DNA of 64,000 nucleotides from Ostreococcus lucimarinus. Its lineage: Eukaryota. Below, in pieces: positions 1 through 64,000 of the stretch. Under the pieces are notes generated by a model. It saw only the letters and a list, made by a program, of their open reading frames with translations, searched no databases and was not told the origin of the DNA. The stretch is taken from the NCBI GenBank assembly GCA_000092065.1, contig CP000600.1; one strand, 5' to 3'. Positions within the stretch are counted from its first letter, which is position 1. Each line of letters begins with the position of its first letter. The position numbers and the translations under genes were made by a program.

Positions 1-1766
1 GACGAAGACGACGAAGAGTACGCTATAAATCGTGTACACCTTGTGTCCCCAAACCGAAGCGAAAATGTAGAACAACTCGATGTAAATAGCGCTGAATGGC
101 AAGAAGCTCGCGATGCACATCTGCGGAATCGTCGCGCGGTACCATGGCAGCGCTGGGATGTCGCGCGGATACTTCGTTGTTCGCACCGGCGCGTTGAACT
201 CTGCCTTGGCGTTTTTACCGGCTATGCCTCCGACGATGGTGAGAGGAATGGTGACGATGGCCCAAAGCAAGACGATGAGTACGATGGTACCGAAAGGTAA
301 CGCCGCCGTGCTCCTGTACGCGATGGCGACGGTGTTCAAAAACGAGAACAACACGCCGAGCGGGCCGCAAAACAAGACGCACGTCAACAGCACGTTTCGC
401 ACCCAGTTTTCACCACCCATTTGTCTGTACGTATTCGCCGAGACGTAGCCTGCGATGCCTGCGGTGAGCGAGTACATGATCAAACATGCCGCGGTGACTG
501 CACCCATGCTGTACGGGTAAAACGCGCCAACGAGGGCCAACATGAAGACGAAGATGACGAGAAAGAAGAGTTGCGTTCCAGTGCCTATTATGGCGGCGAA
601 CAGCGACCTGCCCCGCGGGAATCGGAACACATCGCCGTGCACATACTTCCAACCGGACTCTTCTTGAGACTCCAACATTTCTTCGTCTCGCGCAAACTTG
701 ACAAAGTCATTCTTCAACACTCTCAACAAAATTGACGCTAAGAAGCCCATCATCAAAATAACCGTCACGCACGAGTTGATGATGCTAAACCAATGAATCT
801 CCAGGTGCTCGGGTAAGAAAGAATACCGCGAGTACTTATCCATTCTATCCTTAAACGCCGTCGTCGTCGGTTTCCAATGCACGCTATAAGAAAACCGCAT
901 CGACATCGCCTCGTCCGCCGTGATATCTACCGTCTTCAATGGATCCGTACTCAAGTTGATCTCAATCACTCGATCTTCGTTGTACGAAATCTCAAAGTGC
1001 ACGTGCGTGAACAAGAAATACCTGTTCTCTGCCGCCGCCCCCCCGCGCATGATCTTCTCCACTTTCCCGATGAAGCCCCAAATCGGCAAGTCGTCGAACG
1101 ACATTTGAAAGTAGTAGTCATTCTTCACCGCCCGGCGAAACTTCTCCACCTCTTTCCGCTCTAAAAACTGCGTGCACAAGTCCACATTCTCCTTATCGAT
1201 GCCAAATTCTATCTCATAAGGAGACTTGGCGAGCCTATCCCCACCCAGTACTTCACCCAAATCCGTTCGCTCGCGCTTGACGCCTTCGGGCGAGCGACAA
1301 AACGGGAAATCGTAATACTGATATGTCTGCGCGAACGAGCCGGGCGCGACGAGCGAATTCGAGTCAGTCTTAACGTTCGCATCCGCATCTCCCTCGACGC
1401 GCGTTCGCGCGCATTCACAAGACATTTCGACCGCGTCGTCGCGTTTGGATTAATCAATTCGCCGCGCGCGCGCGTTCGATTTTTCCACTACGACGTCGAC
1501 GCGCGAAACCGCGCACGCACCTCACTCGGATTGTGAAAAGGTCCAACCTTGTTCGCGAACAGCGCGATGTCGTCGCCGCGATCGTATTTCGAGCCCGCGA
1601 GGAGCGAACGACCGATGGAGTTCGAAGTCGATCCTCGTTGAAGATCTTCCGCGCGCGCGCTCGACGCGCGCGTACACAGCACCGCACACGACGCGAGCAC
1701 CACACACGACTCGAGGAACGCGCGTTTACGCGTTGGACGCGCGCGGGGGCGAGTTCGCGCGGTCAT
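1..1766 (-). CDS. TM9SF: Transmembrane 9 superfamily (nonaspanin/EMP70) protein; 2 exons (1521..1766 and <1..1326), C-terminus runs off window start
   Basis: Own translation of minus strand. Exon 1 encodes a signal peptide plus 'LFANKVGPFHNPSE'. It is followed by donor GTGCGT (intron 1327..1520, 194 nt, acceptor CAG). Exon 2 continues 'TYQYYDFPFC...DYYFQMSFDDLPIWGFIGK...' through nine predicted TM helices with no stop before position 1. These motifs are diagnostic of TM9SF. The first ATG is at 1766; the ORF-track M at 1772 is GTG. Confidence 0.85.
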
Positions 1767-1877
1767 GACCACCGCTCGCGCGTGGGTGTGTGCGGCGCGG
1801 CGCGGCGAGCGCGGCGGTTGGACCGCGAGCGGTTTCTCGTTTCGTTCATTTCACGGCGTCGGTTTATCTAAGGTTAG

Positions 1878-3893
1878 CTAGACGATTCGCTGGACGCTAC
1901 CAAATTGTCCGCGAGCTTTTGCAAGCGCGGCAGTGTACGCCTCGTTCGCCGTCTTCCAATCGCTCTTGTACTTGGCTTTGCGTTCTGGATCGAGCGAGGC
2001 CCACCGCTCGCCGAGCGCCTTGCCGACTTCGCGGAAGTTAAAGGTTGGATTTTCCGCCTTGACTGACGGGCGTTCGTCCGTCGCGAACGCTAAGAAGGCA
2101 GTGAGCGGCTTTTTCATTCCTGGAACTTCCACCTTGGGTTCCGGCGCCTTCTTTGCCTTTGGATCTTTAGCTTCCTTCTTCGCCTCTGGCTCCTTCGAGC
2201 ATCGATCTGCACACCGCTGTGAGGCAGTGCTGAGATCTCGCGCCGCCGAGAGCGCTTCGCTGAGATCGTGCGCCAAGTCGACTTTGATTTTTTCAACCAA
2301 GTTTTCGACCGATTTGTCCGTCAACTCGCGGCTTTCCTTGAGCGTACGATTTTCGGTTTCGAGAAGCTTGACGTTGAGACGCTCTTGTAGAAGTTTCTTT
2401 TTCGTGGCTTCGAGTTGCTTCAATGTCTCAACTCTGAACGTCTCATTCGTTGCTCGGGCTGCGATGAAAGCGGCGCGGTATCGAGTCGCCTCTAGTTGGA
2501 ATGCTTTAGGACATCCAGTATTCGGTTCAGAGTTGCGCTTTTCCGACCGTAAACTACACTGTTCGATGTCTTCATTGGCGTCGCGGAGCTTGTTCATCAA
2601 CACGGCAATCGTTTCATCCTTCGCGCTCAAACACTTGTTTCGTAGAGCGAGCTCAGTCGTAGATGCCTGGAGTTCACTTTGCGTGCGCTCTAATGCCATC
2701 TTTAGCGACGGGATTTCTCTCATTTTCCGCGCCGCATCGACTCTAAACTCCTCCACTTCCCTCCTGAGTTGCTCGGACGTGGATTTGAGTGACTTGGACA
2801 TTTCAGAAATTGATTTGTTCTCCACAGTCAAGCGCTTCACCTCGTCTCGCAGCTCGGCGTCTGAGCACGATGCGAGCTCCTTTTGCAACTCGGCGATTTT
2901 CGACTTCAGTTGCACATTTTCAGTCTCGGCAGAGGAGAGTAACTCCACATCGTAGTTGAGCTTTTCATTCTCGCCTTCTAAAGACGTCTTCTCCGCATCC
3001 AATTTTTCATATCGTTCGAGTGCGTCAACCAAATGACGTTGCAACGAGTCGCAACGTCGTTTCAACTCGTCGCGGTCGGTTAAAAACGATTTTTTCTCTT
3101 CATTAAGCACCACGCACGCGCCATTGTGCGAATGCACGTTCTCCGTCTCCGCTTGAATACGATTGTAATCCTCGCGCAGGCGCTCCACGTTTTTCCGCAG
3201 GGCTGAGATTTGCGCCTCGTACTCGCGCTCTTCGCCATTCGCACGCATCTTCGCGATCGCCTCGGTCTCCTCTCGCGCAGCTTTCTCCTTGCGAATTTCC
3301 GCGCGTAACTGCTGATTGACCGTGCGCAGATGCGCAATCTCTGACGCCCGCGCGTCGGACTCTTTTCGAATCGCCTCGATACGAGATGGAAGCGCCTGAA
3401 AGTCTTCGCGAGAAAAGGCGGTGGGCTCGGATTCGAACGGTGGCGGCAGCGGCGGCGGCGGCGGCGGCGAAACACCCCGCGGCGTCTCAAGAGCCTCCAC
3501 ATTCACCATCTGCTCCGTCCTAGCTTTCTTCGATCGCGACGCCGTATCGACGTTCTCGACGAGACCAGTCTCCTTCGACGTCGTCCGATGCGTCGCCGAC
3601 GTCTCGCCCTCGACTCCTCCGCGCGATCGCGCGTTAATATTTGGTGACGGGTACCCGCGCGTCGACGCCGCCGCGGCGACGCGCGTGACGTCGCCCCTCC
3701 CATGCGGACTCGCGTCGTCGCGCCGAGGCCGAGGCCGCGGCGCGGCGCTCTGCTTCTGTGTCTGTGCGTCTCGTTCCGCTCGTTTCGTCGTCGTGAGGGC
3801 AGGCGCTTCGCACCGGTCGCACGGGTCAGTGGGTTTACGCGTCGGCGCGATGAACAGCCCCCAACGCGCGGGCTTTGACTTTTTACGCGGCAT
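1878..3893 (-). CDS. Long coiled-coil protein with C-terminal HMG-box domain
   Basis: The 671-aa ORF has an ATG start. It contains a long heptad-rich E/K/R/L coiled-coil region. The C-terminus, 'KKPLTAFLAFATDERPSVKAENPTFNFREVGKALGERWASLDPERKAKYKSDWKTANEAY', matches the HMG-box consensus. Confidence 0.6.
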   Translation of the reverse strand: MPRKKSKPARWGLFIAPTRKPTDPCDRCEAPALTTTKRAERDAQTQKQSAAPRPRPRRDDASPHGRGDVTRVAAAASTRGYPSPNINARSRGGVEGETSATHRTTSKETGLVENVDTASRSKKARTEQMVNVEALETPRGVSPPPPPPLPPPFESEPTAFSREDFQALPSRIEAIRKESDARASEIAHLRTVNQQLRAEIRKEKAAREETEAIAKMRANGEEREYEAQISALRKNVERLREDYNRIQAETENVHSHNGACVVLNEEKKSFLTDRDELKRRCDSLQRHLVDALERYEKLDAEKTSLEGENEKLNYDVELLSSAETENVQLKSKIAELQKELASCSDAELRDEVKRLTVENKSISEMSKSLKSTSEQLRREVEEFRVDAARKMREIPSLKMALERTQSELQASTTELALRNKCLSAKDETIAVLMNKLRDANEDIEQCSLRSEKRNSEPNTGCPKAFQLEATRYRAAFIAARATNETFRVETLKQLEATKKKLLQERLNVKLLETENRTLKESRELTDKSVENLVEKIKVDLAHDLSEALSAARDLSTASQRCADRCSKEPEAKKEAKDPKAKKAPEPKVEVPGMKKPLTAFLAFATDERPSVKAENPTFNFREVGKALGERWASLDPERKAKYKSDWKTANEAYTAALAKARGQFGSVQRIV

Positions 3894-3946
3894 GGTTTGA
3901 AGTGCGGTTTGACCGCGACGCGACTGCGACTGCGACGCGCGCGCGT

Positions 3947-4852
3947 TTACAAGCCGAGTTCTATGGCTAAGGCGGTCTTGACTTTTTTCACCGCCTTCGC
4001 GGGCGGCGCGTTCGTTAACGCGGTCGGCGGCGGCGCGGGCGCGGACTTCTTCGCGTCGTCGTCGTCGTCGTCGTCGCTCTCGGTGAGTTTAATTTTCGCC
4101 GTGCGCTGGGTGTGCAAGGTGTCCTTGGTCAACGGCGGCGGCGCGAAAAATCCAAACGTCGCCGCTTTCGCCGGTTCCGCGCTCGTCGACGGCGCCGCGG
4201 TGGGAAACGAAAATAACCCCGCCGGTTTCGTCTTCTCAGCCTTCGCCTCGCGCGCGTCGTCGTCGTCATCCGCCTCGACGGGCGCGCCGCTCAGCCGCGA
4301 AAACACGCTCGATCGACCGGCGTCCGCGTCCTCCCTCTTCGCCCCACCCGTGAGCGCCGCGAACCCTGCGAACGCGTTCGACGTCGTCTTACCACCGTCC
4401 CCGGTTCCACCCAACGGCGATTGTCCCGGTCGCTTCGCCTTGACCACCTTTCGCCTCCCGCCCGACGAGCTCGCCGGCGACTCGCTCGCCTCCCCCGGCT
4501 TCCTCCTCGCCACGTACTCCCGCCCCTGATCCTCGAACGCCCGTCGCTCCCGCTCCCGATCCTTCGCCTCTTCGATCTCTCGCTTCGCCCGCTGCGCCTC
4601 CACCTGCGCTTTCGCCTGTTCGATCATCGCGTTCACGTCGTCCGACGGCGTCGCCGCGCTCGCCGCGAACGGATTCGCGCCCTCGGGCGCCGGCGGCGCC
4701 TTCGCCGCGCGTCCGAAGTAATTCCCCGTCGCCTCGTCGACGTCCGCGTCTTCCTCGTCGTCGTCCTCTTCGTCGCGCGCGTCGTCGCGCGCGTCGTCGA
4801 CCTGCGCGTTCAAACCGACGCCGTCAGTCCAATCGCGCATCGCATCGCGCAT
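3947..4852 (-). CDS. Acidic low-complexity protein with FG-like repeats (FGFF, LFSFP, NAFAGFA); hypothetical
   Basis: The 301-aa ORF starts at an ATG. It has D/E-rich tracts alternating with short F/G/A/P motifs and charged spacers. There is no homology beyond the FG-repeat-like composition. Its stop lies only 53 bp upstream of the HMG gene's ATG. Confidence 0.4.
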
Positions 4853-5024
4853 CGTCCGCGTGCGTCGTCTCGAAGCGCGCGTTCGCGCCCGCGCGCCGCG
4901 ATCGCGCGCACCTCATCCTCCGTCGCGCGCGCGTCCTCGCCGTCGCTCTCGTTCGACATCGCGCGCGCCGCGATCTGCGGCGAACGCGTCGCGATCGATG
5001 CGTCATTCGACGACGCGCGAATCC

Positions 5025-7862
5025 ATGTCGAACCAAGCGTCGCGCGCGCTTCGCGCGCCGGTGGCGCCGTTCGGCGACGCGCCCGCGCCCGCGGGTTACG
5101 TCCCGGGACTCGGTCGCGGCGCCGCGGGGTTCACGACGCGGAGCGACATCGGGCCGGGACAGGTCGCGGCGGCGGGGGACAAGGTGCGGGAACGAAACGA
5201 CGACGACGACGCGACGACGCGACGACGCGACGACGCGACGGAGGCGCGATGCGATGGACGCGCGCGCGGATGATGCCGGCGAACGACTGACGAGGACGGC
5301 GCGCGCGAGTAGGAGCGAGACGAGGACGGCGGGAGAAGCGGCGACGGCGGCGAAGACGGATTGTTCGGCCGGGACGCGTCGACGTACGACGACGACGACG
5401 CGGAGGCGGATGAGATATGGGCGCAGATCGATGAGAGGATGGACTCGAGGCGGAGGGACGCGCGAGAGCGGCGGGAGAGGGAACAGATGGAAAAGTTTAG
5501 GGATGAGAATCCGAAAATCGTGGAGACGTTTCGCGACTTGAAGCGCGGGCTGAAGGACGTGTCGTACGCGGAGTGGGACGCGATTCCGGATATCGGGGAC
5601 TACACGATCAAGAAGAAAAAACTGAACGTGGGGTTCATGCCCGCGCCCGATACGCTGCTGGCCAAGGCGTTGGCGGAGAAGGAGACGGTGAACACGGCGG
5701 CGGACGCGGGCGGCGAGCAAGACTTGACGGCGGTGGGCGAAGGTCGAGGGACGGTTTTGGGGTTGAAGCTCGACCGATTAAGCGATAGCGTCACGGGTCA
5801 AACGACGATCGATCCGAAGGGGTACTTGACCGATTTAGGCTCGCAGAAGATCACGAGCGCGGCGGAGATTTCTGACATTAAAAAGGCGCGTTTGCTGCTC
5901 AAGAGCGTCATCAACACCAACCCCAAGCACGGCCCGGGGTGGATTGCGGCGGCGCGTTTGGAGGAACTCGCGGGTAAATTACAACAAGCGCGAGTGTTCA
6001 TGCAAAAAGGGTGCGAGGAGTGTCCGAAGAACGAAGACGTGTGGATCGAGGCGGCGCGGTTGAACACGCCGGAGAACGCCAAGGCAATTTTAGCGCGCGG
6101 CGTGCAAACGTTGCCGAATTCGGTGAAGATTTGGATGCAAGCGGCGCAATTAGAGATTGAAGATGAGCGTAAGCGGCGCGTGTTGCGGCGAGCGTTGGAG
6201 AACGTGCCGAATTCTGTGCGATTGTGGAAGGCGCTCGTGGACTTGAGCGCCGAGGACGACGCCAAGGTGTTGCTCGCGCGCGCGACGGAATGTTGTCCGC
6301 AGCACGTCGAACTTTGGCTCGCGCTGGCGCGTTTGGAGACCACTGAGAACGGTCGTAAGGTGCTGAACAAGGCACGCGAAACATTACCGCGCGAGCCTCA
6401 GATTTGGATCACCGCGGCGAAGCTCGAGGAGGCGAATGGGAACGAAAAAATGGTGGAGAAAATCATCGCGCGCGCGGTCAAGTCGCTCAAATCGCACGGC
6501 GTCACCATCGATCGCGAGAGTTGGATCAAAGAAGCGGAAATCGCTGAAAAAGCCGAACCACCGTCGATTGCGACGTGTCGGGCGATCGTCAAGGCGACCA
6601 TAGGCGAAGGCGTGGAGGAAGAGGACAAAAAACGCACTTGGAAGGCGGACGCGGAGGAGTGTATGAAGCGCGAGAGCGCCGAGACCGCGCGCGCGATTTA
6701 TGCGCACGCGCTAGATTCAGGATTTTCGCACAAGAAGGGTTTGTGGATGAAAGCGGCGATGTTGGAAAAGCGATTCGGTACGCCTGATTCCGTCGACGCC
6801 GTCTTGCGCAAGGCGGTGACTTTTTGCCCCAACGCTGAAATCTTGTGGCTCATGGGCGCGAAAGAGCGCTGGCTCAGCGGCGACGTCACGCGAGCGCGCG
6901 AGATTTTACAATCAGCCTTCGACGCCAACCCGGACTCGGAAGAGATTTGGCTCGCGGCTTTCAAATTGGAGTTTGAAAACGGCGAAATTGATCGCGCGCG
7001 CATGTTGCTCGCCAAGGCGCGAGAACGTTTGGCCGACTGTGCGCGGGTTTGGATGAAATCTGCGCTTGTCGAGCGCGAGGCGGGTGATGAACAAGCCGAA
7101 CGCAAGCTTCTCGATGAAGGCATCGAAAAGTTTCCGACGTTTTGGAAACTTTGGATGCAACTCGGGCAACTTGAACAGCGCGCCGGGGAGAAGCGCGCCG
7201 AGCAAGTCCGACACGCGTACACGCAAGGCACGAAGAAGTGCCCGAACGCGATTCCGTTATGGATTGCGCTTTCAAGTTTTGAGATGCGCAGTGGGAACGC
7301 GTCCAAGGCGAGAATCATTCTCGAAACCGCGCGCGCGAAGAATCCCTCCAACGAACACTTGTGGCTCGCCGCCGTACGTCAAGAGCGCGAGAGCGGAAAC
7401 ATCCAGCTCGCCGAGAGCACGATCGCGCGTGCACTGCAAGAGTGCCCAACGAGCGGTTTGCTCCTTGCCGAGTCCGTGCGATTTGCGCCTCGCCCGCAAA
7501 GGAAATCGAAATCTGTCGACGCGTTGCGGCGGTGCGACAACGATCCGTACATCATCGCCGCCATCGCCATTTTGTTCTGGGCCGACCGCAAACTCGACAA
7601 AGCCCGAAGCTGGTGGAACCGCGCGGTGACAATAGCACCCGACATTGGTGACCACTGGGCGTCGTATTACAAATTCGAACTCCAAACCGCGGGCGAGCAA
7701 GCCGCCCAAGCCGTCGCCGAGCGTTGCGCGCGGGCCGCTCCTCGCCACGGCGAGAATTGGAGCGCGATGCGCAAGCGCGTGGAGAACTGGCACGATCCCG
7801 TGATTGAAATTTTGAAAAAAGTTGCCGCCGGGCAAGACGAAATGGCGTACGCGACGAAATAG
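5025..7862 (+). CDS. PRP6: Pre-mRNA-processing factor 6 (U5 snRNP 102 kDa, HAT/TPR repeats); 2 exons (5025..5183 and 5313..7862)
   Basis: The 833-aa ORF aligns along its whole length to PRP6 (…[11 protein letters not shown]…, HAT repeats, …FYKFELQ…). The conserved PRP6 N-terminal motif '[21 protein letters not shown]' sits in a separate upstream in-frame ORF beginning ATG at 5025. Donor GTGCGG at 5184 and acceptor TAG|GAG at 5312/5313, with CTGAC 25 nt upstream, give a 129-nt phase-0 intron that removes two in-frame stops. Confidence 0.85.
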
Positions 7863-7945
7863 TATCTTAGCTTGTAATAAGTCGCCACCTTAGCGTCCCG
7901 AACCTCCCGCGCGTCGGCACAACGCCACTCCGCACGCGGCGCCTC

Positions 7946-8503
7946 ATGGCGCCCTCTCCCGCGAGCGCGTTCGATCCCACGAAGCTCGACGTGTTCTTCG
8001 AACAATACGTCGATGAAGACACGCAGCTCCCGCTCATCGCGAGCATAATCGATCGAGAACTCAGCGAACCTTACTCCATCTTCACCTACCGGTACTTCTT
8101 GAACAACTGGCCCGAGCTGTGCTTCATGGCGATCGATTCGTCCTCGCGCGAGTGCGTGGGTGTCATCGTGTGTAAGCTCGAGAAGCACCGGGAGATGATG
8201 CGGGGGTACGTGGGGATGCTGGTGGTGGATAAGCGCGCGCGCAAATTGAAGCTCGGGAGCGAGCTCGTGTCGCGCGCGCTGGCCGTGATGCAAGAAAGAG
8301 GCGCGGATGAGTGCGTGTTAGAGGCAGAGACGACGAACGAGGGGGCGCTGCGGTTGTATCAATCATTAGGATTCATCAGGGATAAGGCGTTGTCGAGGTA
8401 CTACTTGAGCGGGCGCGACGCGTATCGCCTCAAGCTGTTATTCCCGCTGCCACCCGCGGACGAGGTGGACGAGGCGAGCGGCGCGCCGAGCGACGCGAAC
8501 TAG
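7946..8503 (+). CDS. NAA30: N-alpha-acetyltransferase 30 (NatC catalytic subunit, MAK3-like GNAT)
   Basis: The 185-aa ORF starts at an ATG. 'YRYFLNNWPELCFMA', 'GYVGMLVVDKRARKLKLGSELV' and 'LEAETTNEGALRLYQSLGF' match NAA30/MAK3. Confidence 0.8.
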   Translation: MAPSPASAFDPTKLDVFFEQYVDEDTQLPLIASIIDRELSEPYSIFTYRYFLNNWPELCFMAIDSSSRECVGVIVCKLEKHREMMRGYVGMLVVDKRARKLKLGSELVSRALAVMQERGADECVLEAETTNEGALRLYQSLGFIRDKALSRYYLSGRDAYRLKLLFPLPPADEVDEASGAPSDAN

Positions 8504-8654
8504 CGAATTAGCGATGTAATCTAGCTTTATTTTAGCGTCACGGCGATTTGTGAATGGTGTGGAGTGTACTACATCGTACGACGAGCATCTAATATCGCTA
8601 AGGGTTTTCGGCTTTGCCGGGCGGCGAATACGCCGCTCGACGTCTCGCAGAAAA

Positions 8655-9089
8655 TTAACGACGGCCACGTCCAGTGGTCTTCGTGTGTTGCCCTCTGACA
8701 CGAATACCCCAGTAGTGTCGGAGACCTCTGTGGTTACGCATCTTCTTCAAGCGTTCCAAATCGTCGCGCAACTTCGTGTCGAGTTGGTTCGACACCAGCT
8801 GCGAAAACTTGCCATCCTTGAAGTCGTGCTTGCGGTTCAAGAACCAATCCGGAATCCTGAACTGTCGCGGGTTAGACACGATCACCATCAACGATTCCAA
8901 CTCAGCCGCGCTCAGCTCACCGGCGCGCTTCCCGAGATCAATCTCAGCCTTTTTGCACACCAAGTTGGAAAATCGGCGGCCGATACCCTTGATCTTCGTC
9001 AACGAGTACATCACCTTCTCGCGACCGTCCACGTTGGTGTTCAGGACGCGAATGATGTGTTGAAAATCATCTCCAACGATGAGAGACAT
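8655..9089 (-). CDS. RPS18: 40S ribosomal protein S18 (uS13)
   Basis: The 144-aa product, '[40 protein letters not shown]…[22 protein letters not shown]…[24 protein letters not shown]', is near-identical in pattern to eukaryotic S18. The C-terminus is about 8 aa shorter than usual because the expected TVGVSKKK tail is missing. Confidence 0.9.
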
Positions 9090-9441
9090 GTCGTGCGGCG
9101 TTTACGGCGTCCAAGCGCGCGAAACGGAGGTTACGTTCGACGATGGATGGATCGACGAAAGATGCGACGATCGGTTGTGCGATCGACGTATGTGCGCGCG
9201 ACACGGATCGACCGAGCGTGCGTTCGAGCGGTGCGTGGGACGAAAGGAAAACTTTCTTGCGTTCGCGTGCGCGTGCGGGCGCGACGTGCGTCGGCGCGTC
9301 GGGAAAAGACGGACGCGAGCACACGTGTTAGGGCTTTTGAGGGCAGCGGCGCGCGCGCGAGGTCGGCGTCGATGACGGGGAGTCGCTCGTATTTAAGGGG
9401 TCGCGTTGAATCACAACTCAAAGAATTTTAGGAGAAATGGC

Positions 9442-10308
9442 CTACGGCCCCGGACGCTCGGGCCTCGGGCCGAGTTCGCCGCGAGGATCGGTGACAGTGA
9501 TGTCGCCCTCTCGCGGCTCGTTGTGTAATTTGTTTTGAACCGCGTCAGCTTCGACGCGCTCTTCAAGGGCGGTCAAGAGACGATCGACGACGACGTCGAC
9601 GGGGGCGCCGTCGGCGTCGTCGCGCGCGCCGAGCGGGACGGTGATGTCTGCCTGCTTGTACATCGTTTCGCGCGTTTCTAACAGAGCGTTGATCTTGGCG
9701 ACGATGGAATCGATCGTCGGTTGTTCCTCGCCGCTGGTGTCGCCGGAGAGTAAGGGACGCTTTTCGACGCCGTCGGCGAGGACGCGGCGCGCCAAGAGCT
9801 CGGAGTCGCCGTGCAAGCGCACGGTGACGCCGTTGTGCAGGTGCATCCAATTCGTCTTCTCGCACACGATACCACCGCCCGTAGATATGACGCATCGCTT
9901 GTACGCCGCGACTTCGGCGAGGATCATGCTCTCGATGGCGCGAAATTCGCTCTCGCCCGCCTCGGCGAAGAGCTCGCTCGGCGTCTTCTTTGTCACGCTC
10001 TTGATGAGCTCATCCGTGTCCAAGTGATTGTACCCGAGCGCTTTCGCCAGCGACGCCCCGACGGTGGACTTTCCGGACCCCATGATACCGATTAAGAACA
10101 GCGACGTGTCTGCGAGCTTGTTCGCGACGGTACGACCGCGCAGAAGCTGCGCGGACTCGGACGCCGAAGCCGAGGCCGAGGACGCCCGGCGACTGTCTCG
10201 AGCGCGTCGCGTCGCGATGACGCGGTGCTTGAGCGTTTGCGTCGGTGCGGAACATTGCGTCGACGGCGAAGCGACGGCACGACGAGCCGCGAGCGCGGCA
10301 GACGACAT
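9442..10308 (-). CDS. Shikimate kinase, probably plastid-targeted
   Basis: Walker A motif 'LIGIMGSGKSTVGASLAKALGY', plus 'LDTDELIKS' and 'VISTGGGIV', match shikimate kinase. There is an S/A/R-rich N-terminal presequence. I moved the start to the ATG of 'MSSAALAARR' (10308) from the non-ATG ORF-track start at 10452. Confidence 0.8.
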   Translation of the reverse strand: MSSAALAARRAVASPSTQCSAPTQTLKHRVIATRRARDSRRASSASASASESAQLLRGRTVANKLADTSLFLIGIMGSGKSTVGASLAKALGYNHLDTDELIKSVTKKTPSELFAEAGESEFRAIESMILAEVAAYKRCVISTGGGIVCEKTNWMHLHNGVTVRLHGDSELLARRVLADGVEKRPLLSGDTSGEEQPTIDSIVAKINALLETRETMYKQADITVPLGARDDADGAPVDVVVDRLLTALEERVEADAVQNKLHNEPREGDITVTDPRGELGPRPERPGP

Positions 10309-10376
10309 GATGTCGCGCGTTTGAAAGTGAGGATGAAGATGGGGACAAGGACCTTGAGGTTTTCGGCGCTCGGGGC

Positions 10377-13300
10377 TCACGCGAAGAGACTGAGCGCTAT
10401 TGGTAGAAAGACGACGCCATTCGCCACGGCGAAGAGCAAAATCACGCACCATTGACTGAAAAAGTACACGCGGAAGTACTCGTACCGCGCGAACGCGCTC
10501 GGGATGACACCAAGGAACGTGGTCACTCCAGCGTTGAACAAAGCGGGAGCGATGGATGCGAAGGCGGCGCCCGCGCGCCGGTCGGAAGAGAAAAACGCGC
10601 GGGACATGTGAGCGATGAATTCATTCACGACACCGGTCGAAATGATCAAGTTCGCCATGGATGCGCCGTTGAGCTTGACATTGAACCGACCCATGGCGCC
10701 GAAGAGCTCAGCTTGTGTGAACGCGAGCGTCGCAGAGGCCACCATAGTCGCTCGAACGTCGCCGCGAAAAGCAACGAACATAATGATTGTGGACGTCACG
10801 AGTCCTATGATGAGCGCTCGCCACGTGTTTGACTTGATGTTCAAGTACTGTTCGTTCATCGCATACAGCGCTACGTCGAATGGGAAGGCTCGGGCACCTC
10901 CTCGCGCGACGATGTCAGAATTCTTCAACGCGCTTCGAGCCTGGCGGATGTGCGCGAGTTTATCGTCAACGTCGAAAACGTCTTCGACGTAAAACAACAG
11001 CCTGGCGCTCGTGACGATTGACGCGTTGCTTCCGAGTGTTGTGAACGCGCGCGAAATTTCGCCGCGCTGACCGCCGGCGAGAAAAGCCGGGAACTCGCGA
11101 ACGAATGCGTCTTCGTTGTAAATCAGTCGATGAGGGCAGTAGCATCGACTTCGCTCGCGGCTCGCGCCTTTGTGGAATTCGCACCGCTTCGATTGCGTCT
11201 GAGGTACGTGTGCTAAGCACTTTACCATGCATGTAAACGTTTGATTCTCGTCGAGCGCGTCCGCAGCGCACGAATCGTAAGGTTCCGCCGCCCTCGTGGC
11301 GTCGTAGTACCAACGCGTGTCGTTCAGCGAACACGAATGCCCGCCCGCAACTCTCGATTCCGCGTATTCGGTGTAGTAAATCATGAAGTTGGTTGACCCG
11401 TGCGTTACGTCGACGTGCGCGACGTCGAGAAAGTCGCGCTCGAGTTCTCGCAACGCCACGGCGTACCGAGCAAAATCGACATTCGAGACGAAGACGAAGA
11501 CAGGATACGTGGCGAATCGATGCTCCATCTCCGCCACGAACGGCGCCATGTAAGAATCGCTCGGTATGACGTCCCGCATTTCGAGTCCAAGGCGTACTGT
11601 TGGAATGCCGGCGATCAAATACACGGCGAAGACACCATACATGGCGAGCACCGCAAGGCGTAACGCCGTGCTTGCGCGTGGTGCAGCAATCAAACGCTCA
11701 CGCCACCGCACAAACGGCTCATACACCGCCGATGAAATCTTCGCAAAGGAAGAGTCGCGACGGAGCGGTGTCGTGCATTCGACGTCTTCTGATACCCTCC
11801 TCGCCTCAGATGCGCTGCGTCGCTCGAGATGTCGATACAGAATGCCAGGGAAAACCAACAACGCGACGATGTAGTTGCATGCCACTGCGCACGCTATTTG
11901 GATACCAAAGTTTCTCACCGCGGGCACCGGCGAAATGGCGCCGAGCAAGAACGCGGCAAAGTTCATCGCGCTGGACAGTGTCACCGATGTACCACCATCG
12001 CGTAAAGTGCGAACGAGTATGTCTTCATTAGAACTTATTGAATCACCGTCAACGAATGAATCTTCAAGTTCTGCCGTAGCCGCCGCGGCGTGCGACGCGA
12101 GCACAAAGAAATCATTCACGCCCAAGCCGAGCGATAAGAACGGCAAAACTTGAAGCGTGATGGCGTTAAATGTCACGCCAGAGATTCGCGAGAGCGCGGC
12201 ACTCAATCCTAAAGACGCCCACGTACTTAAAGCGACTACAGAGACGCCTTCGACAGCTGCTCGAGGGCCACACGCAGCGTTCGGGCTGAGATGGAAATAT
12301 GTCACGACGTAAAAGGCGACGGTGAAGTAACCAATGAAGAGGAGCACGAAGGCGCCCCTCGACGCGGCGGCGATGATATCCTCAGTACTTCGTTGTGACA
12401 TGTAAGCGATTGAAATGTGCTCGTAATTCGCAATTTTGGCGTCGATTTGCGAGAGCCAAAGTGATTCCCAACCCAACAGTAAATCTTCAGCGTCCTCTTT
12501 CGAGAGTTCGCGGCGTTCGTGTGCGGGAACCCAAATCAAAGTCGATGCCGTTGACGCAGATTTGGACGCGCGCTTCGCCGGTGGAGTGACAACACTCGTA
12601 TTCCTACCGCAAACATCGAAACTAGGCGTCGAGAATCCGCTCAGCGTACAAAACTGTACGATTTGTCCGACGTCATCGCGAGCGAAGAGGGACTCGCACG
12701 GTCTCGATCTTCCTCCGCAGTGAAGATCCCCGCAGTGACATTTCGACAAGGCAAAAGTCTCCAAGCTCGCACAACACTCGCTCGCAGCCGTGTAATTACC
12801 CTCGGCGATCAATGGACATTTCGTTTGCAGCGAACGTAGCTTGAATCCACACTCGAAGACGTTTGTCACTGGCGTTGAAGCGCTCAAGTCTTCGTAGTAA
12901 TCGTCTTCGATTCCACTCGTCGAAGACTTGCGTAACGTTTCTCCGTTCGGAAGTCTCACACACTGCGAATCGAACGAAATTCTTGCTATTCCGCACGTAG
13001 TGAACACTTGATTCCCGAGCGCGAACAACGTAGCGTCGCTCATCCACAACGTCTCGACGCACGGATGCTCGCGTAGTCTCGCCATATACTCGCAGCACGT
13101 GGGTGGCTGCTCCGCGTCGCCCTCCGGAACGCAACCGTATTCCAACACCGAAAACAAATTAAACGTTTCTATGCACGAGCAATCTTCCAACGATGGCGTC
13201 CCCGCGCGACAGCCCAACACGTCGACCGCCGACGCCTGCGTCGGCGTAAAAGTCGTTCGCACCACGCCGCGAGCGGCCAACGAGGCGGCGTCGCGCGTTT

Positions 13301-13928
13301 GAAACACCACGCGCATCGCATCTAACCCGTTCGCGTCTTCTCGCAATCCCGAAAACAGTACTTTCGGGGGAGTCGCGAGATTGAACCATTGTTTGCACCC
13401 TCGAGCGAAAGACTGATTGAAATCTTTCTCGAAATCAAATGATGCCACGCTCGGGCGAACCGAGTACGACGCCGCGAACGCATCGTTCTTCTCAGCCCCT
13501 CCCGGCGCGCTCACCGCACCTTCCGCGAAACAATCCAACGGCGTTATTTGAAAACACGGCGTGTGCGGTTCGGAATCGACGTACTTGTAGCAAAAATCGT
13601 GCAGGGTGTACGACCCCGCCGCGGACGGCGCCTCCAAACCGTACATCCAGTCGTGCCAGTCCTTGAGTTCTAAGAACGCCTCCCTCGACGCCAACGTCGG
13701 CGCTCGCTTCGCCGTCACGACGAACGCCTGCGTCCTATAGTCACCGAACGCGTCTTCGTACGTCTTTACCTCCTCCCGCGCTCGCGCGTCGACCCACAAC
13801 TTCAGCGCGTCGACCTCGACCCTTCCCCAGAGCGCGCCGAACCCCCCCGCGAGCGCGCACGCCGCGACCACCGCTCCGCACCGCGGACGCACCGCGCACG
13901 CCGCGACGCACGCTCTTATTTTTTCCAT
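10377..13928 (-). CDS. Patched/NPC1/Dispatched-family RND-type membrane protein with sterol-sensing domain
   Basis: The 1183-aa ORF starts at an ATG. It has an N-terminal signal/TM helix, a large Cys-rich luminal loop, and a TM bundle containing 'LSLGLGVNDFFVL' (SSD signature GxGxDDxF-like). A second large loop and a second 6-TM bundle follow, giving the 12-TM RND topology. Confidence 0.7.
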   Translation of the reverse strand: MEKIRACVAACAVRPRCGAVVAACALAGGFGALWGRVEVDALKLWVDARAREEVKTYEDAFGDYRTQAFVVTAKRAPTLASREAFLELKDWHDWMYGLEAPSAAGSYTLHDFCYKYVDSEPHTPCFQITPLDCFAEGAVSAPGGAEKNDAFAASYSVRPSVASFDFEKDFNQSFARGCKQWFNLATPPKVLFSGLREDANGLDAMRVVFQTRDAASLAARGVVRTTFTPTQASAVDVLGCRAGTPSLEDCSCIETFNLFSVLEYGCVPEGDAEQPPTCCEYMARLREHPCVETLWMSDATLFALGNQVFTTCGIARISFDSQCVRLPNGETLRKSSTSGIEDDYYEDLSASTPVTNVFECGFKLRSLQTKCPLIAEGNYTAASECCASLETFALSKCHCGDLHCGGRSRPCESLFARDDVGQIVQFCTLSGFSTPSFDVCGRNTSVVTPPAKRASKSASTASTLIWVPAHERRELSKEDAEDLLLGWESLWLSQIDAKIANYEHISIAYMSQRSTEDIIAAASRGAFVLLFIGYFTVAFYVVTYFHLSPNAACGPRAAVEGVSVVALSTWASLGLSAALSRISGVTFNAITLQVLPFLSLGLGVNDFFVLASHAAAATAELEDSFVDGDSISSNEDILVRTLRDGGTSVTLSSAMNFAAFLLGAISPVPAVRNFGIQIACAVACNYIVALLVFPGILYRHLERRSASEARRVSEDVECTTPLRRDSSFAKISSAVYEPFVRWRERLIAAPRASTALRLAVLAMYGVFAVYLIAGIPTVRLGLEMRDVIPSDSYMAPFVAEMEHRFATYPVFVFVSNVDFARYAVALRELERDFLDVAHVDVTHGSTNFMIYYTEYAESRVAGGHSCSLNDTRWYYDATRAAEPYDSCAADALDENQTFTCMVKCLAHVPQTQSKRCEFHKGASRERSRCYCPHRLIYNEDAFVREFPAFLAGGQRGEISRAFTTLGSNASIVTSARLLFYVEDVFDVDDKLAHIRQARSALKNSDIVARGGARAFPFDVALYAMNEQYLNIKSNTWRALIIGLVTSTIIMFVAFRGDVRATMVASATLAFTQAELFGAMGRFNVKLNGASMANLIISTGVVNEFIAHMSRAFFSSDRRAGAAFASIAPALFNAGVTTFLGVIPSAFARYEYFRVYFFSQWCVILLFAVANGVVFLPIALSLFA

Positions 13929-14174
13929 CGCCCTCGCGCGCTCCTAGCGCGTCGCGCGCGTCGTCGTGTGCCGAAAACGGTCGAGAACGTCGAGAGAGCC
14001 ATGTGTCGGTTCTTGTCCTCTCTCGGCCAACACTAAAATCTACAGCGCAACTTTTGCTACGCGGCACATCGACGCGCGACGCGCGACGCGCGAACGCGAA
14101 CGCGAACGCGACGCGACGCGAAATAACGTCGACGGTGACGTCGACGTGACCGCGCGCGACGCGCGCGACGTCGA

Positions 14175-14228
14175 CGAACGAACGAACGAACGAACGAACG
14201 AACGAACGAACGAACGAACGAACGAACG
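14175..14228. repeat. (GAAC)n tetranucleotide microsatellite, about 13.5 units
   Basis: Read directly: 'gaacgaacgaacg…' lies in the divergent promoter between the Patched-like gene (ATG 13928, minus strand) and the SNARE-like gene (ATG 14253, plus strand). GTCGAC/TGACGTC palindromes flank it. Confidence 0.9.
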
Positions 14229-14252
14229 ATCGTCGAGCCAACACCCGGCGCG

Positions 14253-14750
14253 ATGTCGGGACGAGAGCGCGATGCGCTGCTCGGGAACGACGCCGAACGC
14301 GCGCGGAGGAAGACGGCGATCGAAGGCGTGGAGCGGTCGAGCGCGAACGCGGATCGGTTGGAGCAAACGGCGCGGACAGCGATGGAGAGCGCGCAGACTG
14401 GAGAAAACATTATGAGCAAGCTGCACGATCAGCGGGAGAAGATTTTGAGCGCGCGCGCGAGCGCGGGGCACATGGAGCGGGATATGGATAAGAGTGAAAA
14501 GCGCATGACGCAGCTCGGATGCGAAAAGTGCATGCAGCGGTGGGCGTTTTGTGTTTTAGTGTTGCTCGTGTTGACGGGATTGAGTTTTCTGTTGTGGTAT
14601 AAACTCAAGCATCGGGACGAAGATAAGGCGCGTCGAGAGGCCGAGGAGGACGAGGCGTTGGCGATGTTGGCGTCGAAAGTGACGTCCACGGTGAACGATT
14701 CGTTGGCGCACATGGGACGGGTCCCGCGGCGACTGTTGGGGACGAGATAG
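14253..14750 (+). CDS. Tail-anchored coiled-coil protein, Q-SNARE-like (Bet1/Gos-like)
   Basis: The 165-aa ORF starts at an ATG. It has a heptad region with a central Q ('LHDQREKIL') followed by one TM helix ('WAFCVLVLLVLTGLSFLLWY'), but an unusually long 45-aa luminal tail for a SNARE. The family assignment is tentative. Confidence 0.35.
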   Translation: MSGRERDALLGNDAERARRKTAIEGVERSSANADRLEQTARTAMESAQTGENIMSKLHDQREKILSARASAGHMERDMDKSEKRMTQLGCEKCMQRWAFCVLVLLVLTGLSFLLWYKLKHRDEDKARREAEEDEALAMLASKVTSTVNDSLAHMGRVPRRLLGTR

Positions 14751-14811
14751 CAAAACTTTGTTTGTTCATAGAAAAATGTATGTAGACTACACCGCGACGA
14801 CCGCGTCGCGA

Positions 14812-15423
14812 TCACGAGAACCCGACCGATTTCCACCCATACTTACTCAGCGCCAACCGCAGCGTCTTGATGCGCTTGCGATTCGCGTCGCCGTCGCTCT
14901 GTCCCAAACGCGAAGCGCTCCTGTAGTCTACGCGCGACTTCGAGTTGCCCACATCCTTCGGGAACCAAAACTCCACGTCGTCCACGAACCCAAATATTTT
15001 ACTCTTGTACTCCAACCGCAAGTAATCATCCGTTCGCTCGACGATCGTCGGCGTGAATCCATCGCAATCCGTCGTCAGCGTGACGTCGACGAGCTCCTGC
15101 ATCGCCTCGCTCGTCGTCTTCGCCGCGCCGCCGCGCGCGATTTTCTCCTCGTCGTTGTACGTCCACGCCGGAATGTAGTGCAGCGTGTCGTTGAACTCGT
15201 CCGCCGTGCCGACGCAGTTCGGCGTCGACGGGCAGAGCGCGAGGCCGGTCGAGACGCCGTTGAACGACCCCACGCCCAACCCGGGACGCTCGCCCTCAAA
15301 GTTTAACAGCGAACCGACGAGCACGGGGGCGGCGACGCCGCGCAGGACGAAGCGACGGGACTGCTCGGGCGCGCGTTGGGCGCTGGCGCGAACGCACGGG
15401 CGAGCGGAGGCGCGCGCGAGCAT
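14812..15423 (-). CDS. DUF1499-domain protein (probable organellar)
   Basis: 'LALCPSTPNCVGT', 'DYLRLEYKSKIFGFVDDVEFWF' and 'YRSASRLGQSDGDANRKRIKTLR' match the DUF1499 family. I moved the start to the ATG of 'MLARASARP' (15423) from the GTG ORF-track start at 15489. Confidence 0.6.
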   Translation of the reverse strand: MLARASARPCVRASAQRAPEQSRRFVLRGVAAPVLVGSLLNFEGERPGLGVGSFNGVSTGLALCPSTPNCVGTADEFNDTLHYIPAWTYNDEEKIARGGAAKTTSEAMQELVDVTLTTDCDGFTPTIVERTDDYLRLEYKSKIFGFVDDVEFWFPKDVGNSKSRVDYRSASRLGQSDGDANRKRIKTLRLALSKYGWKSVGFS

Positions 15424-15519
15424 CGTGCGCGCGGGCGAGTGGCTACTTTGTGATTTTATGATACAACGACGACGCGCGACGCGAGCCACGGCGCGAGCGA
15501 TGGTGCGGCTTCGACGGAG

Positions 15520-18036
15520 CTACGGCATGAGCGATGGTGCGGCCTCGACGGCGCGCTTCTTGGACTCGATCACGAGACGCTTTTCGGCGAAGAACATGCG
15601 CTCGAGCTCGGGGGCGATGTCTTCCATCGTGGGACGCTCGAGGGCGTCGGCGCGCCAACATCGAGCGATGACGGCGATGTATTCTTCGGGAAGACGCACG
15701 GCGAACTTTGAGGCGTCATCGAGCGACGGACGCTCGCCGCGAAGTAGAGCGGCGACGATTTGCATCGGTGATAAACCGCTGAAGGGATCTTCGCGCGTGA
15801 GACACTCCCACATGACGACGGCGAAACTGTACACGTCAACGGCGGTCGTGTACCGAGGCTGGCCTTCGAGGAGTTCGGGAGCCATGAACTGGTACGTGCC
15901 GACGAGCGACATCATGCCGCCGCTCGTCGACGCGCCGGTGTGAAATTTCGACAACCCAAAATCTCCGAGTTTTATGGATCCGCCGTCGTCGATGAACAAG
16001 TTTCCAGACTTGACGTCGCGGTGGATGATGTCCGAAGCGTGCAAATACACCAAGCCTTTCGCGGCCTCGCTCATCCATTTCAGAACCTTAAACGCCGAAA
16101 GGGTCTTGTTCGGGTTGTGCAGGTACGCGTATAGCGATCCTTTGTCGCAGTAGTCCATGATGATGCATAGATTCGGCGGTGCTGTGGATGCGCCGATGAA
16201 TTGCACGATGTGACGATGTCGCAAACGCGTGAGGAAAGAAAGCTCGCGCTTGAACTCAGCCAAACCGCGCTCGTCGCTCACGTCGCTCAGCACGCACAAT
16301 CGCTTGATGGCAACGTCTGTTCCTCTATACTTACCGCGGAATACTTCGCCAAACGCGCCGCGACCGATTTGTCGACCAAACTCTAAATGGTCGAGTGGAA
16401 TCTCTTCAAAGTCGTTTTGTCGCGACGACGGTGTGGTCATCGGGCTTCGCGGCGGCTTTTGCGGCGCCAAAGGCGATGGCGTCGACTGCGGCGAACGTTT
16501 GCTTTCGCTCTCGTCTAAAGCATCGGTGAGCGTGCGCACGGCGAACGGATCGACGTACGTCGAAGCAGACGCTGGCCCGCTTTGAAGCGGCGTGAACTCG
16601 AGCGGCGCCGCAAACGCGTCCAAATCAAAATCGCTGGGTTTTCGACGATGACCGGGGCGCGCGCCCAAATCGAGCGGCGGCGCCAAGCCGAACGGATTAT
16701 AATGCTCGTTGTCATCATTGTCGTCGAACTTGATCAGAGGCGGAATCTCCCCCACGGCGATTATCTGCGGCGCCTGCGCCGCCAGATCGGCGTCCATCAA
16801 GTTTTCAAACGTCGGATCCAACACGTGTTTCTTAGCCGGCGCGTTGGCGCTTAAAATCTCCTTAATATCCGTCTCCTTCTCTAAGAACTTTGGTTCCGTT
16901 TCACCGAGCGTATGCACGATTTCCTGCCTCAGGAACGCCTTGCGTAACGCCACGCGAAAGCATTCTCGCAACGCGACGTGCTCGGCGCGAAACTTTTCGT
17001 TGTCACCTTCGGACAACCTATTCTCTTCCGCCAACGTCGCCGCAACGAAGAGCGCAGCGGCGTACGCTAAATCCGCCTCGCGCAACGCCAACCGCGCGAC
17101 GAAACCGATGAGATCGGTCCATTGGAACTTGTCGAATTCGTTCGTCGTCGCCGCGACGGCTTCGGGCAAGTGTCGCGCGGCGAGCTCGACGACTCGTCTC
17201 GCTTTTCCCGCCACCGCGATGAGCGCGCACAAACTGACCGAGGAAATTGGATCGTGCATCCCGATATCATCGTCCTCAAGCGTCTCCACGCGTGCGTCCA
17301 CGGAGTAATTGTTCTCAAACGCCACGAAGAAGCGATGAAACTTACTCTTCGCTCGAATCATCGCCGCGTACGGCGCCACCAGCCCCGCGCACGCGTCGAA
17401 CCCTTCGCGCTCGTAAAACCCCAAACCCTTCGTAAACTCCGCACTCGCCTTGCGTCTCGCCCCTCCGAGCGCCCCGAAATCGCTCGAATACGCCTCCAAA
17501 GGCTCATCCATCAATTTTTCTCGCCACGCGTACGTCGGATGCAAAATCGACGAGCTCCCGTGTTGCTGCAACGCGTGCACCACTCCACACATCCGCAGCG
17601 CCGACACCGAGCTTCGCAACACATCCACTCTCGCCAACGATTTCAGCATCATCTCTATGTTCTCACTCCGTCGCGTCGCGTCTTCGCACCACGTCGCTCG
17701 CACCAATCGTTCGACGTGCCGTCGCTTCGGCGCTCGTCCCTCGCTCGAGTGCATCGTCGCCTTCACGCACGAGTACTCGATCGGCGTCAGGCTCCGCATG
17801 TACGACTGGAACTTTTCATTGAACGTGCCGACGTCGTCCGCGAACGACGGCGTCGGCGTCAGCGCGCCGCTGAAACTCGACGCGCTTTCGTGATGATGAT
17901 GTTGGTGACTCAAACTCGTCGTCGCGCCGTCGCTCGACCGCGTCGGCGCGCGCGCGACGTCGCCGCGATCGCCGACGGCGTCGCTCGCGCCGTCGGTGCC
18001 CTCGCGCGCGTCGAAGACGCGCTCGGCGCGCGACAT
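15520..18036 (-). CDS. Raf-like (TKL) Ser/Thr protein kinase with an EDR1/CTR1-like N-terminal domain
   Basis: The C-terminal kinase domain contains 'IGRGAFGEVFRGKYRGTDVAIKRL', 'IIHRDVKSGNLFID' and 'KLGDFGLSK…'. The N-terminal roughly 400 aa ('…DLIGFVARLALREADLAYAAALFVAATLAEEN…') resemble the N-terminal domain of plant CTR1/EDR1 MAPKKKs. The start is set at the ATG of 'MSRAERVF' (18036). The ORF-track extension to 18339 is the antisense of the MMS19 N-terminus. Confidence 0.65.
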   Translation of the reverse strand: MSRAERVFDAREGTDGASDAVGDRGDVARAPTRSSDGATTSLSHQHHHHESASSFSGALTPTPSFADDVGTFNEKFQSYMRSLTPIEYSCVKATMHSSEGRAPKRRHVERLVRATWCEDATRRSENIEMMLKSLARVDVLRSSVSALRMCGVVHALQQHGSSSILHPTYAWREKLMDEPLEAYSSDFGALGGARRKASAEFTKGLGFYEREGFDACAGLVAPYAAMIRAKSKFHRFFVAFENNYSVDARVETLEDDDIGMHDPISSVSLCALIAVAGKARRVVELAARHLPEAVAATTNEFDKFQWTDLIGFVARLALREADLAYAAALFVAATLAEENRLSEGDNEKFRAEHVALRECFRVALRKAFLRQEIVHTLGETEPKFLEKETDIKEILSANAPAKKHVLDPTFENLMDADLAAQAPQIIAVGEIPPLIKFDDNDDNEHYNPFGLAPPLDLGARPGHRRKPSDFDLDAFAAPLEFTPLQSGPASASTYVDPFAVRTLTDALDESESKRSPQSTPSPLAPQKPPRSPMTTPSSRQNDFEEIPLDHLEFGRQIGRGAFGEVFRGKYRGTDVAIKRLCVLSDVSDERGLAEFKRELSFLTRLRHRHIVQFIGASTAPPNLCIIMDYCDKGSLYAYLHNPNKTLSAFKVLKWMSEAAKGLVYLHASDIIHRDVKSGNLFIDDGGSIKLGDFGLSKFHTGASTSGGMMSLVGTYQFMAPELLEGQPRYTTAVDVYSFAVVMWECLTREDPFSGLSPMQIVAALLRGERPSLDDASKFAVRLPEEYIAVIARCWRADALERPTMEDIAPELERMFFAEKRLVIESKKRAVEAAPSLMP

Positions 18037-21000
18037 GACGACGCCGTCGCCGCAGATTGCGACGCTCCGGCGTCGAACAATGGCGACGCGCGACGCCCTC
18101 GCGGCGTTCTGCGCCGCGTCGGCGCGCGACGACGACGCGACATCGCTCGCGGACGACGTCGCGCTCGCCGAGATCGCGCGCGCGATCGCGGACGGCGCGC
18201 GCGCGGTTTTAGACGTCGTCGTCGACCTGGAAGGATTTCTCACAGCGACCGAGCCAAAGCCGCGGGCGCGGGCGACGGAAATCCTCGCGCACGTCGCCGA
18301 AGAGTGCGCGATGACGCTGGATGATCGCGCGGTGCGCACGCTGAGCGCGTTCTTCGCGTCGAGGTTGAGCGATTTCGCGTCGACGGCGAGCGCGGCGCGC
18401 GGCGCCGAGGCGTTGGTGAAGCGAGCGAACGCGGAGGCGATCGAAGCGACGTCGAGGGCACTTTTCGCGGAGTGCGACGTGCAGGGGTTGAGACAAAGCG
18501 ATAGGGAAGCGTGCGTGCGGTTGGCGATCGAAATGCTGCGGAGTGCGCACGCTGGGGCGTGCGCGCGCGGGGCGGGGGACGGGGAGCCGAACGAGGCGTT
18601 GGCGAGAATAATCGGCGCGTTCGATGGGGAGAAGGATCCTAGGTGCGTGTTGGGATTGTGTGAGGTGTGGACATTGTTGCCAGGGGCGTTTGAGCGGTTC
18701 GGGGAGGGTGGAAAGGCGGTGTACGAGGAGAATGCGGAGGAATTGTACGACGTCGCGGCGAGTTACTTTCCAGTGAGTTTCAAGCCGCCGAGAGGGGATT
18801 CGATTAAGATTTCTCGTCGCCAACTCGCGGAGGCGGTCGAACGCGCGATGACGGCGTCACCAACATTCGCACCGTGGGCCGTCGCGCACGCGTTGGAGAG
18901 TTTGAACCCTGAACTAGGTCCGGGGAAGATGGCGGACGCCGCGCGCGCGGTTCGCGCGATGGGCGAACGTTTCGGCGCGAGCGTCATGGAAGAATACATG
19001 GGTATCGTTTGGCAAGCCATGCGCGCCGCATTGGCGCATCCCAACGCGACGAAGATGGAAGAAGACGACGACGTGCAGGCGACGACGCCGATGGCGGTGA
19101 TGACGACGATGTTTGCCAGCGAATTCACTCGCGGCACGCTCGCGCGCGCGGCGTTGACGGATCAATGCGTGCGCGACGCCGAAGTGACTTTGCGTCGCAT
19201 GGCGAACGACAGCTCGTCGGATGACGTCGACGGCGCGTGCGCGATGGAGACCTCAGACGAGGGGTGCTGTGGCGGTGGTTGCGGCGGTGGGAGTAAGTCG
19301 TCCGGCGAAGAAGCGGCGAGGGGAAAACTCGTCGTTGCGACGGCGAGTCGCGTGCTCGGTGCGGTTGCCGCGGCGACCCCCACACTCGCGCATGATGTCA
19401 TACACGGCACTTTAAAGTCACTTCTCGACGCCGCGAAGATTCCACGCGAAATAGATGGACTTCATTCGTCCAAAGCGGCGTACTTGGCTCTCATTCTTGC
19501 CACGCCCGCGCTCGGCGGCGCGTTGGATTGCTGCGAACGGAACGCCGAATCAAGTGTGCACATGAGCGTCTTGGACGATGAAAGTGAACGGTTGGTGGGG
19601 CTGTTTGCCGACGCAGCGCTGGGAAAGATCGAATCCCCGAGCTTTGACGAAGGCATCGTTTTAGGTTTAGCAGGATTGCACATGTTGTGCAAGTTTCCAT
19701 ACAGATTCGGTCTGGCGAGCGCTGAGTCGCGAGTCGCCGTGGCGAGCAAGCTATTCGATGCGATGATGGCGCAACACGTAAACGAGTCCGAGGCCGATAT
19801 CGAAGTGCGCATTGAGCGTTCGATCGATGCGCTCGTCGCCGCAGCGAGCGGTGCGGACGCAAAACTCGTTGACGCGATGTCGACGGGCGCCGTCGCTCTC
19901 CTTGCAGACAAAGTGACAGTTACGAATTTGCAAACCGTCGAAGCGACGCGAGCGATTCGTGCCCTCTGCGCCCTCGCGGCAGTAAATCAGATGATTCGAA
20001 ACGACGTCGCGCGATTGTTTTGCGGCGTTGTGCGTGATGCTATCGAGATTGGTTCGCCGAATGCCGAGGATCTGGTGTCCGCGATGTGCCGCGACGACGA
20101 CGGTGTACTGACGCGGTTTGTTTCATCCGACGAAGCACAGCGAGCGTGCGCCGATCTCACCACATTTTGTCTCGCGCGTGATCCTGCCACAACTGCAGAG
20201 TCCACCGTGCGCGTCGTCGCGAGCGCGGTGGCGAATTGTGACGACGCGACGCAAGCGCGATTCGCCGCCGAAGCCGTCGCGCTCTCGCGCGAAAAGCCGC
20301 TGATGGCTTGCGCGGTGATTTGTGGACTACGACCGCAAGCGGCGTTCGAAGCGACACACATGGTGGCCGCTCTCGACGAATTAACGCGCTCGCGCGGCGA
20401 CCGAGGATTCTCGATGTTCGTCGCCGCCGCCGTCGGTTCGGCGACGCACAAATTCCCGAGCGTGGACTTCGCGCCACCTATGGAAGACTTGACGGACGAG
20501 CGCACGACTTTCGTTCTCGGTGCGTGCTTGCGCGCGCGAGCGATGCGTCGAGACGATTCGTCGCCATCTGATGCGCTGGTTTCGTGTCTCGTTCGCGCTC
20601 TCGACGACAGTTCGTCGCCTGAAGCGTCGAGAGGCGCGGCGATGGCGTTGAGCATGGCTGTGGGATTCAGCGCTGCGCATCGCGACATCGGGCTAGGTTT
20701 GAAGTCTTCGACTCACGCGAGCGAAAAGTTCCTCGCGTGTCAACGTTTCTTCACGAAAGTTGCGCCGACTTTGATCAAGGGCGCGTACGAAGCCGTGGGC
20801 GCGAAGCGCTTGTCGAGATCTTACGCAGTCGTCAAGCTCGCCAGCGGCGTCGCCCCATCCGTGGCACTCAGTTCGCAGTTCAACCTGTTCCCGCTGTTAC
20901 CAGACGTGTTACACGCACTCACCGTCGGTACGCTCGCCGGTGACGACGACGCCGTGCGCGCGGCGCTCCTCCTCGTCGGCGCGCGACTCGCCGAGCCCGC

Positions 21001-21286
21001 ACTGTACGATGCCGGCAGCGAAGGCGCGACGGAGCAGAACGCCGTCGCTCTCATCGACGCCCTGTGCGCCATCGCCACTGCAACGAGCACAATGTCCATG
21101 GAGTGTCGGGAGCACGCCCTCGATGCTCTCGTCGCGGCGTCGACGCTCAAGTTCAGCGCCGTGTACCCGAGTCGCCGGCGCGCGCTCGACGCCGCCGTCG
21201 TCGCGTGTGACGATCCTAAACGTCGCGTCCGCCGCGCCGCCGCGCGAGCGCGACAGGTATGGCTCAAATTAATGACCTCTACTTAG
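18035..21286 (+). CDS. MMS19: MMS19 homolog (cytosolic Fe-S assembly targeting / NER protein), HEAT repeats
   Basis: 'YDVAASYFPVSFKPPRGDSIKISRRQLAEAV' matches the MMS19 signature (YFPIxFxPPxxDxxxIxRxxL). The protein is about 1080 aa of HEAT-like repeats, with a C-terminal 'KRRVRRAAARARQVWLKL' resembling the MMS19 C-terminus. The start is either the ATG at 18035 or the ATG at 18080; the ORF-track start at 17996 is GTG. Confidence 0.7.
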   Translation: MTTPSPQIATLRRRTMATRDALAAFCAASARDDDATSLADDVALAEIARAIADGARAVLDVVVDLEGFLTATEPKPRARATEILAHVAEECAMTLDDRAVRTLSAFFASRLSDFASTASAARGAEALVKRANAEAIEATSRALFAECDVQGLRQSDREACVRLAIEMLRSAHAGACARGAGDGEPNEALARIIGAFDGEKDPRCVLGLCEVWTLLPGAFERFGEGGKAVYEENAEELYDVAASYFPVSFKPPRGDSIKISRRQLAEAVERAMTASPTFAPWAVAHALESLNPELGPGKMADAARAVRAMGERFGASVMEEYMGIVWQAMRAALAHPNATKMEEDDDVQATTPMAVMTTMFASEFTRGTLARAALTDQCVRDAEVTLRRMANDSSSDDVDGACAMETSDEGCCGGGCGGGSKSSGEEAARGKLVVATASRVLGAVAAATPTLAHDVIHGTLKSLLDAAKIPREIDGLHSSKAAYLALILATPALGGALDCCERNAESSVHMSVLDDESERLVGLFADAALGKIESPSFDEGIVLGLAGLHMLCKFPYRFGLASAESRVAVASKLFDAMMAQHVNESEADIEVRIERSIDALVAAASGADAKLVDAMSTGAVALLADKVTVTNLQTVEATRAIRALCALAAVNQMIRNDVARLFCGVVRDAIEIGSPNAEDLVSAMCRDDDGVLTRFVSSDEAQRACADLTTFCLARDPATTAESTVRVVASAVANCDDATQARFAAEAVALSREKPLMACAVICGLRPQAAFEATHMVAALDELTRSRGDRGFSMFVAAAVGSATHKFPSVDFAPPMEDLTDERTTFVLGACLRARAMRRDDSSPSDALVSCLVRALDDSSSPEASRGAAMALSMAVGFSAAHRDIGLGLKSSTHASEKFLACQRFFTKVAPTLIKGAYEAVGAKRLSRSYAVVKLASGVAPSVALSSQFNLFPLLPDVLHALTVGTLAGDDDAVRAALLLVGARLAEPALYDAGSEGATEQNAVALIDALCAIATATSTMSMECREHALDALVAASTLKFSAVYPSRRRALDAAVVACDDPKRRVRRAAARARQVWLKLMTST

Positions 21287-21330
21287 CGTCATAGCTAGTC
21301 CATTCATCACGCGCGCCTTTAGTCCTAGCG

Positions 21331-21981
21331 ATGCAACGGAACGTTCTCTCGCGTCCCGCTCGCTCGCGTCCCGCTCTCGCGCCGCACACCGCGACTCGCG
21401 GCATGCCGGACGCCGCTGGTTCGCGCGACGACGACGTCGGTGTCCCCATAGAGCGCGATGTCGCCGACGCTCCGTCGACGTCAAAACCCGCGAGCGCGTC
21501 CAAACCGTGCGCGTTCTTCGCCCGAGGTCGTTGCGGTGGTGGAACGCAGTGTCCGTTTTCACACGCGCCGAGCGTCGTGCGCGCGCGCGCGACGCACGCG
21601 TCCAACTGCGGATGCCCGGAGTGCAATCCAATGCGCGCAAAACCGCGCGAAAACGGCGCGAACGACGCCGATGGGGCGGTATCATCGGAGAGCGAGGAGG
21701 AGGGCGCCGTCCCGAACGCCGTCGTCGAGCGCGAGGCGCGCGAACGCGCCGCCGAACGCGCCGAGACGCTGCGGCGATGCGCGACGATCGCGGATGAAAA
21801 TCGGTGCGAATTTTGGCGCGAGTTCCTGCGCGAGGCGAGCTCGGGTCGAGGGAATCGTTTGGTGCCGTATTGGACGCGCGAGGACGACGCGCCGCCGCCG
21901 GCGACCGGACCGCGACCGCGACCGCCGGATGTCGGCGACGCCGACGCGCGCGCGCGCGCGAGACCGCGTCGTTCGATTTAG
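21331..21981 (+). CDS. CCCH-type zinc-finger protein (hypothetical)
   Basis: 'KPCAFFARGRCGGGTQCPFSH' has the canonical C-x7-C-x5-C-x3-H spacing, and the ORF starts at an ATG. The rest of the protein is low complexity. The ATG lies only 44 bp after the MMS19 stop. Confidence 0.45.
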   Translation: MQRNVLSRPARSRPALAPHTATRGMPDAAGSRDDDVGVPIERDVADAPSTSKPASASKPCAFFARGRCGGGTQCPFSHAPSVVRARATHASNCGCPECNPMRAKPRENGANDADGAVSSESEEEGAVPNAVVEREARERAAERAETLRRCATIADENRCEFWREFLREASSGRGNRLVPYWTREDDAPPPATGPRPRPPDVGDADARARARPRRSI

Positions 21982-22173
21982 CGCACTTAGCCTCTGAAAC
22001 CGCACCCTCGCGGTCGTAGCTCACGTTTTAGATTGTAGCGTATCGGCGTCCCGAAGCGCGTCCCGAGGCGCAATTCCACTCAATCGCGCCCGCGCCGCCC
22101 GCACTCGTCGTCGCTCGCGCTCGAACCGCGCGCTCTCGGCGCGCGACGTCGCAGACGCCTCGCCCGCGCCGTC

Positions 22174-22833
22174 ATGTTCGATCTCAAGCAACTGTTCGGC
22201 TTAGCGCCGACGCCCGAACAAAAAACCAAAGAGTGCAAGCTCAAACTGCGCAAACTCCAGCGCGAACTCGAGCAACAGATTCGCGACGTCGAGCGCGCGA
22301 CGACGAAGACGACGAGAGAGATCAAGCTCTGCGCGAAGAGAAACGACCAGAAAAGCGCGCGCGCGCTGGCGAAAGAGATCGTGCAGGCGAGGAAGGCGAT
22401 TGAAAAGTTGTACACGAGCAAGGCGCGCGCGAGCTCGGTGGAACGCGCGCTGACCAGACGGGCGGCGACGCAGACGAGCGTAAAAACGCTCGAACGCTCG
22501 AGCGAAGTGCTGAAAGCGATGAACGCGCTGGTGAAAGTGAGCGCGGTGCGCGATCAGGCGAGAGAATTGAGCCGGGAGATGACGAGGGCGGGGATCATGG
22601 AGGAACTCGTGGAGGAGGCGCTGGCGGATGATTTAGAGGACGAAGACGAGACGGAGCGCGCGATTGAGGATATTTTAAAGGAAATCGCGGGGGAGGTCGT
22701 GTTACCCGACACCGGCGTCGAAGAGAAAGTCACGCGCGAGGCGACGATCGCGGTGGAACCGACGACGACGACGACGACGACGACGACGGAAGATTTAAAG
22801 GCGCGACTCGAGCGCATGCGGCAAGAGGCGTAG
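22174..22833 (+). CDS. CHMP3: ESCRT-III subunit CHMP3/VPS24 (Snf7 family)
   Basis: The ORF aligns with CHMP3 along its whole length: 'LRKLQRELEQQIRDVER', 'ALAKEIVQARKAIEKLYTSKA' and 'VLKAMNALVKV…RELSREMTRAGIMEELVEEAL…DILKEIAGE'. A poly-Thr tract (T9, from an (ACG)n repeat) is inserted near the C-terminus. Confidence 0.8.
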   Translation: MFDLKQLFGLAPTPEQKTKECKLKLRKLQRELEQQIRDVERATTKTTREIKLCAKRNDQKSARALAKEIVQARKAIEKLYTSKARASSVERALTRRAATQTSVKTLERSSEVLKAMNALVKVSAVRDQARELSREMTRAGIMEELVEEALADDLEDEDETERAIEDILKEIAGEVVLPDTGVEEKVTREATIAVEPTTTTTTTTTEDLKARLERMRQEA

Positions 22834-23066
22834 CGAGTCGCTCGTTCGCGCGTTTCAAACGCAAATCATCGCCGCGCGCGGCGAGCGATCTGTATCATCA
22901 ATCAAAACCATTCTCGCGCTGTGTCTCCACGCATCGACGTCGCGCCTTCGCGCGCGCCCGCGTCGCGCTCGATTCGATTCGCGTCGTCGTCGTCGCCGCG
23001 CTCGACGCATTCAATTCCAAATCTACATTCGCGCGCTCGTCACCGCGTCACACGCGCGCGCGCCCC

Positions 23067-24899
23067 ATGACGCCGCGCGCGCTCGCGAACGCGTCTCCGC
23101 GCGTCGCGCGCGGGCGTCCGCGCGCGTCGACGCGCCGCGATGGACGTCGACGCGCGACCGCGGGCGCAGGGTTCGTTACGCGGACGCGTCGACGCCGCGT
23201 CGCGCGCGCGGCGAACGAGGACGCGGCGAGCGAGCGAACGCGCGCGAACGCGTCCGCGATGCCGTCGAAGACGCTTCGCGGGATGTTCGACGCGGTGCGA
23301 GGGTTCGTGCTGGAACCGTCGCGGGACGGCGGCGAAGCGTCGAGCGGCGGCGCGAGCGGCGGCGCGAGCGCGAGCCGACTGCGAAAAGTCATCGGATCGT
23401 TCGTCATGGACGTTTCGCAATCGTTCGATGAGCTCACGGACGCGCCGTCGATGACGACGGACGGCGCGGCGAATTTGAGGACGACGGCGGCGCGGCGAAG
23501 ACGGGCTCGGACGCTCACGGCGGAGCGACGGCGACGAAGACGCGACGCGAAGACTCGGGATGAGCTGAGCGCGCTCGCGCCCGAGGTTGAGGTTCTGACG
23601 TTGAACGCGGTGCAGAGACGCGCGATCGGGTTGGATTGCGATGAGATGCACTTTGTGCCCGTCGGCGACGCGAGCGGTTGGAGCGCGGCGTTGTTGCGAT
23701 ACAAGGCCAAGGAAGGCGTGGAGACGCGAAGACCGATCGTCATGGTGCCCGGATGCGCGTCAAACGGGATGACATTTGATGTCGATAAGACGGTGAGCTT
23801 ACCCAGGTATCTCACGGAGCGCGGGCACGAGGTTTGGATCGTGGAGACGCGCGGCGTCGGGTACGCGCGCAGATGGACGAGACCGAGGTCGGATTACGTC
23901 GAGGTCGCGCCGCCGACGGACTCGGTCGGCGAAGGAAGCGGTGGTGGAATAGAAATACCGATGATGCGATCGGTGGGATTCGGGCTCTGGGACTTCGACA
24001 CGCTGTTGAATGAAGATTTGTTTTGCTCGTGCGAGTACATCGCCGAAGTCTGTCGCCGTGGGGATTTGGCGGGCGTCGGGCATTCGATGGGTGGAATGCT
24101 CCTCGCCTCGCTTGCGGCCGTAGGACCGAAAGAAAGCGACATCGGGGTGAATTGTTCGTGGTCCATGACTCGCGTGTGCACGATGGCGTCGTGTTTGGAA
24201 TGTTCCTCGGAGAGCGACCCGGAATCGCCGGCGTCGGTGTACGCGCGTTTCGCCGCCTTGGCGGGCCATCTCCCGCGAGGACTCACCGCGAATCCGAGCA
24301 CGACCACCGTGCACTTACCAATAGCGCCCGCAAGCGTAGCCACCGCGGAGGCGTTTCAATTCGTGCTCGGTCCACCGCCTCCCATCGACGGCGACGGCGC
24401 GTCGGCGCCCGATCCCGCCAAGGCGTTTTGGAGAAATTCAGTCTCCCCGGTGACGTGCCATCCCGGCGCCACGGACTCGGAATTCCTTCGACGACTACTA
24501 TTACGAGGCTTCAACAACGTCCCATTGTCGTTGCTGATTCAAATGGCAACACTGTTCACTCCCGGAGGCATGCGCAGCCGCGACCCATCCATGGGCGTCG
24601 ACGAATCGTCGAGCGTGCGCGCCAGAATCGCTCGAGACAGCGAACGATTAAAGTACCTCGACGAGCTCCAGCGCGCGCGCGTGCCTGTTCTCGCCATCGC
24701 CGGGGACGTGGACCCGATTTTTCCCCCGAACCAAGTCAAAGCGTACGCCAGAAAAGTAGACGCCGAGTACCACGTCTTCGGCGACGCGTCGTCGCCGCGC
24801 GACGACCCGGACACCCATTACAGCCACTACGACGTCATCTGTGGCCGACACGCCCCTCACAAAGTCTTCCCCATAGTCGCCGAGTTTCTCGAGCGCTGA
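23067..24899 (+). CDS. Alpha/beta-hydrolase fold protein (lipase/esterase-like)
   Basis: 'RRPIVMVPGCASNGMTFDV…GHEVWIVETRGVGYA' and the nucleophile elbow 'GHSMGGMLLA' are present. There is a long R/A/S-rich N-terminal extension (possible transit peptide), and the ORF starts at an ATG. The precise family is unknown. Confidence 0.55.
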   Translation: MTPRALANASPRVARGRPRASTRRDGRRRATAGAGFVTRTRRRRVARAANEDAASERTRANASAMPSKTLRGMFDAVRGFVLEPSRDGGEASSGGASGGASASRLRKVIGSFVMDVSQSFDELTDAPSMTTDGAANLRTTAARRRRARTLTAERRRRRRDAKTRDELSALAPEVEVLTLNAVQRRAIGLDCDEMHFVPVGDASGWSAALLRYKAKEGVETRRPIVMVPGCASNGMTFDVDKTVSLPRYLTERGHEVWIVETRGVGYARRWTRPRSDYVEVAPPTDSVGEGSGGGIEIPMMRSVGFGLWDFDTLLNEDLFCSCEYIAEVCRRGDLAGVGHSMGGMLLASLAAVGPKESDIGVNCSWSMTRVCTMASCLECSSESDPESPASVYARFAALAGHLPRGLTANPSTTTVHLPIAPASVATAEAFQFVLGPPPPIDGDGASAPDPAKAFWRNSVSPVTCHPGATDSEFLRRLLLRGFNNVPLSLLIQMATLFTPGGMRSRDPSMGVDESSSVRARIARDSERLKYLDELQRARVPVLAIAGDVDPIFPPNQVKAYARKVDAEYHVFGDASSPRDDPDTHYSHYDVICGRHAPHKVFPIVAEFLER

Positions 24900-25004
24900 T
24901 TTCGACGTTTGTAATCGCATCGTATCGAGTCGTCGCGCTTCGCTCGCCTAACCGCCGCGTCGCCGCACACCGCGCCGCTCGCGCGTCCCGCGCGCGGCGC
25001 TCGC

Positions 25005-26417
25005 ATGCGCACCGCGTCGCGCTCGAACGCGAGTGTGCAAACGGTCACGCCCGCGCGTCCCGTTCGCTCGCCCGCGCGTCGCTCGCGTCGCGCGATGACG
25101 GTCGCCGAAGCCGTGCCGCCGCCCCCGAAAGCGAACCAAAGCCAACGCGGCGCGTCCTGGCGCGCCGAACACCGCGAAGCGATCCTGAAGGGCAGCGCGA
25201 GGACGCACGTCAGCGACGCTTCGCCGACGGTGATCGATTTCTTGACGAACGACGACGCGCTGGTGGGACCGAGGAAGTGGTTGGGCGCGGCGACGCGCGC
25301 GGCGACGGGGGACATTTTCGGCGTCCCGAGTCACGCGCGACGGGTGCTCAAAGTGAGCCCTCGAGCGGGGACGGTCGAATTGATCGGTGACGAACTCACG
25401 CCGACGCACTTTAAATTCCTGCGCGGGATCGATGGGAAGAATGGGAAGTGTTACGGTTTGCCGGCGTGGGGCGAGGGCGTGTTGAAAATCGACGCCGAGA
25501 CGGGAGAGACGAGCATGATTGGAAAGTTGCCGGGAGACATGAAGTGGCAGTGGCACGGCGGTTCGTTAGGTCGCGATGGAGCGCTGTACGCGGTGCCGTG
25601 CAACGCGTCGTCCGTCCTGCGGGTGTGCACGAAGACGGAGGAGGTGAGTTTCATCGGCGGCGACGTGATTTCGCCGATGAAGAATAAGTGGTACGGCGGC
25701 ATTCAAGCGCCGGATGGTTCGATTTACGGCGTGCCGTATTGTTCGGATAAAATCATACACATCGTTCCAGAGACACAATCGGTGGAGATGCTCGAACTAC
25801 AAGGAGCGACTTTGGAGCCGAATAGCTACGCTTGGCACGGCGGAATCTTAGCGCCAAATGGCTGCATTTATTGCTTTCCCAGTCACGCTCGTCGCGCGAT
25901 GAAGATTGACTGCGCCACGCGCACGTGCACGCTCATCGGCGACGATCTCGGAGACAAGCGGTACAAATTTGGCGGCGGATGCGTCGGCCCCGACGGCGAC
26001 TCGGTGTACGCGTTTCCGAGCGATTACAAGGCGGTGCTGAAAATCGACACGAGAACCGACCAGACTTCTTTAGTGGGCGAAGGACTACCCGGAATGCTCC
26101 CAGACTTGCTTAACAAGTGGCAAAACGGTGTTCTCGCGGGCGACGGTTACATATACGGAATCCCGTGCGACGCACCGTCTGTGATCCAAATCGACCCCGG
26201 GACGGATTCGGTGCACTTCCTCGGCAACCTGGGCGACTTACCCGACAAATACCAAGGCGGTTTCTTAAATCGCGACGACGGCGTCGTGTACTGCATCCCC
26301 GAAAACGCTGAAAACGTCATGCGCATCTGCCCCGTCGGCAGCGACGCGCACCCACCGCCCCGCAGCGGCTTCGATCACGACGCTCGTCCCGAAAGTCGTC
26401 GCGCGGCGGCGTTGTAA
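25005..26417 (+). CDS. Beta-propeller-like repeat protein with about 8 tandem ~47-aa repeats (unclassified repeat family)
   Basis: A recurring unit is read directly: '(K)W(H/Y)GG…(P/R)DG.IY..P..A..VLKID..T….IG'. It recurs at 'WQWHGGSLGRDGALYAVP', 'KWYGGIQAPDGSIYGVP', 'AWHGGILAPNGCIYCFP', 'YKFGGGCVGPDGDSVYAFP', 'KWQNGVLAGDGYIYGIP' and 'YQGGFLNRDDGVVYCIP'. I could not assign it to a named repeat family from memory. Confidence 0.5.
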   Translation: MRTASRSNASVQTVTPARPVRSPARRSRRAMTVAEAVPPPPKANQSQRGASWRAEHREAILKGSARTHVSDASPTVIDFLTNDDALVGPRKWLGAATRAATGDIFGVPSHARRVLKVSPRAGTVELIGDELTPTHFKFLRGIDGKNGKCYGLPAWGEGVLKIDAETGETSMIGKLPGDMKWQWHGGSLGRDGALYAVPCNASSVLRVCTKTEEVSFIGGDVISPMKNKWYGGIQAPDGSIYGVPYCSDKIIHIVPETQSVEMLELQGATLEPNSYAWHGGILAPNGCIYCFPSHARRAMKIDCATRTCTLIGDDLGDKRYKFGGGCVGPDGDSVYAFPSDYKAVLKIDTRTDQTSLVGEGLPGMLPDLLNKWQNGVLAGDGYIYGIPCDAPSVIQIDPGTDSVHFLGNLGDLPDKYQGGFLNRDDGVVYCIPENAENVMRICPVGSDAHPPPRSGFDHDARPESRRAAAL

Positions 26418-26530
26418 CTAAAGTGTGGTTTCTGAGCCACTTCCCGTTATCCCTTCGCGCGTCTCCGCAGACGCGCGCGCGCGACCGCACGTGCGCGCCG
26501 GCGCGTCGACGCCGATCACGCGCGCGCACC

Positions 26531-28636
26531 ATGCTCCCGTCCTGGCTCGCCGGGAGCTCGAGCGATGAGTACAGCGGCGACGAAAGCGAAGGCCCGCGAT
26601 CGCCGTCGAGGTTGAAACAGATCGGTTCGACGGTGAAACACGAGGCGAAGGACCGCCTGACGAAGCTGGCGCGAAGCGGAACCGCGAGCACGGCGGTGGA
26701 TGGACTCACGGATTTCATCGCGGACCCGAAATCGCACGCGGCGGCGACGAAGATTGGAAATTTGAAGGAAAAGTCCAAGACGCTGTGGACGAACGCGATG
26801 CGGGACGACGAGGCGAAGATTGAAAGGACGAAAAACGCGACGAAAAAGGCGCTGGAGATCACGGAAAAGTTATGCGTGAACGCGGATCCCGATGGTGAAG
26901 TCGCGCACACGTTTGCGGACGCGGCGAGACGGATGAAGGATATCGTGGATACGGGGAAAAACCGCGAAGAGGTGCTCGAGCTGAGCAAGACGCTGGGGAA
27001 GGATGTGTGGGAACGGTTGAGCACGCGAGCGAAAGGAAACGAACACTTCACCGGTATGCGGGGAACCGTGGAAAGGATCGTGAACAGGGTGAAGGGGCTG
27101 ATGCAAAAGTTGCAGGATGAAAAGATGAAGCGAGACGAGGAGGCGGCGATTTCCGCCGTGTTAAACAGCGAGGCGGCGGTCGACGAGATTGATTCGCGGC
27201 TTAAGACGTTGGCCGAGGAGAGTAAAGATGTGTGGAGTGATTTAAAGGCGGATACGCAACTTAGAGCGTTGATTAAGGAGGAAGTCGTGCCGGGCTTCGA
27301 GCGTTTGATTCGCGGAGCGGTGCAGGTTTCGTGCGAGCTCATGTCCAAACTCGAACTCCCGCGCGTGGACGGGGTGTACGATTCCCCGATCGGATCGGTG
27401 TGTTATCACGTAGATAACGTGCACTTCACCGAGTTCCACGTGTCCAAAGAGTCGTTACGGGTGATCAATCACATGGATGAGGACGAACTCGGCGCTGGCT
27501 TGAGCACGACGGTGGAGGTCAGAGACATAAACACCGTCATGCAAAATGTGGAGTTCGCGTATTGCGAATTTCCGCGAAACTGGGGGGTTGTGGACGGTGA
27601 AGGATTATGTACAGTCACAGTGGACGGCGCGAGCGTGGGAATTTCGTACGAAATCATCATCAACACGAATCAGTTGATGAAACTCGTGAACCAAGGAGTC
27701 GAGTTGGCCAAGGACGACGGGAAAATTGCGGAGATGAGAGAGAAGATTGAAGCCAAGATGAAGGAACGTAAAGAGGCGAAAGAGCGAGAGGCGGCGCGGG
27801 CGCAGGCGGCGAAACCGGCGGCGACAACACCCGTTAAAATCGAGAAGTGCGCGTCAATCGATTCGGACCGCGAAGAGTTCGGTTCACCCACGGGAGAGGT
27901 TGATGCGCTAGGTTCCGCGCTCGATCGCGCGTTTGGTGGTGGTATGTTCAGCGACGCGCACGACGATGTAGACTCGCCGCCGTTATCGCCGACGTCGCCG
28001 ACGTTTCACGACGCCACGGACGACGCTCGTATCTTGGGGGCCAAGGAAAAGCTGATTCGCAATCGCAAGGTGGTGAGTGAAATCTTAGGTGACGACTTTT
28101 TGGGCGAAGAACCCGTGTTAGAGCTTCGCGTACACACGACGCACATCTCAGTCGGCGAGCTGGACGTGCAAATTAGCGGCACGTCCGCGGCGTGGTTGTA
28201 CAACATGATTGCTCTCGTCCTGACGCAACAGCTTCGCGGAACGATTGAGGAGAAAATCAACAACATAACGGTCAAACAGCTCGCGCGAGTGAGCGGTGCC
28301 GTTTCCGCGTACAGCGCTGGTCTAATTGAGGTTTCCATCTACCAAGACGACGAATCGGACGACGACATCGGCTCGATGTTATCCGGCGTCACGGGCTCGC
28401 TTCGCGAGAATCCGGGCGTCTGGGGCGAAGACTGGAGATGTTCGCACTGCCCAGGTGAAGCCCCCGAACACGTCGAAGCGCGACGCAAGTTTGGTTCTCG
28501 ATCGCATTCAAAAGCCTCTTTCGAGGGTTTGGACGAAATCGTCGAAGAAGCTGACGCGATCGAGCGCGCGGAGGCCGCGCGCCGGTCGCTCGAAGACGAG
28601 GACGTCGACTGGCACGACATCGCGAGTCCGATGTGA
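26531..28636 (+). CDS. Hypothetical protein with N-terminal coiled-coil and BPI/TULIP-like lipid-binding fold signature
   Basis: The ATG of 'MLPSWLAG' is at 26531; the ORF-track start at 26423 is GTG. A K/E-rich coiled-coil spans roughly aa 60–280. 'HISVGELDVQISGTSAAWLYNMIALVLTQQLRGTIEEKINNITVKQL' resembles the BPI/LBP N-terminal domain motif ('HISKSKVGWLIQLF…'). The call is tentative. Confidence 0.35.
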   Translation: MLPSWLAGSSSDEYSGDESEGPRSPSRLKQIGSTVKHEAKDRLTKLARSGTASTAVDGLTDFIADPKSHAAATKIGNLKEKSKTLWTNAMRDDEAKIERTKNATKKALEITEKLCVNADPDGEVAHTFADAARRMKDIVDTGKNREEVLELSKTLGKDVWERLSTRAKGNEHFTGMRGTVERIVNRVKGLMQKLQDEKMKRDEEAAISAVLNSEAAVDEIDSRLKTLAEESKDVWSDLKADTQLRALIKEEVVPGFERLIRGAVQVSCELMSKLELPRVDGVYDSPIGSVCYHVDNVHFTEFHVSKESLRVINHMDEDELGAGLSTTVEVRDINTVMQNVEFAYCEFPRNWGVVDGEGLCTVTVDGASVGISYEIIINTNQLMKLVNQGVELAKDDGKIAEMREKIEAKMKERKEAKEREAARAQAAKPAATTPVKIEKCASIDSDREEFGSPTGEVDALGSALDRAFGGGMFSDAHDDVDSPPLSPTSPTFHDATDDARILGAKEKLIRNRKVVSEILGDDFLGEEPVLELRVHTTHISVGELDVQISGTSAAWLYNMIALVLTQQLRGTIEEKINNITVKQLARVSGAVSAYSAGLIEVSIYQDDESDDDIGSMLSGVTGSLRENPGVWGEDWRCSHCPGEAPEHVEARRKFGSRSHSKASFEGLDEIVEEADAIERAEAARRSLEDEDVDWHDIASPM

Positions 28637-28782
28637 GCGTCGTCCTCCGAGTCAACCTAGCATGTTATTGAAATCGTAATTTGAATTCACTTCGCATCGC
28701 GTCGGTTCCGTCGCCGTCGCGCGCGCGTCACCAACCTTTTCGAACGTCGTCGCCTCTCGCGCCAGTCGTCGCCTCTCGCGCG

Positions 28783-30171
28783 ATGGCGAAGCGATCGGAA
28801 CCGAAACCCGCGAACGCGGAGGACAACTCGCAGACCGGTAAAATCGCCATCGTCGCCCTCGCCGCGCTCGGTTTAGCGATCAAGTCTCGCGTCGCGCGCT
28901 CGAAAGCCGACGCCAAACCGTTCGTCACGCGTTTACCGACCGCGACGAACTCGACGCCCGGCGCGTCGTCGAGCGTCGATAAGAGCCCGTCCGGTCGCGC
29001 GTTGCGCTCGCCGTTGCGTCCTCGCGACTCCTCGACGCGTGATCACGCGGCGGAGGGTTTGGCGTTGATCGAGCTCGAGGCGCGCGGCGTCGCCGTCTCG
29101 GTGTCGCCGTTCGGCGCGACGATCGTCTCGCTGCGCGCGGCGCGGCGCGGGGACGCGGACGAGAAGGATGACGTCGTTCTCGGGTTCGATGATTGCGAGA
29201 GTTACGATGAGGTCGAGGGAAGGCCGTATTTTGGTGCGGTGTGTGGACGGGTGGCGAATCGAATCGCGCGCGGGGAATTCGCCGTCGGCCGAAGGACGCA
29301 CACGCTGGCGAAGAATAACGGGGAGAATACGCTGCACGGCGGGACTTCGGGATGGGATCGTAAGCGGTGGACGGTGGAGGATCAAACGCGAAGTAGTGTG
29401 ACGTTGAGTTACGTGAGCGTCGATGGTGAAGAAGGGTTCCCGGCGAACGTGAAGATGTACGTGGTGTACTCCGTCGTCGGATTCGGCGAACGCGTCGAAC
29501 TCGAATGCGACGAAGACGCGGGCGAGGTGAAGCTTTGCGTGCGAAATTGCGCCGAGGTGACGACGAAGATGACGGCGACGGCGGATGCGATGACACCAAT
29601 TTCCACGGTGCAGCACACGTACTTTAATTTGAACGGACACGCGTGCGGGGAGGATTGCTCGTCGCACGTCGTCGAGATGCCGAATTGCGACCGGTACGTC
29701 CCGGTGAACGAGGACACGCTGATTCCCACGGGCGAAGGTTTGCGCAAGGTGGACGGCACGGCGTTTGATTTACGTTCTCCGACACCGATGTTTGAGAAAT
29801 CGAGCGAAGGCTACGACAACACGTTCGTCATCGCCGGCGCAGACGCGACGAGACCGACGAGCGAACTCCCGCGCGCGGCGCCGCGATTGGCGGCGCGCGT
29901 CACGTGCGAAGACGCCGGACGCGTTTTAGAGGTTTTAACGGACGCCCCGGGCGTGCATTTATACACCGGCAACTTTCTCTCCGAGAATATGGTCGGGAAG
30001 AAGAAGGAACGCGCGCGATACCGCAAGCACGGCGGATTCTGTCTAGAGACGGGCTGGTTCCCCGACGCCGTCAATCAGCACTCGAAAATCGGCGCCTCGT
30101 ACCCGAGCGTCATGGTCAACCGCGGCGACACGTACTCGCACACGCTAACGTACCGACTTTCGAACATTTAA
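28783..30171 (+). CDS. Aldose 1-epimerase (galactose mutarotase) family protein
   Basis: 'FGATIVSL…VVLGFDD…YFGAVCGRVANRIARGEFAV…HTLAKNNGENTLHGG…GWDRKRW' and 'HTYFNL' match the mutarotase family. The start is moved to the ATG of 'MAKRSEPK' (28783) from the TTG ORF-track start at 28681. Confidence 0.8.
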   Translation: MAKRSEPKPANAEDNSQTGKIAIVALAALGLAIKSRVARSKADAKPFVTRLPTATNSTPGASSSVDKSPSGRALRSPLRPRDSSTRDHAAEGLALIELEARGVAVSVSPFGATIVSLRAARRGDADEKDDVVLGFDDCESYDEVEGRPYFGAVCGRVANRIARGEFAVGRRTHTLAKNNGENTLHGGTSGWDRKRWTVEDQTRSSVTLSYVSVDGEEGFPANVKMYVVYSVVGFGERVELECDEDAGEVKLCVRNCAEVTTKMTATADAMTPISTVQHTYFNLNGHACGEDCSSHVVEMPNCDRYVPVNEDTLIPTGEGLRKVDGTAFDLRSPTPMFEKSSEGYDNTFVIAGADATRPTSELPRAAPRLAARVTCEDAGRVLEVLTDAPGVHLYTGNFLSENMVGKKKERARYRKHGGFCLETGWFPDAVNQHSKIGASYPSVMVNRGDTYSHTLTYRLSNI

Positions 30172-30191
30172 TAGGGAATTACACCACGCTA

Positions 30192-30875
30192 TCAGTACGA
30201 GAAGACGTAGAAGCGCAACAAGAGCGTCAAAAATACTACGCCTACGAATATCGCGAGCGGCATGTACTTTTGAATCAGCGCCTGTCTACTCAAATCCCTC
30301 GCCCTTTTGCTATACTTTTTGCTCGCCGCGCTCAAATTCCCGCTCATCGCGCTCACTCGATCCAAACCCTCGCCCTGGGCCATGATATCGTTGATATTCC
30401 TCGTCATGATTTGTTGTATATCCGCCAAATCCGTGTTCAACTTGTTTAAATTCCTCTGCGTGCGCGCGTCGCTGTACAGCGCCTTGGTCCTCTGTATGAA
30501 GGTATCAAACTTTATGAACGCGTACGGTCGCGCCACCGCGTCGACTTCCCGTCCATTTTGTCTCGCAAACTCCTGTTGCAGCTCCTCCAGGTACTGATAC
30601 GCCAACTTTTTCGGGTACGTTCGGTCGCACACGCACAGGTAGCACACGCCGTCGTCGACGACGTAGTGCATCAAGTGTTCGCCCGTCTCGATCGTCATCC
30701 GCGACGGCGGCGGATTCGGCGCGGGTTCGCCCAGCTTTTTAAACAGCGCCTTCGCCTGTCGCTTGCACGTCTCGAGCGCGCGCGACTCGACGTCACCGTT
30801 CGACGTCGAGGCGTCGAGCGATTCCGCGAGCGGTAATCCATCGTTCGCGCGCGCCAAGAGCGTCAGTTTCACCAT
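30192..30875 (-). CDS. SEC22: Vesicle-trafficking R-SNARE SEC22 (longin + SNARE + TM)
   Basis: 'MVKLTLLARANDGLPLAESLD…GVCYLCVCDRTYPKKLAYQYLEELQQEF…RPYAFIKFDTFIQRTKALY…NLNKLNTDLADIQQIMTRNI…' is colinear with SEC22B. The ORF-track extension to 31817 is spurious; the ATG is at 30875. Confidence 0.85.
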   Translation of the reverse strand: MVKLTLLARANDGLPLAESLDASTSNGDVESRALETCKRQAKALFKKLGEPAPNPPPSRMTIETGEHLMHYVVDDGVCYLCVCDRTYPKKLAYQYLEELQQEFARQNGREVDAVARPYAFIKFDTFIQRTKALYSDARTQRNLNKLNTDLADIQQIMTRNINDIMAQGEGLDRVSAMSGNLSAASKKYSKRARDLSRQALIQKYMPLAIFVGVVFLTLLLRFYVFSY

Positions 30876-31271
30876 CGTTCGCCGCGCTCGAGGCGTCGAC
30901 CGACCCACGGGCGCGCGTCGCGTCGATCGTCGAGCGATTCGCGCGCGATTCGCGTCGCGGAGTGTCGCGGCGGCGGCATTTCCGCGGCGCTTCCGCGGCA
31001 CTTTGCGTCGCGAAACGCATTCGTTCGCAGCGTGGACGCGATGAGCGGCGAAGAGGTGCGCGCGAACGCGACGCGCGCGCGCGCGAAGGGTGAACGGTTT
31101 GGCGACGCGCGGGGCGGTCGAGCGCGCGCGAGAACGCGCGCGAACGCGACGAAGGACGAGGAAAGACTGACGATTTGAGATCTGCCACAGTACAACCCAT
31201 TTCTGAATGACTTGAACGACGCCGACGTCGAGCACGACGCGGGATTCGGACCCGAAGGCGCGTTTGCGGGG

Positions 31272-32135
31272 ATGTCGTCGTCGACGGCGACGGCGAAGAG
31301 CGATGACCCGCGAACGATGGCGGAGAGTGGGAGCGTGTTCGGAGGGTCGGCGAGCGCGAACGCGCCGGCGGCGAAGGAGGCGACGCGCGGGTCGATACGC
31401 GAGGACGGAGGGAGCGCGTCCGCGAGCGCGTCGGGAGGGAGTGGGATGGCTTCCGCGTTCGTCGGTGGGACGAGCGATCCGAACGCGGAGGCGCCACAGC
31501 GGAGACGCGGTTGGATTTTTAGCGTTTCGTATTATCAGCAATTTTTCGACGTCGATACAGAGGAGGTGACGAAGCGCGTGTCGAGCGTGTTCACGTCGCC
31601 ACATAAAGGAACGTTTTTGGACGATGTGGCGGGAAATCCTGATCTGTACGTGCCGATTTGGGGGAGCGCGACGTTGGTGTTCTTCACCGCGCTTGGAAGC
31701 GCGTGGGGCAAGTTTAACATGCGTAAGAGCGAGGGCTGGTCGTTCGACGCGAAGTCGGTGAGTTTGAGCGCGGCGTTGATTTATGGGTACGTCTTCTTGT
31801 TCTCGCTCATCGTGCACATGACGTTAACGTGCTACGCGCGCGTCGACAACTTGCGCGTCACCGACGTGTGGTGTCTGTACGGGTACAGCATTCTCGCCTT
31901 CATACCGGTGTGCATCTTAGCCACCGTTCCCGTTGAGTTGTTCCGGTGGTTATTCACCGGCGCGTGCGCCGCGTTGAGCACGTTGTTCCTCATGTCCAAC
32001 GTTCGCAAGCGCGTGTTATCGTCGAGCAAAGGCACGACGTTTGCCGTGAGTTTCGTGAGTTTCATCGGCGCCGCGCACTTCGCCTTTGCGTTGATTCTCA
32101 AACTCTTCTTCTTCCAGTATTACTTCGGGCACTGA
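31272..32135 (+). CDS. Yip1-domain family protein (YIPF1/2-like Golgi membrane protein)
   Basis: 'FSVSYYQQFFDVDTEEVTKRV…PDLYVPIWGSATLVF' followed by five TM helices matches the Yip1 family. The start is the ATG at 31272; the ORF-track start at 31212 is TTG. Confidence 0.7.
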   Translation: MSSSTATAKSDDPRTMAESGSVFGGSASANAPAAKEATRGSIREDGGSASASASGGSGMASAFVGGTSDPNAEAPQRRRGWIFSVSYYQQFFDVDTEEVTKRVSSVFTSPHKGTFLDDVAGNPDLYVPIWGSATLVFFTALGSAWGKFNMRKSEGWSFDAKSVSLSAALIYGYVFLFSLIVHMTLTCYARVDNLRVTDVWCLYGYSILAFIPVCILATVPVELFRWLFTGACAALSTLFLMSNVRKRVLSSSKGTTFAVSFVSFIGAAHFAFALILKLFFFQYYFGH

Positions 32136-32249
32136 TTAGCCACTCACAGCGTTGTAATCTCATAGCGGCGATTAGAATCGATCGACCCGCGTCGTCATCT
32201 CGAGTCGGCGTCTCGAGTCGGCGTCTCGCGCGTCGCATTCCTCATTCCT

Positions 32250-32337
32250 ATGCGTGCCCGTCTCGCTGGACTCGCGCGAACGCTCCCATCACCGCTCGCG
32301 CGCGCGCACGTCACTGCGCACCACCACCTCCGCGCCG

Positions 32338-32368
<31 letters not shown>

Positions 32369-33179
32369 CAAACGTTGTCCCAGAGCTTTGTCCCCAAACC
32401 TCGCGAGCATGGGCAATCGTTCGTCCTCGACGTGGGACGCCACGCAAACGCAAGAAGACTTCATGCGAAACGACCGCGTGATCGTTGTTTCGGCCGCGGA
32501 TGACGTGCTCGGGAGCGAGACGAAGGAAAACGCGCACAAGTTCATCGAAGGGTCGTCGACGACGCCGCGCGGGACGCTGCACCGAGCGTTTAGCGTGTTC
32601 CTGTTCGATGACAGCGGACGGTTGCTGCTGCAACAGCGCGCGGCGAATAAAATTACATTTCCGAGCGTTTGGACGAACACGTGCTGCTCGCATCAGCTGA
32701 CGGGACAGAAACCAGATGAGATGGACGACGCGTCGGCGATCGCGAGCGGGGCGTGCGACGGCGCGAAACGCGCGGCGACGAGGAAATTGAAACATGAACT
32801 CGGTATCGACGCCAAGGACGTGCCGACGGAGAGCATCAAATTTTTGACGCGTTTACATTACTGCGCCGCGGATGAGTTCGCCGAGAATGCGAATCAACCG
32901 GTGGGAGGGACGTGGGGCGAGCACGAGATGGACTACATTTTGTTTGCGAAAATCGCGCGCGCGGGCGAGTCGTTGCCGATGGCGGTAAACGCGGAAGAGA
33001 TCGACGACACGAAGTGGGTGACTGCAAGCGAACTTAAGGCGATGATGGACCAGTCCAGTGGGTTGCGATGGAGTCCGTGGTTTAGGATCATCGCCGAGAA
33101 GTTCTTGTATGCGTGGTGGACCGACTTGGACTCGCTCGACAAGCACGTCGACGTCGAGACGATTCACAAGGTGATGTAG
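32250..33179 (+). CDS. IDI: Isopentenyl-diphosphate delta-isomerase (type I), with N-terminal transit-peptide-like extension
   Basis: 'LHRAFSVFLFDDSGRLLLQQRAANKITFPSVWTNTCCSHQL' and '…GEHEMDYILFA…' match the IDI1 NUDIX-type active site. The N-terminus contains poly-Ser from a (TCG)n repeat. The ORF starts at an ATG. Confidence 0.85.
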
Positions 33180-33469
33180 ACGAGAGGTGCGTATTTTCTT
33201 CGAATGACAACCGCGTGCTTCTTCCTTTTTCAATCTTATGCTTGCATCTCGATGATGACAACTGTGACGGGCGGACTGCACGGGGTGATATCCGGATGAA
33301 CGATTAGTCCTAGCGTTAACTCACGAGTGCGCTCCTGAGAGATGTACGCATAAGTTTTTCTCCTTTCGCGCGTTCCGCTCGCTCGCGCGCGCGTTGCGAA
33401 CACTGACGATTGTTTTCATCCTCTTTAGATTATTAGCTAGCATTAGCGTTACAGCGAGTTGATACATTG

Positions 33470-35296
33470 TTAAACAAATTTGCTCCCAAACAACAACGAG
33501 GCGTTTTCGAGCGTCGCTCTTCCATACGCGTCGAACGTCACATCTAATGCGACGCACCCGGCGTTGCAGAGCTTTTGATTGATTAATTTTTCGAAGACCT
33601 TACCCTTGTTGTGAGAGTTTTCGATTCTGGCCGCCTTTGGAGCGGCCGCCAACGTGGACGGCACAAAGGGAATATCGTCCGGGCCGACGGTACTTCGCTG
33701 CGGCACGGCGAACGGGTCGCTCGACGTCGTCGCGGGCGCCGGCGTGAATGGATCCTTCGACGCTTTAAACGCGTCGAACGGATCGGGCGATACACGAGTC
33801 GCACCAGAACCACTGATGCCAGCGCCGTCGTCAGCTTTCGGGATGATTTTTGCGACGAGCTGTTGAAGAAACAGCGAGTGTCCGACTACGATGACGGCGT
33901 CGTCCGCGTCGTGCAGTCGCATCGTTTCCAGAAAATCGTAAATGCGAGCCTCGACGTCTTGCGCGTTGTCTGAATCCGTCTCGCTCGTCCACCACTGACC
34001 GATGGCATCGTTTGGGTCGAACGCCATGCCAGCACCGAGGCGAGAGGCGGCTTGATCGTTGACGATTTCAGCCAACTTTTTCTTCGCGCGATCGAGAACT
34101 CCATCGCCTTGCTCGATGCCGACCGTGTCCAGACCTCCCACGCCTTTAATCTCTCGAATAGATTGTAAACACACCTGTCTCATCACACCTTGCACCGTTA
34201 ACGGGTGGCTTTGAAGCATAAAGCACGCCGTCTGCACCGCGCGCGTCAGCGGTGAAACGTAGCACGTCGTGCAACGCCCGTACGATTCGCACAACTCTGA
34301 ACCTTCGTTTTCCGCGACCATCAACGATGGCGATCGAGATTTTGGCGACGACGGCGAAGACGGCGGGCTCATCGTCGGCGGCGAAGTACTCGTCACGTTG
34401 GCGTGCACCAACACGCCCGCCTGCGCCTGCGAACACGCCACCGCGGCGCGCCCCCCGAGCGCCTGCGCCTGTTGCACCCCGAACAAGGTCAGCGGATGAT
34501 CGAATCGCATCATGTTCGCGATGTTAATATCTCTCTGCGCCTCATTCCACTTGCTCTCGCCGTGACGAACGTAAAATATTCGTTTCGACGCGCGCGTCTC
34601 GGCCAAGTCTCGCGTCCTCAACGCGACGTGCACCGTCGCCGGCGACGTCGCGCGCTCCAATTTATCGTACATCGGCACCGCCACCTCCGCGCCCTCGTTC
34701 GCCAGCGCGTGCTGCACCGAAACCTGTCCTCGCGCGATCAACGTCGCTCTCTCCACTCCCCTCGCGCCGTCGCCCGCGTACAAATCGACGCACAGCGCGT
34801 CCCCGAACCGCGCCTCGCACCGCAAATCCCGCGTCGTGTTCCACACCGGCGCCCTCGTCCTCGTCGATCGGCTCATCGTCTGCGCTCTCCGTCCCCTGCA
34901 CGCGCCGTCGCCGCCGATCACCCGCATCGCGACGAACACCCGATTCGCCGTCGTCCCTCGCGTCGTCCCTCGCGTCACCGTCGCCGCCGTCGTCCGCCGT
35001 CGCGTCGCGTCCTCCGCCGCGTCGTCCGCGTCCGCGTACCGCCCCGTCTCGCGCGTCGGCGTCGCCCGCTTCGTCCCTCGTCGCAGCGCGCGCTTCAGCA
35101 GCGCGCCCGGCGTCGTCGCGCGCCGTCCTTCGTCGTCGTCGTCTCGCGTCGTCGTCCCGTCGTCGTCGCTCGACGCGCTCGCGCGCGTCGTATTCGCGTC
35201 GTCGCCGTCCGCGATCGCCGTCCGCGACAGCGCGTCGTTCAGCGCGTGCGTGCGCTCGATGAACGATCGACGCAGGCCGTCCCAGGACGACTTCAT
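33470..35296 (-). CDS. Histidine-phosphatase superfamily (phosphoglycerate-mutase-like) domain protein
   Basis: The motif 'RIFYVRHGESKWN' (RHGE catalytic) sits at about aa 260. A roughly 250-aa N-terminal region of unknown function and a long C-terminal region follow. The ATG is at 35296; the ORF-track start at 35377 is GTG. Confidence 0.55.
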   Translation of the reverse strand: MKSSWDGLRRSFIERTHALNDALSRTAIADGDDANTTRASASSDDDGTTTRDDDDEGRRATTPGALLKRALRRGTKRATPTRETGRYADADDAAEDATRRRTTAATVTRGTTRGTTANRVFVAMRVIGGDGACRGRRAQTMSRSTRTRAPVWNTTRDLRCEARFGDALCVDLYAGDGARGVERATLIARGQVSVQHALANEGAEVAVPMYDKLERATSPATVHVALRTRDLAETRASKRIFYVRHGESKWNEAQRDINIANMMRFDHPLTLFGVQQAQALGGRAAVACSQAQAGVLVHANVTSTSPPTMSPPSSPSSPKSRSPSLMVAENEGSELCESYGRCTTCYVSPLTRAVQTACFMLQSHPLTVQGVMRQVCLQSIREIKGVGGLDTVGIEQGDGVLDRAKKKLAEIVNDQAASRLGAGMAFDPNDAIGQWWTSETDSDNAQDVEARIYDFLETMRLHDADDAVIVVGHSLFLQQLVAKIIPKADDGAGISGSGATRVSPDPFDAFKASKDPFTPAPATTSSDPFAVPQRSTVGPDDIPFVPSTLAAAPKAARIENSHNKGKVFEKLINQKLCNAGCVALDVTFDAYGRATLENASLLFGSKFV

Positions 35297-35337
35297 CGTC
35301 GAATTGTGACGGTCTTCGCGTCGCAACGAGACGCGCG

Positions 35338-35856
35338 ATGGCGTACGTCGTCGAGCGGTGCGCGCGGGCGACGTCACCTACGACGACGCCGTCGCGCGCG
35401 ACGCCGTCGCGGCGCGCGATCGAGCGGTTCGTCGCGAGAGACGCGACCTCCGGCGTCGTCGTCGGCGCGTGCGCGTTTTGGACGCGCGACGACGGCGCGA
35501 CGGGATTCGTGAGCGGACTCGAGGTCGACAGAGCGCACCGACGACGAGGCGTGGCGACGACGCTCGTCAGGGCGGTCGAGCGGGAGTGCGCGCGGCGGGG
35601 GGCGACGCGGTGCGCGCTGAGCGTGAACAAGGGGAATCGCGGCGCGACGAAGACGTACGAGAGGTTGGGGTACGTCAGGGACGAGGAAACGCGAGGCGCG
35701 ATGGCGTGGGTGCGCGATCCGTTGGTGTTGGTGCAGCACAGGATGTCGAAACCGATCGGGATCGAAGGCGAACGCGGAGAAGAGCAGAGCGGCGCGGGGC
35801 GGAGCGGAGCGGAAGAGAGCGCGGCGGCGCGCGCGCGGACGGATGGATTAGATTAG
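35338..35856 (+). CDS. GNAT-family N-acetyltransferase
   Basis: 'GFVSGLEVDRAHRRRGVATTLVRAVERECARRGATRCALSVNKGNRGATKTYERLGYV' contains GNAT motif A (R-x-x-G-x-A) and the 'YERLGY' motif B. The ORF starts at an ATG. Confidence 0.5.
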   Translation: MAYVVERCARATSPTTTPSRATPSRRAIERFVARDATSGVVVGACAFWTRDDGATGFVSGLEVDRAHRRRGVATTLVRAVERECARRGATRCALSVNKGNRGATKTYERLGYVRDEETRGAMAWVRDPLVLVQHRMSKPIGIEGERGEEQSGAGRSGAEESAAARARTDGLD

Positions 35857-35872
35857 ATTACAACACGACGGT

Positions 35873-37096
35873 TCACATGCCGCATTTTTTCAACGCTCGT
35901 TCGATGCCTTGCTCCTCGTACTCTTGCTTGGAGATCCAGAACTCGTCCTTGCTTCGCATGATGTCCGCTAAGACGGCGCCGCCGACGAAGACCATGTGCT
36001 TGCGGTGCGCCGGCGCCTCGACTTTCATCTTGAACTTTTTCATCGCCTCTTTGTCGCCGTTCAAGACGTTTTTCAGGTAAAGGCGCTTGATGTCGCGCTC
36101 GAGTCGCGAGGGTAAGCCGGCGTACATGGAGTTCCCGCCGGACAAGACGATGTGTTGATACAGCGACCGTCGATTGTCGATTTCGTTTTCTTGGATGCAC
36201 TTGAAGACGAGGTCGGAGATCCCGTCGCTTTCGACGTCGATGAGATCGGGCTGGAACAAACACTCGGGACCCATGAACCGTTCCGGGCCGAATTTGATGA
36301 CTCGCCCGTCCGGCAGCGTGTACGACGCGTTCGTCGCCGTCGTCTCTCGCGCCAACTGCAAATCGCGCTTGTAGTCGTACGCGACGTAACACAACTCCTC
36401 CTTGATCAAACGCGCCGTTTCCACGTCCGACGTTCGATTCAGCGGGTACCCTCGACGCGTTAACAAATCAATCATTCGCGTCGTCACGTGCCTTCCCGCC
36501 ACGTTCAATCGCTTGGTGAGATGTGGGAACGAATATCCATCCACCACCGGCACGACGTGCGTGACGCCGTCGCCCGAGTCCACGACGACTCCCGTCATCA
36601 ATCCTTGCGCGTACAGCGTCAACACCGCCTGCACTTGGACGTACGCCCCTCGAAACCCATACGTCTCAAACATCGTCGACATCATGCGCTCGCGATTCGA
36701 TTTCGGGTTCAACGGCGGATCCGTGAGCATCACCTTGCACTCGCGCGTATCGCATCCCAAACTCTCAAACGCCCTGTCCCACACCAATCCCATATCTTCC
36801 CAGTCTCGCACCACCCCGTTCGACACCGGGTACGAAATTTCTAAATTCGCGCGTTTTCGCGCCGCCTCGTCCCCGACGTACACGTCTTTCATCGCTTCAT
36901 CGTCGAACGCGTCTTCCTCGTACCGCAGCGTCGGTCGTCCCACCATGCACGGGAACAGCGTTCGCGGTTCTTCATCCCCCGCGTACCCAGCCTTGACGAA
37001 TCCCGTGCCCGTATCGCACACCACGACGTTCTCACGGTTCGTCAGTCCCACCGACGTCGCGAACCGCGCCGGGAGCGCGCCGCTCGCGTCCGTCAT
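35873..37096 (-). CDS. ARP2: Actin-related protein 2 (Arp2/3 complex)
   Basis: 'VVVCDTGTGFVKAGYAG', 'DTRECKVMLTDPPLNPKSNRERM', 'VQAVLTLYAQGLMTGVVVDSGDGVTH', 'RKHMVFVGGAVLADIM' and 'FWISKQEYEEQG' match ARP2 rather than actin or ARP3. The ORF starts at an ATG. Confidence 0.9.
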   Translation of the reverse strand: MTDASGALPARFATSVGLTNRENVVVCDTGTGFVKAGYAGDEEPRTLFPCMVGRPTLRYEEDAFDDEAMKDVYVGDEAARKRANLEISYPVSNGVVRDWEDMGLVWDRAFESLGCDTRECKVMLTDPPLNPKSNRERMMSTMFETYGFRGAYVQVQAVLTLYAQGLMTGVVVDSGDGVTHVVPVVDGYSFPHLTKRLNVAGRHVTTRMIDLLTRRGYPLNRTSDVETARLIKEELCYVAYDYKRDLQLARETTATNASYTLPDGRVIKFGPERFMGPECLFQPDLIDVESDGISDLVFKCIQENEIDNRRSLYQHIVLSGGNSMYAGLPSRLERDIKRLYLKNVLNGDKEAMKKFKMKVEAPAHRKHMVFVGGAVLADIMRSKDEFWISKQEYEEQGIERALKKCGM

Positions 37097-37499
37097 GTCG
37101 ATGAATCGATGGCCGGTGCGATTCTTTGGATTCGGAATTGGAGTTCGTTCGCCGGCGCCGTCGCGTCGCGCGGGGCGCGCTTCGGGCCGTCACTCGCGCG
37201 GAGCGGCGCGATGACGCGCGTGGTCGCGAGCGTTCGCGCGAAGACGAGGCGTCGCGCGACGGACGACGCGCGGTCGAGTGCGGGGCGAGCGAGGCGAGCG
37301 AGGCGAGCGCGAACGACGAATCGGAGACTCGACGTGATTCATTAAAGAGTCGACTCGCGTGGTGCGAGTCATACCTTATGAATGATATGACGACTAATGG
37401 TGCACGGCAACGAAACGTCGAACGAGCGTCGTCGCGCGCTCGACGTAGGAGGGAGGAGAAATGAAAAGCCAATCAAATCAATCGCAACCTTTCGCCACG

Positions 37500-38495
37500 T
37501 TACGGTTCGCCTTCGGCGTTCTCGGATGGTTGCTCCGACGACGCCGAGTCCACGGATCCAATCATGCTGTTCAACGAGCTCACGTCGACCTCGTCCGAAC
37601 CGAGGGCGGTGATTCGCAACTTGTTGTAGTCGTCGTCGGTGGCGCCAAACGTCTCCTTCAACTTGAGTTGCACCTCAGCCCCGTGCGCCTTGTCGATGAA
37701 CTCGTCCAAGTCAGCGAGGTACATCAACTTGGCAAACTTCCCCGCACCGTCGATCTTGCGCTCCATGCCAGATTGCGTCAAACCCGCCAAGTTGGTCATG
37801 AGAGTGCCGTACTTTTTGAACATTCGCTCACCCGTCTCCAATAAGATTTCCTTCATCTCTTCGCTATCCAACCCGCACGCACCCTTGAGCGCCAACACAT
37901 CCGCGACGAAGTCGAGCGTGAACGCCTCTTCCGTGAGCTTGTACCTGAGATACTTGCGGAAGATCTCCGCCGAGGAGTATCCCGTCTTCAACGCGAGACC
38001 TCGCACGACGCCCTTGTTCACGCTCGAGCGCTCGTTGGGGAAAAAGTTCTTCAACCGCTCCACGACCTCCACGTTCTTATTCACCGTCCTCTTCCGTCGC
38101 ATTCGCCCGCTCGTCGCCTTTCGAAACACCTTATAGCACGAGTACGCGAACGTGCTCGCCAAGAAGAAGAACCCCAACGCGCCGAGGTTTCGCAACCCCG
38201 GATTCTCGCTCGCCGCGCGCACGCCCTCGGTCACCCTCCCCAGCACCGTGAGCTCCTCCACCTCCTCTTCCGCGATCTCTTCCTTCAATTCATCGATCGT
38301 CAGCCGCTCTCGCGCGCCCGGCGCGTCCCCGTCCGCGTCCGCGTCCCCGTCCCCGTCCCCGCGCGTCTCGTCCCGCGTCCCCGTCTCGCGTCGTCCCTCG
38401 CCCGCGTCCTCCGCGCGCGCGCCTGCGTCCGCATCGAGTCCCACTCGCGCGTCGTCGCGCGTCTCGCGCGTCTTCGTCGCGCGCGCCTTCGCCAT
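37500..38495 (-). CDS. Hypothetical single-pass membrane protein (acidic N-terminal region, TM 'LGALGFFFLASTFAYSCY', conserved-looking C-terminal domain)
   Basis: The ORF has varied, non-repetitive composition over its last roughly 330 aa ('…DFVADVLALKGACGLDSEEMKEILLETGERMFKKYG…'). I moved the start to the ATG of 'MAKARATK' (38495). The upstream part of the ORF-track entry is R/S/A-rich and contains the duplicated DNA motif, so it is likely non-coding. Confidence 0.4.
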   Translation of the reverse strand: MAKARATKTRETRDDARVGLDADAGARAEDAGEGRRETGTRDETRGDGDGDADADGDAPGARERLTIDELKEEIAEEEVEELTVLGRVTEGVRAASENPGLRNLGALGFFFLASTFAYSCYKVFRKATSGRMRRKRTVNKNVEVVERLKNFFPNERSSVNKGVVRGLALKTGYSSAEIFRKYLRYKLTEEAFTLDFVADVLALKGACGLDSEEMKEILLETGERMFKKYGTLMTNLAGLTQSGMERKIDGAGKFAKLMYLADLDEFIDKAHGAEVQLKLKETFGATDDDYNKLRITALGSDEVDVSSLNSMIGSVDSASSEQPSENAEGEP

Positions 38496-38713
38496 CGCGA
38501 CGACGCGCCGTCGCGCCGATCGCGTCGACCCTCGCCGCGCGTCTCGCGCGCGCGGCGTCGCGCCGACGCGTCGCGACGCCGTCGCGATCGGCCGAAGCAT
38601 CGCGACGTCCGCGCCGATCGCTGTTCGCGAGATCGGTCGTCGCGTCGCGCGCGTCGCCGTGTGCGACGCGCGCGCGACGACCGATCGGGGATCGACGATT
38701 CGGAGAGCGACGT

Positions 38714-38740
38714 GCGGTCGGTCGCGTATGGGTAAACAGT
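38714..38740. repeat. 27-nt motif GCGGTCGGTCGCGTATGGGTAAACAGT, copy A (identical copy at 48512..48538)
   Basis: Exact 27/27 identity is read directly. It lies in the divergent promoter between the 37500 gene (minus strand) and SF3A2 (plus strand), with nearby GTAAACAG/TAACAG repeats. Confidence 0.8.
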
Positions 38741-38883
38741 GCGGGGTGTAATAACAGTGCGTCCCGATTCGCGATTCGCGCGCGCGACGCCCGCCGCGAC
38801 ACCGCGCCTCGCGTCGCGTCGCGCGCGGCCGAGACCGAGACCGAACCGCGAGACCTCGTAAACAGGGCGACGGACCCGCCGTC

Positions 38884-39645
38884 ATGTCGTTCATGGACGC
38901 GCGCGAGCACGGGTCGAAGATCGGCGGCGGGGGCGTGGCGTCGGCGAGCCAGGGCGCGGTGGATCGGCGCGAGCGCCTGCGACGGTTGGCGCTGGAGACG
39001 ATCGATCTGGCGAAAGATCCGTACTTCATGCGGAATCATCTCGGGTCGTACGAGTGCAAGCTGTGCCTGACGATGCACGCGAACGAGGGGAATTACCTGG
39101 CGCACACGCAGGGGAAGCGACACCAACAAAATTTGGCGAAACGCGCGGCGAGGGACGCGAAGGACGCGGACGCGAGCTTCGGGAAGTCGAAAACGGCGAC
39201 GATACAGCCGAGGAAGACGATGAAGATCGGACGACCCGGGTACAGGGTGACGAAACAGTACGATAGAAGGACGCGACAGCGGAGCCTGTTGTTTCAGGTG
39301 GACTACCCCGAACGCGAGCTCGGAACCAAGCCGAGGTATCGGTTCATGTCGGCGTACGAACAGAAAGTCGAGGCGTGGGATAAGCGGTATCAGTACGTGC
39401 TGTTCGCGTGCGAACCGTACGAGACGATTGGGTTCAAAATTCCAAACGTGGACGTGGACAAGGCGGGACGGGATAAATTTTTCACGCACTGGGACGAGGA
39501 CGTCAAGACGTACACGTGTCAGTTGACGTTTCGTCGCGTCGACGGCGACGGCGCGCCCCGCGGCGGTGGAATGCCGCGCGGTGGCATACCGCCGCCGCCG
39601 ATGGTGGGCGGATTACCGCCGCCGCCGCCGCCGCCGGTTCGCTGA
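38884..39645 (+). CDS. SF3A2: Splicing factor 3A subunit 2 (SF3a66/PRP11), C2H2 matrin-type zinc finger, Pro-rich tail
   Basis: 'RRERLRRLALETIDLAKDPYFMRNHLGSYECKLCLTMHANEGNYLAHTQGKRHQQNLAKRAA' and '…KIGRPGYRVTKQYD…SLLFQVDYPE…RFMSAYEQKVE…' are near-identical in pattern to SF3A2. The ORF starts at an ATG. Confidence 0.9.
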   Translation: MSFMDAREHGSKIGGGGVASASQGAVDRRERLRRLALETIDLAKDPYFMRNHLGSYECKLCLTMHANEGNYLAHTQGKRHQQNLAKRAARDAKDADASFGKSKTATIQPRKTMKIGRPGYRVTKQYDRRTRQRSLLFQVDYPERELGTKPRYRFMSAYEQKVEAWDKRYQYVLFACEPYETIGFKIPNVDVDKAGRDKFFTHWDEDVKTYTCQLTFRRVDGDGAPRGGGMPRGGIPPPPMVGGLPPPPPPPVR

Positions 39646-39738
39646 GACGCCCGCTCGAGGGCGATTTTAGAGTATAGTTTACGGATTGCAAGTAGAGAGT
39701 GTAGCGTCCGCGCGTCGCGCGCATCGAGGACAACGATC

Positions 39739-40830
39739 GTGTCGTCATCGCGAACCCACCGAAAACGCGCGCGCGTCGCCGACATCGCGTCGACCTCGAA
39801 ACCGCGTCCGCTCGTCGAGGGGACCGAGCGCGGCGTCCCGTTCCACCCGCGGCGCGCGCTACCACCGCACACCGCCGCGCGTCGCGGGTCCTCGCGCACC
39901 GTCACCGTCGCGCATCTATCATCAGCAAATTCTGCGCGATCGAGCGCCATGCACGCGCGCGCGGCGATCGTTTCGGCGTCGGCGTCGATCGCGAGGGGAA
40001 CTGAATCGTCCCATTCCGAACCATTCGTCCCGAGCGCGCGCGTCGTCGACGAGAACGCGCACGCGGAACTGAGATGCGCGGGAAAGACGTCTCGAGAAGA
40101 GCTTTCTCCATCGCAGCGCGCTCGGGCCTTAGCGGGGATAATGGACGCGGCGTCGGCGCTCGGGACGCGCGCGCCGCTGTCGCCGCTGGGCAACGGAACG
40201 ACGCCGCTGCGCCGGGCGCGATCGCTCATGGCCGAGGCGGCGACGACTTCGGCGGCGAATGGACTGAAACAGATTAGGGCATCGCGCGCGAATCGCGCGT
40301 CGTCCGCGGGCGCGCGTGACGCGGAAGAGAACTTGGACGCGCTCGAGGACGAAGCGCCGCGACGCGCCGCGAGCGACGCTGCTAGCGTGGCGTCGGCGAG
40401 CGCCCTTGACGCGGCGAACGCGATCGCGAAATATGCCGATCGCGAGCGGCAGCTCGTGGCGTTCATGAAGGAGATGGCTTCGAGCGCTGACGCTCGATTG
40501 AACGACGCGCTCGACGCGTTGAGCGCGAGCGAGGCGCAGCGCGAGGAAGAGCTCGCGGCGATGGCGCTCGCCGCGGACGCCGAGCGCGAGGCGTTGGAGT
40601 TTTCCATACTTCTCGAAAATAAGGCGCGCGTGAAAGAGCGCGAGCGCGTGGTCGAGCTCGAGACTTTGCTCGCTCTGAAGCAGCGCGAGATTGACGCGCT
40701 CGCCGCCGAGCGCGGCGGCGCCCGGCCGAGCGCCGCCGCCGTTCGGTACGCCGCGAACGTGCGCGACGAAGTCAAAGCCATCTTACGAGCAGAGTTTAAG
40801 CGCGAGCTCGCGGACGAGCTCCTGAAGTAG
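39739..40830 (+). CDS. Hypothetical coiled-coil protein (low confidence; opposite-strand ORF 39519..41072 looks like an antisense artefact)
   Basis: The C-terminal half has an amphipathic A/E/L/R-rich heptad character ('LVAFMKEMASSADARLNDALDAL…VKERERVVELETLLALKQREIDAL'). The minus-strand ORF is S/A/R low complexity. The true start is uncertain. Confidence 0.3.
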   Translation: MSSSRTHRKRARVADIASTSKPRPLVEGTERGVPFHPRRALPPHTAARRGSSRTVTVAHLSSANSARSSAMHARAAIVSASASIARGTESSHSEPFVPSARVVDENAHAELRCAGKTSREELSPSQRARALAGIMDAASALGTRAPLSPLGNGTTPLRRARSLMAEAATTSAANGLKQIRASRANRASSAGARDAEENLDALEDEAPRRAASDAASVASASALDAANAIAKYADRERQLVAFMKEMASSADARLNDALDALSASEAQREEELAAMALAADAEREALEFSILLENKARVKERERVVELETLLALKQREIDALAAERGGARPSAAAVRYAANVRDEVKAILRAEFKRELADELLK

Positions 40831-41101
40831 GCGTGTATTACATTAAGCGTTAGCGAGCGGCGCCAGGCGCCTCGAAGAAACAAAGCCCCAACGAACCTCG
40901 GCACTTCGAGCCGCCGTCTCGATCGTTTCGACCGTGCGACGCGCGCGAGCGTACGCGCGCACGTCAAGCGAACGTCGAGCGCGGTGTGCGAACGACGTAC
41001 GCGTCGATTTGCGCGCGTCGACGGCTGCACGAGACACTGAAACGCGTCGGACGATTTGATTTGCATTTGCAAACTCTTTTTGATTGGACTCTGCGAACGC
41101 G

Positions 41102-41584
41102 ATGAGCACGCCCGCGAGAAAGCGCCTGATGCGTGACTTCAAACGCTTACAAACCGACCCGCCGGCTGGAATCAGCGGAACGCCGAGCGAATCGAACATC
41201 ATGGCGTGGCACGCGGTGATCTTCGGGCCCGAGGGAACGCCGTGGGAAGGCGGAACGTTTAAATTAACGATCGCGTTCAGCGAGGAGTACCCGAACAAGG
41301 CACCCGTGGTGAAGTTTGTGACTAAAATGTTCCACCCGAACGTGTACAACGACGGATCGATCTGTTTGGACATTTTACAAAATCAGTGGAGTCCGATTTA
41401 CGACGTCGGGGCTATTTTGACGAGCATACAGTCGCTGTTGTGCGACCCGAATCCGAATTCCCCGGCGAATTCCGAGGCCGCGGCGCTGTATAACGAAAAC
41501 CGACGCGCGTATAACAAGAGGGTGAGCGCGTGCGTGGAGGATTCTTGGTTGGAGATCGGCGCGAGCGGAGCGACGGCGTCTTGA
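41102..41584 (+). CDS. UBC2: Ubiquitin-conjugating enzyme E2, RAD6/UBC2 class
   Basis: '[28 protein letters not shown]…[24 protein letters not shown]…[36 protein letters not shown]' matches RAD6 with the catalytic Cys in the HPN…C motif. I moved the start to the ATG at 41102. Confidence 0.9.
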
Positions 41585-41783
41585 CGAATCAAAACGAGGA
41601 AACGCACAATAGCATTTCGACGAGCGCAGCTCGTGACGCGAGTTCACGCGCGCGCTCGTCGATTCGAACGATTTTTATCATCCAAAAGCGCGAACTTTGT
41701 CGCGCATTAGCAGCATTTGTACAATCCATTGAACGATTTTCATTCAAACGCGTCTTCGACAGCTCGTCGCGGCTTGCGTCAGA

Positions 41784-43496
41784 ATGCGACGCATCGTCGC
41801 GCGGCGCGCCCTCGTCGACTTTCGCGCGCGCCCGTCGCTCGCGCGAATCCGCGCGCGAGCGAGCGAGGCGTCATCGCGGCGAGTCACAGACGCACAGACG
41901 TCCAAAGTCGTCAAAACATCTTCGACTCGAAGCTTTGCGACTCACGCGATGGCGTCGGAGGCCGAGCTCGTGACGCGCGTGGACGCGAACGAGGCGCGAA
42001 CGACGGACGAAGACGCGCGTGCGTCGCTATTGCGTTGGTACGACGCGAATAAGCGCTCGCTACCGTGGCGAAGACGAGGGAAACAACGCAAATGGATTAA
42101 GATTGAGGCGCTCGCGGAGGACGCGGCGACGCCGTCGCGAGACGTCGCCGCGGCGGCGACGCTGTGGCGCGAGCGCGCATTCGAGAGCGACGGTGAGGAC
42201 GGAGAAGCGAGCGTGCTCGCACGGATGAGCGATGATCAGTACGCGTACGGTATACTGGTGTCGGAAATTATGAGTCAACAGACGCAAATCGAACGTGTCG
42301 CCGAGTACTGGCGGCGATGGACCGCGCGATGGCCCACGGCGGAAGCGCTCGCGGAGGCTACGATCGAGGAAGTGAACGAGGAGTGGGCTGGGTTGGGATA
42401 CTATCGCCGCGCGAAGTTTTTGTTGAACGGCGCGATTTATGTGCGGGATGCGCTGAAAGGGAAGTACCCGCGAGACGTCGAGGGATTGTCGAAGATTCCG
42501 GGCGTCGGCCCGTACACGGCGAGCGCGGTGGCGAGCATCGCGTTCGGCGCGAAGACGGCGGCGGTGGACGGGAACGTGTATCGCGTTATCACTCGGGCGA
42601 AGATGATCAAGGGTGATCCACTCAAAGGCGACGCCGCGAAAGAGATTCGACGCGTCGCGGATGCATTCGTGGACGCCGAGCGCCCTGGCGACTTCAACCA
42701 AGCGATGATGGAGCTCGGCGCGATGGTTTGCGCTCCGCAGAATCCCAAGTGCGATTCGTGCCCGATATCGATGTGGTGCGGCGGGTTCGCGAAACAACGT
42801 GAAACGAGCGGGGTGTTTAAGGTAACCGCATTTCCAGAGACGGCGAAGAAGGCGGAAAAGCGTCAAGAGCAGCGCGCGTTCGTCGTCTTGAGGCGTACGG
42901 CGCCGGCGGACGCCGACGCCAAGCCTGAATACGAGTATTTACTCTCCAAACGCCCCGAAGGTGGTTTATTAGGCGGGCTTTGGGAGTTCCCCAACGCCCT
43001 GATCGCGATAGAATCTGACGACGCCTTCGCGCTGCGGCCAAAGTCTGACGTTCGAGACGCCCAAGACGCCCTGTGCGAAGAACTCGGCGCGTCCTCGCGC
43101 CGAAACGTCGACGCCGTCGCGGGCAAAGCCGTGCACGTCTTTTCGCACATTCGCCAAGTCATGCACTACCAGCTCGTCGATTGCGTTCCACTCGATGCGA
43201 CTGGAGCGAACGGCGACGACGTCGTCTCGCGAAACGTGCCCGAGCGCGAACTCAAATGGTTCCCCGCGCGCGCGTTCGAAGAATCCGGCGTCTTCTCCTC
43301 TGGCGTCGTCAAGGTGTACGCCAAGTGCGCCGTGACTTCGGTCGCGCGCGCCAAGCCCAACGCCTCGGGCGCGCAGAAACGTCTTCGCGATGCGGGTGCG
43401 TCGCGCGAGATCGACGCTTCGCAAACTTCCATCAAAGCCTTCTTCGGGTCCGCCGCGCCGGCTTCGCCAGCCCCTGGCACTCGCGGGGGGACGTAA
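41784..43496 (+). CDS. MUTYH: A/G-specific adenine DNA glycosylase (MutY homolog), HhH-GPD + 4Fe-4S + NUDIX-like C-terminus, with N-terminal presequence
   Basis: 'LLRWYDANKRSLPWR', 'YAYGILVSEIMSQQTQIERV', 'LSKIPGVGPYTASAVASIAFG' and 'CAPQNPKCDSCPISMWC' (Fe-S cluster loop) are present. The ORF starts at an ATG. Confidence 0.85.
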   Translation: MRRIVARRALVDFRARPSLARIRARASEASSRRVTDAQTSKVVKTSSTRSFATHAMASEAELVTRVDANEARTTDEDARASLLRWYDANKRSLPWRRRGKQRKWIKIEALAEDAATPSRDVAAAATLWRERAFESDGEDGEASVLARMSDDQYAYGILVSEIMSQQTQIERVAEYWRRWTARWPTAEALAEATIEEVNEEWAGLGYYRRAKFLLNGAIYVRDALKGKYPRDVEGLSKIPGVGPYTASAVASIAFGAKTAAVDGNVYRVITRAKMIKGDPLKGDAAKEIRRVADAFVDAERPGDFNQAMMELGAMVCAPQNPKCDSCPISMWCGGFAKQRETSGVFKVTAFPETAKKAEKRQEQRAFVVLRRTAPADADAKPEYEYLLSKRPEGGLLGGLWEFPNALIAIESDDAFALRPKSDVRDAQDALCEELGASSRRNVDAVAGKAVHVFSHIRQVMHYQLVDCVPLDATGANGDDVVSRNVPERELKWFPARAFEESGVFSSGVVKVYAKCAVTSVARAKPNASGAQKRLRDAGASREIDASQTSIKAFFGSAAPASPAPGTRGGT

Positions 43497-43982
43497 GGTG
43501 CCGGGACGAATTGAGTGGAATTCTTCACACACTGACGCGCACCGGCGCTTTCGACGCGCTTTCGACGCCGAAAACGCCGACGTCAGTGAATACAAAGCAC
43601 ACGCACCCGTTCAAATCGTCCGCGCGTCGCACGTCGACGACGCGCGACGGTAAGACGCGTTCCAAGCGCGCTCTTCGGGACATCTGTGTGCGAAGGCATT
43701 CGAGCGAAAATGAGCGCGCGGCGCACGCGCCGTGGACGCGCGAACGGGAAAGACGAAGAAGATGACGTCGATGAAGATGATACGAGGTGCGGCGCGACGA
43801 ATGACGCGATGATGACGCGGCGTTGGGTGATACGAGGGCGATGGCGATTGAGCGGGACGAGCGCGCGAGCGGGACAACCGACGCGAGACGAAAGATGACT
43901 GACGGATGCGCGTGAACGACGTCCACGCCACGGTTTTAGGTCACCGACGACGAGCGATGAACGACAGCAGTCGTCTGGGTTG

Positions 43983-45401
43983 ATGGGAAGCGCGATGAAG
44001 TTGTTTAAATCGTTGAGTAGGAAGGAGCGAGGGGCGAAGCGCGAGCGACTTGAGGAGTCGGCTGAGGACAACGCAAAGCGTGTGAAGTCCTCGGAGGATG
44101 CAAGCGCGAGCGCGAGTCCGTCGGGGGAGGCGCACACACCTCCAGGATCCGTGTTTCGACCGCCCGCGAGCGATGCATCGTTCATCACGAGCTCGATCAG
44201 GAAGTCCACGGCTAGACGCACGGGCTCCGGCGGCGCGGCGGCGGAGCCAGTGGCGCCGACGAATTTAAGCACACGTTTCGGTGGTGACGGCGACGATGGT
44301 CCCACATCGTTGGGTGTGGACGTCCTAGGGTCACCGAAAGTGAAAATCACGCGCTCGGGATCGCGAAAGCTGTTAGACACGATTTTTTCGCCAATGTTTT
44401 CATTTTTTAGCAGCGGAGGGACGAGAAAGCAAGGACGTCGGCCGAAGACGAGAAGGTCCGCCAAGCGCGAAGTCGCGGGACAAAGCGAGCACGCGGATGC
44501 GGAAGAAGCGATTCTAGATATGAAAATGAGTAAGATACACAACGCACTCATTCATAGCGAGGACTTGGATGGCAAAGACGTCGAGTTGTTGGGCGGCGAG
44601 CGGATGTCAGCGAGGGAATACTTGGGGCGTTTTGGGATGACGAGCGAAGAGGCTGCGCACGCGCCGTACGAGGATTATGACGAAGAGTATGATCCGTGGG
44701 CATTCATTTACAATTTGAGGTACTCGTCGCCTTCTGCGGCAGCGCGCGGCCCGAAAGGACCGGTGCTCCCGGCGCGAGACGAGCACGACACTCGGAACAC
44801 ACTCGTGCTCGACTTGGATGAAACGCTGGTGCATTCTAATTTGGAGAACACGGTTGAGAGATGCGACTTTAGTTTTCCAGTCGTCTTCAACGGCGACATG
44901 CATCGGGTGAATGTCAGAAAGCGGCCGCACTTGTCGACGTTCATGGAATTGGTGTCAAAGCAGTACGAAATAGTCGTCTTTACGGCGTCGCAGCAAATAT
45001 ACGCCGACAAGTTGCTCGATATTCTCGACCCTTCGCAAAAGTGGATCAAGCACAGGATCTTCCGCGATTCGTGCGTGCAAATCGATGGGAATTTCATGAA
45101 AGACTTACGCGTGCTCGGCCGGGATCTATCGAGAACGATTATCATCGACAACTCGCCGCAAGCGTTTGGATTACAAGTCGAAAACGGGATCCCGATCGAG
45201 TCGTGGTACGACGACGATGCGGATAATCATTTGCTTTCACTTCTTCCCATACTCAACGAACTCGCCGCCGATACGGACGTGCGCGTGACGCTGGACCGCA
45301 TGTTCAATCTCCGCGAGAGAGTGCGACGCGGCGGTCTGCGTTCCGACGCGTGGAGGCAGGCGATGGGTATAGAAATCGGCGCGCCGCTTCCCCCGGGATG
45401 A
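43983..45401 (+). CDS. NIF/FCP1-homology phosphatase (CTD small phosphatase-like, DxDxT motif)
   Basis: 'LVLDLDETLVHS…HRVNVRKRPHLSTFMELVSKQYEIVVFTASQQIYADKLLDILDP…IIIDNSPQAFG…NGIPIESW' matches the NIF domain. There is a long S/R/E-rich N-terminal region. The first ATG is at 43983. Confidence 0.75.
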   Translation: MGSAMKLFKSLSRKERGAKRERLEESAEDNAKRVKSSEDASASASPSGEAHTPPGSVFRPPASDASFITSSIRKSTARRTGSGGAAAEPVAPTNLSTRFGGDGDDGPTSLGVDVLGSPKVKITRSGSRKLLDTIFSPMFSFFSSGGTRKQGRRPKTRRSAKREVAGQSEHADAEEAILDMKMSKIHNALIHSEDLDGKDVELLGGERMSAREYLGRFGMTSEEAAHAPYEDYDEEYDPWAFIYNLRYSSPSAAARGPKGPVLPARDEHDTRNTLVLDLDETLVHSNLENTVERCDFSFPVVFNGDMHRVNVRKRPHLSTFMELVSKQYEIVVFTASQQIYADKLLDILDPSQKWIKHRIFRDSCVQIDGNFMKDLRVLGRDLSRTIIIDNSPQAFGLQVENGIPIESWYDDDADNHLLSLLPILNELAADTDVRVTLDRMFNLRERVRRGGLRSDAWRQAMGIEIGAPLPPG

Positions 45402-45456
45402 TGAATGAGTGGGATGATAACCGTCGCGTAATATTAGAGATTTGTAGGATTAACGT

Positions 45457-46659
45457 CTAAAGCTTCGCAAGCAACAATTCACCCATCTTCACGCAGCCGA
45501 CGAGCGTCTTGCCTTCCTGCATGATGTCGCCCGTGCGATAGCCATCATCCAAAACATCGTTCACCGCCTTTTCGAGCGCAGACGCGATGCCTTCTTCGCC
45601 GAATTGGTATCGCATCATCATCGCCGCGCTCAAAACTTGCGCCAACGGGTTGGCCTTGTCTTGACCGGCGATATCCGGGGCGCTCCCGTGCACCGGCTCG
45701 TACAAGCCCGGACCCTCCAAGCCGATGGCCGCGGACGGCAACATACCGATCGACCCCGTCAACATGGACGCCGCGTCGGAAAGAATGTCACCGAAGATGT
45801 TACCGGTGACGATGGTGTCGAACTGCGTCGGGTTACGGATGAGTTGCATCGCGGCGTTGTCGACGTACATGTGCGAGAGCTCGACGTCGCTAAACTGCTT
45901 GTGGGTCTCGATGACGCGCTCCTTCCAAAGTTGGCTCACCTCGAGCACGTTCGCCTTTTCGACGGAACACAATCGACCCTTGCGCTTGCGAGCGATTTCA
46001 AACGCCACCTTGGCGATGCGATCGACCTCCGGTTCAGAGTACACCATCGTGTTGAACCCGATGCGTTCGCCCGCGTCGTTCACGCCGAACCCCTTCGGTT
46101 TGCCGAAATAAATCCCACCCGTGAGTTCGCGCACCACCATGATGTCCGTCCCCTCCACGACGTCTCTTCTCAGCGTCGACGCCTCGATGAGCTGCGGCAG
46201 CACGTTCGCCGGTCGCAAGTTCGCGAACACCCCCAGACCCGCCCGCAATCCGAGCAACCCTTGCTCCGGTCGCTCCGCGCTCGGCAGGTTATCCCACTTG
46301 TACCCCCCGATCGCGGCCAGCAGCACGGCGTCGCTCGCCTTGCACATCTCCAGCGTCTCCTCCGGCAGCGGCGTTCCGTGCGCGTCGATCGCGCTCCCGC
46401 CCACGAGTCCCTCCTCGAACGCGAACGCGACGTCCGCCCTCGCGCCCGCCGCCTCGAGCGCGCTCCGCGCCACGCGCATGATCTCCGGCCCGATCCCGTC
46501 TCCCGGCAGGATCGTCACGTTGTACCGCTTCGACGCGTGCATCGCGACGCATCGCGCGCGTCCGCGTCGCGTCGCGTCGCCCGCGCGTCCCGCGCGTCGT
46601 CCGTCGCGCGTCGTCGGCGACGCGCGCGAGGGTTTCGTCGCGACGCGCGTCGTCGCCAT
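45457..46659 (-). CDS. LEU3: 3-isopropylmalate dehydrogenase (leucine biosynthesis), plastid-type with transit-peptide-like N-terminus
   Basis: '[15 protein letters not shown]', '[12 protein letters not shown]', '[10 protein letters not shown]', '[12 protein letters not shown]' and '[32 protein letters not shown]' match IMDH. I moved the start to the ATG of '[10 protein letters not shown]' (46659). The ORF-track N-terminal roughly 138 aa is Arg-rich read-through. Confidence 0.85.
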
Positions 46660-47077
46660 CGTCGTCGTCGTCCGTCTCGCGTCCGTCGCGGGCGTCGGTC
46701 GCGTTCGGAGCGCGTTCACGCGCGCGTTCGCGGTCGTCGCGGAGACGCGTCGCGGTCTCGCGTCGCGCGCGTCGCGCGGGGCCGTCGATCCGCGCGCGCG
46801 CCCGGCGTCGCTGACTCCCGGGTGTTTAGGGTTGAGGACATCTCCGCGTCGTCGGCGCGCGCGACGACGTCGAGGGGTTCGTTCGCGTTTCGGGCTCCAC
46901 AGTACGATCGAGCATCGCGTATTCCCGCGAGGCGCGGCGGTATATTTACTCCGAACACGAACTCGCCGCGCACGACGTCGACGGGTGGTCGGTTGGACGG
47001 CGCGCGCGCGCGCGAAGCGACGACGGCGCGGCAGACGGCGGCGGACGGGACGCGCGCGACGTCGGGATCGCATCGAT

Positions 47078-48274
47078 ATGAGCGAGCGCGCGCTTCACAC
47101 GTACGGCGCGCTGCTCGAAAGCCGCGCGCGCGGGGCGCTGTCGGACGCCGAGCGCGGCGCGGGCGCGCGGGCGACGACGAACGTCGCGCGTGCGCGCGCG
47201 AGCGATGCGTCGAGCGAGGACGAGGGAGACGCGGGAGGGCGAAGTCGACGGGAAGCGCTGGAGGACGCGGCGTGGCTGGAGGCGCGCGAGAGGGAGAACA
47301 AGACGTGGCGGGAACGCGCGCGCGAGGCGAGCGCGAAGGCGCGCGCGTGGTTGTACGCGAATTTATGGATCGCGTTCGCGCTGTACTTGGCGTTCGCGGT
47401 GTCGTGCCTGCAAGCGGTGAGGGACGAGCCGGGGTTCGAGACGTTCGTGGACGCGGTGTATTTCATCGCCATCACGGTGACGACGGTGGGGTACGGCGAT
47501 ATTTCTCCGCAGACGGACGCGGGGAAGATTTTTATGCTGTTTTTCATCATCGTCGGCATCGCGCTCGCGACGGTGGTGATTTCGAAGATCACCGACCTGA
47601 TCGTCGACGCCAAGGAGCGGTCGGAGGTGAAGGCGCAGGAGGAGTTGGATCGATCGATGGAGAATGATTTACATGCGCTGAGCGGGTCGCTCGGCGCGAC
47701 GATGAGCGCGGAGGACATAGCGCGGTTCAAGGAACGCGCGGCGTTGGAGCACCAGAGCGTGGCGCGTGTCCATCCCGTGCTTCGCGTGCTGCTCCATCCT
47801 CTCGGCGTCATCACCATCGTCATCCTCATCGGCGCCGCGACGTTTTGCTCGCTCGAGTCGGGCACGTCGTATCTCGACGGCGTGTGGTGGGCCGTCGTCA
47901 CGTCCACGACGGTCGGATACGGCGACATCTTACCGACGAATGATTCCTCCAAAATTTTCGCCGCGTGCTACGCCTTCATCGTCGTCGGCGTCATGGGCTG
48001 GGCCGTATCGCAGATTTGCGCGTCGGCGCTCGACAGCAAGGCGCACCACGACGGCGAGTTGCGTTCCTTCAAACTCACCGCGTCCTGGCTCGCCGAGCAG
48101 AGCGGCGATAAGGGTTACGTCGACAAGTTCGATTTCATTCGCTCCATGATCATCGCTCGCGGCGTCATGAGCGCCAAGGAATTCGATAAAATCGCCGCTC
48201 GATTCTCCCAACTCGACGTCAACGGCGACGGCGCGTTGGACGTCGGCGACTTGCTCAACGTCCCGCGCGCGTGA
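47078..48274 (+). CDS. Two-pore-domain K+ channel (TPK/KCO-like) with C-terminal EF-hand
   Basis: There are two pore loops, each with the selectivity filter 'TVGYGD' ('[13 protein letters not shown]' and '[13 protein letters not shown]'), flanked by TM helices, and a C-terminal '[13 protein letters not shown]' EF-hand loop. The ATG at 47078 is in frame within the longer ORF-track entry. Confidence 0.8.
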
Positions 48275-48511
48275 CGCGATCGGGTTCGAAAAGTCGCGCG
48301 CCCTTCGCGTCGGCGTGTAACATGATTAATACCAAGCGACCGAGCGCCGCGCCGCCTCGGCGTCCACGCTTCGCCCTCGACTGGTCCTCGCCGCGCTCCC
48401 GGGTTCGCCCGCCGGCGGGTTATATGGGCATATGTAGTCTATAATACGGTAACAGCCGCTCGACGCATAAAGCGTATCCTCGTGACGTGGCGCGTAACCG
48501 AATCCGCGATC

Positions 48512-48538
48512 GCGGTCGGTCGCGTATGGGTAAACAGT
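48512..48538. repeat. 27-nt motif GCGGTCGGTCGCGTATGGGTAAACAGT, copy B
   Basis: It is identical to 38714..38740. It lies in an AT-richer stretch upstream of the PPR gene, with TATA-like 'tataatacgg'/'gtgtataag' nearby. Confidence 0.8.
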
Positions 48539-48984
48539 ACGCGATTCTGGATATCGAGATGCGGGATGGATACGACACCCGCGTGTATAAGACCCATCGC
48601 GCGTCGTCTCGGCGCGGCTTCACACGCGCGCGCGACTCGGGTGCGATCGAGTCGCGATTCGTGAGACGCGTCGTCACACGCGCGAGGCCGTCACGCGCGT
48701 TTCGCGTCGAGGCGCGCGCGATCGCGCCCGAAATCGCGACGAAACGCGTCGCGGTCGCGTCGCGTCGTATCTTTGCGCGCGCGTCGAAAGCGGCGAGGCG
48801 ACGACGACGCGCGACGACGACGGAATCGAAACGAACGAAACGACGCGACGCGTAAACGCATTGACGACGTTCGCGACATCCGAGATCGCGAGGGCGGACA
48901 CCGGTCGAGGAGGACGGCGACGCGGGGATAATCGCCGAGGGCGAGACGCGCGCGCGGGACGCGGCGAGACGACGACGCGAAGCG

Positions 48985-51411
48985 ATGTGGGCGCGAGCGG
49001 TGGCGGCGGGACCGCGAACGGGACGGGATGGCGAGGCGAAGGGTGAGGGGGAGAAAAAAACGACGCGCGTCGAGCGAGGCGAGGACGGGATGATGGACAC
49101 GGCGATGGAGGTCGGGGACGGCGGCGACGGCGCGGGGACGACGCGAGCGAACGGCGCGCGAGAGGGAAACGCGCGGATGGTGAAGCCGAAGCCGAAGGAG
49201 CGGGGGGATCGGGAACAGCGGAATCTGAACGAACATCACGCGCGAAGGGAACAACAGCGCGCGCGGCACGATGGCGCGGTGAACGGCGCGGGCGGTGGGA
49301 AACGGGGGGGGGCGAGAGATTTGGAGGATTTGATCGCGCGCGTCGAGGACGCCGAGGACGCTGCGGCGGTGGAGCGCGTGTTGCGGCAATCCGTCTTCAA
49401 ACCGGGCGCACCGGCGTACACGACCGTAATCAAGGCGTGTGGGAAAGCGTCGCAGTGGGAAAAAGCGCTCAAGGCGTACGAGATGATGACGAAGTTACAC
49501 GGCGCCAAGCCGAACACGATAACGTTTTCGGCGTTGATCAACGCGCTGGGCAAGGCAAAACAGTGCGACAGGGCGTTTCAAATCTTCGACGAGATGAATG
49601 ATCGAGGAATCGAGCCGAACATTTTCACTTACTCCGCACTTTTGGGCGCGTGTGCCAGGGCGAAGCAGTACCAGAGAGCGATGGACATCTTTCAAGACTT
49701 GATTGAAAATCATCGCGACGTCGAAGTCGATCGAATCACGTACGGCGCCGCGATTCAGTGTTGCGTGCAAGGTCGGCGAGCGGACAAGGCAATTGAAATT
49801 TTCGAGCGAATGCTTGCGTCTGGAATCAAGGGGAACATCATCACCTACAACGCCGTGCTGATGGCGTGCGAGAAGAGCGGCGACTCGGATGGGGCGCAGG
49901 AGATGTTTGAACGCATGAGCGCCGAGCAAGTTCCGATGGATCGCGCGACGTTTCACGCCATGATTGGCGCGTGCGATCGCGCTCGACAGCTTTCCAAAGT
50001 GATGGACTACTATCACATGATGCCAGAGCGCGGCGTTACGCCAGATGCGGGGACTGTGTCGAACGTTTTGATGGCGTGCAGTAACGCCAAGGACCCTTTA
50101 ACGGCGATTAAAGTGTACCACGACGCTCGAGCGAAGTTTGACGTCCATCGCACGCCCGGCATGTTCAACAACCTCATCGGTGCGTTACACCGTGGCAAGC
50201 GATATGACTTGGTTTACGAACAGCTGTTTCACGATAGTATGACGCAAAGTGCGCTCTCGGTGTCGACGTACGTTCATCTCATGATGGCGTGCGAGCGATT
50301 CGGTAACTGGGAGAAATCTTTTCAACTTTTTGAAGAGTTCAAAAGACACTCTCCTTCGAGCGTAGATTCATACGTCTGGACGCGAGTGTTTTACGCGTGC
50401 GGACGATTTGAAAGTGACGATCCGGTATGGAAGAATGGAGCCATTCCTGGGTACACGAGTCCGACGCTCCAACGCGCGCAAGCCACGATGCGAGCGCTTT
50501 GGGCCGAGTACAAGTCGAAATTGAGCGTGTTTAAAGAAATCAGCGCGGTGGCGGCGCGAGTCAGCAGAGCTGGTAGCAATCATCCGTCGGCACAAAGTGA
50601 CGTCGACGCGTCTCTCGCTTTGGCGTCGGCGAAGCATTCAGAGCTCGCGCAGACGCACGAGGCGGCGCCCGCCGCGGAGTCAGCCGTCGAACAAGAATTC
50701 GTGCAATTGATCAACGCATACAGATCCGCCGCGGCGGCGGCAGCGCGATGCTCTGATCCGAGCACGGTTCTAGATATCCTTCGCACGTGCGAGTACGACG
50801 GAATTCCACAGGATTCGGTGATTTACGGCGCTTTCGTCGCCGCGCTCGCCCTCAACGGCGACCGCGTGGGGGCGAATGAAAAGTTCAGAGAGATGTTCAC
50901 GTTGGGATTACAGCCGGGCGTGGCGGTGTACGCTGCGCTCGCGCGAGCTGCTGCACGAGCGGGTGACGCTAATACCGCGCTCAGTCTCGCCGAGGATGTG
51001 AGATCCATGGTCGGAAGCTCGGTGGGCGACGGCGCCATCATCGACGCGGTGGTGGCGGCGTGCGAGGCCGGAGGGGACTGGACGCGCGGCGCGAGTTTGT
51101 TCACAATGTGGGCGGCAAATGGCGTCCAGGGGGCGAACGACGAATTGCGACGTGCAATCGCGGCGAGCAGTGGCCTCGATCCGGGGCCCACGAGACGGGG
51201 CACAAGTGTGTACAACGCTTTCCGACGCGAACCGCCGGCTGAGTCCCAAGGCGTCGCCGCCCCGCGAGATGCAAAAACGACGACGCTCACGGCGAAAGTT
51301 CAACCGTTCGTCCCGCGGGGAAGACCTTCGGTGCTGCGTGACGACGCAAAATCGAGCGAATCGAAGTCACCGCCAGATGAAGGAGAAAATCCTCCGGACG
51401 AAGCTTTGTGA
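48985..51411 (+). CDS. Pentatricopeptide repeat (PPR) protein
   Basis: There are multiple 35-aa PPR units ('ITFSALINALGKAKQCDRAFQIFDEMNDRGIEPNIFTYSALLGACARAK…'). The N-terminal region is Gly/Arg/Asp-rich. The ORF starts at an ATG. Confidence 0.8.
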   Translation: MWARAVAAGPRTGRDGEAKGEGEKKTTRVERGEDGMMDTAMEVGDGGDGAGTTRANGAREGNARMVKPKPKERGDREQRNLNEHHARREQQRARHDGAVNGAGGGKRGGARDLEDLIARVEDAEDAAAVERVLRQSVFKPGAPAYTTVIKACGKASQWEKALKAYEMMTKLHGAKPNTITFSALINALGKAKQCDRAFQIFDEMNDRGIEPNIFTYSALLGACARAKQYQRAMDIFQDLIENHRDVEVDRITYGAAIQCCVQGRRADKAIEIFERMLASGIKGNIITYNAVLMACEKSGDSDGAQEMFERMSAEQVPMDRATFHAMIGACDRARQLSKVMDYYHMMPERGVTPDAGTVSNVLMACSNAKDPLTAIKVYHDARAKFDVHRTPGMFNNLIGALHRGKRYDLVYEQLFHDSMTQSALSVSTYVHLMMACERFGNWEKSFQLFEEFKRHSPSSVDSYVWTRVFYACGRFESDDPVWKNGAIPGYTSPTLQRAQATMRALWAEYKSKLSVFKEISAVAARVSRAGSNHPSAQSDVDASLALASAKHSELAQTHEAAPAAESAVEQEFVQLINAYRSAAAAAARCSDPSTVLDILRTCEYDGIPQDSVIYGAFVAALALNGDRVGANEKFREMFTLGLQPGVAVYAALARAAARAGDANTALSLAEDVRSMVGSSVGDGAIIDAVVAACEAGGDWTRGASLFTMWAANGVQGANDELRRAIAASSGLDPGPTRRGTSVYNAFRREPPAESQGVAAPRDAKTTTLTAKVQPFVPRGRPSVLRDDAKSSESKSPPDEGENPPDEAL

Positions 51412-51580
51412 ATGGGCGCCGCGGCGTCTGACAACCGACGAGTCGAGTCGTTTCATTCACCGACGCACTTAGTTTTTAGCAGATTGTCAGTGTTAGAACT
51501 GAACTGAACCTAAAACAGTATCGAAGACTTGCGCGTAGTCGTTGTTCGTTAGAGTACACCGTTATTTGATTACATAAATG

Positions 51581-52885
51581 TCACAAGAGGCGAGCGATTT
51601 CGTCAGTCTCGAACTCGGGCGCTCGTCGAAGGCGACGTATGACGATGCCGACGATGGTGACAGCGACCACACAAAAAAGTGAAGCGCGCGACACGTCTAG
51701 GTCACGAGTGCTGACTACGATTGAAGCTTTCGAGCCCAGACGTGCGCTGACACTCGATGTCGGCGACGCTTCGCCGTTGAGCTCTCTTTGGAGCTCGGCG
51801 AGTTGTTGCTGCAAGCCGGGCATCGAAGGGTGGTCGGGCTTGCGTCTGCCGATCTTTCTGGTGAGCCGGCGAATATCCCGCTTAAGTTTAGCGGCCTGAT
51901 CCGGCGTCAAAGCCGGCGGCGAGGACACGGGCTCGGACGCCGGACTCGGACTCGATGTCGGCGACGCTTCGCCGTTGAGCTCTCTTTGGAGCTCGGCGAG
52001 TTGTTGCTGCAAGCCGGGCATCGAAGGGTGGTCCGGCTTGCGTCTGCCGATCTTTCTGGTGAGCCGGCGAATATCCCGCTTAAGTTTAGCGGCCTGATCC
52101 GGCGTCAAAGCCGGCGGCGAGGACACGGGCTCGGGCGCCGGACTCGGACTCTCCACCGGAGTCGACGACGGATGTGCGTCTGGAGTCGCCGTTGGCGGCG
52201 GGTTCGGTGGCGGATTCGGCGGCGGATTCGGCGGCGGACTCGGCGGCGGCGGGTTCGGCGGCGGATTCGGCGGCGGACTCGGCGGCGGCGGACTCGGCGT
52301 CCCCCCGTTCACCGTGGACGTCACCGACGACGTCACCGTGGACGACACCGACCCCTCACCCAACGCCGCGCCGACGCCCTTCGTCCACGCCCTCGCGCCC
52401 AGCGCCCGCGTCGCCTCTCCCCATCGCTCGATCGCGCCTCCTTCACCCGTTCCGCACGTCCCGATCGCGAGCGCCAAGCACGCGCACGCCCCCGCCGCGC
52501 GCCACCGTCTCGCGCGCGTCGTCCCTCGCCTCCGCGCGTCGTCCCTCGCGTCGTCGCTCGCGCTTCCGCGCGACGTCCGCGTCGCCCCGTACGTCCCTCG
52601 CGTCGTCGTCGCGTCGTCCTCGCTCGCGCGCGCGCGTCCCGTCGCGCGCGTCATCCCTCGCGCGTCCCGCGCGTCCCGCGCGTCCCGCGAACGCGTCGTC
52701 CCGAAGTCGTCCCGAACGCGCGCGCGGTCGGCGTCGAGCGGCGGCGCGACGGCGGTCGGGGTCGGCGTCGCGCGCGCCCGGCGCGACGCGCGCGCGGCGC
52801 CGTGACGGGGTCTAAGCGTTAGACGCAACTCCAATTCGTAGCCCGCGCGCGTGTATTTCGTAACACCATACACCGATCGGCACAT
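51581..52885 (-). CDS. Proline-rich type-I membrane protein with a 66-aa internal tandem duplication (hypothetical)
   Basis: There is a signal/anchor-like 'AAGACACLALAIGTCG', then P/S/N-rich 'PPPSPPPNPPPNPPPPSPPPNPPP', then 2×'EPVSSPPALTPDQAAKLKRDIRRLTRKIGRRKPDHPSMPGLQQQLAELQRELNGEASPTSS', then a TM helix 'LFCVVAVTIVGIVI' and a short tail. The start is uncertain: ATG at 52885 or an internal ATG near 52657. Confidence 0.45.
   Translation of the reverse strand: MCRSVYGVTKYTRAGYELELRLTLRPRHGAARASRRARATPTPTAVAPPLDADRARVRDDFGTTRSRDARDARDARGMTRATGRARASEDDATTTRGTYGATRTSRGSASDDARDDARRRGTTRARRWRAAGACACLALAIGTCGTGEGGAIERWGEATRALGARAWTKGVGAALGEGSVSSTVTSSVTSTVNGGTPSPPPPSPPPNPPPNPPPPSPPPNPPPNPPPNPPPTATPDAHPSSTPVESPSPAPEPVSSPPALTPDQAAKLKRDIRRLTRKIGRRKPDHPSMPGLQQQLAELQRELNGEASPTSSPSPASEPVSSPPALTPDQAAKLKRDIRRLTRKIGRRKPDHPSMPGLQQQLAELQRELNGEASPTSSVSARLGSKASIVVSTRDLDVSRASLFCVVAVTIVGIVIRRLRRAPEFETDEIARLL
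51755..52152. repeat. Tandem duplication, 2 × about 198 bp, 2 mismatches
   Basis: Read directly: 'cgatgtcggcgacgcttcgccgttgagctctctttggagctcggcgag…ggactcggact' is repeated head-to-tail inside the Pro-rich gene. Confidence 0.9.
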
Positions 52886-52920
52886 CGCGCGGCGACGGCG
52901 TCCGACGCGCGTTCGCGACG

Positions 52921-54189
52921 ATGGCGAGCGAGCGCGAGGGATTGTTGCGAACGAACGAACGCGCGACGACGACGACGGCGAACGCGCGCGACGACGACGA
53001 GGACGCGGCGACGCGCGCGGCGTGGACGAGGACGCGCGACGACGAGGATGGCGACGAGGGTGTTACGCGCGCGAGGGCGAGGACGCGGACGCGCGCGTCG
53101 CGCGCGCGGGCGTTCGGGATGGCGTTCGTCGCGTTGTGCGCGCTCGTGGGGGGGCTAGCGCTCGTGAAAGCGGAACGAGCGCGCGGGGCGGGGAGGATCG
53201 ATCGCGCCGCGCTCGGCGGCGCGGCGAGGGCGCAAAACGCGCCCGGACACGTGCCGGGATTGGCCGAACACGTCGAGAGCGTGACGCGGAGCACGAAGTT
53301 TCGGGCGATTACGTTCTGTAATAAGTCGTATTGGACGTTCGCGCACGCCTTGCTGGAGTCGATGAAGGCTGTGGCGCCGTCCATCGTGGACTTTTGGACA
53401 GTCATCGTTCCGGACGAGGCGACGAAGGAGTTCATCGAAAAGGAAACGGCGGGGGCGGGGCACAAGATTGACGTCTACGTCGACGATGACTTACGCAAGC
53501 AAGTCGCGAAGTTTGCCGAAGCGAGCAAAGAAGAGCTCAAGTCGATGCTGTCGTGGCGGCGCGTGCACGCGGTGCAAACGCTCGTGGACAACGACTACAC
53601 GGTGATGTTCCTCGAGCCCGACGCGGTGATGCAAAAGAACCCTTTGCAGCTCATCCACGACCAGCTCACGACGAACGATCTCGTGCTCGGGGCGGACTAC
53701 GGCTTAGGGACGACGGCGCGCAAGCACGCGAACACAAAGGTGATCGTGGCCAAGCCTTCCGTGCAAGGGAAGAAGCTGCTCAACGTCTGGCAGCGCGCCG
53801 AACAGACGTACTCGGGCGATAAGGCGGAGGTTGGGTTCCTTCTTAACGACGTCATCCCGCACATCGACGCCCTGACGGCAAAGATACAAATCCTGGACCA
53901 GACCGTCGTCGGAAACTACCTCACCCACCACGAAAAAGCCGGGCAAGCCATCGTCACGGGGATGGGTTGCGACAACGTCGATTTCAAAATAAACTTTATG
54001 GCGCAGTTGTTGCGACACGTCCAACCGGACGATCCGAACGCCCCGAAGAGCGCGATAGATTACGAAGGCGTCTCCGCGGGATGCGACTACGCGGGCCGAG
54101 AGAAAGTCTTCAAAATTTCGAACGAGTTCGCAAAGAAGAAGATGGCGGCAAAGTTGGGATCGAACAAGGCGACTTCGAGCGATGAGTAA
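52921..54189 (+). CDS. Type-II membrane glycosyltransferase-like protein (nucleotide-diphospho-sugar transferase fold)
   Basis: The topology is a cytoplasmic acidic N-terminus, a TM helix 'FGMAFVALCALVGGLALV', then a luminal domain with 'RAITFCNKSYWTFAHALLESM', 'YTVMFLEPDAV' (DxD-like) and 'LVLGADYG'. It resembles plant GT77-type (Nucleotid_trans) enzymes. The ORF starts at an ATG. Confidence 0.5.
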   Translation: MASEREGLLRTNERATTTTANARDDDEDAATRAAWTRTRDDEDGDEGVTRARARTRTRASRARAFGMAFVALCALVGGLALVKAERARGAGRIDRAALGGAARAQNAPGHVPGLAEHVESVTRSTKFRAITFCNKSYWTFAHALLESMKAVAPSIVDFWTVIVPDEATKEFIEKETAGAGHKIDVYVDDDLRKQVAKFAEASKEELKSMLSWRRVHAVQTLVDNDYTVMFLEPDAVMQKNPLQLIHDQLTTNDLVLGADYGLGTTARKHANTKVIVAKPSVQGKKLLNVWQRAEQTYSGDKAEVGFLLNDVIPHIDALTAKIQILDQTVVGNYLTHHEKAGQAIVTGMGCDNVDFKINFMAQLLRHVQPDDPNAPKSAIDYEGVSAGCDYAGREKVFKISNEFAKKKMAAKLGSNKATSSDE

Positions 54190-54262
54190 ACGACAGAGAG
54201 TACGCACGCGCGCGACGGTCTCGGCTTAGATTTTTGTATAATTCCTACAACGGTCATCAAAA

Positions 54263-56251
54263 CTAACGTCTCGGTCGAACTCGCCGCCCATCGTTCGCTT
54301 CATCGTCGACAGCTCCATCGTCGAGCGCGCGGCGGTCGACGGCGGCGCGATCCTCACCGCCGCCGCCGCCGGGTGTGCTGAGAAGTTCTTGCGTGGGGGG
54401 TATCGTCAAATCGGCTTGCGAGATCATCGCCGCCATCGCATCTTGCTCAGCGATGCCGCCGTCGTGTGGCATCGCGTCCAAAACCGCGGCAGATGTGGGC
54501 GGCGCGAGGCGCTGCACGCGAGAGGCGAGAAAATTGCTGAACGCGCTCATCGCCGGCAGCGTCGCAAGGTTCGCCGCCATGTCTGTCCCCGCATTCGCCA
54601 GATTCGGCAGTGTGAGAACGCCCTGTGTACCATCTACGTTTCGAGCCGCCGCCGCCGCCACCGCTGCCGCGGTCGCCCCGGGGGGGGCGTGCATGGAGAC
54701 TCCGGCGCCGTCTTGCGCGGGCACGGGCGCGCTCGGGAACACTTCAGCCTTCGGACGCAGAGCGCGCATTTCTGCGACAGAGCTTAATATTTCGCCAGCC
54801 AAGTGCGGACATGAAATGTTCATAGCTTCGTAGCCCTCCGTCGACATGACGTCGCTCAGGTTGGCGGCGATGAAGCTCATGCACGCGCGCTTGAGCGCGT
54901 CGGCGTGGTTCAACTCGGCGAGCATGAGAGTGTTCGCTACGGTGTCAACGTCCACGGATTCGCACAAACGTGCCTCGCACATCGCGCGAAGTCTGCTCAA
55001 GTCAAATCTATCCGCGGCGACGAGCAAGTGTTGCGTCATTGGAACGTCCAAGTTGACTTCGTCCGAAGCCCGACCCGTCGCTCGCGGACCCACCAACGCG
55101 CCAGTCGCGTCGATTTCGCCGTCGGCATCCCCCCTGTGCGCGCCACCCAGCAGGGCGTGCGCGCCGTCATCACTGACGCCCGAGCCTTCGCGCGGGATTT
55201 CGTCTGCGTACACGAAGTGCAACAACAAACGAAACACGCTCGGCTTTATGTCGAGAAGCGTGCACACGCCCTCGCGTCCTTCGCGCATGGCGGCTCCTGT
55301 GCGGAGCATGGCGGCGAACACGCTCGAGCGTGACGACAAGATGAGTTTATGCGCTCTAAACTTTTCGCCCTCGACGTCGAAGGTGCAGTCGAAATCAGAG
55401 TCCGGGTCGTGCAGTAATCGAACGAGGTGTTTTCCGATCGTCGGATACGAGGGCACGTTGACGCTCGCCGCCGGCAGCAACTTCATGTTCTTGTTCAGCG
55501 CCCCACCGCTGGTGACGACAAGCTCTATCTCGTATCGTATCACGACGACATCGTTCAGCAGATACCCCGTCCCCGATCCCTCCAAAACCGACCTGCGGAC
55601 GAATTTACGATAGCCGTGACAGTTGCGCGCTTGCGGGTCTTGCCTCGCGCACGAAATTTTGACCGCCCCTTGCTCGCGCTGTCGCCCTTTCGTGATGTGT
55701 CGCCCGTTCCCACTTTGATCTACCAGGGTAAATCTGTGAAACGCCCGCACGACGCGTCCTTGTCCGCTTTGCACCACCCCCAACGGCCTCGGCCCTTCGC
55801 CGATGAGGGCGACGAAGAGCGCCGCGTACGGATCGTCTTGCGGCGCGCTCGGCGCGTTCCCATCGCTCATCGAGCGCTTACCGTCTGGATAAAACAACAG
55901 CACCCATTCGTGTCCGCCCACCATGAACCGATCGCTCGCGATCGGTTCACCGTCGCCCAATCCCTTCAACAAGCTGTACCCGCTTATCGTGTGTTCGTGG
56001 CGCCCGATGACCGTCGTCGTCGACGTTCGCGACGCCGCGGACACGCCCGCCGGCGTCGTCGTCGCCGGACACGCCGCACTCGCCCCGATCGCCGTCGTCG
56101 CCGTCGTCGCCATCGCGCGCGCGTTCCATCGTTCGTGTCGCTCCGGCGTCGAATCCGCCGGTCGTCGCGCCGCGTGCGTCGCGTCGCGCGCGTCGCCCGG
56201 CGCGCGCGCGCGCGCGCGGGGCGTCGTCGACGGCGTCGCGCGCGGATCCAT
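54263..56251 (-). CDS. MATH-BTB (SPOP/BPM-like) Cullin-3 substrate adaptor with long C-terminal extension
   Basis: A MATH domain ('HTISGYSLLKGLGDGEPIASDRFMVGGHEWVLLFYPDG') is followed by BTB ('DCTFDVEGEKFRAHKLILSSRSSVFAAMLR…CTLLDIKPSVFRLLLHFVYADEIP') and then a roughly 400-aa Ala-rich tail. The start is set to the ATG at 56251; the ORF-track N-terminal 190 aa is antisense of ArgD. Confidence 0.7.
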   Translation of the reverse strand: MDPRATPSTTPRARARAPGDARDATHAARRPADSTPERHERWNARAMATTATTAIGASAACPATTTPAGVSAASRTSTTTVIGRHEHTISGYSLLKGLGDGEPIASDRFMVGGHEWVLLFYPDGKRSMSDGNAPSAPQDDPYAALFVALIGEGPRPLGVVQSGQGRVVRAFHRFTLVDQSGNGRHITKGRQREQGAVKISCARQDPQARNCHGYRKFVRRSVLEGSGTGYLLNDVVVIRYEIELVVTSGGALNKNMKLLPAASVNVPSYPTIGKHLVRLLHDPDSDFDCTFDVEGEKFRAHKLILSSRSSVFAAMLRTGAAMREGREGVCTLLDIKPSVFRLLLHFVYADEIPREGSGVSDDGAHALLGGAHRGDADGEIDATGALVGPRATGRASDEVNLDVPMTQHLLVAADRFDLSRLRAMCEARLCESVDVDTVANTLMLAELNHADALKRACMSFIAANLSDVMSTEGYEAMNISCPHLAGEILSSVAEMRALRPKAEVFPSAPVPAQDGAGVSMHAPPGATAAAVAAAAARNVDGTQGVLTLPNLANAGTDMAANLATLPAMSAFSNFLASRVQRLAPPTSAAVLDAMPHDGGIAEQDAMAAMISQADLTIPPTQELLSTPGGGGGEDRAAVDRRALDDGAVDDEANDGRRVRPRR

Positions 56252-56342
56252 CGCGTCGGATCGCGATCGGGTCGGGTCGGGTCGCGCGTCTCGAAGTCGC
56301 GCTCGCTCGGCGCGCGTCTCGATTCGCGTCTCGCGCGGGATG

Positions 56343-57827
56343 GATGCGACGCGCGTCGCCGCACTCGTCGTCGACGGAGCCCGACACCGCGTCGCGTCGC
56401 GTTGCGTCGCGTCGCGTCGCGCGCGCGGGATGCGCGGGGCGTCCGCGACGCCGTTTCGCGCGACGCGCGCGCGCGTCGACGCGCGCCCGCGACGCGTCGG
56501 AGGAGGAGGACGACGAACGACGACGACGACGACGACGACGACGCGAGCGTTCCTGCGCGGTGTGTTCGGCGGTGGGAAACGAGGAAAGCGCGACGTCGTC
56601 GACGCGGATGAGGTGCGAAAGAACGAACGCGAGTGCGTGCTGCAAACGTACGGCCGAGGCGAGACTGAGGTGATGGTTCGGGGAAAGGGTTGCGCGCTGT
56701 TCGACGCGAGCGGGAAGGAGTTTTTAGATTTCACGAGCGGGATCGCGGTGAATTGCCTCGGACACGCGGATGAAGGCGTGGCGCGAGTGATCGCCGAACA
56801 AGCGCGCACGCTGACGCACACGTCGAACTTGTATCACACCGAACCGGGGGCGACGCTCGCGAGAAAGCTCACGGCGACGTCGTTCGCCGACAGAGTCTTC
56901 TTTTGCAACTCGGGAACGGAGGCGAACGAGGGGGCGTTGAAATTCGCGAGAAAGTACGCCAAAACGCGCGCGCAGGCGCTGGGGAAAAACGCCGGCGACG
57001 CGGCGTGGGAGACGGTGAGTTTTGAAAACGGTTTTCACGGCCGAACGTTCGGCGCGCTTTCGCTGACGTGGAAGGAGGGCTACCGCGCGCCGTTCGCCCC
57101 GGGACTTCCGGGGAACACGTTCACGCCGTACGGTGACTTGGAAAAAGCGCGTCAAGTGATCGTCAAAGGTCGCACGTGCGCCGTGTTCGTCGAGCCGGTG
57201 CAAGGCGAAGGTGGCATTTACCCCGCCGACGCCGAGTTCTTGCGAGGCTTGCGAGCGATTTGCGACGAAGCCGACGCCTTGCTCGTGTACGACGAGGTGC
57301 AGTGCGGCTTGGGACGAACGGGTAAACTCTGGGGCCATCAACTTATTAAAGACGCCGAGCCGGATATGATGTCGGTGGCGAAACCGCTGGCGAACGGCTT
57401 GCCCATCGGCGCCGTGCTGATGAAAGAAAAAGTCGCCGCCGTCATGGCCGCGGGCGACCACGGATCGACGTTCGCGGGCGGGCCTTTGGTGTGCGCCGTG
57501 GCGAACGAGGTCTTCGACCGGGTGAGTGATCCCGCCTTCTTAGCCAACGTCACCGAACGCGGGAACGAGTTGAAGTCGTCGCTCACCGAAAAGCTCGCCG
57601 GTCACCCGCGTCTTCGCGAGGTTCGCGGCGCGGGCTTGCTCGTCGGCGTGCAATTCGACTGCCCCACCGCCCCGCTCGTCGCGGCGTGTCGCGCGCGCGG
57701 TCTGTTGACCATCACCGCTGGTAAGGGTGACATCTTGCGTCTCGTCCCTCCGCTCATCGTCTCGAGCGCGCAGGTGCAAAAGGCCACCGACATCGTCAAG
57801 GAGTGCGCGTTCGAAGCCTTGCGGTGA
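56343..57827 (+). CDS. ARGD: Acetylornithine aminotransferase (class-III PLP aminotransferase), with transit-peptide-like N-terminus
   Basis: 'VLQTYGRGETEVMVRGKGCALFDASGKEFLDFTSGIAVNCLGH', 'FFCNSGTEANEGALKFARKY', 'LVYDEVQCGLGRTGKLW' and 'KPLANGLPIGAV' match the ArgD/OAT family. The ATG is at 56343. Confidence 0.85.
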   Translation, partial: DATRVAALVVDGARHRVASRCVASRRARGMRGASATPFRATRARVDARPRRVGGGGRRTTTTTTTTTRAFLRGVFGGGKRGKRDVVDADEVRKNERECVLQTYGRGETEVMVRGKGCALFDASGKEFLDFTSGIAVNCLGHADEGVARVIAEQARTLTHTSNLYHTEPGATLARKLTATSFADRVFFCNSGTEANEGALKFARKYAKTRAQALGKNAGDAAWETVSFENGFHGRTFGALSLTWKEGYRAPFAPGLPGNTFTPYGDLEKARQVIVKGRTCAVFVEPVQGEGGIYPADAEFLRGLRAICDEADALLVYDEVQCGLGRTGKLWGHQLIKDAEPDMMSVAKPLANGLPIGAVLMKEKVAAVMAAGDHGSTFAGGPLVCAVANEVFDRVSDPAFLANVTERGNELKSSLTEKLAGHPRLREVRGAGLLVGVQFDCPTAPLVAACRARGLLTITAGKGDILRLVPPLIVSSAQVQKATDIVKECAFEALR

Positions 57828-58253
57828 TTCGCCTGTTTTTGTTCCGCCCCCGAGATGCGAACGGACACACCGCCCTCGGTCGGTCGCCCGGCGCGTGGGG
57901 TTCGGCATTTTCACTTTCGTGTTCGCGTCGATGCGACCACACGGCGTACGTTTCCTTCTTAATACGCATAAATCACCCACTCGCGTCGGCGCCGTATTGA
58001 ACGCGCGGACCGCGCGAACGCGTCGTCGCGCGCGTCGTCGTCCGTCGTCGCGCGCGCATTGGCGTTGACGCCGCACACGCGCGCGAGGACGACGCGCCGC
58101 GCGCGCTCGCGGTCGTGACGACGGCGCATCGAGGACGCGCCGACGACGACGCGAAATATTTCGACGCACCGCGTCGCGGCGTGAACATGGAGGTGCGCGA
58201 CGCGCGACGCGTTCGACGGACGCCCTAGAGCGTTGGGATAACATCGGCGCGGC

Positions 58254-59485
58254 ATGAGACCTAGCGCGCGCGGCGACGGCGGACTGACGACGCGCGCGCG
58301 AGCGACGACGGCGCGCGAACGCTCTCAGGGAGCGAAGGCGCAATTACCCAAAGAGTTATCATGGATCCCCGATCTCGTGCACGGCGCGTTCTTCGCGCCG
58401 TGCGACGTGCACAGCACGGGGAGCAAAGGCGAGCAAGTCAATTTGTTCTCGTTATCGTCACGACGCTCGATGTGTCCGGCGTGCGCGGCGGAGCGCGACG
58501 TGTTCGACACGATACAGGTGCGACGCGCGACGCGAGCGATTTTTATTTCAAGCGTCGGGCCCGCGGCGCGGACGACGGCGCCGAGGCGCGGCGCGCGCGC
58601 GGACGACGCGACTCGGGGCTTTGAATCGAGCGAAATGCGGGAAAAGCTCGCGGCCTCAGCTGTCTTTCGCGCGGCGCTTTTAGGGTTTAGGGTTTGGGCG
58701 CGTTCGCGCGGAGGCGACGTACGACTGACGCGCGCGACGAATCGTCTCGCTCGAAACGCTAGATTCGAAGGAGTTCGTATCATAACGTCGTGCGCGTGCA
58801 AGACGTGTGTAAGCTCATGGACGTGACGGGTATACAGACGTACATCATCAACTCGGCGCGCGTCGTGTTTTTAAACGAACGCCCGCACCCGCGGTCGACG
58901 AATAAAAAAGACGGGGAAAAGCTGATGAATCATTCGTCGTCGAGCGGGCGCGGCGCGGGGAGTGGCGAACGATATCGCGCGGGCGCGGGCGCGCAGGCGC
59001 AAATGCACTCGGAGTGTTCGTATTGCGCGCGCATTCTTCAGAGCGACAACAACAAGTATTGCTCGATTTCGTGCAAGATGAACGGCGGCGAAGATATGAG
59101 CGCCAAGGGCGGGATAGACATGTCGTACGCGGAGGAAACGATCAAGCCGACGCCGCGGAAGAGTACGCAGGCCAAAAATGCCGCCAAGGCTGAGAAGGCG
59201 AATAGCGACCGACGGTCACCGGCTCGAAACAAGTCACCCGCGAGCGACACTAGCACCAAGCGCGCTCGCGGCTATTCGCCCGTCTCGGTGAAGAGCGAAG
59301 ACGAATACTCGCCCTCGAGCGAAGGCGCGACGCCGATGCGAGCGGTGGCGGCGGCGACGACTGGGAAACGTAAATATAGCTCAAAGGATCGAAACGGCGA
59401 CGCGCCGGTGACGCCGACGCTTCTCATCGTCACGCCCGCGGTGCCGCATCGGCGCAAGAGTAAGCCGAAAAAATCGCCTCACTGA
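58254..59485 (+). CDS. PLATZ: PLATZ-family zinc-dependent DNA-binding protein; 2 exons (58254..58517 and 58763..59485)
   Basis: Exon 1 encodes '[18 protein letters not shown]…[16 protein letters not shown]'. Donor GTGCGA at 58518 and acceptor TAG|ATT at 58763 (CTGAC 40 nt upstream) define a 245-nt phase-0 intron. Exon 2 encodes '[44 protein letters not shown]…[21 protein letters not shown]'. Joined, the two exons are colinear with plant PLATZ ('…IQIRRSSYHDVVRVSEIQK…[22 protein letters not shown]…FRFCSLGCK'). Confidence 0.8.
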
Positions 59486-60007
59486 CGCAGCCGACGGACG
59501 AGTCTCCGCGCGCGCGACGCGATGTACATCACGTAAGATACGACCATTCTTCTCGAATCATTATTTACGACCGACGACGATCCATTTGCAGTGTGACATC
59601 AACGATTGAAGAAAACTTCGCGCGGCGCCGCGAGCGATGGATTTCACCCTTCGCCAGTTCGCGTGTTCGGGCCCTGCCAGTCGCGTCGCTCGGCACCGAC
59701 CCGTCGACGTGACTTTTCGCTGCGCGACGACGACGACGACGGGAACGCGTCCGCGGCGACTTCGGCATGTTCAAGGATGAGAAGCGCACGCAGTACTCAC
59801 CGCTCATGACGCGCGAGGAACAGGTGCGTCGTCGCGCGCGTCGCGCGCGCGCCCGCGCCATCCGCCGGATTGGCGCCCCTTCGCAATCACGACCGAGCGC
59901 GCGCGAACGCTGTCGCGCGCGTCGAGCGCGCGAACGCGCCGTAGACGATGAAGACGAACGATGCGGAGACTGACGGATGACGACGCGCGCGCACAAAGGC
60001 CGAGGCC

Positions 60008-60967
60008 GTGAACGACATGGAGGACGCGATCGACGAAGCGCCGGCGGCGCGTAGACGACACGTCGGGAGTTCGTCGTCGACGTACACGGCGTACGATAAC
60101 CCCATGACGTCGTCGGCGAATGTGGATGATGATTTCGAAAGCGTGCCACTCAGGGGCGCGGGACGGTCGCTGGCACAGCGCGCGCAAGCGCACCTGAAGT
60201 CGCTGAAGAAGACGCTGAAGGACGCCTTCAAGGACGCCGGTTCGGCGTCGCGGACGCCGGCGCCGACGTCGACGTACGGGAACGAGACGTACGTGGACGA
60301 CGCCTCGTTTGTCGGATCACCACCCGCGGGTCAGATGCTCTCGCGTCACCACGCGCGCGCGAGATCCGTGGATTTACGACACGTGCTCGGCGACTTGGAC
60401 GACACGCTCGAAGGCGCTCACACGGCGGCGACGCTTTTGCGCGAGCTTCGCGATTCGGGTGGAGACCCAGATGCGGATGCGGCGACGAACGACGCGTTAG
60501 ACTTGGAGTTGAGCGACGTGTGCGAGGCCCATCGCGCGCATCTCACGCAAGTGGCGGAGATGACGGATAGCGCGGTGAGTTTAAGCGAGGAGCAACTCGG
60601 GAAGCTGCTTTTCACGCTCGAGGAACTGAACGCGGCGGTGCTCTCGATTCGTTCGGACGGTCGTCCGAAAACGTCGACTACGATGCCAGATCCAGACTCC
60701 TCATGCGCCGCCGTACCTCCGAGCGGCCCCCCGTCGCTCGGAACGAGTCGAATCGAGTGCGCGACGACGGAAGAGGAAGAGGCGGCGATGATCGCCCAAG
60801 CCATCGCGGCGAGTCTCTCCGTCTCCCAACAGTCGGACGTCGAGAAATCAGCCGAAGACGCGCTTCCGCCGCCACTTCCAGCGCCCGCGGAAACGGCTTC
60901 GACTGCGGCGGCGCCGCCTAGGAAACAAACTACCGAAGAGCTGCTCGCGAATCTCATCGACATCTGA
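60008..60967 (+). CDS. Hypothetical protein with C-terminal ubiquitin-interacting motif (UIM)
   Basis: 'TEEEEAAMIAQAIAASLS' fits the UIM consensus (e-e-e-x-φ-x-x-A-φ-x-φ-S). The start is uncertain: ATG at 60017, or an upstream micro-exon (59767..59823, ending at GTGCGT). Confidence 0.4.
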   Translation: MNDMEDAIDEAPAARRRHVGSSSSTYTAYDNPMTSSANVDDDFESVPLRGAGRSLAQRAQAHLKSLKKTLKDAFKDAGSASRTPAPTSTYGNETYVDDASFVGSPPAGQMLSRHHARARSVDLRHVLGDLDDTLEGAHTAATLLRELRDSGGDPDADAATNDALDLELSDVCEAHRAHLTQVAEMTDSAVSLSEEQLGKLLFTLEELNAAVLSIRSDGRPKTSTTMPDPDSSCAAVPPSGPPSLGTSRIECATTEEEEAAMIAQAIAASLSVSQQSDVEKSAEDALPPPLPAPAETASTAAAPPRKQTTEELLANLIDI

Positions 60968-61214
60968 TTCGCGCTCGAGAAACCGCGTCTTCTTGCACTT
61001 TCGTTTAGCGCGGGAACCCCTATTTCCCGCTTGTTCATCTTCACTCAACGCAATTTAATCCAAAGATTTGACTAATCAGTACTACATTCTTGCACCGCCA
61101 CCTAGATTTCTATTTTTTCGTTCGGTATCGTTTCGCGCACGCATACGTGGGCGAATCGTTTTGCATTCCTACATCTTCCAAATTCAGTTTCACCGCTACG
61201 TTCTATCCGCTACG

Positions 61215-62405
61215 TCAATTCGTTGGTTTCGCGAGCCTCGCTCGCGCGGCGTCGACGGCGACGTCGTACGGGAGATACGCGACGTTATACTCGATCGTGT
61301 GCCCTCCGTCGACGCACGAACCTCGCGCACTCTCGGCGTCGAGCATGAATGGTAGTTCGATGCGTTCGGAGGGTAATCCCGTGACGTCCACAGTCAACGC
61401 TTCACGAACGACGTGGACGCCGACATCGCGAGCGCTTTTGCCTCGCGGCACGCCTACGCGAAGCTTTACGGATGTCACCGGCCGCCCGAGAAATTCGATG
61501 GAGTGATCGATCCCGCTTCGTATCTCCGCACGTGACACGCTCGGCGTGTTCTGAACAACCGTTCGCGTCTCAACCAGGGAAGGACGCGTCTCCGCGAGAA
61601 GTCGCAGCGGCGGAGGCGGGTCGGCGCCGATGAACTTTCGCGCCGGCAATCTATATTCGGTATCGAGCGCTATCCCGTACGTTTCTCGGCATCGTCGCAA
61701 ACTTAGCTCTGCGATGAGTCGCTTCAGCGGCTTGTAGACCTCCGCGTGACGCAGGACGACGTCGTTGAAGGCGACGTCGAACACCGTGCACGGATTCGCG
61801 TTAGAGTCGACGTCCGCGCGCGCCCGTCCTTCGCGCAGAGGGAACACCAAAGCGTCGTCGTCTCCGTCTCGAACGGAGTGCTTTTTGTGCTCGAGCGCGG
61901 CGATGACGCGCTTAGGCATTAGCCCCCGACGCCACTCGTCGTTGCCCGCGGCGGGCGCCGCGACGTCGTGGCTCGCGCACACGTTGACGAACACCTTCAT
62001 CCCACTCGCATCCCTCGTCTTCACCACGAATGCCGGCGTGAGCGCGATAGTGTTTCTCACGGTCGTCCGAGCGTCGATCGTCGCGTCGGCAAACTCTCTC
62101 AGTTTCCCAGCGGCTGCCTGGCGCAACAAGCTCGCCGTCTCGCGCAGCGCGTCCTCGACGTCGCCGCCGTCGTCCTCCGTCGTCAACGCCCGCACCATCT
62201 CCGCAATCAACGCTCGTAACCCAGCAAGCCCGCCCTCGTCGTCGCCTTCGAGCAGCGCCGTGAGCGCGCGCACGTCGAAGGACTCGTCGTCTTCGTCGAC
62301 ACCGACGCCGAAACGTCGTGCGTCGGCGCGATAGTCGTCGACGTACGACGTGAACGCGCGCGCGATGCGTTCGGTGTCACTTCGCGCGTCCCGTTCGCTC
62401 GTCAT
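61215..62405 (-). CDS. PIH1-domain protein (R2TP co-chaperone / dynein-assembly factor family)
   Basis: 'GMKVFVNVCASHDVAAPA…EWRRGLMP' matches the PIH1 N-terminal domain. The C-terminal 'VKLRVGVPRGKSARDVGVHVVREALTVDVTGLPSERIELPF' is CS-like, as in PIH1D1/kintoun. The ORF starts at an ATG. Confidence 0.6.
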   Translation of the reverse strand: MTSERDARSDTERIARAFTSYVDDYRADARRFGVGVDEDDESFDVRALTALLEGDDEGGLAGLRALIAEMVRALTTEDDGGDVEDALRETASLLRQAAAGKLREFADATIDARTTVRNTIALTPAFVVKTRDASGMKVFVNVCASHDVAAPAAGNDEWRRGLMPKRVIAALEHKKHSVRDGDDDALVFPLREGRARADVDSNANPCTVFDVAFNDVVLRHAEVYKPLKRLIAELSLRRCRETYGIALDTEYRLPARKFIGADPPPPLRLLAETRPSLVETRTVVQNTPSVSRAEIRSGIDHSIEFLGRPVTSVKLRVGVPRGKSARDVGVHVVREALTVDVTGLPSERIELPFMLDAESARGSCVDGGHTIEYNVAYLPYDVAVDAARARLAKPTN

Positions 62406-62741
62406 CGCGCGCGCGGCGCCCGAACGCGACCAAGTGACGCGATGCGCGTCGCCGCACTCGTGAAAGACAGTGACGGGATGGATGCGATGCGCGTCGGAAC
62501 GTCAGAACGCGACGCGCCGAGCGCGGCGGCGACGCCGAGACGCGCCGAGCGCCGCCCGCGGCGACGACGACGCTCGCGGTGACGACGACTTCGCGCGTTG
62601 ATCGACGACTCGCGCGCATACGACGCGCTTCGACTCCATCGCGTCGGTCGCCCCGCGGCCGTTGGCGCGTCGTCGCGACGTTCGCTCGCGTTGACGCGGA
62701 CGATGATGACGCGCGCGCGCGGCGAACGGCGCGGCGCGAAG

Positions 62742-63725
62742 ATGATGGCGCTCATCGTCGCGTCGTTGGCGACGCTCGTTCGAGGAGATGAGTACAGCGT
62801 GAACATTGAACGCGCCATCGTCAACTCGAAGGGCTTGCAAGCCGTCGGCGCGCTCGACGCGCTTTCGGCGCGACTTTTGGAAGCGTTGTGCGAGAGCGAC
62901 GAGACTTCGTGCGAAGCATACGAAACGACGAGGAAAAGCTTATGGTTGACTTTCGGGAACGACTACATCTGTCAGGTGGGGAGCGACGCAGACGCGACGT
63001 GGAACGCCATCGACACGACGTCGACGCAGGGCGGTATCGCCGTTTTGTTGTCAAAGTGCTCGCGCGCCTGGTTGGGCGATCTCGAGCAAGCGGTGTTAAA
63101 TCTAGCGCCGCGGTTTTTAGCGCAAGCGTCGTTGCAACGCGCGGACGTCGCCGCCGTGATCGCTGCGAACGACGCGGCGGCGGGACGCGCGGCGACGCAG
63201 GCGGGCGACAACTTAGACGACCTGCATCCGAGCTACATAGCAAACTTGGCTCCGATCGCGACAGAGTTAACGTCGTTCAGTGAATCGCGACCTGTAGTCG
63301 TGACCGCGACGGCGACGGCGGACGAGAGTACGTACTACTCGGGTTTCAGCACCGACGTCAAGTCTGCGATAGCCGCATCGCGAGCACGCGGCGCGAAGAG
63401 CGTCGCCGGTTCCACGGAGGCGTTTCCGGATGCCTACGTGAAACGCGTTGAAACGGCGCAGGTTTCGCTGGACTTATATCGTGGAAGGTATCTCGAGCAT
63501 CCATACGCGAAGGCGCACTACGACAAAGCGATCAAGTGCGCCGGGCAGTCGACGAACGACGCGCTGTGCTACAACCGCGTTGTACCCGAGATCGGTTACA
63601 CGCACAGCGCGGACGGAACGAGACTGCTCTCGTCGTACGGTGAACCACTCGCGACAAACTTTGTTGATTATAACCAGCCCGCAACGTACGTCGCGGGCGT
63701 GCGGCTATCCTCGCAAACGCGTTGA
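62742..63725 (+). CDS. Hypothetical secreted protein (signal peptide 'MMALIVASLATLVRG'), subtelomeric
   Basis: The ATG at 62742 begins a hydrophobic signal peptide followed by roughly 310 aa of non-repetitive Cys-containing sequence. It has no recognisable family. It is the last gene before the telomere. Confidence 0.45.
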   Translation: MMALIVASLATLVRGDEYSVNIERAIVNSKGLQAVGALDALSARLLEALCESDETSCEAYETTRKSLWLTFGNDYICQVGSDADATWNAIDTTSTQGGIAVLLSKCSRAWLGDLEQAVLNLAPRFLAQASLQRADVAAVIAANDAAAGRAATQAGDNLDDLHPSYIANLAPIATELTSFSESRPVVVTATATADESTYYSGFSTDVKSAIAASRARGAKSVAGSTEAFPDAYVKRVETAQVSLDLYRGRYLEHPYAKAHYDKAIKCAGQSTNDALCYNRVVPEIGYTHSADGTRLLSSYGEPLATNFVDYNQPATYVAGVRLSSQTR

Positions 63726-63790
63726 GACGCGCGTCGCGCGTTTGTGTGAAACACAAAGGGATCGAAAATAAACGAATTGATTCCAAAAAA

Positions 63791-63795
63791 TGTAA
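63791..63795 (+). promoter_or_regulatory. Putative TGTAA polyadenylation signal for the last gene
   Basis: 'aaaaaatgtaagat' lies 66 nt after the stop at 63725. TGTAA is the green-algal poly(A) signal. The same pentamer sits 12 to 45 nt after the stops of PRP6 (7874), NAA30 (8515), the hydrolase (24910), Yip1 (32154) and the K+ channel (48316). Confidence 0.35.
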
Positions 63796-63873
63796 GATAT
63801 CGAATGAATAGCTATCCCCGCGTCGTCGCCGTCGCCGTCGTCGTCGTCCCTTTGTGTCTCCGCGCCGTCGTCG

Positions 63874-64000
63874 GTTTAGGGTTTAGGGTTTAGGGTTTAG
63901 GGTTTAGGGTTTAGGGTTTAGGGTTTAGGGTTTAGGGTTTAGGGTTTAGGGTTTAGGGTTTAGGGTTTAGGGTTTAGGGTTTAGGGTTTAGGGTTTAGGG
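63874..64000 (+). repeat. Telomere: (TTTAGGG)n, about 18 units, G-rich strand 5'->3' toward window end
   Basis: Read directly: 'ggtttagggtttagggtttaggg…' continues to the last base. This is the Arabidopsis-type telomere repeat. Confidence 0.95.

Follow-up and report, generated by a model that had tools for sequence, protein, structure and literature searches.

Start codons and spacer lengths of four head-to-head gene pairs in the compact genome of Ostreococcus lucimarinus

Divergent gene pairs in compact genomes

Typical bidirectional promoters have transcription starts ~100–1000 bp apart. In Ostreococcus tauri 2288 bidirectional transcript pairs have been described (PMC4035068). Intergenic regions in Ostreococcus are very short and UTRs overlap; in O. 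tauri these overlaps cause fusion of assembled transcripts (PMC4378021). In O. tauri, the level of 5mCG is at its minimum, and that of 6mA at its maximum, at the ATG itself (bioRxiv 10.64898/2026.07.10.737489). For Micromonas, the mean intergenic distance is 167–211 nt (PMC4378021, PMC4815162), and transcript length exceeds coding length by ~145 nt (PMC4815162). Overlapping transcription in compacted microsporidian and nucleomorph genomes is known from the accounts given in PMC3629993 (citing Williams et al. 2005 PNAS) and PMC2387174; very short 5′ UTRs were reported for the intracellular stage of Encephalitozoon cuniculi (PMC3629993).

We have analysed a stretch of 64 000 nt from O. lucimarinus CCE9901 (contig CP000600.1; ‘the window’), with 41 genes and 84% of coding sequence, in which the MMS19 and PGAM-like proteins had exact matches to O. 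lucimarinus CCE9901 proteins. A first-pass annotation had listed four divergent pairs with almost no space between start codons, kinase|MMS19, PGAM-like|GNAT, Pro-rich|glycosyltransferase and MATH-BTB|ArgD (pairs 1–4), as instances of one pattern. Divergent orientation and gene identity were confirmed for all pairs (Pfam matches Pkinase/PK_Tyr_Ser-Thr, MMS19_N, MMS19_C, His_Phos_1, GNAT, Nucleotid_trans, MATH+BTB+BACK and Aminotran_3), and the coordinates were all recovered in the sequence, save that the ATG of ArgD is at 56340, not 56343, which makes the distance in pair 4 88 bp and not 91 bp. The idea of a single pattern did not survive: two of the spacers are real (43 and 41 bp), one is an artefact and one measures 88–316 bp. 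The reading we favour, and on balance regard as probable, is one of ordinary, locally extreme compaction, with two validated pairs at 41 and 43 bp, pair 3 not tight and pair 4 within the range just given. Coordinates are collected in Table 1.

Table 1. Genes, spacers and other features at the four junctions (positions in the window)
Feature	Coordinates	Strand	Remarks
Kinase gene, 838 aa	15520..18036	-	Pfam Pkinase/PK_Tyr_Ser-Thr; N-terminus disordered
CATG tetranucleotide	18034..18037	both	Minus-strand kinase start; plus-strand ATG 18035
Kinase–MMS19 spacer, 43 bp	18037..18079		Between supported start codons
MMS19 gene, 1068 aa	18080..21286	+	Best-supported start 18080
PGAM-like histidine-phosphatase gene, 608 aa	33470..35296	-	Exact match XP_001422773.1
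PGAM-like–GNAT spacer, 41 bp	35297..35337		No ATG on either strand
GNAT acetyltransferase gene, 172 aa	35338..35856	+	Pfam Acetyltransf_1 aa 29–112
Hypervariable non-coding region	52655..52920		Upstream of glycosyltransferase; contains ATG 52885
Glycosyltransferase gene (Nucleotid_trans), 422 aa	52921..54189	+	Pfam; start supported
MATH-BTB–ArgD junction	56113..56430		MATH-BTB start 56251 or 56113; ArgD 56340 or 56430

We see here no new mechanism but genome compaction of a kind already known. As in the bidirectional pairs of mammals, plants and O. tauri, divergent genes have a common short upstream region; pairs 1 and 2 share with them also a linkage kept in related species and a G+C/CpG-rich sequence with no TATA-like block. 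The genes are on opposite strands with adjacent 5′ ends, the starts being validated for pairs 1 and 2, and linkage is conserved between species for these two pairs but not for pairs 3 and 4. The difference is that the 41–43 bp are measured here from ATG to ATG, not from transcription start to transcription start, and leave no room for two separate core promoters. Spacers too short for promoter and UTRs are likewise found in microsporidia and nucleomorphs, where control regions and transcripts intrude on the neighbouring genes. Ostreococcus, however, lives freely, is phototrophic and has a genome of 13 Mb; its median head-to-head spacer in the window is ~290 bp, and only a minority of its junctions are as tight as these.

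Within Mamiellophyceae (O. tauri, O. lucimarinus, Micromonas) we deal with the same phenomenon in the same group; still, published descriptions (PMC4378021, PMC4815162) concern genome-wide averages and 3′–3′ overlaps, whereas the junctions considered here are 5′–5′. Neither 5′–5′ junctions of ~42 bp nor their conservation across Ostreococcus lineages were found described in the literature searched. A suggestion that such an arrangement sets this organism apart is not supported: for Ostreococcus, very short intergenic regions, UTR overlaps and bidirectional pairs by the thousand had been described already (PMC4378021, PMC4035068).

Start codons at the four junctions

At a G+C content of ~62% stop codons are rare and frames stay open far upstream of the true start; the rule of taking the first ATG of an open frame is biased to short spacers. 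The isopropylmalate dehydrogenase frame has its first ATG at 47073, only 4 bp from the ATG of the adjacent channel gene (47078); the resulting 138-codon extension has a non-coding score, −0.32 bits/codon (on this scale coding sequence has a mean of +0.32 and the non-frame mean is −0.36), and in gene-caller models the coding sequence begins at 46659.

The 35-bp spacer of pair 3 was rejected as an artefact as well. The ATGs at 52885 (minus strand) and 52921 (plus strand) are indeed 35 bp apart, and the glycosyltransferase has a well-scoring N-terminus (+0.31 bits/codon for the first 66 codons) with an identical 422-aa protein encoded on many contigs. The Pro-rich start, on the other hand, was refuted by comparison of strain haplotypes. 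Three out of five (L010, L011 and L013) carry an insertion of ~190–270 bp at window position 52877/52878 as well as 1-, 2- and 4-bp indels at ~52780–52815; in these strains the counterpart of ATG 52885 gives short ORFs, of 47, 119 and 29 aa. The Pro-rich ORF had no Pfam match, the exact 434-aa protein was absent from the protein collection searched, and the codon score of the start region was +0.05. Since position 52885 falls inside hypervariable non-coding DNA, the 35-bp distance does not reflect a real spacer; the likely length is 266 bp. Linkage of this pair was not conserved, the partners being different in L007–L009.

For pair 4 the minus-strand ATG at 56251 was confirmed, while the claim of tightness depends on the choice of candidate starts, with which the spacer may measure 88–316 bp. 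Codon scores were +0.098 for 56114–56251 and −0.045 for 56340–56429; in the ArgD frame two ATGs (55923 and 56007) precede the one at 56340, and MATH-BTB orthologues show conservation only from ~aa 36–47. Strain differences are confined to 56340–56430, and a 15-bp indel in this interval is uninformative because it is both a multiple of three and a triple 5-bp repeat. The NCBI model of ArgD (XP_001422626.1) starts at 56673, which is too late; a conserved block of the N-terminus is missing from the model, and so is the presumed transit peptide. The MATH-BTB–ArgD junction was absent in other species (partners again differ in L007–L009). An internal true start probably accounts for a part of pair 4.

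One could extend this argument to all four tight spacings, with every true start internal and spacers of several hundred bp. Artefacts were shown for pair 3 and for the 47073 frame and are plausible for pair 4; also, a Met is present near kinase residue 80 in all lineages and one variant has no kinase ATG. Such a general explanation is nevertheless highly improbable in view of the data on pairs 1 and 2.

In pair 2 the two ATGs, 35296 (minus strand) and 35338 (plus strand), are 41 bp apart as claimed, and by orthologue N-termini, domain content and codon score both starts are solid. The PGAM-like protein is conserved from residue 1, with the SWDGLRRSFIE block (the form in the closest orthologues) making the very N-terminus in ~9 orthologue clusters; its first 123 codons score +0.32 bits/codon. 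For GNAT any later ATG costs the protein its domain: the next in-frame one is at 35701, and a start there would delete Acetyltransf_1. In 15 strain variants the GNAT protein retains M(A/S)YVVERC at its N-terminus, whereas residues 9–25 vary by in-frame indels. The length of 41 bp was seen in six contigs with identical GNAT protein; strain contigs show no differences in this spacer.

In the open frame 15520..18762 the ATG at 18036 comes first, and comparative data support it as the start codon of the kinase (TKL/MLK, Raf-like; domain at aa 552–807). With +0.245 bits/codon in frame, the N-terminal 79 codons score as coding; inside sister lineages the N-terminal alignment holds from the first Met onwards and has indels of only 6 and 12 nt, staying in frame unlike the adjacent spacer. 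In lineages A, B and E the first residues of the protein are ‘MS’; an RVH/RVF motif is found in lineages A–E. A metagenome contig (P0008) has a Met to Leu change at the kinase start codon which abolishes both ATGs of the CATG. If this variant is real and viable, initiation of the kinase could also occur at Met80 (17799), the Met noted above.

For MMS19 we conclude from the comparison with orthologues that the start is most likely at 18080, not at 18035. The ATG at 18035, which opens an extension with the residues MTTPSPQIATLRRRT, is used in the NCBI model XP_001422610.1 (1083 aa, exact match); the in-frame ATG 18080 is 45 nt further. About 10 of the 13 orthologues (34–62% identity) begin 0–4 residues from Met 18080, while P0093, P0097 and P0102 have longer N-termini, which are unrelated. 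The 15-aa extension made by starting at 18035 is absent from orthologues and scores −0.17 bits/codon. A start later than 18080 is not expected either because the next ATG, 18311, would truncate MMS19_N (PF14500, E = 1.1e-55), whose profile position 1 corresponds to a residue 47 aa after Met 18080 (aa 62 counted from 18035). With MMS19_C matched as well (PF12460, E = 9.4e-8, though its 31.9 bits are just under the gathering score of 32.9 bits), the protein has both domains of the MMS19/MET18 family.

The first-pass annotation had both genes of pair 1 starting in the CATG palindrome. If so, the 1083-aa MMS19 would be made, the coding regions would overlap by 2 bp and each mRNA would start within the coding sequence of the partner. 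From ATG 18035, where the NCBI model starts, the frame is that of MMS19 and stays open, and position −3 is a G; lineage B (L002, L018) has a CATG too, with the plus-strand ATG in frame and open for 23 codons. Besides, for an MMS19 transcript beginning upstream of 18035, AUG 18035, in its good context, would be the first that scanning ribosomes encounter, and by the first-AUG rule the 1083-aa protein would be made in O. lucimarinus, even though the extension is not conserved. Still, we consider joint use of the two ATGs quite unlikely. The extension is missing from orthologues and looks non-coding; in L021 indels of 3 and 5 bp have put the ATG equivalent to 18035 out of frame, and the lineage E spacer has an 8-bp indel; the natural variant mentioned above loses both ATGs at once. 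Nor is the CATG remarkable, because base −1 is C at 15 of the 41 starts in the window, so that a CATG is expected at ~37% of starts; by base composition, the plus-strand ATG of such a CATG would be in frame and open to the partner ~8% of the time. The junction is identical in the window, L016 and L017, therefore the extension is without within-species variation. With 18080 as its most likely start, MMS19 does not share a start codon with the kinase; on comparative evidence, the shared CATG is probably the product of an MMS19 model starting too early and of chance.

Thus, of the statement on pair 1, the CATG at 18034–18037 and the kinase ATG stand, the MMS19 ATG most likely does not, and the spacer becomes 43 bp. 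Comparison of orthologous starts bore out 18036 for the kinase and 35296 for the PGAM-like gene and spoke for 18080 in MMS19. Read from the four starts of pairs 1 and 2, the proteins have the N-termini MATRDAL, MSRAERVF, MKSSWDGL and MAYVVERC. Internal true starts, offered in the first-pass annotation as the other explanation of the tight spacing, apply to the MMS19 half of pair 1, to pair 3 and probably to a part of pair 4, but not to the kinase, PGAM-like and GNAT genes. The notion of an extreme bidirectional promoter holds for kinase|MMS19 and PGAM-like|GNAT, by orthologue N-termini, frame-keeping indels and codon statistics, and not for all pairs.

Conservation of the short spacers and likely position of transcription starts

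The 10 head-to-head spacers in the window measure 41, 43, 178, 266, 283, 297, 324, 396, 418 and 586 bp; the median being 290 bp (n = 10), the 41- and 43-bp spacers are genuine extremes. The smallest stop-to-stop gaps are 16–20 bp and the smallest stop-to-ATG gap is 53 bp.

Linkage of the kinase and MMS19 genes is kept in five Ostreococcus lineages, with spacers of 43, 67/69, 64–76, 85 and 47/55 bp, and in a sixth, more distant one. Within lineages the spacer, with its 3-, 5- and 8-bp indels, diverges faster than the coding sequence on either side. Across the genus pair 1 has stayed tightly linked while the spacer sequence changes freely. The PGAM-like and GNAT genes are head-to-head also in L014 (spacer of 104 bp) and L015 (~100 bp or more).

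The 43-bp spacer, which would have to accommodate a promoter and leader region common to both genes, has no TATA-like or A/T-rich block; at its centre lies CGCAGATTGCG, an imperfect palindrome. Over the DNA preceding the 41 starts the G+C profile had no A/T-rich dip, hence no positional promoter signal, and a scan of the four junctions for inverted repeats gave only short CG-rich pairs, as predicted from composition. Three candidate elements were rejected. GCGTCGCAA is present in both tight spacers; it was picked post hoc and occurs 3 times in the window versus 4.7 expected. A loose ‘ATG(C/T)GACGC’-like element in pair-1 spacers of several lineages was indistinguishable from the very common CGACG words. 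Of 26 CAATTC occurrences, 5 had a same-strand start no more than 150 nt downstream of them, versus 1.25 expected; this excess, also post hoc, was discounted because A/T-rich words are expected to gather outside coding sequence.

With ATGs 41 and 43 bp apart, any transcription starts upstream of them have to be close together or crossed. The core promoter of RNA polymerase II occupies roughly 30–40 bp upstream of the transcription start. A spacer of 41–43 bp cannot hold two separate core promoters and two leaders; by this geometry and what is known of RNA polymerase II, each core promoter must overlie the partner's leader and first codons.

The distribution of upstream ATGs tells about leader length, provided that scanning is ordinary. 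Within 50 nt of the 41 starts we observed 6 upstream ATGs versus ~22 expected (at least 14.5 with in-frame bias allowed for), a depletion partly built in because the starts were chosen as first in-frame ATGs; the density is about a half of background out to ~150 nt. In L021 the MMS19 start is overlapped by a 92-codon out-of-frame ORF, whose upstream ATG lies at −37 and has a purine at −3, and in L002 upstream ATGs at −56 and −52 open out-of-frame ORFs overlapping the kinase start. This pattern suggests leaders of, at most, a few tens of nt. Both transcription starts would then most likely lie inside the spacer or at its edges, and the 5′ ends may be antisense to each other over, at most, a few tens of nt. 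Several short upstream ORFs are present in the lineage E spacer, where they are evidently tolerated. Literature searches found no mapped transcription starts or 5′-RACE for Ostreococcus; some Logan contigs, e.g. SRR847307 (1.7 kb across three genes), might be RNA-derived. Strand-specific RNA-seq and MNase-seq data on O. lucimarinus CCE9901 are public and were analysed anew in bioRxiv 10.1101/2025.04.21.649811.

Alternatively, the transcripts of pairs 1 and 2 could be crossed over a longer distance, starting 50–200 nt or more inside the coding sequence of the partner, as has been reported for nucleomorphs and for the spores of microsporidia. Their 5′ ends would then overlap extensively in antisense, and this could either couple the expression of the two genes or set one against the other. 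UTR overlap in O. tauri is frequent enough to fuse neighbours in transcript assembly (PMC4378021). Longer leaders of the kinase and PGAM-like genes would go unpenalised because the minus strand has no ATG for 107 nt upstream of the former and for >160 nt upstream of the latter; the halved density of upstream ATGs to ~150 nt fits as well. Yet long crossed transcripts would make 18035 the first AUG of MMS19, against the orthologue N-termini, and the good-context out-of-frame ATGs described above (L021, MMS19; L002, kinase) argue for shorter leaders in a sister lineage. Furthermore, the two UTRs in Micromonas together average only ~145 nt (PMC4815162), and the 6mA peak and 5mCG minimum of O. tauri are at the ATG itself (bioRxiv 10.64898/2026.07.10.737489). 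We regard long crossing as unlikely.

Beyond the reading of locally extreme compaction, one could speculate that Ostreococcus has a class of divergent pairs served by a single initiation region of ~40–85 bp with no conserved sequence or TATA-like element. Both polymerases would start inside this region, leaders would be ~10–40 nt or less, each core promoter would sit in the leader and first codons of the partner, and such dual use would lock the pairs together across the genus while the spacer drifts. We put this forward only tentatively, being ourselves rather doubtful of it.

Implications for gene models and for promoter size

The finding leaves current understanding unchanged and illustrates a feature already reported for the group. 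With respect to annotation, the MMS19 model of O. lucimarinus (XP_001422610.1) probably starts 15 codons too early, and, in G+C-rich compact genomes, gene calling by the first ATG produces false near-zero spacers.

If the class of pairs outlined above did exist, a free-living eukaryote would have a part of its genome on minimal promoters in the style of Giardia or microsporidia. The pairs with spacers of ~42 bp could show whether dual use of DNA constrains gene order, and, in a free-living alga that can be transformed, these two spacers are handy natural test cases for how small a working bidirectional promoter of RNA polymerase II may be.

Start codons of the divergent pairs

The first-pass annotation had described four head-to-head pairs with almost no space between their start codons, each gene being taken, implicitly, to start at the first ATG of its open frame. 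The gene identities were backed by Pfam, and upon reading the sequence we found all coordinates to be right with one exception: the ATG given for ArgD at 56343 is at 56340. Stop codons are rare at the G+C content of the window (∼0.55–0.68), so frames run open far upstream of real starts (that of the Raf-like kinase for 242 codons past its ATG); the first-ATG rule thus yields a lower bound on each spacer. In a control case (46660–47078), isopropylmalate dehydrogenase has its first in-frame ATG at 47073, and only 4 bp separate it from that of a potassium channel (47078). The 138-codon extension is clearly non-coding, at −0.32 bits/codon, on a scale where coding sequence averages +0.32 and wrong frames have their 95th percentile at +0.06; public gene calls put the start at 46659. 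This tight pair is false, a product of the rule.

Two of the four tight pairs proved to be real by orthologue N-termini and codon scores. For the kinase (minus strand) codons 1–79 score +0.245 bits/codon; its N-terminus aligns from the first Met in two sister lineages, with indels there of only 6 and 12 nt. The protein opens with ‘MS’ in three lineages and has an RVH/RVF motif in five of five; on these comparisons the kinase starts at 18036. A Met near residue 80 is present in all lineages. Its partner MMS19 (plus strand; 1083-aa translation identical to XP_001422610.1) most likely starts at 18080, as judged from 13 aligned orthologues (34–62% identity), most of which start 0–4 residues from the Met encoded there, e.g. 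MATRDALAAFCA, MRASADALRAYC, MDVRALARRCA and MRDELARFCA. None of the 13 has a counterpart of the 15 residues from 18035, and this extension scores −0.17 bits/codon; a start at the next ATG, 18311, would truncate the MMS19_N domain. The spacer would therefore be 18037–18079, 43 bp. The start codons said to be shared in a CATG at 18034–18037 most likely reflect a gene model starting too early.

In P0008, a kinase variant from one JGI metagenome contig (20,261 bp), the start codon at 18036 is changed from Met to Leu, which also removes the plus-strand ATG at 18035; one further residue differs and the rest is identical. Either a rare allele or an error in sequencing may account for the change. Kinase orthologues at four comparison loci (L001–L003 and L006) have weak Pfam ANTH matches in the N-terminal half (window ∼17100–17800), which suggests an unusual architecture, ANTH-like plus kinase.

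The second pair consists of a PGAM-like histidine phosphatase (minus strand; 608-aa translation identical to XP_001422773.1) and a GNAT gene (plus strand). By the exact matches of this translation and that of MMS19, the window belongs to Ostreococcus lucimarinus CCE9901. In ∼9 orthologue clusters the N-terminal block of the phosphatase (SWDGLRRSFIE in the closest orthologues) is at the extreme N-terminus, and codons 1–123 score +0.32 bits/codon. The Pfam GNAT domain is retained only with a start at 35338, and all 15 strain variants have the N-terminus M(A/S)YVVERC. Therefore, the 41-bp spacer is real. The genes are also head-to-head at L014 (104 bp) and L015 (roughly at least 100 bp). GNAT residues 9–25 (35362–35412) are hypervariable between strains, with in-frame indels and many substitutions (variants of 172, 174 and 175 aa), while the first eight residues and the remainder are nearly invariant.

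The proline-rich and ArgD junctions

The 35-bp spacer between the Pro-rich gene (minus strand) and a glycosyltransferase (plus strand) was refuted as an artefact of a Pro-rich start at 52885. Three of four strain-level haplotypes with an identical glycosyltransferase protein have an insertion of roughly 190–270 bp at 52877/52878 and small indels (1, 2 and 4 bp) at ∼52780–52815; there, the counterpart of ATG 52885 begins a short ORF in each case (47, 119 and 29 aa). The segment 52655–52885 scores +0.05 bits/codon. The start is likely to be 52654, which would give a spacer of 266 bp. Between strains, hypervariable DNA lies upstream of the glycosyltransferase, its insertion/deletion being rich in GATCG/CGATCGCGTCGATCG repeats, and flanking genes are >99% identical. 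As for the Pro-rich gene, it is specific to the lineage, variable and rich in repeats, and other Ostreococcus species have no orthologue in the equivalent place; its tandem duplication of 198 bp (66 aa) at 51837–52034 is missing in four strain haplotypes, and a PPPxPP repeat (∼52208–52250) differs in length among strains.

For MATH-BTB (minus strand) and ArgD (plus strand) the spacer is somewhere between 88 and 316 bp. Conservation among MATH-BTB orthologues begins only at about residue 36–47, and one orthologue begins 5 residues ahead of Met47 (encoded at 56113). ArgD conservation begins at residue 69 (RAFLxGxFGG); the stretch 56340–56429 scores −0.045 bits/codon and is the sole polymorphic one among strains. 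The NCBI model XP_001422626.1 (384 aa), starting at 56673, is probably truncated at its 5′-end (56340–56673): it lacks the block RAFLRGVFGG...VRKNERECVLQTYGRGETEV, conserved with the L008 orthologue, and also omits a presumed transit peptide.

The divergent partner of MATH-BTB in other species is PIH1 (spacers of 233–238 bp) and that of ArgD is a different gene (296 bp), which makes the junction in the window evolutionarily recent. Gene order of glycosyltransferase, MATH-BTB, ArgD, PIH1 and a 340-aa gene (51581–63725) is rearranged relative to L007, L008 and L009, with divergent partners swapped: PIH1 with MATH-BTB and ArgD with the 340-aa gene in other species, MATH-BTB with ArgD and PIH1 with the 340-aa gene in the window. 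The latter unit (PIH1 minus, 340-aa gene plus; spacer ∼300 bp; 61215–63725) is inverted as a whole in L010 (18200–20710) and L013 (18213–20723), compared with L011 and L012, all four being metagenome haplotypes of O. lucimarinus type; the inversion is polymorphic, with breakpoints on either side of the pair that leave it unsplit.

The kinase/MMS19 spacer across Ostreococcus

Protein look-ups and one metagenome scan yielded orthologous loci in five Ostreococcus lineages (A–E), where kinase and MMS19 are head-to-head, as they are in a sixth, more distant lineage.

Spacer between kinase and MMS19 start codons at orthologous loci
Lineage	Loci	Spacer (bp)
A	window, L016, L017	43
B	L002, L018–L020	67
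B	L021	69
C	L003, L022, L023	64–76
D	L004	85
E	L024	55
E	L025–L028	47

Within lineages the spacer has indels of 3, 5 and 8 bp and diverges much faster than flanking codons; hence it is non-coding, its sequence only weakly constrained. As for the CATG, it is present at the kinase start in three of five lineages, its plus-strand ATG is out of frame with MMS19 at L021, and C is the −1 base at 15 of 41 starts in the window; by these comparisons it is not special.

Packing of the window and the proposed promoters

In our own gene map, built on codon statistics, Pfam and orthologues, 41 genes cover 84% of the 64 kb, with ten head-to-head spacers of 41, 43, 178, 266, 283, 297, 324, 396, 418 and 586 bp (median 290 bp). 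The median stop-to-stop gap is 73 bp (minimum 16 bp) and the median stop-to-ATG gap 233 bp (minimum 53 bp). The two tight pairs are true extremes, and the genome around them is uniformly compressed. Convergent stop codons are 16 bp apart at GNAT/actin (35856/35873) and 20 bp at 30171/30192, and a tandem stop-to-ATG gap is just 53 bp (3893/3947); in such places 3′-ends would have to overlap, or the upstream gene would have to contain a promoter. The ATG at 14253 is immediately preceded by a (GAAC)n microsatellite, aacgaacgaacg... (∼14195–14235).

Start codons 41–43 bp apart would leave any transcription start with less than ∼43 bp of non-coding DNA upstream. Given this geometry and what is generally known of core-promoter placement for RNA polymerase II, the core promoter of each gene in a tight pair would overlap the leader and first codons of its partner. 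Upstream ATGs within 50 nt of the 41 starts number 6 against ∼22 expected (at least 14.5 after correction for in-frame selection bias). Sister haplotypes have upstream ATGs, out of frame and in good context, that overlap the main start: of MMS19 at L021 (−37) and of the kinase at L002 (−56/−52). Such sequence features favour short leaders in the tight pairs; with a start at 18080 the MMS19 leader is predicted to be at most 44 nt in the window's strain. We saw no TATA-like or A/T-rich feature at starts and junctions of the window and no convincing motif shared among the tight spacers.

Very short intergenic regions are a published trait of Ostreococcus (PMC4378021, PMC4035068). In O. tauri UTRs overlap, so that transcript assemblies join adjacent genes (PMC4378021), and 2,288 bidirectional transcript pairs were reported (PMC4035068); in Micromonas intergenic distances average 167–211 nt and both UTRs together ∼145 nt (PMC4815162). 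For microsporidia and nucleomorphs, overlapping transcription and very short leaders have been described (PMC3629993, PMC2387174). The idea of an extreme bidirectional architecture is partly supported: the tight spacing of the first two pairs stands, the proline-rich spacer does not and the shared CATG most likely does not. Set against published compaction in Ostreococcus, microsporidia and nucleomorphs, these two pairs are further instances of a known phenomenon. Mildly new are spacers of ∼42 bp separating validated start codons and the keeping of kinase and MMS19 <90 bp apart across the genus, even though the sequence of their spacer drifts freely.

Follow-up and report, generated by a model that had tools for sequence, protein, structure and literature searches.

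A 27-nucleotide sequence repeated exactly in two intergenic regions of Ostreococcus lucimarinus: a candidate promoter element

A 27-nucleotide sequence, GCGGTCGGTCGCGTATGGGTAAACAGT, is present twice, exactly and on the same strand, in the window, the whole 64,000-nucleotide stretch of Ostreococcus lucimarinus DNA analysed here (Table 1). A cis-regulatory reading of this 27-mer is the best supported but is unproven, and readings as a non-coding RNA gene or as a MYB site are not supported. We tentatively suggest that the sequence is a long promoter element that binds a protein, works in either orientation and has been copied from site to site. The repeat described in the first-pass annotation is borne out, as is its non-coding location upstream of genes, which is established by gene calls for copy 1 and by indel polymorphisms for copy 2.

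Results

An exact repeat confined to 27 nucleotides

The 27-mer is laid out as GGTCGCG, followed by the two halves GTATGGG and AAACAGT. The window contains no third match at three or fewer mismatches on either strand and, beyond the two copies, no match to the 20-mer core at five or fewer mismatches. Not one of 100 dinucleotide shuffles contained any 27-mer match, giving a chance expectation of 0. The identity ends abruptly, the preceding base being t in one copy and c in the other, and the flanks of the two copies were unalignable with MAFFT and short-word BLAST, so that the homology is confined to 27 nt. No larger common element was found with MAFFT and blastn-short in the 600 nt on either side of six distinct copies. 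Copies 1 and 2 have all 27 nt in common, and share only 20–21 nt with the remaining members of the family described below.

The host is a picoalga with a high GC content (0.62) and very little DNA between its genes. The products of the SF3A2 and Arp2 genes beside copy 1 match XP_001422618.1 and XP_001422774.1 of O. lucimarinus CCE9901 exactly. Perfect (GGTTTAG)n, that is, TTTAGGG telomere repeats, fills positions 63873-64000 and reaches the last base of the window; these terminal repeats mark the window as one end of a chromosome some 550 kb long, with copy 2 about 15.5 kb short of the telomere. Elsewhere in the window, an (ACGA)n-type microsatellite (ACGAACGA repeated) occupies 14166-14241.

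The sharp-ended repeat itself raises the possibility that one copy was pasted from the other, about 9.8 kb off, as templated filler during double-strand-break repair, with all other loci merely containing a similar short core. The copy is short, exact and sharp-ended, it lacks flanking homology, the two copies are near each other on one chromosome, and their mutual identity exceeds that with the rest of the family by six to seven bases. We nevertheless consider such a neutral event quite improbable, as it leaves unexplained both the same 20–21-mer in three other contexts and other algae and the core that two other species have at orthologous promoters. Both copies are, moreover, fixed in all population contigs examined.

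Table 1. Coordinates of the two copies, of neighbouring elements and of related introns (window coordinates except for the introns, which are numbered on contig L012)
Feature	Position	Strand	Evidence or remark
Copy 1, exact 27-mer GCGGTCGGTCGCGTATGGGTAAACAGT	38714..38740	+	exact match
Copy 1, 20-mer core	38721-38740	+	
Copy 1, 15-mer core GTATGGGTAAACAGT	38726-38740	+	
Divergent intergenic region, ARMH5-like (-)/SF3A2 (+)	38601..38883	.	gene calls, translations, GC profile
Second AACAGT half-site ATAACAGT	38751..38758	+	10 nt past copy 1; heptamer not enriched in window
Intergenic region, K-channel stop to PPR ATG	48275..48984	.	1-nt indel polymorphisms at 48880 and 48934
TGTAA, poly(A)-signal-like pentamer	48316..48320	+	42 nt past K-channel stop; retained in L037
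TATATGGGCATATG, lone 5' half-site (TATGGG)	48421..48434	+	about 100 nt upstream of copy 2, beside TATA-like TCTATAATA
GGTAACAGC, 3' half-site-like	48447..48455	+	upstream of copy 2
GTGACGTGGCG, resembles bZIP ACGT-core site	48482..48492	+	20 nt upstream of copy 2; identical in L037
Copy 2, exact 27-mer	48512..48538	+	20-mer core 48519-48538; 15-mer core 48524-48538
TGGATACGACACCCGCGTGT, 20-nt block	48567..48586	+	28 nt downstream of copy 2; identical in L037
L012 intron	592-667	+	
L012 intron	1302-1393	+	
L012 intron	4688-4819	+	also in L007
L012 intron	7958-8032	-	also in L007

Both copies are promoter-proximal

Both copies lie in promoter-proximal, non-coding DNA. Copy 1 sits near the middle of the 283-nt gap between an ARMH5-like gene and the divergent SF3A2 gene, 113 nt from the ARMH5 ATG (38600, minus strand) and 143 nt from the SF3A2 ATG (38884), according to gene calls on an identical contig. 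The 3' half of the copy, together with the next 30 nt, makes up the sole AT-rich trough of this gap, with a GC content of 0.50–0.57 versus about 0.8 on either side. GC profiles place the 3' half of the motif in the AT-richest trough of each of the two intergenic regions. Copy 1 is invariant in 13 contigs of the O. lucimarinus population, 10 of which were chosen independently of the motif; divergence at the locus is merely about 1–2%, and the contigs are thus too uniform for the population data to reveal constraint.

The orthologous SF3A2/ARMH5 gap of O. mediterraneus, which we fetched via the neighbouring proteins, contains ATATGGGTAAACAGT, with the 15-mer core (RTATGGGYAAACAGT) in the opposite orientation. 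The tandem arrangement ACTGTTTTGTAT + ACTGTTTACCCATAT is as in O. lucimarinus, with the entire module inverted, and a second ACTGTT-type site accompanies the core on the same side in both species. The motif is absent from this gap in O. tauri and in a fourth species. At the same locus, O. mediterraneus has an SF3A2 intron after codon 65 (L029 3783-3957; GTGCGT donor, ACTGAC branch point) that is missing in O. lucimarinus and O. tauri, a presence/absence difference within the genus. We left one contig, L038, out of the promoter comparison: positions 1-224, upstream of an SF3A2 more than 90% identical to that of the window, are AT-rich and bear no relation to the promoter of O. lucimarinus, and the contig may be chimeric or rearranged.

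Copy 2, which was seen in L010, L013 and L014, is flanked by a two-pore K-channel gene and a PPR gene; within the 710-nt gap separating them it lies 238 nt past the stop of the former (48274) and 447 nt ahead of the ATG of the latter (48985). Given the 1-nt indel polymorphisms in the population, we regard the whole gap as non-coding. In many metagenome gene calls the PPR protein is 948 aa long, with an Arg/Ser-rich extension that would start 28 nt past copy 2. We rejected this form, in view of the within-species 1-nt indels and of a start ATG that is GTG in the sister species represented by L037; the 948-aa PPR is an ORF-calling artefact of GC-rich non-coding DNA (window 48567-48984). TGTAA is a poly(A) signal in green algae, and since such a pentamer precedes copy 2, the copy lies downstream of the likely 3' end of the K-channel transcript. 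Just downstream of the PPR gene, a 198-nt unit is present twice in tandem with 99% identity (51752-52147), followed by a 12-nt periodic GGCGGATTCGGC repeat at 52170-52300.

In L037, whose K-channel is 84% identical, the K-channel/PPR gap aligns in blocks. TGTAA, GTGACGTGGCG, ACCGAATCCGCG and the exact 20-mer TGGATACGACACCCGCGTGT are conserved, and the rest has diverged. Conservation of TGGATACGACACCCGCGTGT is not driven by coding, because the overlapping ATG (48566-48568) is the one replaced by GTG. The site orthologous to copy 2, CTGTGCGCAAACAGT, matches the 15-mer core at 12 of 15 positions, with AAACAGT intact and the GCGGTCGGTCGCG part lost; the ATG within the motif is lost as well (GTGCGCAAACAGT). 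L037 thus has a diverged homologous stretch and not an empty site, which argues that the copy 2 site is old.

The motif is absent at the PPR promoter of more distant species and, taking both loci, O. tauri, L031/32 and L034-36 lack it at orthologous promoters. In O. tauri and another species, the promoters contain TGAGTCA/TGACTCA (AP-1/GCN4-like) where O. lucimarinus has the motif: four tandem GACTCAT units are found in the O. tauri K-channel/PPR gap (L033 5270-5310), and further instances lie at about 2050 in L036 and at an estimated 4350-4380 in L027. Since the core is found at orthologous promoters of O. mediterraneus and L037, both promoters appear to have held a core-like site for a long time, and the long exact form is probably specific to the O. 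lucimarinus lineage. This partial conservation in sister species sets the 27-mer apart from a sequence found only in this window.

Relatives of the core in marine metagenomes

The 20-mer core, GTCGCGTATGGGTAAACAGT, has 16 exact loci in 241 million metagenome records, rather than hundreds of copies in a known repeat. Seven of the 16 are variants of the two window loci, two are AT-rich, and seven fall in three further GC-rich contexts from marine metagenomes (L005; L007/L011/L012; L008/L015/L016). The AT-rich pair (L002 295-314 and L003 1691-1710; GC 0.29–0.32) has the exact 20-mer in a clearly different context. The pair is probably a chance match, and it indicates that roughly one random 20-mer match is to be expected in a collection of this size. 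By contrast, the three GC-rich contexts are truly related to the window copies, given that L012 and L015 have 28/29 nt in common, that L005 has a second, degenerate copy 220 nt distant, and that the 15-mer core occurs six times in 5.9 kb of L007, where 0.18 are expected.

The L008/L015/L016 context consists of chromosome-sized, Ostreococcus-like contigs in which the motif lies at the centre of the divergent promoter between an intron-containing RPL35A gene and a gene for a DDX5/Dbp2-like helicase. The three Ostreococcus-type loci (ARMH5/SF3A2, RPL35A/DDX5-like and PPR) are therefore all promoter-proximal, and a genome of the O. lucimarinus type apparently contains no more than about three exact copies of the 20-mer. 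Over about 230 kb of related sequence, mismatch scans and an nhmmer profile detected no weaker copies beyond the known instances, and viral contigs contained no match to the 27-mer, the 20-mer or the intron box described below. A literature search for these sequence strings and for Ostreococcus promoter motifs found nothing.

The core in repeated introns of another alga

In L007 and L012, which come from polar metagenomes, the motif recurs in four short introns, 75, 76, 92 and 132 nt long, that are spread over three genes. Their consensus reads GTRCGT ... CCAAATCCCGCC (2-3 nt) CTGTTTGCCCATAC (A)AG ACTGACAC ... AG, with GTRCGT donors and GACTGAC branch points (GACTGACAC). The central box of all four, ACTGTTTG[C/A]CCATAC, is the reverse complement of the motif; one intron has two such boxes in tandem, and excising one intron restores a sensible DEK reading frame. 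GCCCATAC of the box can pair with GTAT(T)GGGC just past the donor. Between the core and the repeated L012 introns, 14 of 15 positions agree. The whole 27-mer can be aligned ungapped to the intron core through the branch-point region at about 18–20 of 27 positions, of which the part outside the 15-mer core (6/12) is within chance. A different arrangement is found at L007 430-494, where the exact 20-mer is preceded by two degenerate tandem copies of the 5' half, GCGTACGGGGGATGG and GTCGTGTATGGGGGATGG, in frame in a RIC1-like gene and within a segment missing from the nearest homologue.

The L007/L012 introns look like an introner family and, from the polar samples and the 75–76-nt repeated introns, our guess is that they represent Micromonas polaris / E2-IEt1. 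Like the Micromonas IEs (IE-A/D-IE, IE-C/ABC-IE, E2-IEt1/t2), they combine a GYRaGu donor and a GACUGAC branch point with a segment that can base-pair with the 5' splice site, and this arrangement is described as the structural feature that Micromonas IEs have in common (Simmons et al., PMC4540971). Introner families of different lineages are reported to have no common primary sequence (PMC4540971). M. pusilla also has 463 partial introner repeats outside introns and near UTRs, often shrunk to one short motif (Verhelst et al., PMC3879977); the window copies resemble these short IE fragments in lying outside introns and near coding sequence. Unlike Micromonas IEs, however, the window copies are intergenic, 27 nt long, without splice sites and very low in copy number. 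Neither strand has a CTGAC or a donor/acceptor pair around either copy, and two copies in 64 kb with 27 nt in common compare with IEs of 67–200 nt present in tens to thousands per genome. A search for the terminal inverted repeats and target-site duplications of MITE-type, cut-and-paste elements found no inverted partner in the window and no duplicated flanks.

The main rival to a promoter element follows from these introns. The 27-mers could be inert or selfish remnants of a short mobile repeat akin to introner-like elements in other Mamiellophyceae, internal fragments that landed or survived in nucleosome-free promoter or UTR DNA and have no host function. Such an origin would fit the match of the motif's reverse complement to the intron box, the clustering of the core in L007 and the ungapped alignment of the 27-mer, and it has a precedent in the partial repeats of M. 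pusilla. Subfamilies such as copying yields are also seen (27 nt for copies 1 and 2, 29 nt for L012/L015 and 20–21 nt for the others), and the flipped O. mediterraneus copy could be an independent insertion into the same open promoter. Yet the copies have no terminal inverted repeats, target-site duplications or splice signals and nothing in common beyond the 27 nt, they are very few, the intron match past the core is at chance level, and L037 has a diverged version of copy 2 in place of an empty site. No introners have been reported for Ostreococcus, and a further source (PMC9860276) is silent on the genus and does not mention it as an introner carrier. We regard a relic as possible but somewhat unlikely. 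The earlier proposal of a mobile-element fragment accordingly draws support from the core being the box of repeated introns in another alga, but none from inverted repeats, target-site duplications or a larger common element. The promoter-element and relic readings are compatible, should a mobile repeat bring a factor-binding site with it. An unlikely variant is that one functional module appears in two guises in the Mamiellophyceae, as a promoter element in Ostreococcus and as the core box of another alga's introners.

RNA-level readings

The first-pass annotation had also raised a small Pol III or non-coding RNA gene. Rfam at the gathering score reported no family in the entire window and, even at E<=10, nothing over either locus; ARAGORN found no tRNA over the copies. 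Neither copy folded better than shuffles on either strand (z -0.9 to +1.2), and the TATA-like element lies 6 nt from one copy and 45 nt from the other. Together, these results do not support an RNA gene. Two specific candidates were rejected. A minus-strand Pol III RNA, running from a TATA box to a T-run after the K-channel gene, was without an Rfam match, was poorly conserved in L037 and had no counterpart at copy 1. A telomerase-RNA template was dismissed as there is no CCCTAAA-type template nearby.

A related reading would make the motif an upstream promoter element of the USE/PSE kind, or part of an unannotated small RNA gene. The plant USE is RTCCCACATCG, which the reverse complement of the motif, ACCCATACGCG, loosely resembles. 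As in the upstream elements of snRNA genes (plant USE, metazoan PSE), the element is long (about 20 nt), near-invariant and low in copy number, with TATA-like boxes close by. In contrast to those elements, its spacing to the TATA-like boxes varies, its flanking genes are protein-coding and it has no known small RNA nearby. Rfam was blank over 145 kb of related loci too, so that no snRNA promoters were available to compare. There is also no T-run terminator at a constant distance and, combined with the Rfam, tRNA and folding results, this makes a USE/PSE-like element the least credible of the readings considered here.

The motif could instead act in the RNA, as a 5' leader element whose upstream start codon or short uORF (ATG GGT AAA CAG, encoding MGKQ) controls downstream translation. 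Copy 1 opens a seven-codon uORF, MGKQCGV*, ahead of the SF3A2 ATG by the distance given above, and copy 2 opens a 109-codon ORF that ends ahead of the PPR ATG. The L008 ATG shares the reading frame of the DDX5-like helicase and is the start chosen in many gene calls (609 versus 570 aa). Nevertheless, the peptide past MGKQ is not conserved, and the seven bases before the ATG are as well conserved as the codons. The motif of O. mediterraneus faces away from SF3A2, the L037 site is without the ATG, and most L007 copies are antisense within introns. Control through a uORF therefore seems very improbable.

Half-sites and flanking elements

Recurring cores around the copies had been described in the first-pass annotation as fitting MYB-type sites. 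GTAAACAG is indeed present three times in the window versus 0.55 expected, but its third instance (38858) is GTCCG-AG in 10 of the 13 population contigs. RTAACAG, found four times against 3.5 expected, is at chance level, with two of the four adjoining the copies, and AACAGT is likewise at chance frequency. TATGGG is found 11 times versus 3.7 expected, with the other eight instances resembling ordinary coding sequence, and TTTACCCGTA at 512 falls in coding sequence. The 'GTGTA(A)TAA' reported after both copies is present, 6 and 45 nt on, but the sister species has not retained the second.

Plant MYB sites (MBSI CNGTTR / YAACNG) are matched by the flanking ATAACAGT (38751) and GGTAACAG (48447), and tandem AACAGT-type sites lie beside the motif in O. 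lucimarinus and O. mediterraneus. However, AAACAG (CTGTTT), the conserved core, is off the YAACNG consensus, a MYB site is much shorter than the 15–27 nt of the element, and the flanking TAACAG sites are at chance frequency in the window. A MYB assignment is thus not supported for the core.

Discussion

Of the readings weighed above, a cis-regulatory one fits best, given the AT-rich promoter core, the partial retention at orthologous promoters and the orientation independence; the absence from O. tauri detracts from the fit. In the model that we tentatively prefer, a sequence-specific protein would bind a long, high-information site in the promoter core. The 27-mer would be placed in the nucleosome-poor, AT-richer centre of short Ostreococcus promoters, where it could act on either or both flanking genes, whatever its orientation. 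The extra identity of the two window copies (27 versus 20–21 nt) would reflect the copying of one site into the other, by short-patch conversion or templated insertion, and not independent selection.

We favour an element that is bound by protein at the DNA level because the motif lies at the AT-rich centre of promoters, because the core is retained in flipped orientation at orthologous promoters, and because there are neighbouring conserved blocks and no RNA, intron or transposon signature. Several observations nevertheless weigh against a promoter element. Twenty-seven exact bases, or the 20–21 shared across algae, far exceed what a typical factor needs. The motif is rare, with two matches per 64 kb even at 3 mismatches, and O. 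tauri and three other species have no copy at the orthologous promoters. The core also recurs in the repeated introns found in another alga, and there it could plausibly act at the RNA level. Given that the length and exactness, the subfamilies and the intron-embedded relatives fit an ordinary factor site less well, we suggest that the long form spreads by copying.

The closest analogy for a promoter element of this kind may be the sites of yeast general regulatory factors (GRFs), such as Reb1 (TTACCCG) and Rap1 (ACACCCATACAT). These are long, specific sites that lie in the nucleosome-poor centre of short, often divergent promoters and work independently of orientation. They are also found between tandem genes, and here one instance is at a ribosomal-protein promoter (RPL35A). 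The reverse complement of the motif, GTTTACCCATAC, contains a Reb1-like TTACCC and a Rap1-like ACCCATAC, matches of 6–8 bases that could be coincidence. The motif is, however, much rarer than yeast GRF sites.

Ostreococcus is a transformable model alga with about 8,000 genes, intergenic regions of about 200 nt and few transcription factors, and we know of almost no promoter elements that have been defined for it. A 20–27-base element common to the promoters of SF3A2, PPR, DDX5-like helicase and RPL35A genes, all connected with RNA metabolism, and partly kept between species provides a directly testable handle on Ostreococcus promoter architecture. If the sequence were merely a relic or a pasted fragment, it would be a minor curiosity. 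If the link to the introns is true, it bears on the origins of introners, for which cross-lineage similarity is unreported (PMC4540971). Should the module truly exist in two guises, introners may arise from, or carry, a host site that binds a factor or excludes nucleosomes; alternatively, Ostreococcus, thought to be introner-free, may keep relics of an introner-type invasion. Either outcome, if true, would for the first time connect an introner family by sequence to elements beyond its own lineage.

Follow-up and report, generated by a model that had tools for sequence, protein, structure and literature searches.

Positions 62598-64000 of the DNA analysed here (the window, a stretch of 64,000 nucleotides from Ostreococcus lucimarinus contig CP000600.1) are the true right-hand end of a chromosome of O. 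lucimarinus CCE9901. The chromosome record is 549,133 bp long and its homologue is O. tauri chromosome 14, which carries the same gene set at that end. We consider it very likely that this end combines a shared subtelomeric element that has been trimmed and healed with an ordinary conserved gene brought to the terminal position by inversion. The gene would lie 149 bp from the telomere because the shared element was cut back and re-capped, and it would owe its terminal position solely to small inversions, which have repeatedly reshuffled the final ~15 kb of the chromosome. The inversion polymorphism of the terminal block, a relic of the element left inside the chromosome and the differing points of healing are new here.

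The telomere, (TTTAGGG)n at 63875-64000 on the + strand, was identified by direct reading, by TRF and by a pattern search. TRF returned a perfect 7-nt repeat at 63873-64000, with 18.3 copies at 100% matches. The first TTTAGGG that can be assigned without ambiguity begins at 63875, a perfect (TTTAGGG)18 runs from there to 64000, and the GG at 63873-63874 can be assigned either to the telomere repeat or to the flanking element. The pattern search gave 18 matches to TTTAGGG where shuffled sequences predicted 0, and the G-rich strand points outward 5' to 3', as expected for a right-hand end. [quoted passage not shown] The stop codon of the last gene ends at 63725, and the three approaches agree with the sequence-only reading on a gap of 149 nt between it and the telomere. 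The interval 61237..63888, including the junction between gene and telomere, is reproduced with 100% identity in metagenome contig L010, an independent assembly. This contig possibly comes from the reference strain itself, and the exact healed junction may therefore be strain-specific. Related elements followed by a TTTAGGG telomere were found on L150, L149, L151, L061, L121, L037 and L141.

No satellite or tandem array was detected in the last ~10 kb, where TRF reported only short GC-rich low-complexity tracts, in keeping with the sequence-only reading on this point. That reading had also proposed that the end has no subtelomeric buffer; this holds for tandem and satellite repeats but not for 63744-63874, which is a fragment of a shared subtelomeric element. 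Such compactness is normal for O. lucimarinus and nothing special to the end at 63875: according to the available text of Chaux-Jukic et al. (2021, NAR, PMC8287924), the absence of subtelomeric repeats is a genome-wide property of this species. Mamiellophyte chromosomes are gene-dense up to the telomere, with one short shared element of a few hundred nucleotides in place of satellite arrays. The ends of Cyanidioschyzon merolae are similar in having genes near the telomere, shared non-satellite elements and no rDNA at the ends; their elements, however, reach 20 kb and bear genes, whereas the Ostreococcus element is shorter than 1 kb and non-coding, except that its long form carries a CBS-like gene fragment (PMC1955436).

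The 131 nt at 63744-63874 were recognized by contig alignments as a fragment of an element common to other chromosome ends. The fragment consists of a proximal variant part (63744..63838, + strand, aligned with L096) and the first 36 nt of a core of ~400 nt (63839..63874, + strand, 97% identity to the core of L061). By BLAST, positions 240-370 of L096 match window positions 63743-63873 with 93.9% identity (E 6e-54), and L096 has no further match in the window. L096 represents a different chromosome end, the last gene of which encodes a 972-aa HAT/TPR protein. The proximal part is more loosely related to a Type-II-like element of L011 and to L025, and the 35-nt core piece is also present in L036, L061, L066 and L121; in the aligned L036, L061, L066, L096 and L121, the core extends for ~400 nt up to the telomere. 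Two forms were defined by alignment, Type A of ~400 nt (L061/L121) and Type B of ~385 nt (L149/L037), and each occurs with at least 6 distinct proximal flanks among the metagenome contigs. Type A and Type B are probably the published Type-I and Type-II, as judged by length (~400 versus at most 411 nt) and position; the available text reports Type-I (at most 411 nt) at 21 ends and Type-II (at most 844 nt) at 15 ends of O. lucimarinus (PMC8287924). Among the matches listed, a metagenome motif scan placed the element beside the telomere at many ends at the least. Many matches of that scan were unrelated GC-rich bacterial contigs. Of the 42 ends of the reference genome, the comparison covered this one, and the sharing between ends is read from metagenome contigs, which possibly mix several Ostreococcus species. 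When the elements were compared by BLAST with the whole window, only two significant pieces were obtained, 63743-63873 and 61145-61191.

The element boundary leaves just 18 nt of unique DNA beyond the stop codon (63726..63743), and a 3' UTR of more than 18 nt would therefore reach into the element; the proximal part (63744..63838) contains AATAAA and TGTAA motifs. The sequence ATAAACGAATT, common to the 3' flank in the window and to clade C3, had been read as a conserved 3' UTR, a reading abandoned when L096 placed this stretch in the shared element. Likewise, L096, L055 and L104 were considered as alleles of the same end and assigned by BLAST to different chromosome ends.

The element is cut off distally and the telomere is joined to it at GTCGTCGG/TTTAGGG. 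In L150, which has the same gene order and is 99.7% identical, the match continues through GTCGTCGG, including the GG, and a further 175 nt precede the telomere of that contig; L155 also runs past the reference telomere point, into the standard core. In the reference, no filler separates the element from the telomere, and at the join a few nucleotides match the template of telomerase (GG/TTTAGGG). A separate event is seen in L151, in which a telomere is joined 18 nt into a Type B element in the inverted form described below (GCG/TTTAGGG), and L023 and L022 of clade C4 differ from each other in telomere position in the same way. As judged from these joins, the point of healing varies from genotype to genotype. 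We propose that the element was trimmed on both sides at this end, so that 131 nt remain, that a terminal deletion removed its distal part together with the old telomere, and that telomerase re-capped the end at GG, so that the chromosome would have been healed by a telomere added de novo; closely related wild alleles keep a further 175 to ~400 nt of the element. Chromosome healing after loss of an end is a classical finding, made in yeast, in Plasmodium, in ciliates and in terminal deletions of human chromosomes. The present case resembles it in that the telomere starts abruptly within a sequence that intact alleles carry further, the join having a G-rich match of 2 nt to the repeat, and differs in that a non-coding element of a few hundred nucleotides and no gene was lost, with the enzymatic mechanism being one that we infer. 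The telomere may instead have been gained by recombination-based capture.

Comparable events are on record in the genus. In O. mediterraneus, terminal deletions with re-capped ends have been described (PMC13390643). For O. lucimarinus, the available text of PMC8287924 describes Type-I and Type-II as short non-tandem elements adjoining (TTTAGGG)n at many ends, with differing healed telomere positions across the reference genome, some copies being truncated on the telomere side and joined in different phases. Full copies are ~400 nt long, as are Type A and Type B, or longer, as is the Type-II-like element of L011. The present end is unlike these in that only 131 nt are kept and in that an extra inverted piece of 47 nt lies internally, of which that text, in the part available, makes no mention (PMC8287924).

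A block of ~2.6 kb comprising the terminal gene and the adjacent PIH1 gene is inverted in ~20 metagenome contigs and is found in the reference orientation in 3 (L010, L150 and L155), two of which, L150 and L155, share the gene order of the reference, including the junction between the UIM and PIH1 genes and the left junction at 61124-61145. The breakpoints are located at 61144/61145 on the left and 63743/63744 on the right. In all 20 inverted contigs, position 63743 is followed by 'atct' and then by the reverse complement of 61124. The reference arrangement alone has a 20-nt filler (61125..61144), in place of which the inverted arrangement has 4 nt (AGAT). Next to the filler, and 24 nt beyond the stop codon of PIH1, lies an inverted relic of 47 nt (61145..61191, - strand) that corresponds to the proximal end of a Type B element (95.7% identity to L149, E 2e-16); it is identical at 46 of its 47 positions to the unrelated end L055 and is also present in L104. 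In the inverted-form contigs L149, L151, L156 and L157, these 47 nt lead without a break into the remainder of the element, which is followed by the telomere. The relic suggests that a state with PIH1 at the terminus preceded the reference junction; against this polarity, the terminal gene faces the end in the sister lineage L025 and in clade C3. The observed junctions are not reproduced by one reciprocal inversion with two breaks, whichever direction is assumed. When simple inverted repeats were sought on both sides of the block, only pairs of GC-rich low-complexity sequence were obtained; the divergence between the relic and the distal element is too great for that search to report them.

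Palenik and colleagues reportedly described in 2007 small local inversions that scramble Ostreococcus gene order while chromosome-level synteny is kept. The present rearrangements are of this kind: the same eight genes occur in at least 5 orders or orientations across O. lucimarinus, O. tauri and three uncultured clades, with differences among clades C3, C4, C5 and O. tauri. They differ from that description in that a polymorphism is seen here within a population diverged by less than 1%, at the very end of a chromosome and in association with the element. The most recent event would be the 2.6-kb inversion of the PIH1 and terminal gene block, still polymorphic in nature, which would have left the 47-nt inverted scar of the element beside PIH1.

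It is quite unlikely, in our estimate, that this cassette has undergone repeated flips, perhaps continuing today, by breaks inside the element and re-capping through copying or joining of an element from another end; we keep this reading open because identical SNP haplotypes are found in both orientations, the 47-nt scar is present, and L025 and C3 are opposite to the commonest wild form. If it were true, wild Ostreococcus populations would vary recurrently in the orientation of the block, and hence in the gene found less than ~100 bp from the telomere, and selection could possibly act on this variation. A distinct and quite improbable proposal is that of a recurrently flipping, reversible cassette that would tune the expression of the two genes through a telomere position effect. 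It is consistent with the presence of both orientations in nature, with the identical SNP haplotypes (L007, L008, L009 and L153 match the window and L152 matches L155), with the position of each end of the block, 18-24 nt short of where a subtelomeric element begins, and with the relic, which shows that the block was once terminal in the opposite orientation and which forms diverged inverted repeats with the distal element. However, one junction (63743/atct/61124) characterizes all inverted contigs and another all reference-form contigs, and the two forms are non-reciprocal, with 20-nt versus 4-nt fillers and Type A versus Type B elements distally. Such fixed, non-reciprocal junctions are expected neither from homologous nor from site-specific flipping; they argue for single events with later gene conversion or else for a mosaic consensus in the metagenome contigs.

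The terminal gene (62703..63725, + strand) is a real, conserved and expressed gene located at the chromosome end. It starts at the first ATG (62703) of an open reading frame spanning 62598..63725 (+) and encodes a 340-aa product identical to the 'predicted protein' XP_001422629.1/ABP00946.1. Residues 1-27 resemble a signal peptide with a predicted cleavage after VRG; by simple rules, the N-terminus reads MMTRARGERRGAK-MMALIVASLATLV-RG/DEY, the top hydrophobic window covers residues 14-26, and a hydrophobicity scan of the protein revealed no other TM-like segment. An equivalent segment precedes the conserved [DE][DE]xS..ERAI in all orthologues, and RR motifs are present, with long S/R-rich extensions in P0009-P0011. 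The protein has 6 Cys, 4 of them invariant across the family, and has no Pfam, PDB or fold match, in agreement with the earlier reading that it belongs to no known family. The product probably contains disulphides and enters the secretory pathway, as predicted from these features, and targeting to the thylakoid lumen is possible. Homologues form 12 clusters at 50-99% identity and include transcript-derived members from MMETSP, so that both conservation and expression support the reading frame. GC3 is 0.745, in line with the neighbouring genes, and the dN/dS of 0.51 against the sister lineage L025 likewise speaks for a real, conserved gene.

The terminal gene is divergent from the PIH1-domain gene (61215..62405, - strand; PF08190, E 7e-19), with a bidirectional promoter region at 62406..62702 between the two; the sequence CGGGATGGATGCGATGCGCGTCG, at 62474-62496, is repeated at 56336-56358. 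Upstream lie genes for PLATZ (58790..59485, +; E 4.5e-22) and Aminotran_3/ArgD (55923..57827, +; E 2e-110). All three Pfam assignments, already made from the sequence alone, exceed the gathering cut-offs (68.3 against 24 bits for PIH1, 78.9 against 25 for PLATZ and 369.7 against 30.5 for Aminotran_3). The UIM protein fared less well: its reading frame is present (60017..60967, +; 316 aa), is the final gene of the proximal region, which takes no part in the inversion, and has its exact protein on at least 24 contigs, but the name depends on a UIM-like motif, EEEEAAMIAQAIAASLS, spotted by eye, and the protein has no Pfam match at E<=0.1.

Chromosome ends had been presented as a usual place for lineage-specific, fast-evolving secreted genes, and in its strong form this would make the terminal gene a rapidly evolving effector or surface protein driven by its subtelomeric position, like the var, VSG and adhesin families. 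In favour of this can be cited the signal-peptide-like N-terminus, the conserved cysteines, the lack of a known family, the confinement of the family to Ostreococcus and a few marine relatives, a dN/dS that is not very low (0.51 versus the sister lineage L025), and the enrichment of mutations within 1 kb of telomeres in Mamiellophyceae (PMC5455958). However, the gene is single-copy, with one orthologue per clade, only 40 matches at E<1e-3 among 1.8 billion representatives in a deeper family search, and no paralogue either elsewhere in the window or at any further chromosome end that was recovered. It keeps the same 7-8 neighbours in every Ostreococcus clade examined, and its cross-clade identity (52-57%) is close to that of UIM (57%) and PLATZ (51-66%) and higher than that of PIH1 (36-47%), so that it has diverged no more than the former two and less than the latter. 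Moreover, the gene is not terminal in O. tauri, where its orthologue XP_003083139.1 lies on chr14 at 8.4 kb from the end, nor in clades C4 and C5 or in most wild O. lucimarinus-like contigs, which carry the inverted form. The terminal gene was thus not born at the subtelomere, and we regard the effector reading as highly improbable.

The reference assembly is a finished one. A collapsed or chimeric join between gene and telomere, with the true end further out, might be suspected from the 20 of 23 environmental contigs in which the gene lies away from the telomere and from the extension of the element beyond the reference telomere point in L150 and L155, but is extremely unlikely given the junction shared with the independently assembled L010, the full reference gene order and left junction of L150 and L155, and the differing healed positions in L151, in L023 versus L022 and, in the available text of PMC8287924, across the reference genome.

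As first stated, the finding matters little, since gene-dense, satellite-free ends are the published norm and 63744-63874 adds a further truncated copy to those known for the shared element. For this genome the end is an ordinary one and, with its structural polymorphism, modestly interesting. One caution is that the end of the reference strain represents a minority arrangement. Seen at the level of the population, the locus gives a base-pair-resolution view of end remodelling in a wild and very abundant marine alga, by two routes: small terminal deletions that would be healed at varied points, and a 2.6-kb inversion accompanied by a scar of the element. It thereby offers a PCR-testable locus at which end repair, whether by healing or by break-induced copying, and possible telomere position effects can be studied in a compact genome of the green lineage.

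The window ends in a perfect (TTTAGGG)n tract at 63873/63875-64000 (18.3 copies, 100% matches in a tandem-repeat search) with the G-rich strand directed outward; two consecutive TTTAGGG repeats gave 18 matches and none in shuffled sequence. The distance from the stop codon of the terminal ORF (62598..63725, +; first ATG at 62703, giving 340 aa) to the first full TTTAGGG is 149 nt. The perfect repeat and the stop codon position bear out the telomere tract and gene distance claimed in the sequence-only reading, and the neighbours it had named were recovered by Pfam: PIH1 (61215..62405, -), PLATZ (58790..59485, +) and ArgD, a class-III aminotransferase (55923..57827, +). The terminal protein is on a 549,133-bp O. 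lucimarinus CCE9901 record, and the same gene set fills the last ~15 kb of O. tauri chromosome 14 (CAID01000014.2, 547,765 bp), which places the window at the end of the O. lucimarinus homologue of that chromosome. It is a genuine, compact chromosome end. The claim that no subtelomeric buffer is present held only in part: over the final 10 kb of the window the tandem-repeat search detected neither a satellite nor a long tandem array, but 63744-63874 is a fragment of an element apparently shared among ends.

This element was traced by scanning metagenome contigs with a degenerate motif based on the 35 nt that precede the telomere. Among the matches listed, the motif was present in many contigs, a few hundred nt from the contig end or from (TTTAGGG)n, and the proximal flanks all differed. 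Alignment defined Type A, of about 400 nt and running from CGTCGTCGTCCCC... to the telomere (L061 and L121, also L036, L066 and L096), and Type B, of about 385 nt (L149 and L037, also L055, L104, L126, L075, L049 and L141), with 76-79% identity between them across a 75-nt core stretch. L096 represents another chromosome end, where a 972-aa HAT/TPR protein is encoded by the last gene; the sole match of this contig to the window is 63743-63873 (93.9%, E 6e-54), after which it runs 240 nt more. This match identifies 63744-63874 as a 131-nt piece of the shared element, so that unique DNA stops 18 nt past the stop codon of the terminal gene. Sharing among ends is suggested by metagenome contigs, which may be mosaics. 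Chaux-Jukic et al. 2021 (PMC8287924) describe O. lucimarinus as without subtelomeric repeats, with Type-I elements (at most 411 nt) at 21 ends and Type-II elements (at most 844 nt) at 15; the window's element agrees with these types as far as that published description goes. The "missing" buffer is probably a truncated copy of this known shared element. A long, Type-II-like form in L011 (17200-17640) contains an apparent CBS-domain gene fragment on the minus strand, with 60-nt direct repeats of the start of the element on both sides.

When contigs were classed by an identical terminal protein or an identical UIM protein (60017..60967, +), two arrangements of the ~2.6-kb block formed by PIH1 and the terminal gene were obtained. 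The reference form, UIM(+), PIH1(-), gene(+), element-telomere, is carried by the window, L010, L150 and L155; the inverted form, UIM(+), gene(-), PIH1(+), element-telomere, by 20 contigs from many samples (L007-L009, L011-L020, L149, L151-L154, L156 and L157). Most of the wild genomes thus sampled carry the block in inverted orientation. The inverted junction is identical in 20/20 contigs and consists of 63743, "atct" and the reverse complement of 61124. At the opposite side of the block, the sequence 3' of PIH1 continues through 61145 into Type B and the telomere (L149, L151, L156, L157). In the reference form, 61145-61191 corresponds to the first 47 nt of this Type B element, inverted (95.7% identity to L149; 46/47 matches to L055, an unrelated end), and is adjoined by a 20-nt filler. 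This 47-nt scar indicates that PIH1 formerly adjoined a subtelomeric element. In contrast, the secreted-protein gene faces the end in the sister lineage L025 and in clade C3, and the two forms are not exact reciprocals; the inversion may therefore have gone in either direction. At least two events would be required, each consisting of two breaks, end joining and then re-capping from a different end. Some SNP haplotypes across 1.24 kb (62500-63743, with only 17 variable sites in 24 contigs, L007-L020 and L149-L157) are identical between reference and inverted contigs; recurrent inversion, gene conversion or a mosaic metagenome consensus could each account for this.

Truncation was apparent in several genotypes. 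L150, which has the window's gene order and is 99.7% identical, agrees with it up to ...GCGCCGTCGTCGG and then carries 175 nt more element before its own telomere; L155 (99.7%) runs on into the standard Type A core, and L010 (100% identical) has the reference gene-telomere junction. The continuation in L150 and L155 shows that the reference end lost at least 175 nt and its former telomere. Re-capping would have occurred exactly at GG, a typical signature of de novo telomere addition, and we infer from these alignments that telomerase may have healed the end. In L151, of the inverted arrangement, the telomere follows after only 18 nt of Type B. L023, from clade C4, has a telomere, (CCCTAAA)15, that lies 354 bp from the stop codon of BTB, at the point where L022 runs on for at least 150 nt (L023 2-106 versus L022 1-200); we read this as one more healed truncation, on the homologous end. 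Mutation is raised within 1 kb of telomeres (PMC5455958), and terminal deletions are reported from complete telomere-to-telomere assemblies of O. mediterraneus (PMC13390643).

The order of eight genes (PPR, nucleotide-diphospho-sugar transferase, BTB/MATH, ArgD, PLATZ, UIM, PIH1 and the secreted-protein gene) differs in each lineage examined. PPR is terminal in O. tauri, with the orthologue of the terminal gene 8.4 kb from the end; in clade C3, PIH1(-) gene(+) is followed by a tandem repeat of 120 bp and then by a helicase gene; clade C4 has the telomere and, after 354 bp, BTB(-) gene(+) PIH1(+); and the order in clade C5 is ...gene(+) Nuc_trans(+) BTB(-) PIH1(+). As a chromosome end the region is conserved, with small inversions shuffling the genes inside it, and the identity of the last gene is incidental. 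In clade C3 (L001 10290-15522; L003 11190-11518; L004 10530-10609), the ~120-bp repeat is followed by a 261-aa ORF and a 1208-aa Helicase_C gene, and L004 departs from L001 and L003 ~150 bp past the stop codon of the gene. This end may be a larger, helicase-bearing subtelomere, reminiscent of yeast Y' and fungal telomere-linked helicases.

Other features were observed further inside. An interstitial (TTTAGGG)2.4 followed by TTTGGG lies at 58679-58698 between two coding pieces of PLATZ, probably in an intron; it is kept in the O. lucimarinus-like contigs L009, L153 and L155, does not occur in the corresponding PLATZ regions of O. tauri or of clades C3-C5, and could be a telo-box-type regulatory site or the scar of an old end. 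The 23-nt motif CGGGATGGATGCGAYGCGCGTCG occurs at 56336-56358 and 62474-62496 (22/23 common to both copies), in the bidirectional promoter regions between BTB and ArgD and between PIH1 and the terminal gene. One contig, the 102-kb L011, has a second inversion, ArgD-PLATZ-UIM-gene, with both breakpoints in CGGGATGGATGCGAYGCGCGTCG (9769-9791, 15813-15835). A tandem duplication of a 198-bp unit (99% identical) occupies 51752-52151, with complex GC-rich repeats after it (52194-52800); the copy structure at 51752-52800 differs in L011-L013, suggesting that the repeat number varies at this site ~12 kb from the end.

The terminal protein matches XP_001422629.1/ABP00946.1 ("predicted protein", O. lucimarinus CCE9901) exactly; in O. 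tauri its orthologue, XP_003083139.1, is encoded on chromosome 14. Twelve clusters (90% identity) match it over at least 90% of its length at 50-99% identity; a profile search of 1.8 billion representatives added few homologues at ~30% identity (40 hits in total), and all named members are from Ostreococcus. Some members are present in MMETSP transcriptomes, which gives the gene expression support alongside its conservation. GC at third positions (0.745) equals that of the neighbours, and dN/dS is 0.51 against L025 (8.5% nt divergence). The protein is 52-57% identical to its orthologues in O. tauri and three uncultured clades, compared to 57% for UIM, 51-66% for PLATZ, 36-47% for PIH1, 73-85% for ArgD and 70-78% for BTB/MATH. 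As this lies within the neighbours' range, like UIM and PLATZ and above PIH1, the gene is not unusually fast-evolving; the suggestion of a lineage-specific, fast-evolving end gene is a poor fit. The gene is real and conserved and was not born at the subtelomere.

The N-terminus, MMTRARGERRGAK / MMALIVASLATLV / RG|DEY, has by simple rules a signal-peptide layout, as had been proposed, and an equivalent segment immediately precedes the conserved mature start in every orthologue. Four cysteines are invariant throughout the family. Searches of Pfam, PDB sequences and folds gave no match, in agreement with the earlier assignment to no known family; Pfam gave none for the UIM protein either. AlphaFold modelled only a helical bundle (residues ~45-150) with confidence. 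Our best guess from these sequence features would be a disulphide-bonded secretory-pathway protein, secreted or at the cell surface; a location in the thylakoid lumen is possible. The clade C5 orthologues P0009-P0011 have a Ser/Arg-rich extension of ~80 residues before the hydrophobic segment, which resembles a bipartite plastid/lumen targeting sequence or may reflect mis-called start codons.

Compactness of the end is an already-known trait of the whole species, and its last gene is an ordinary conserved gene without assigned function. The segregating 2.6-kb terminal inversion with its internal element scar, and the several independent healing points at chromosome ends, are new, modest results.
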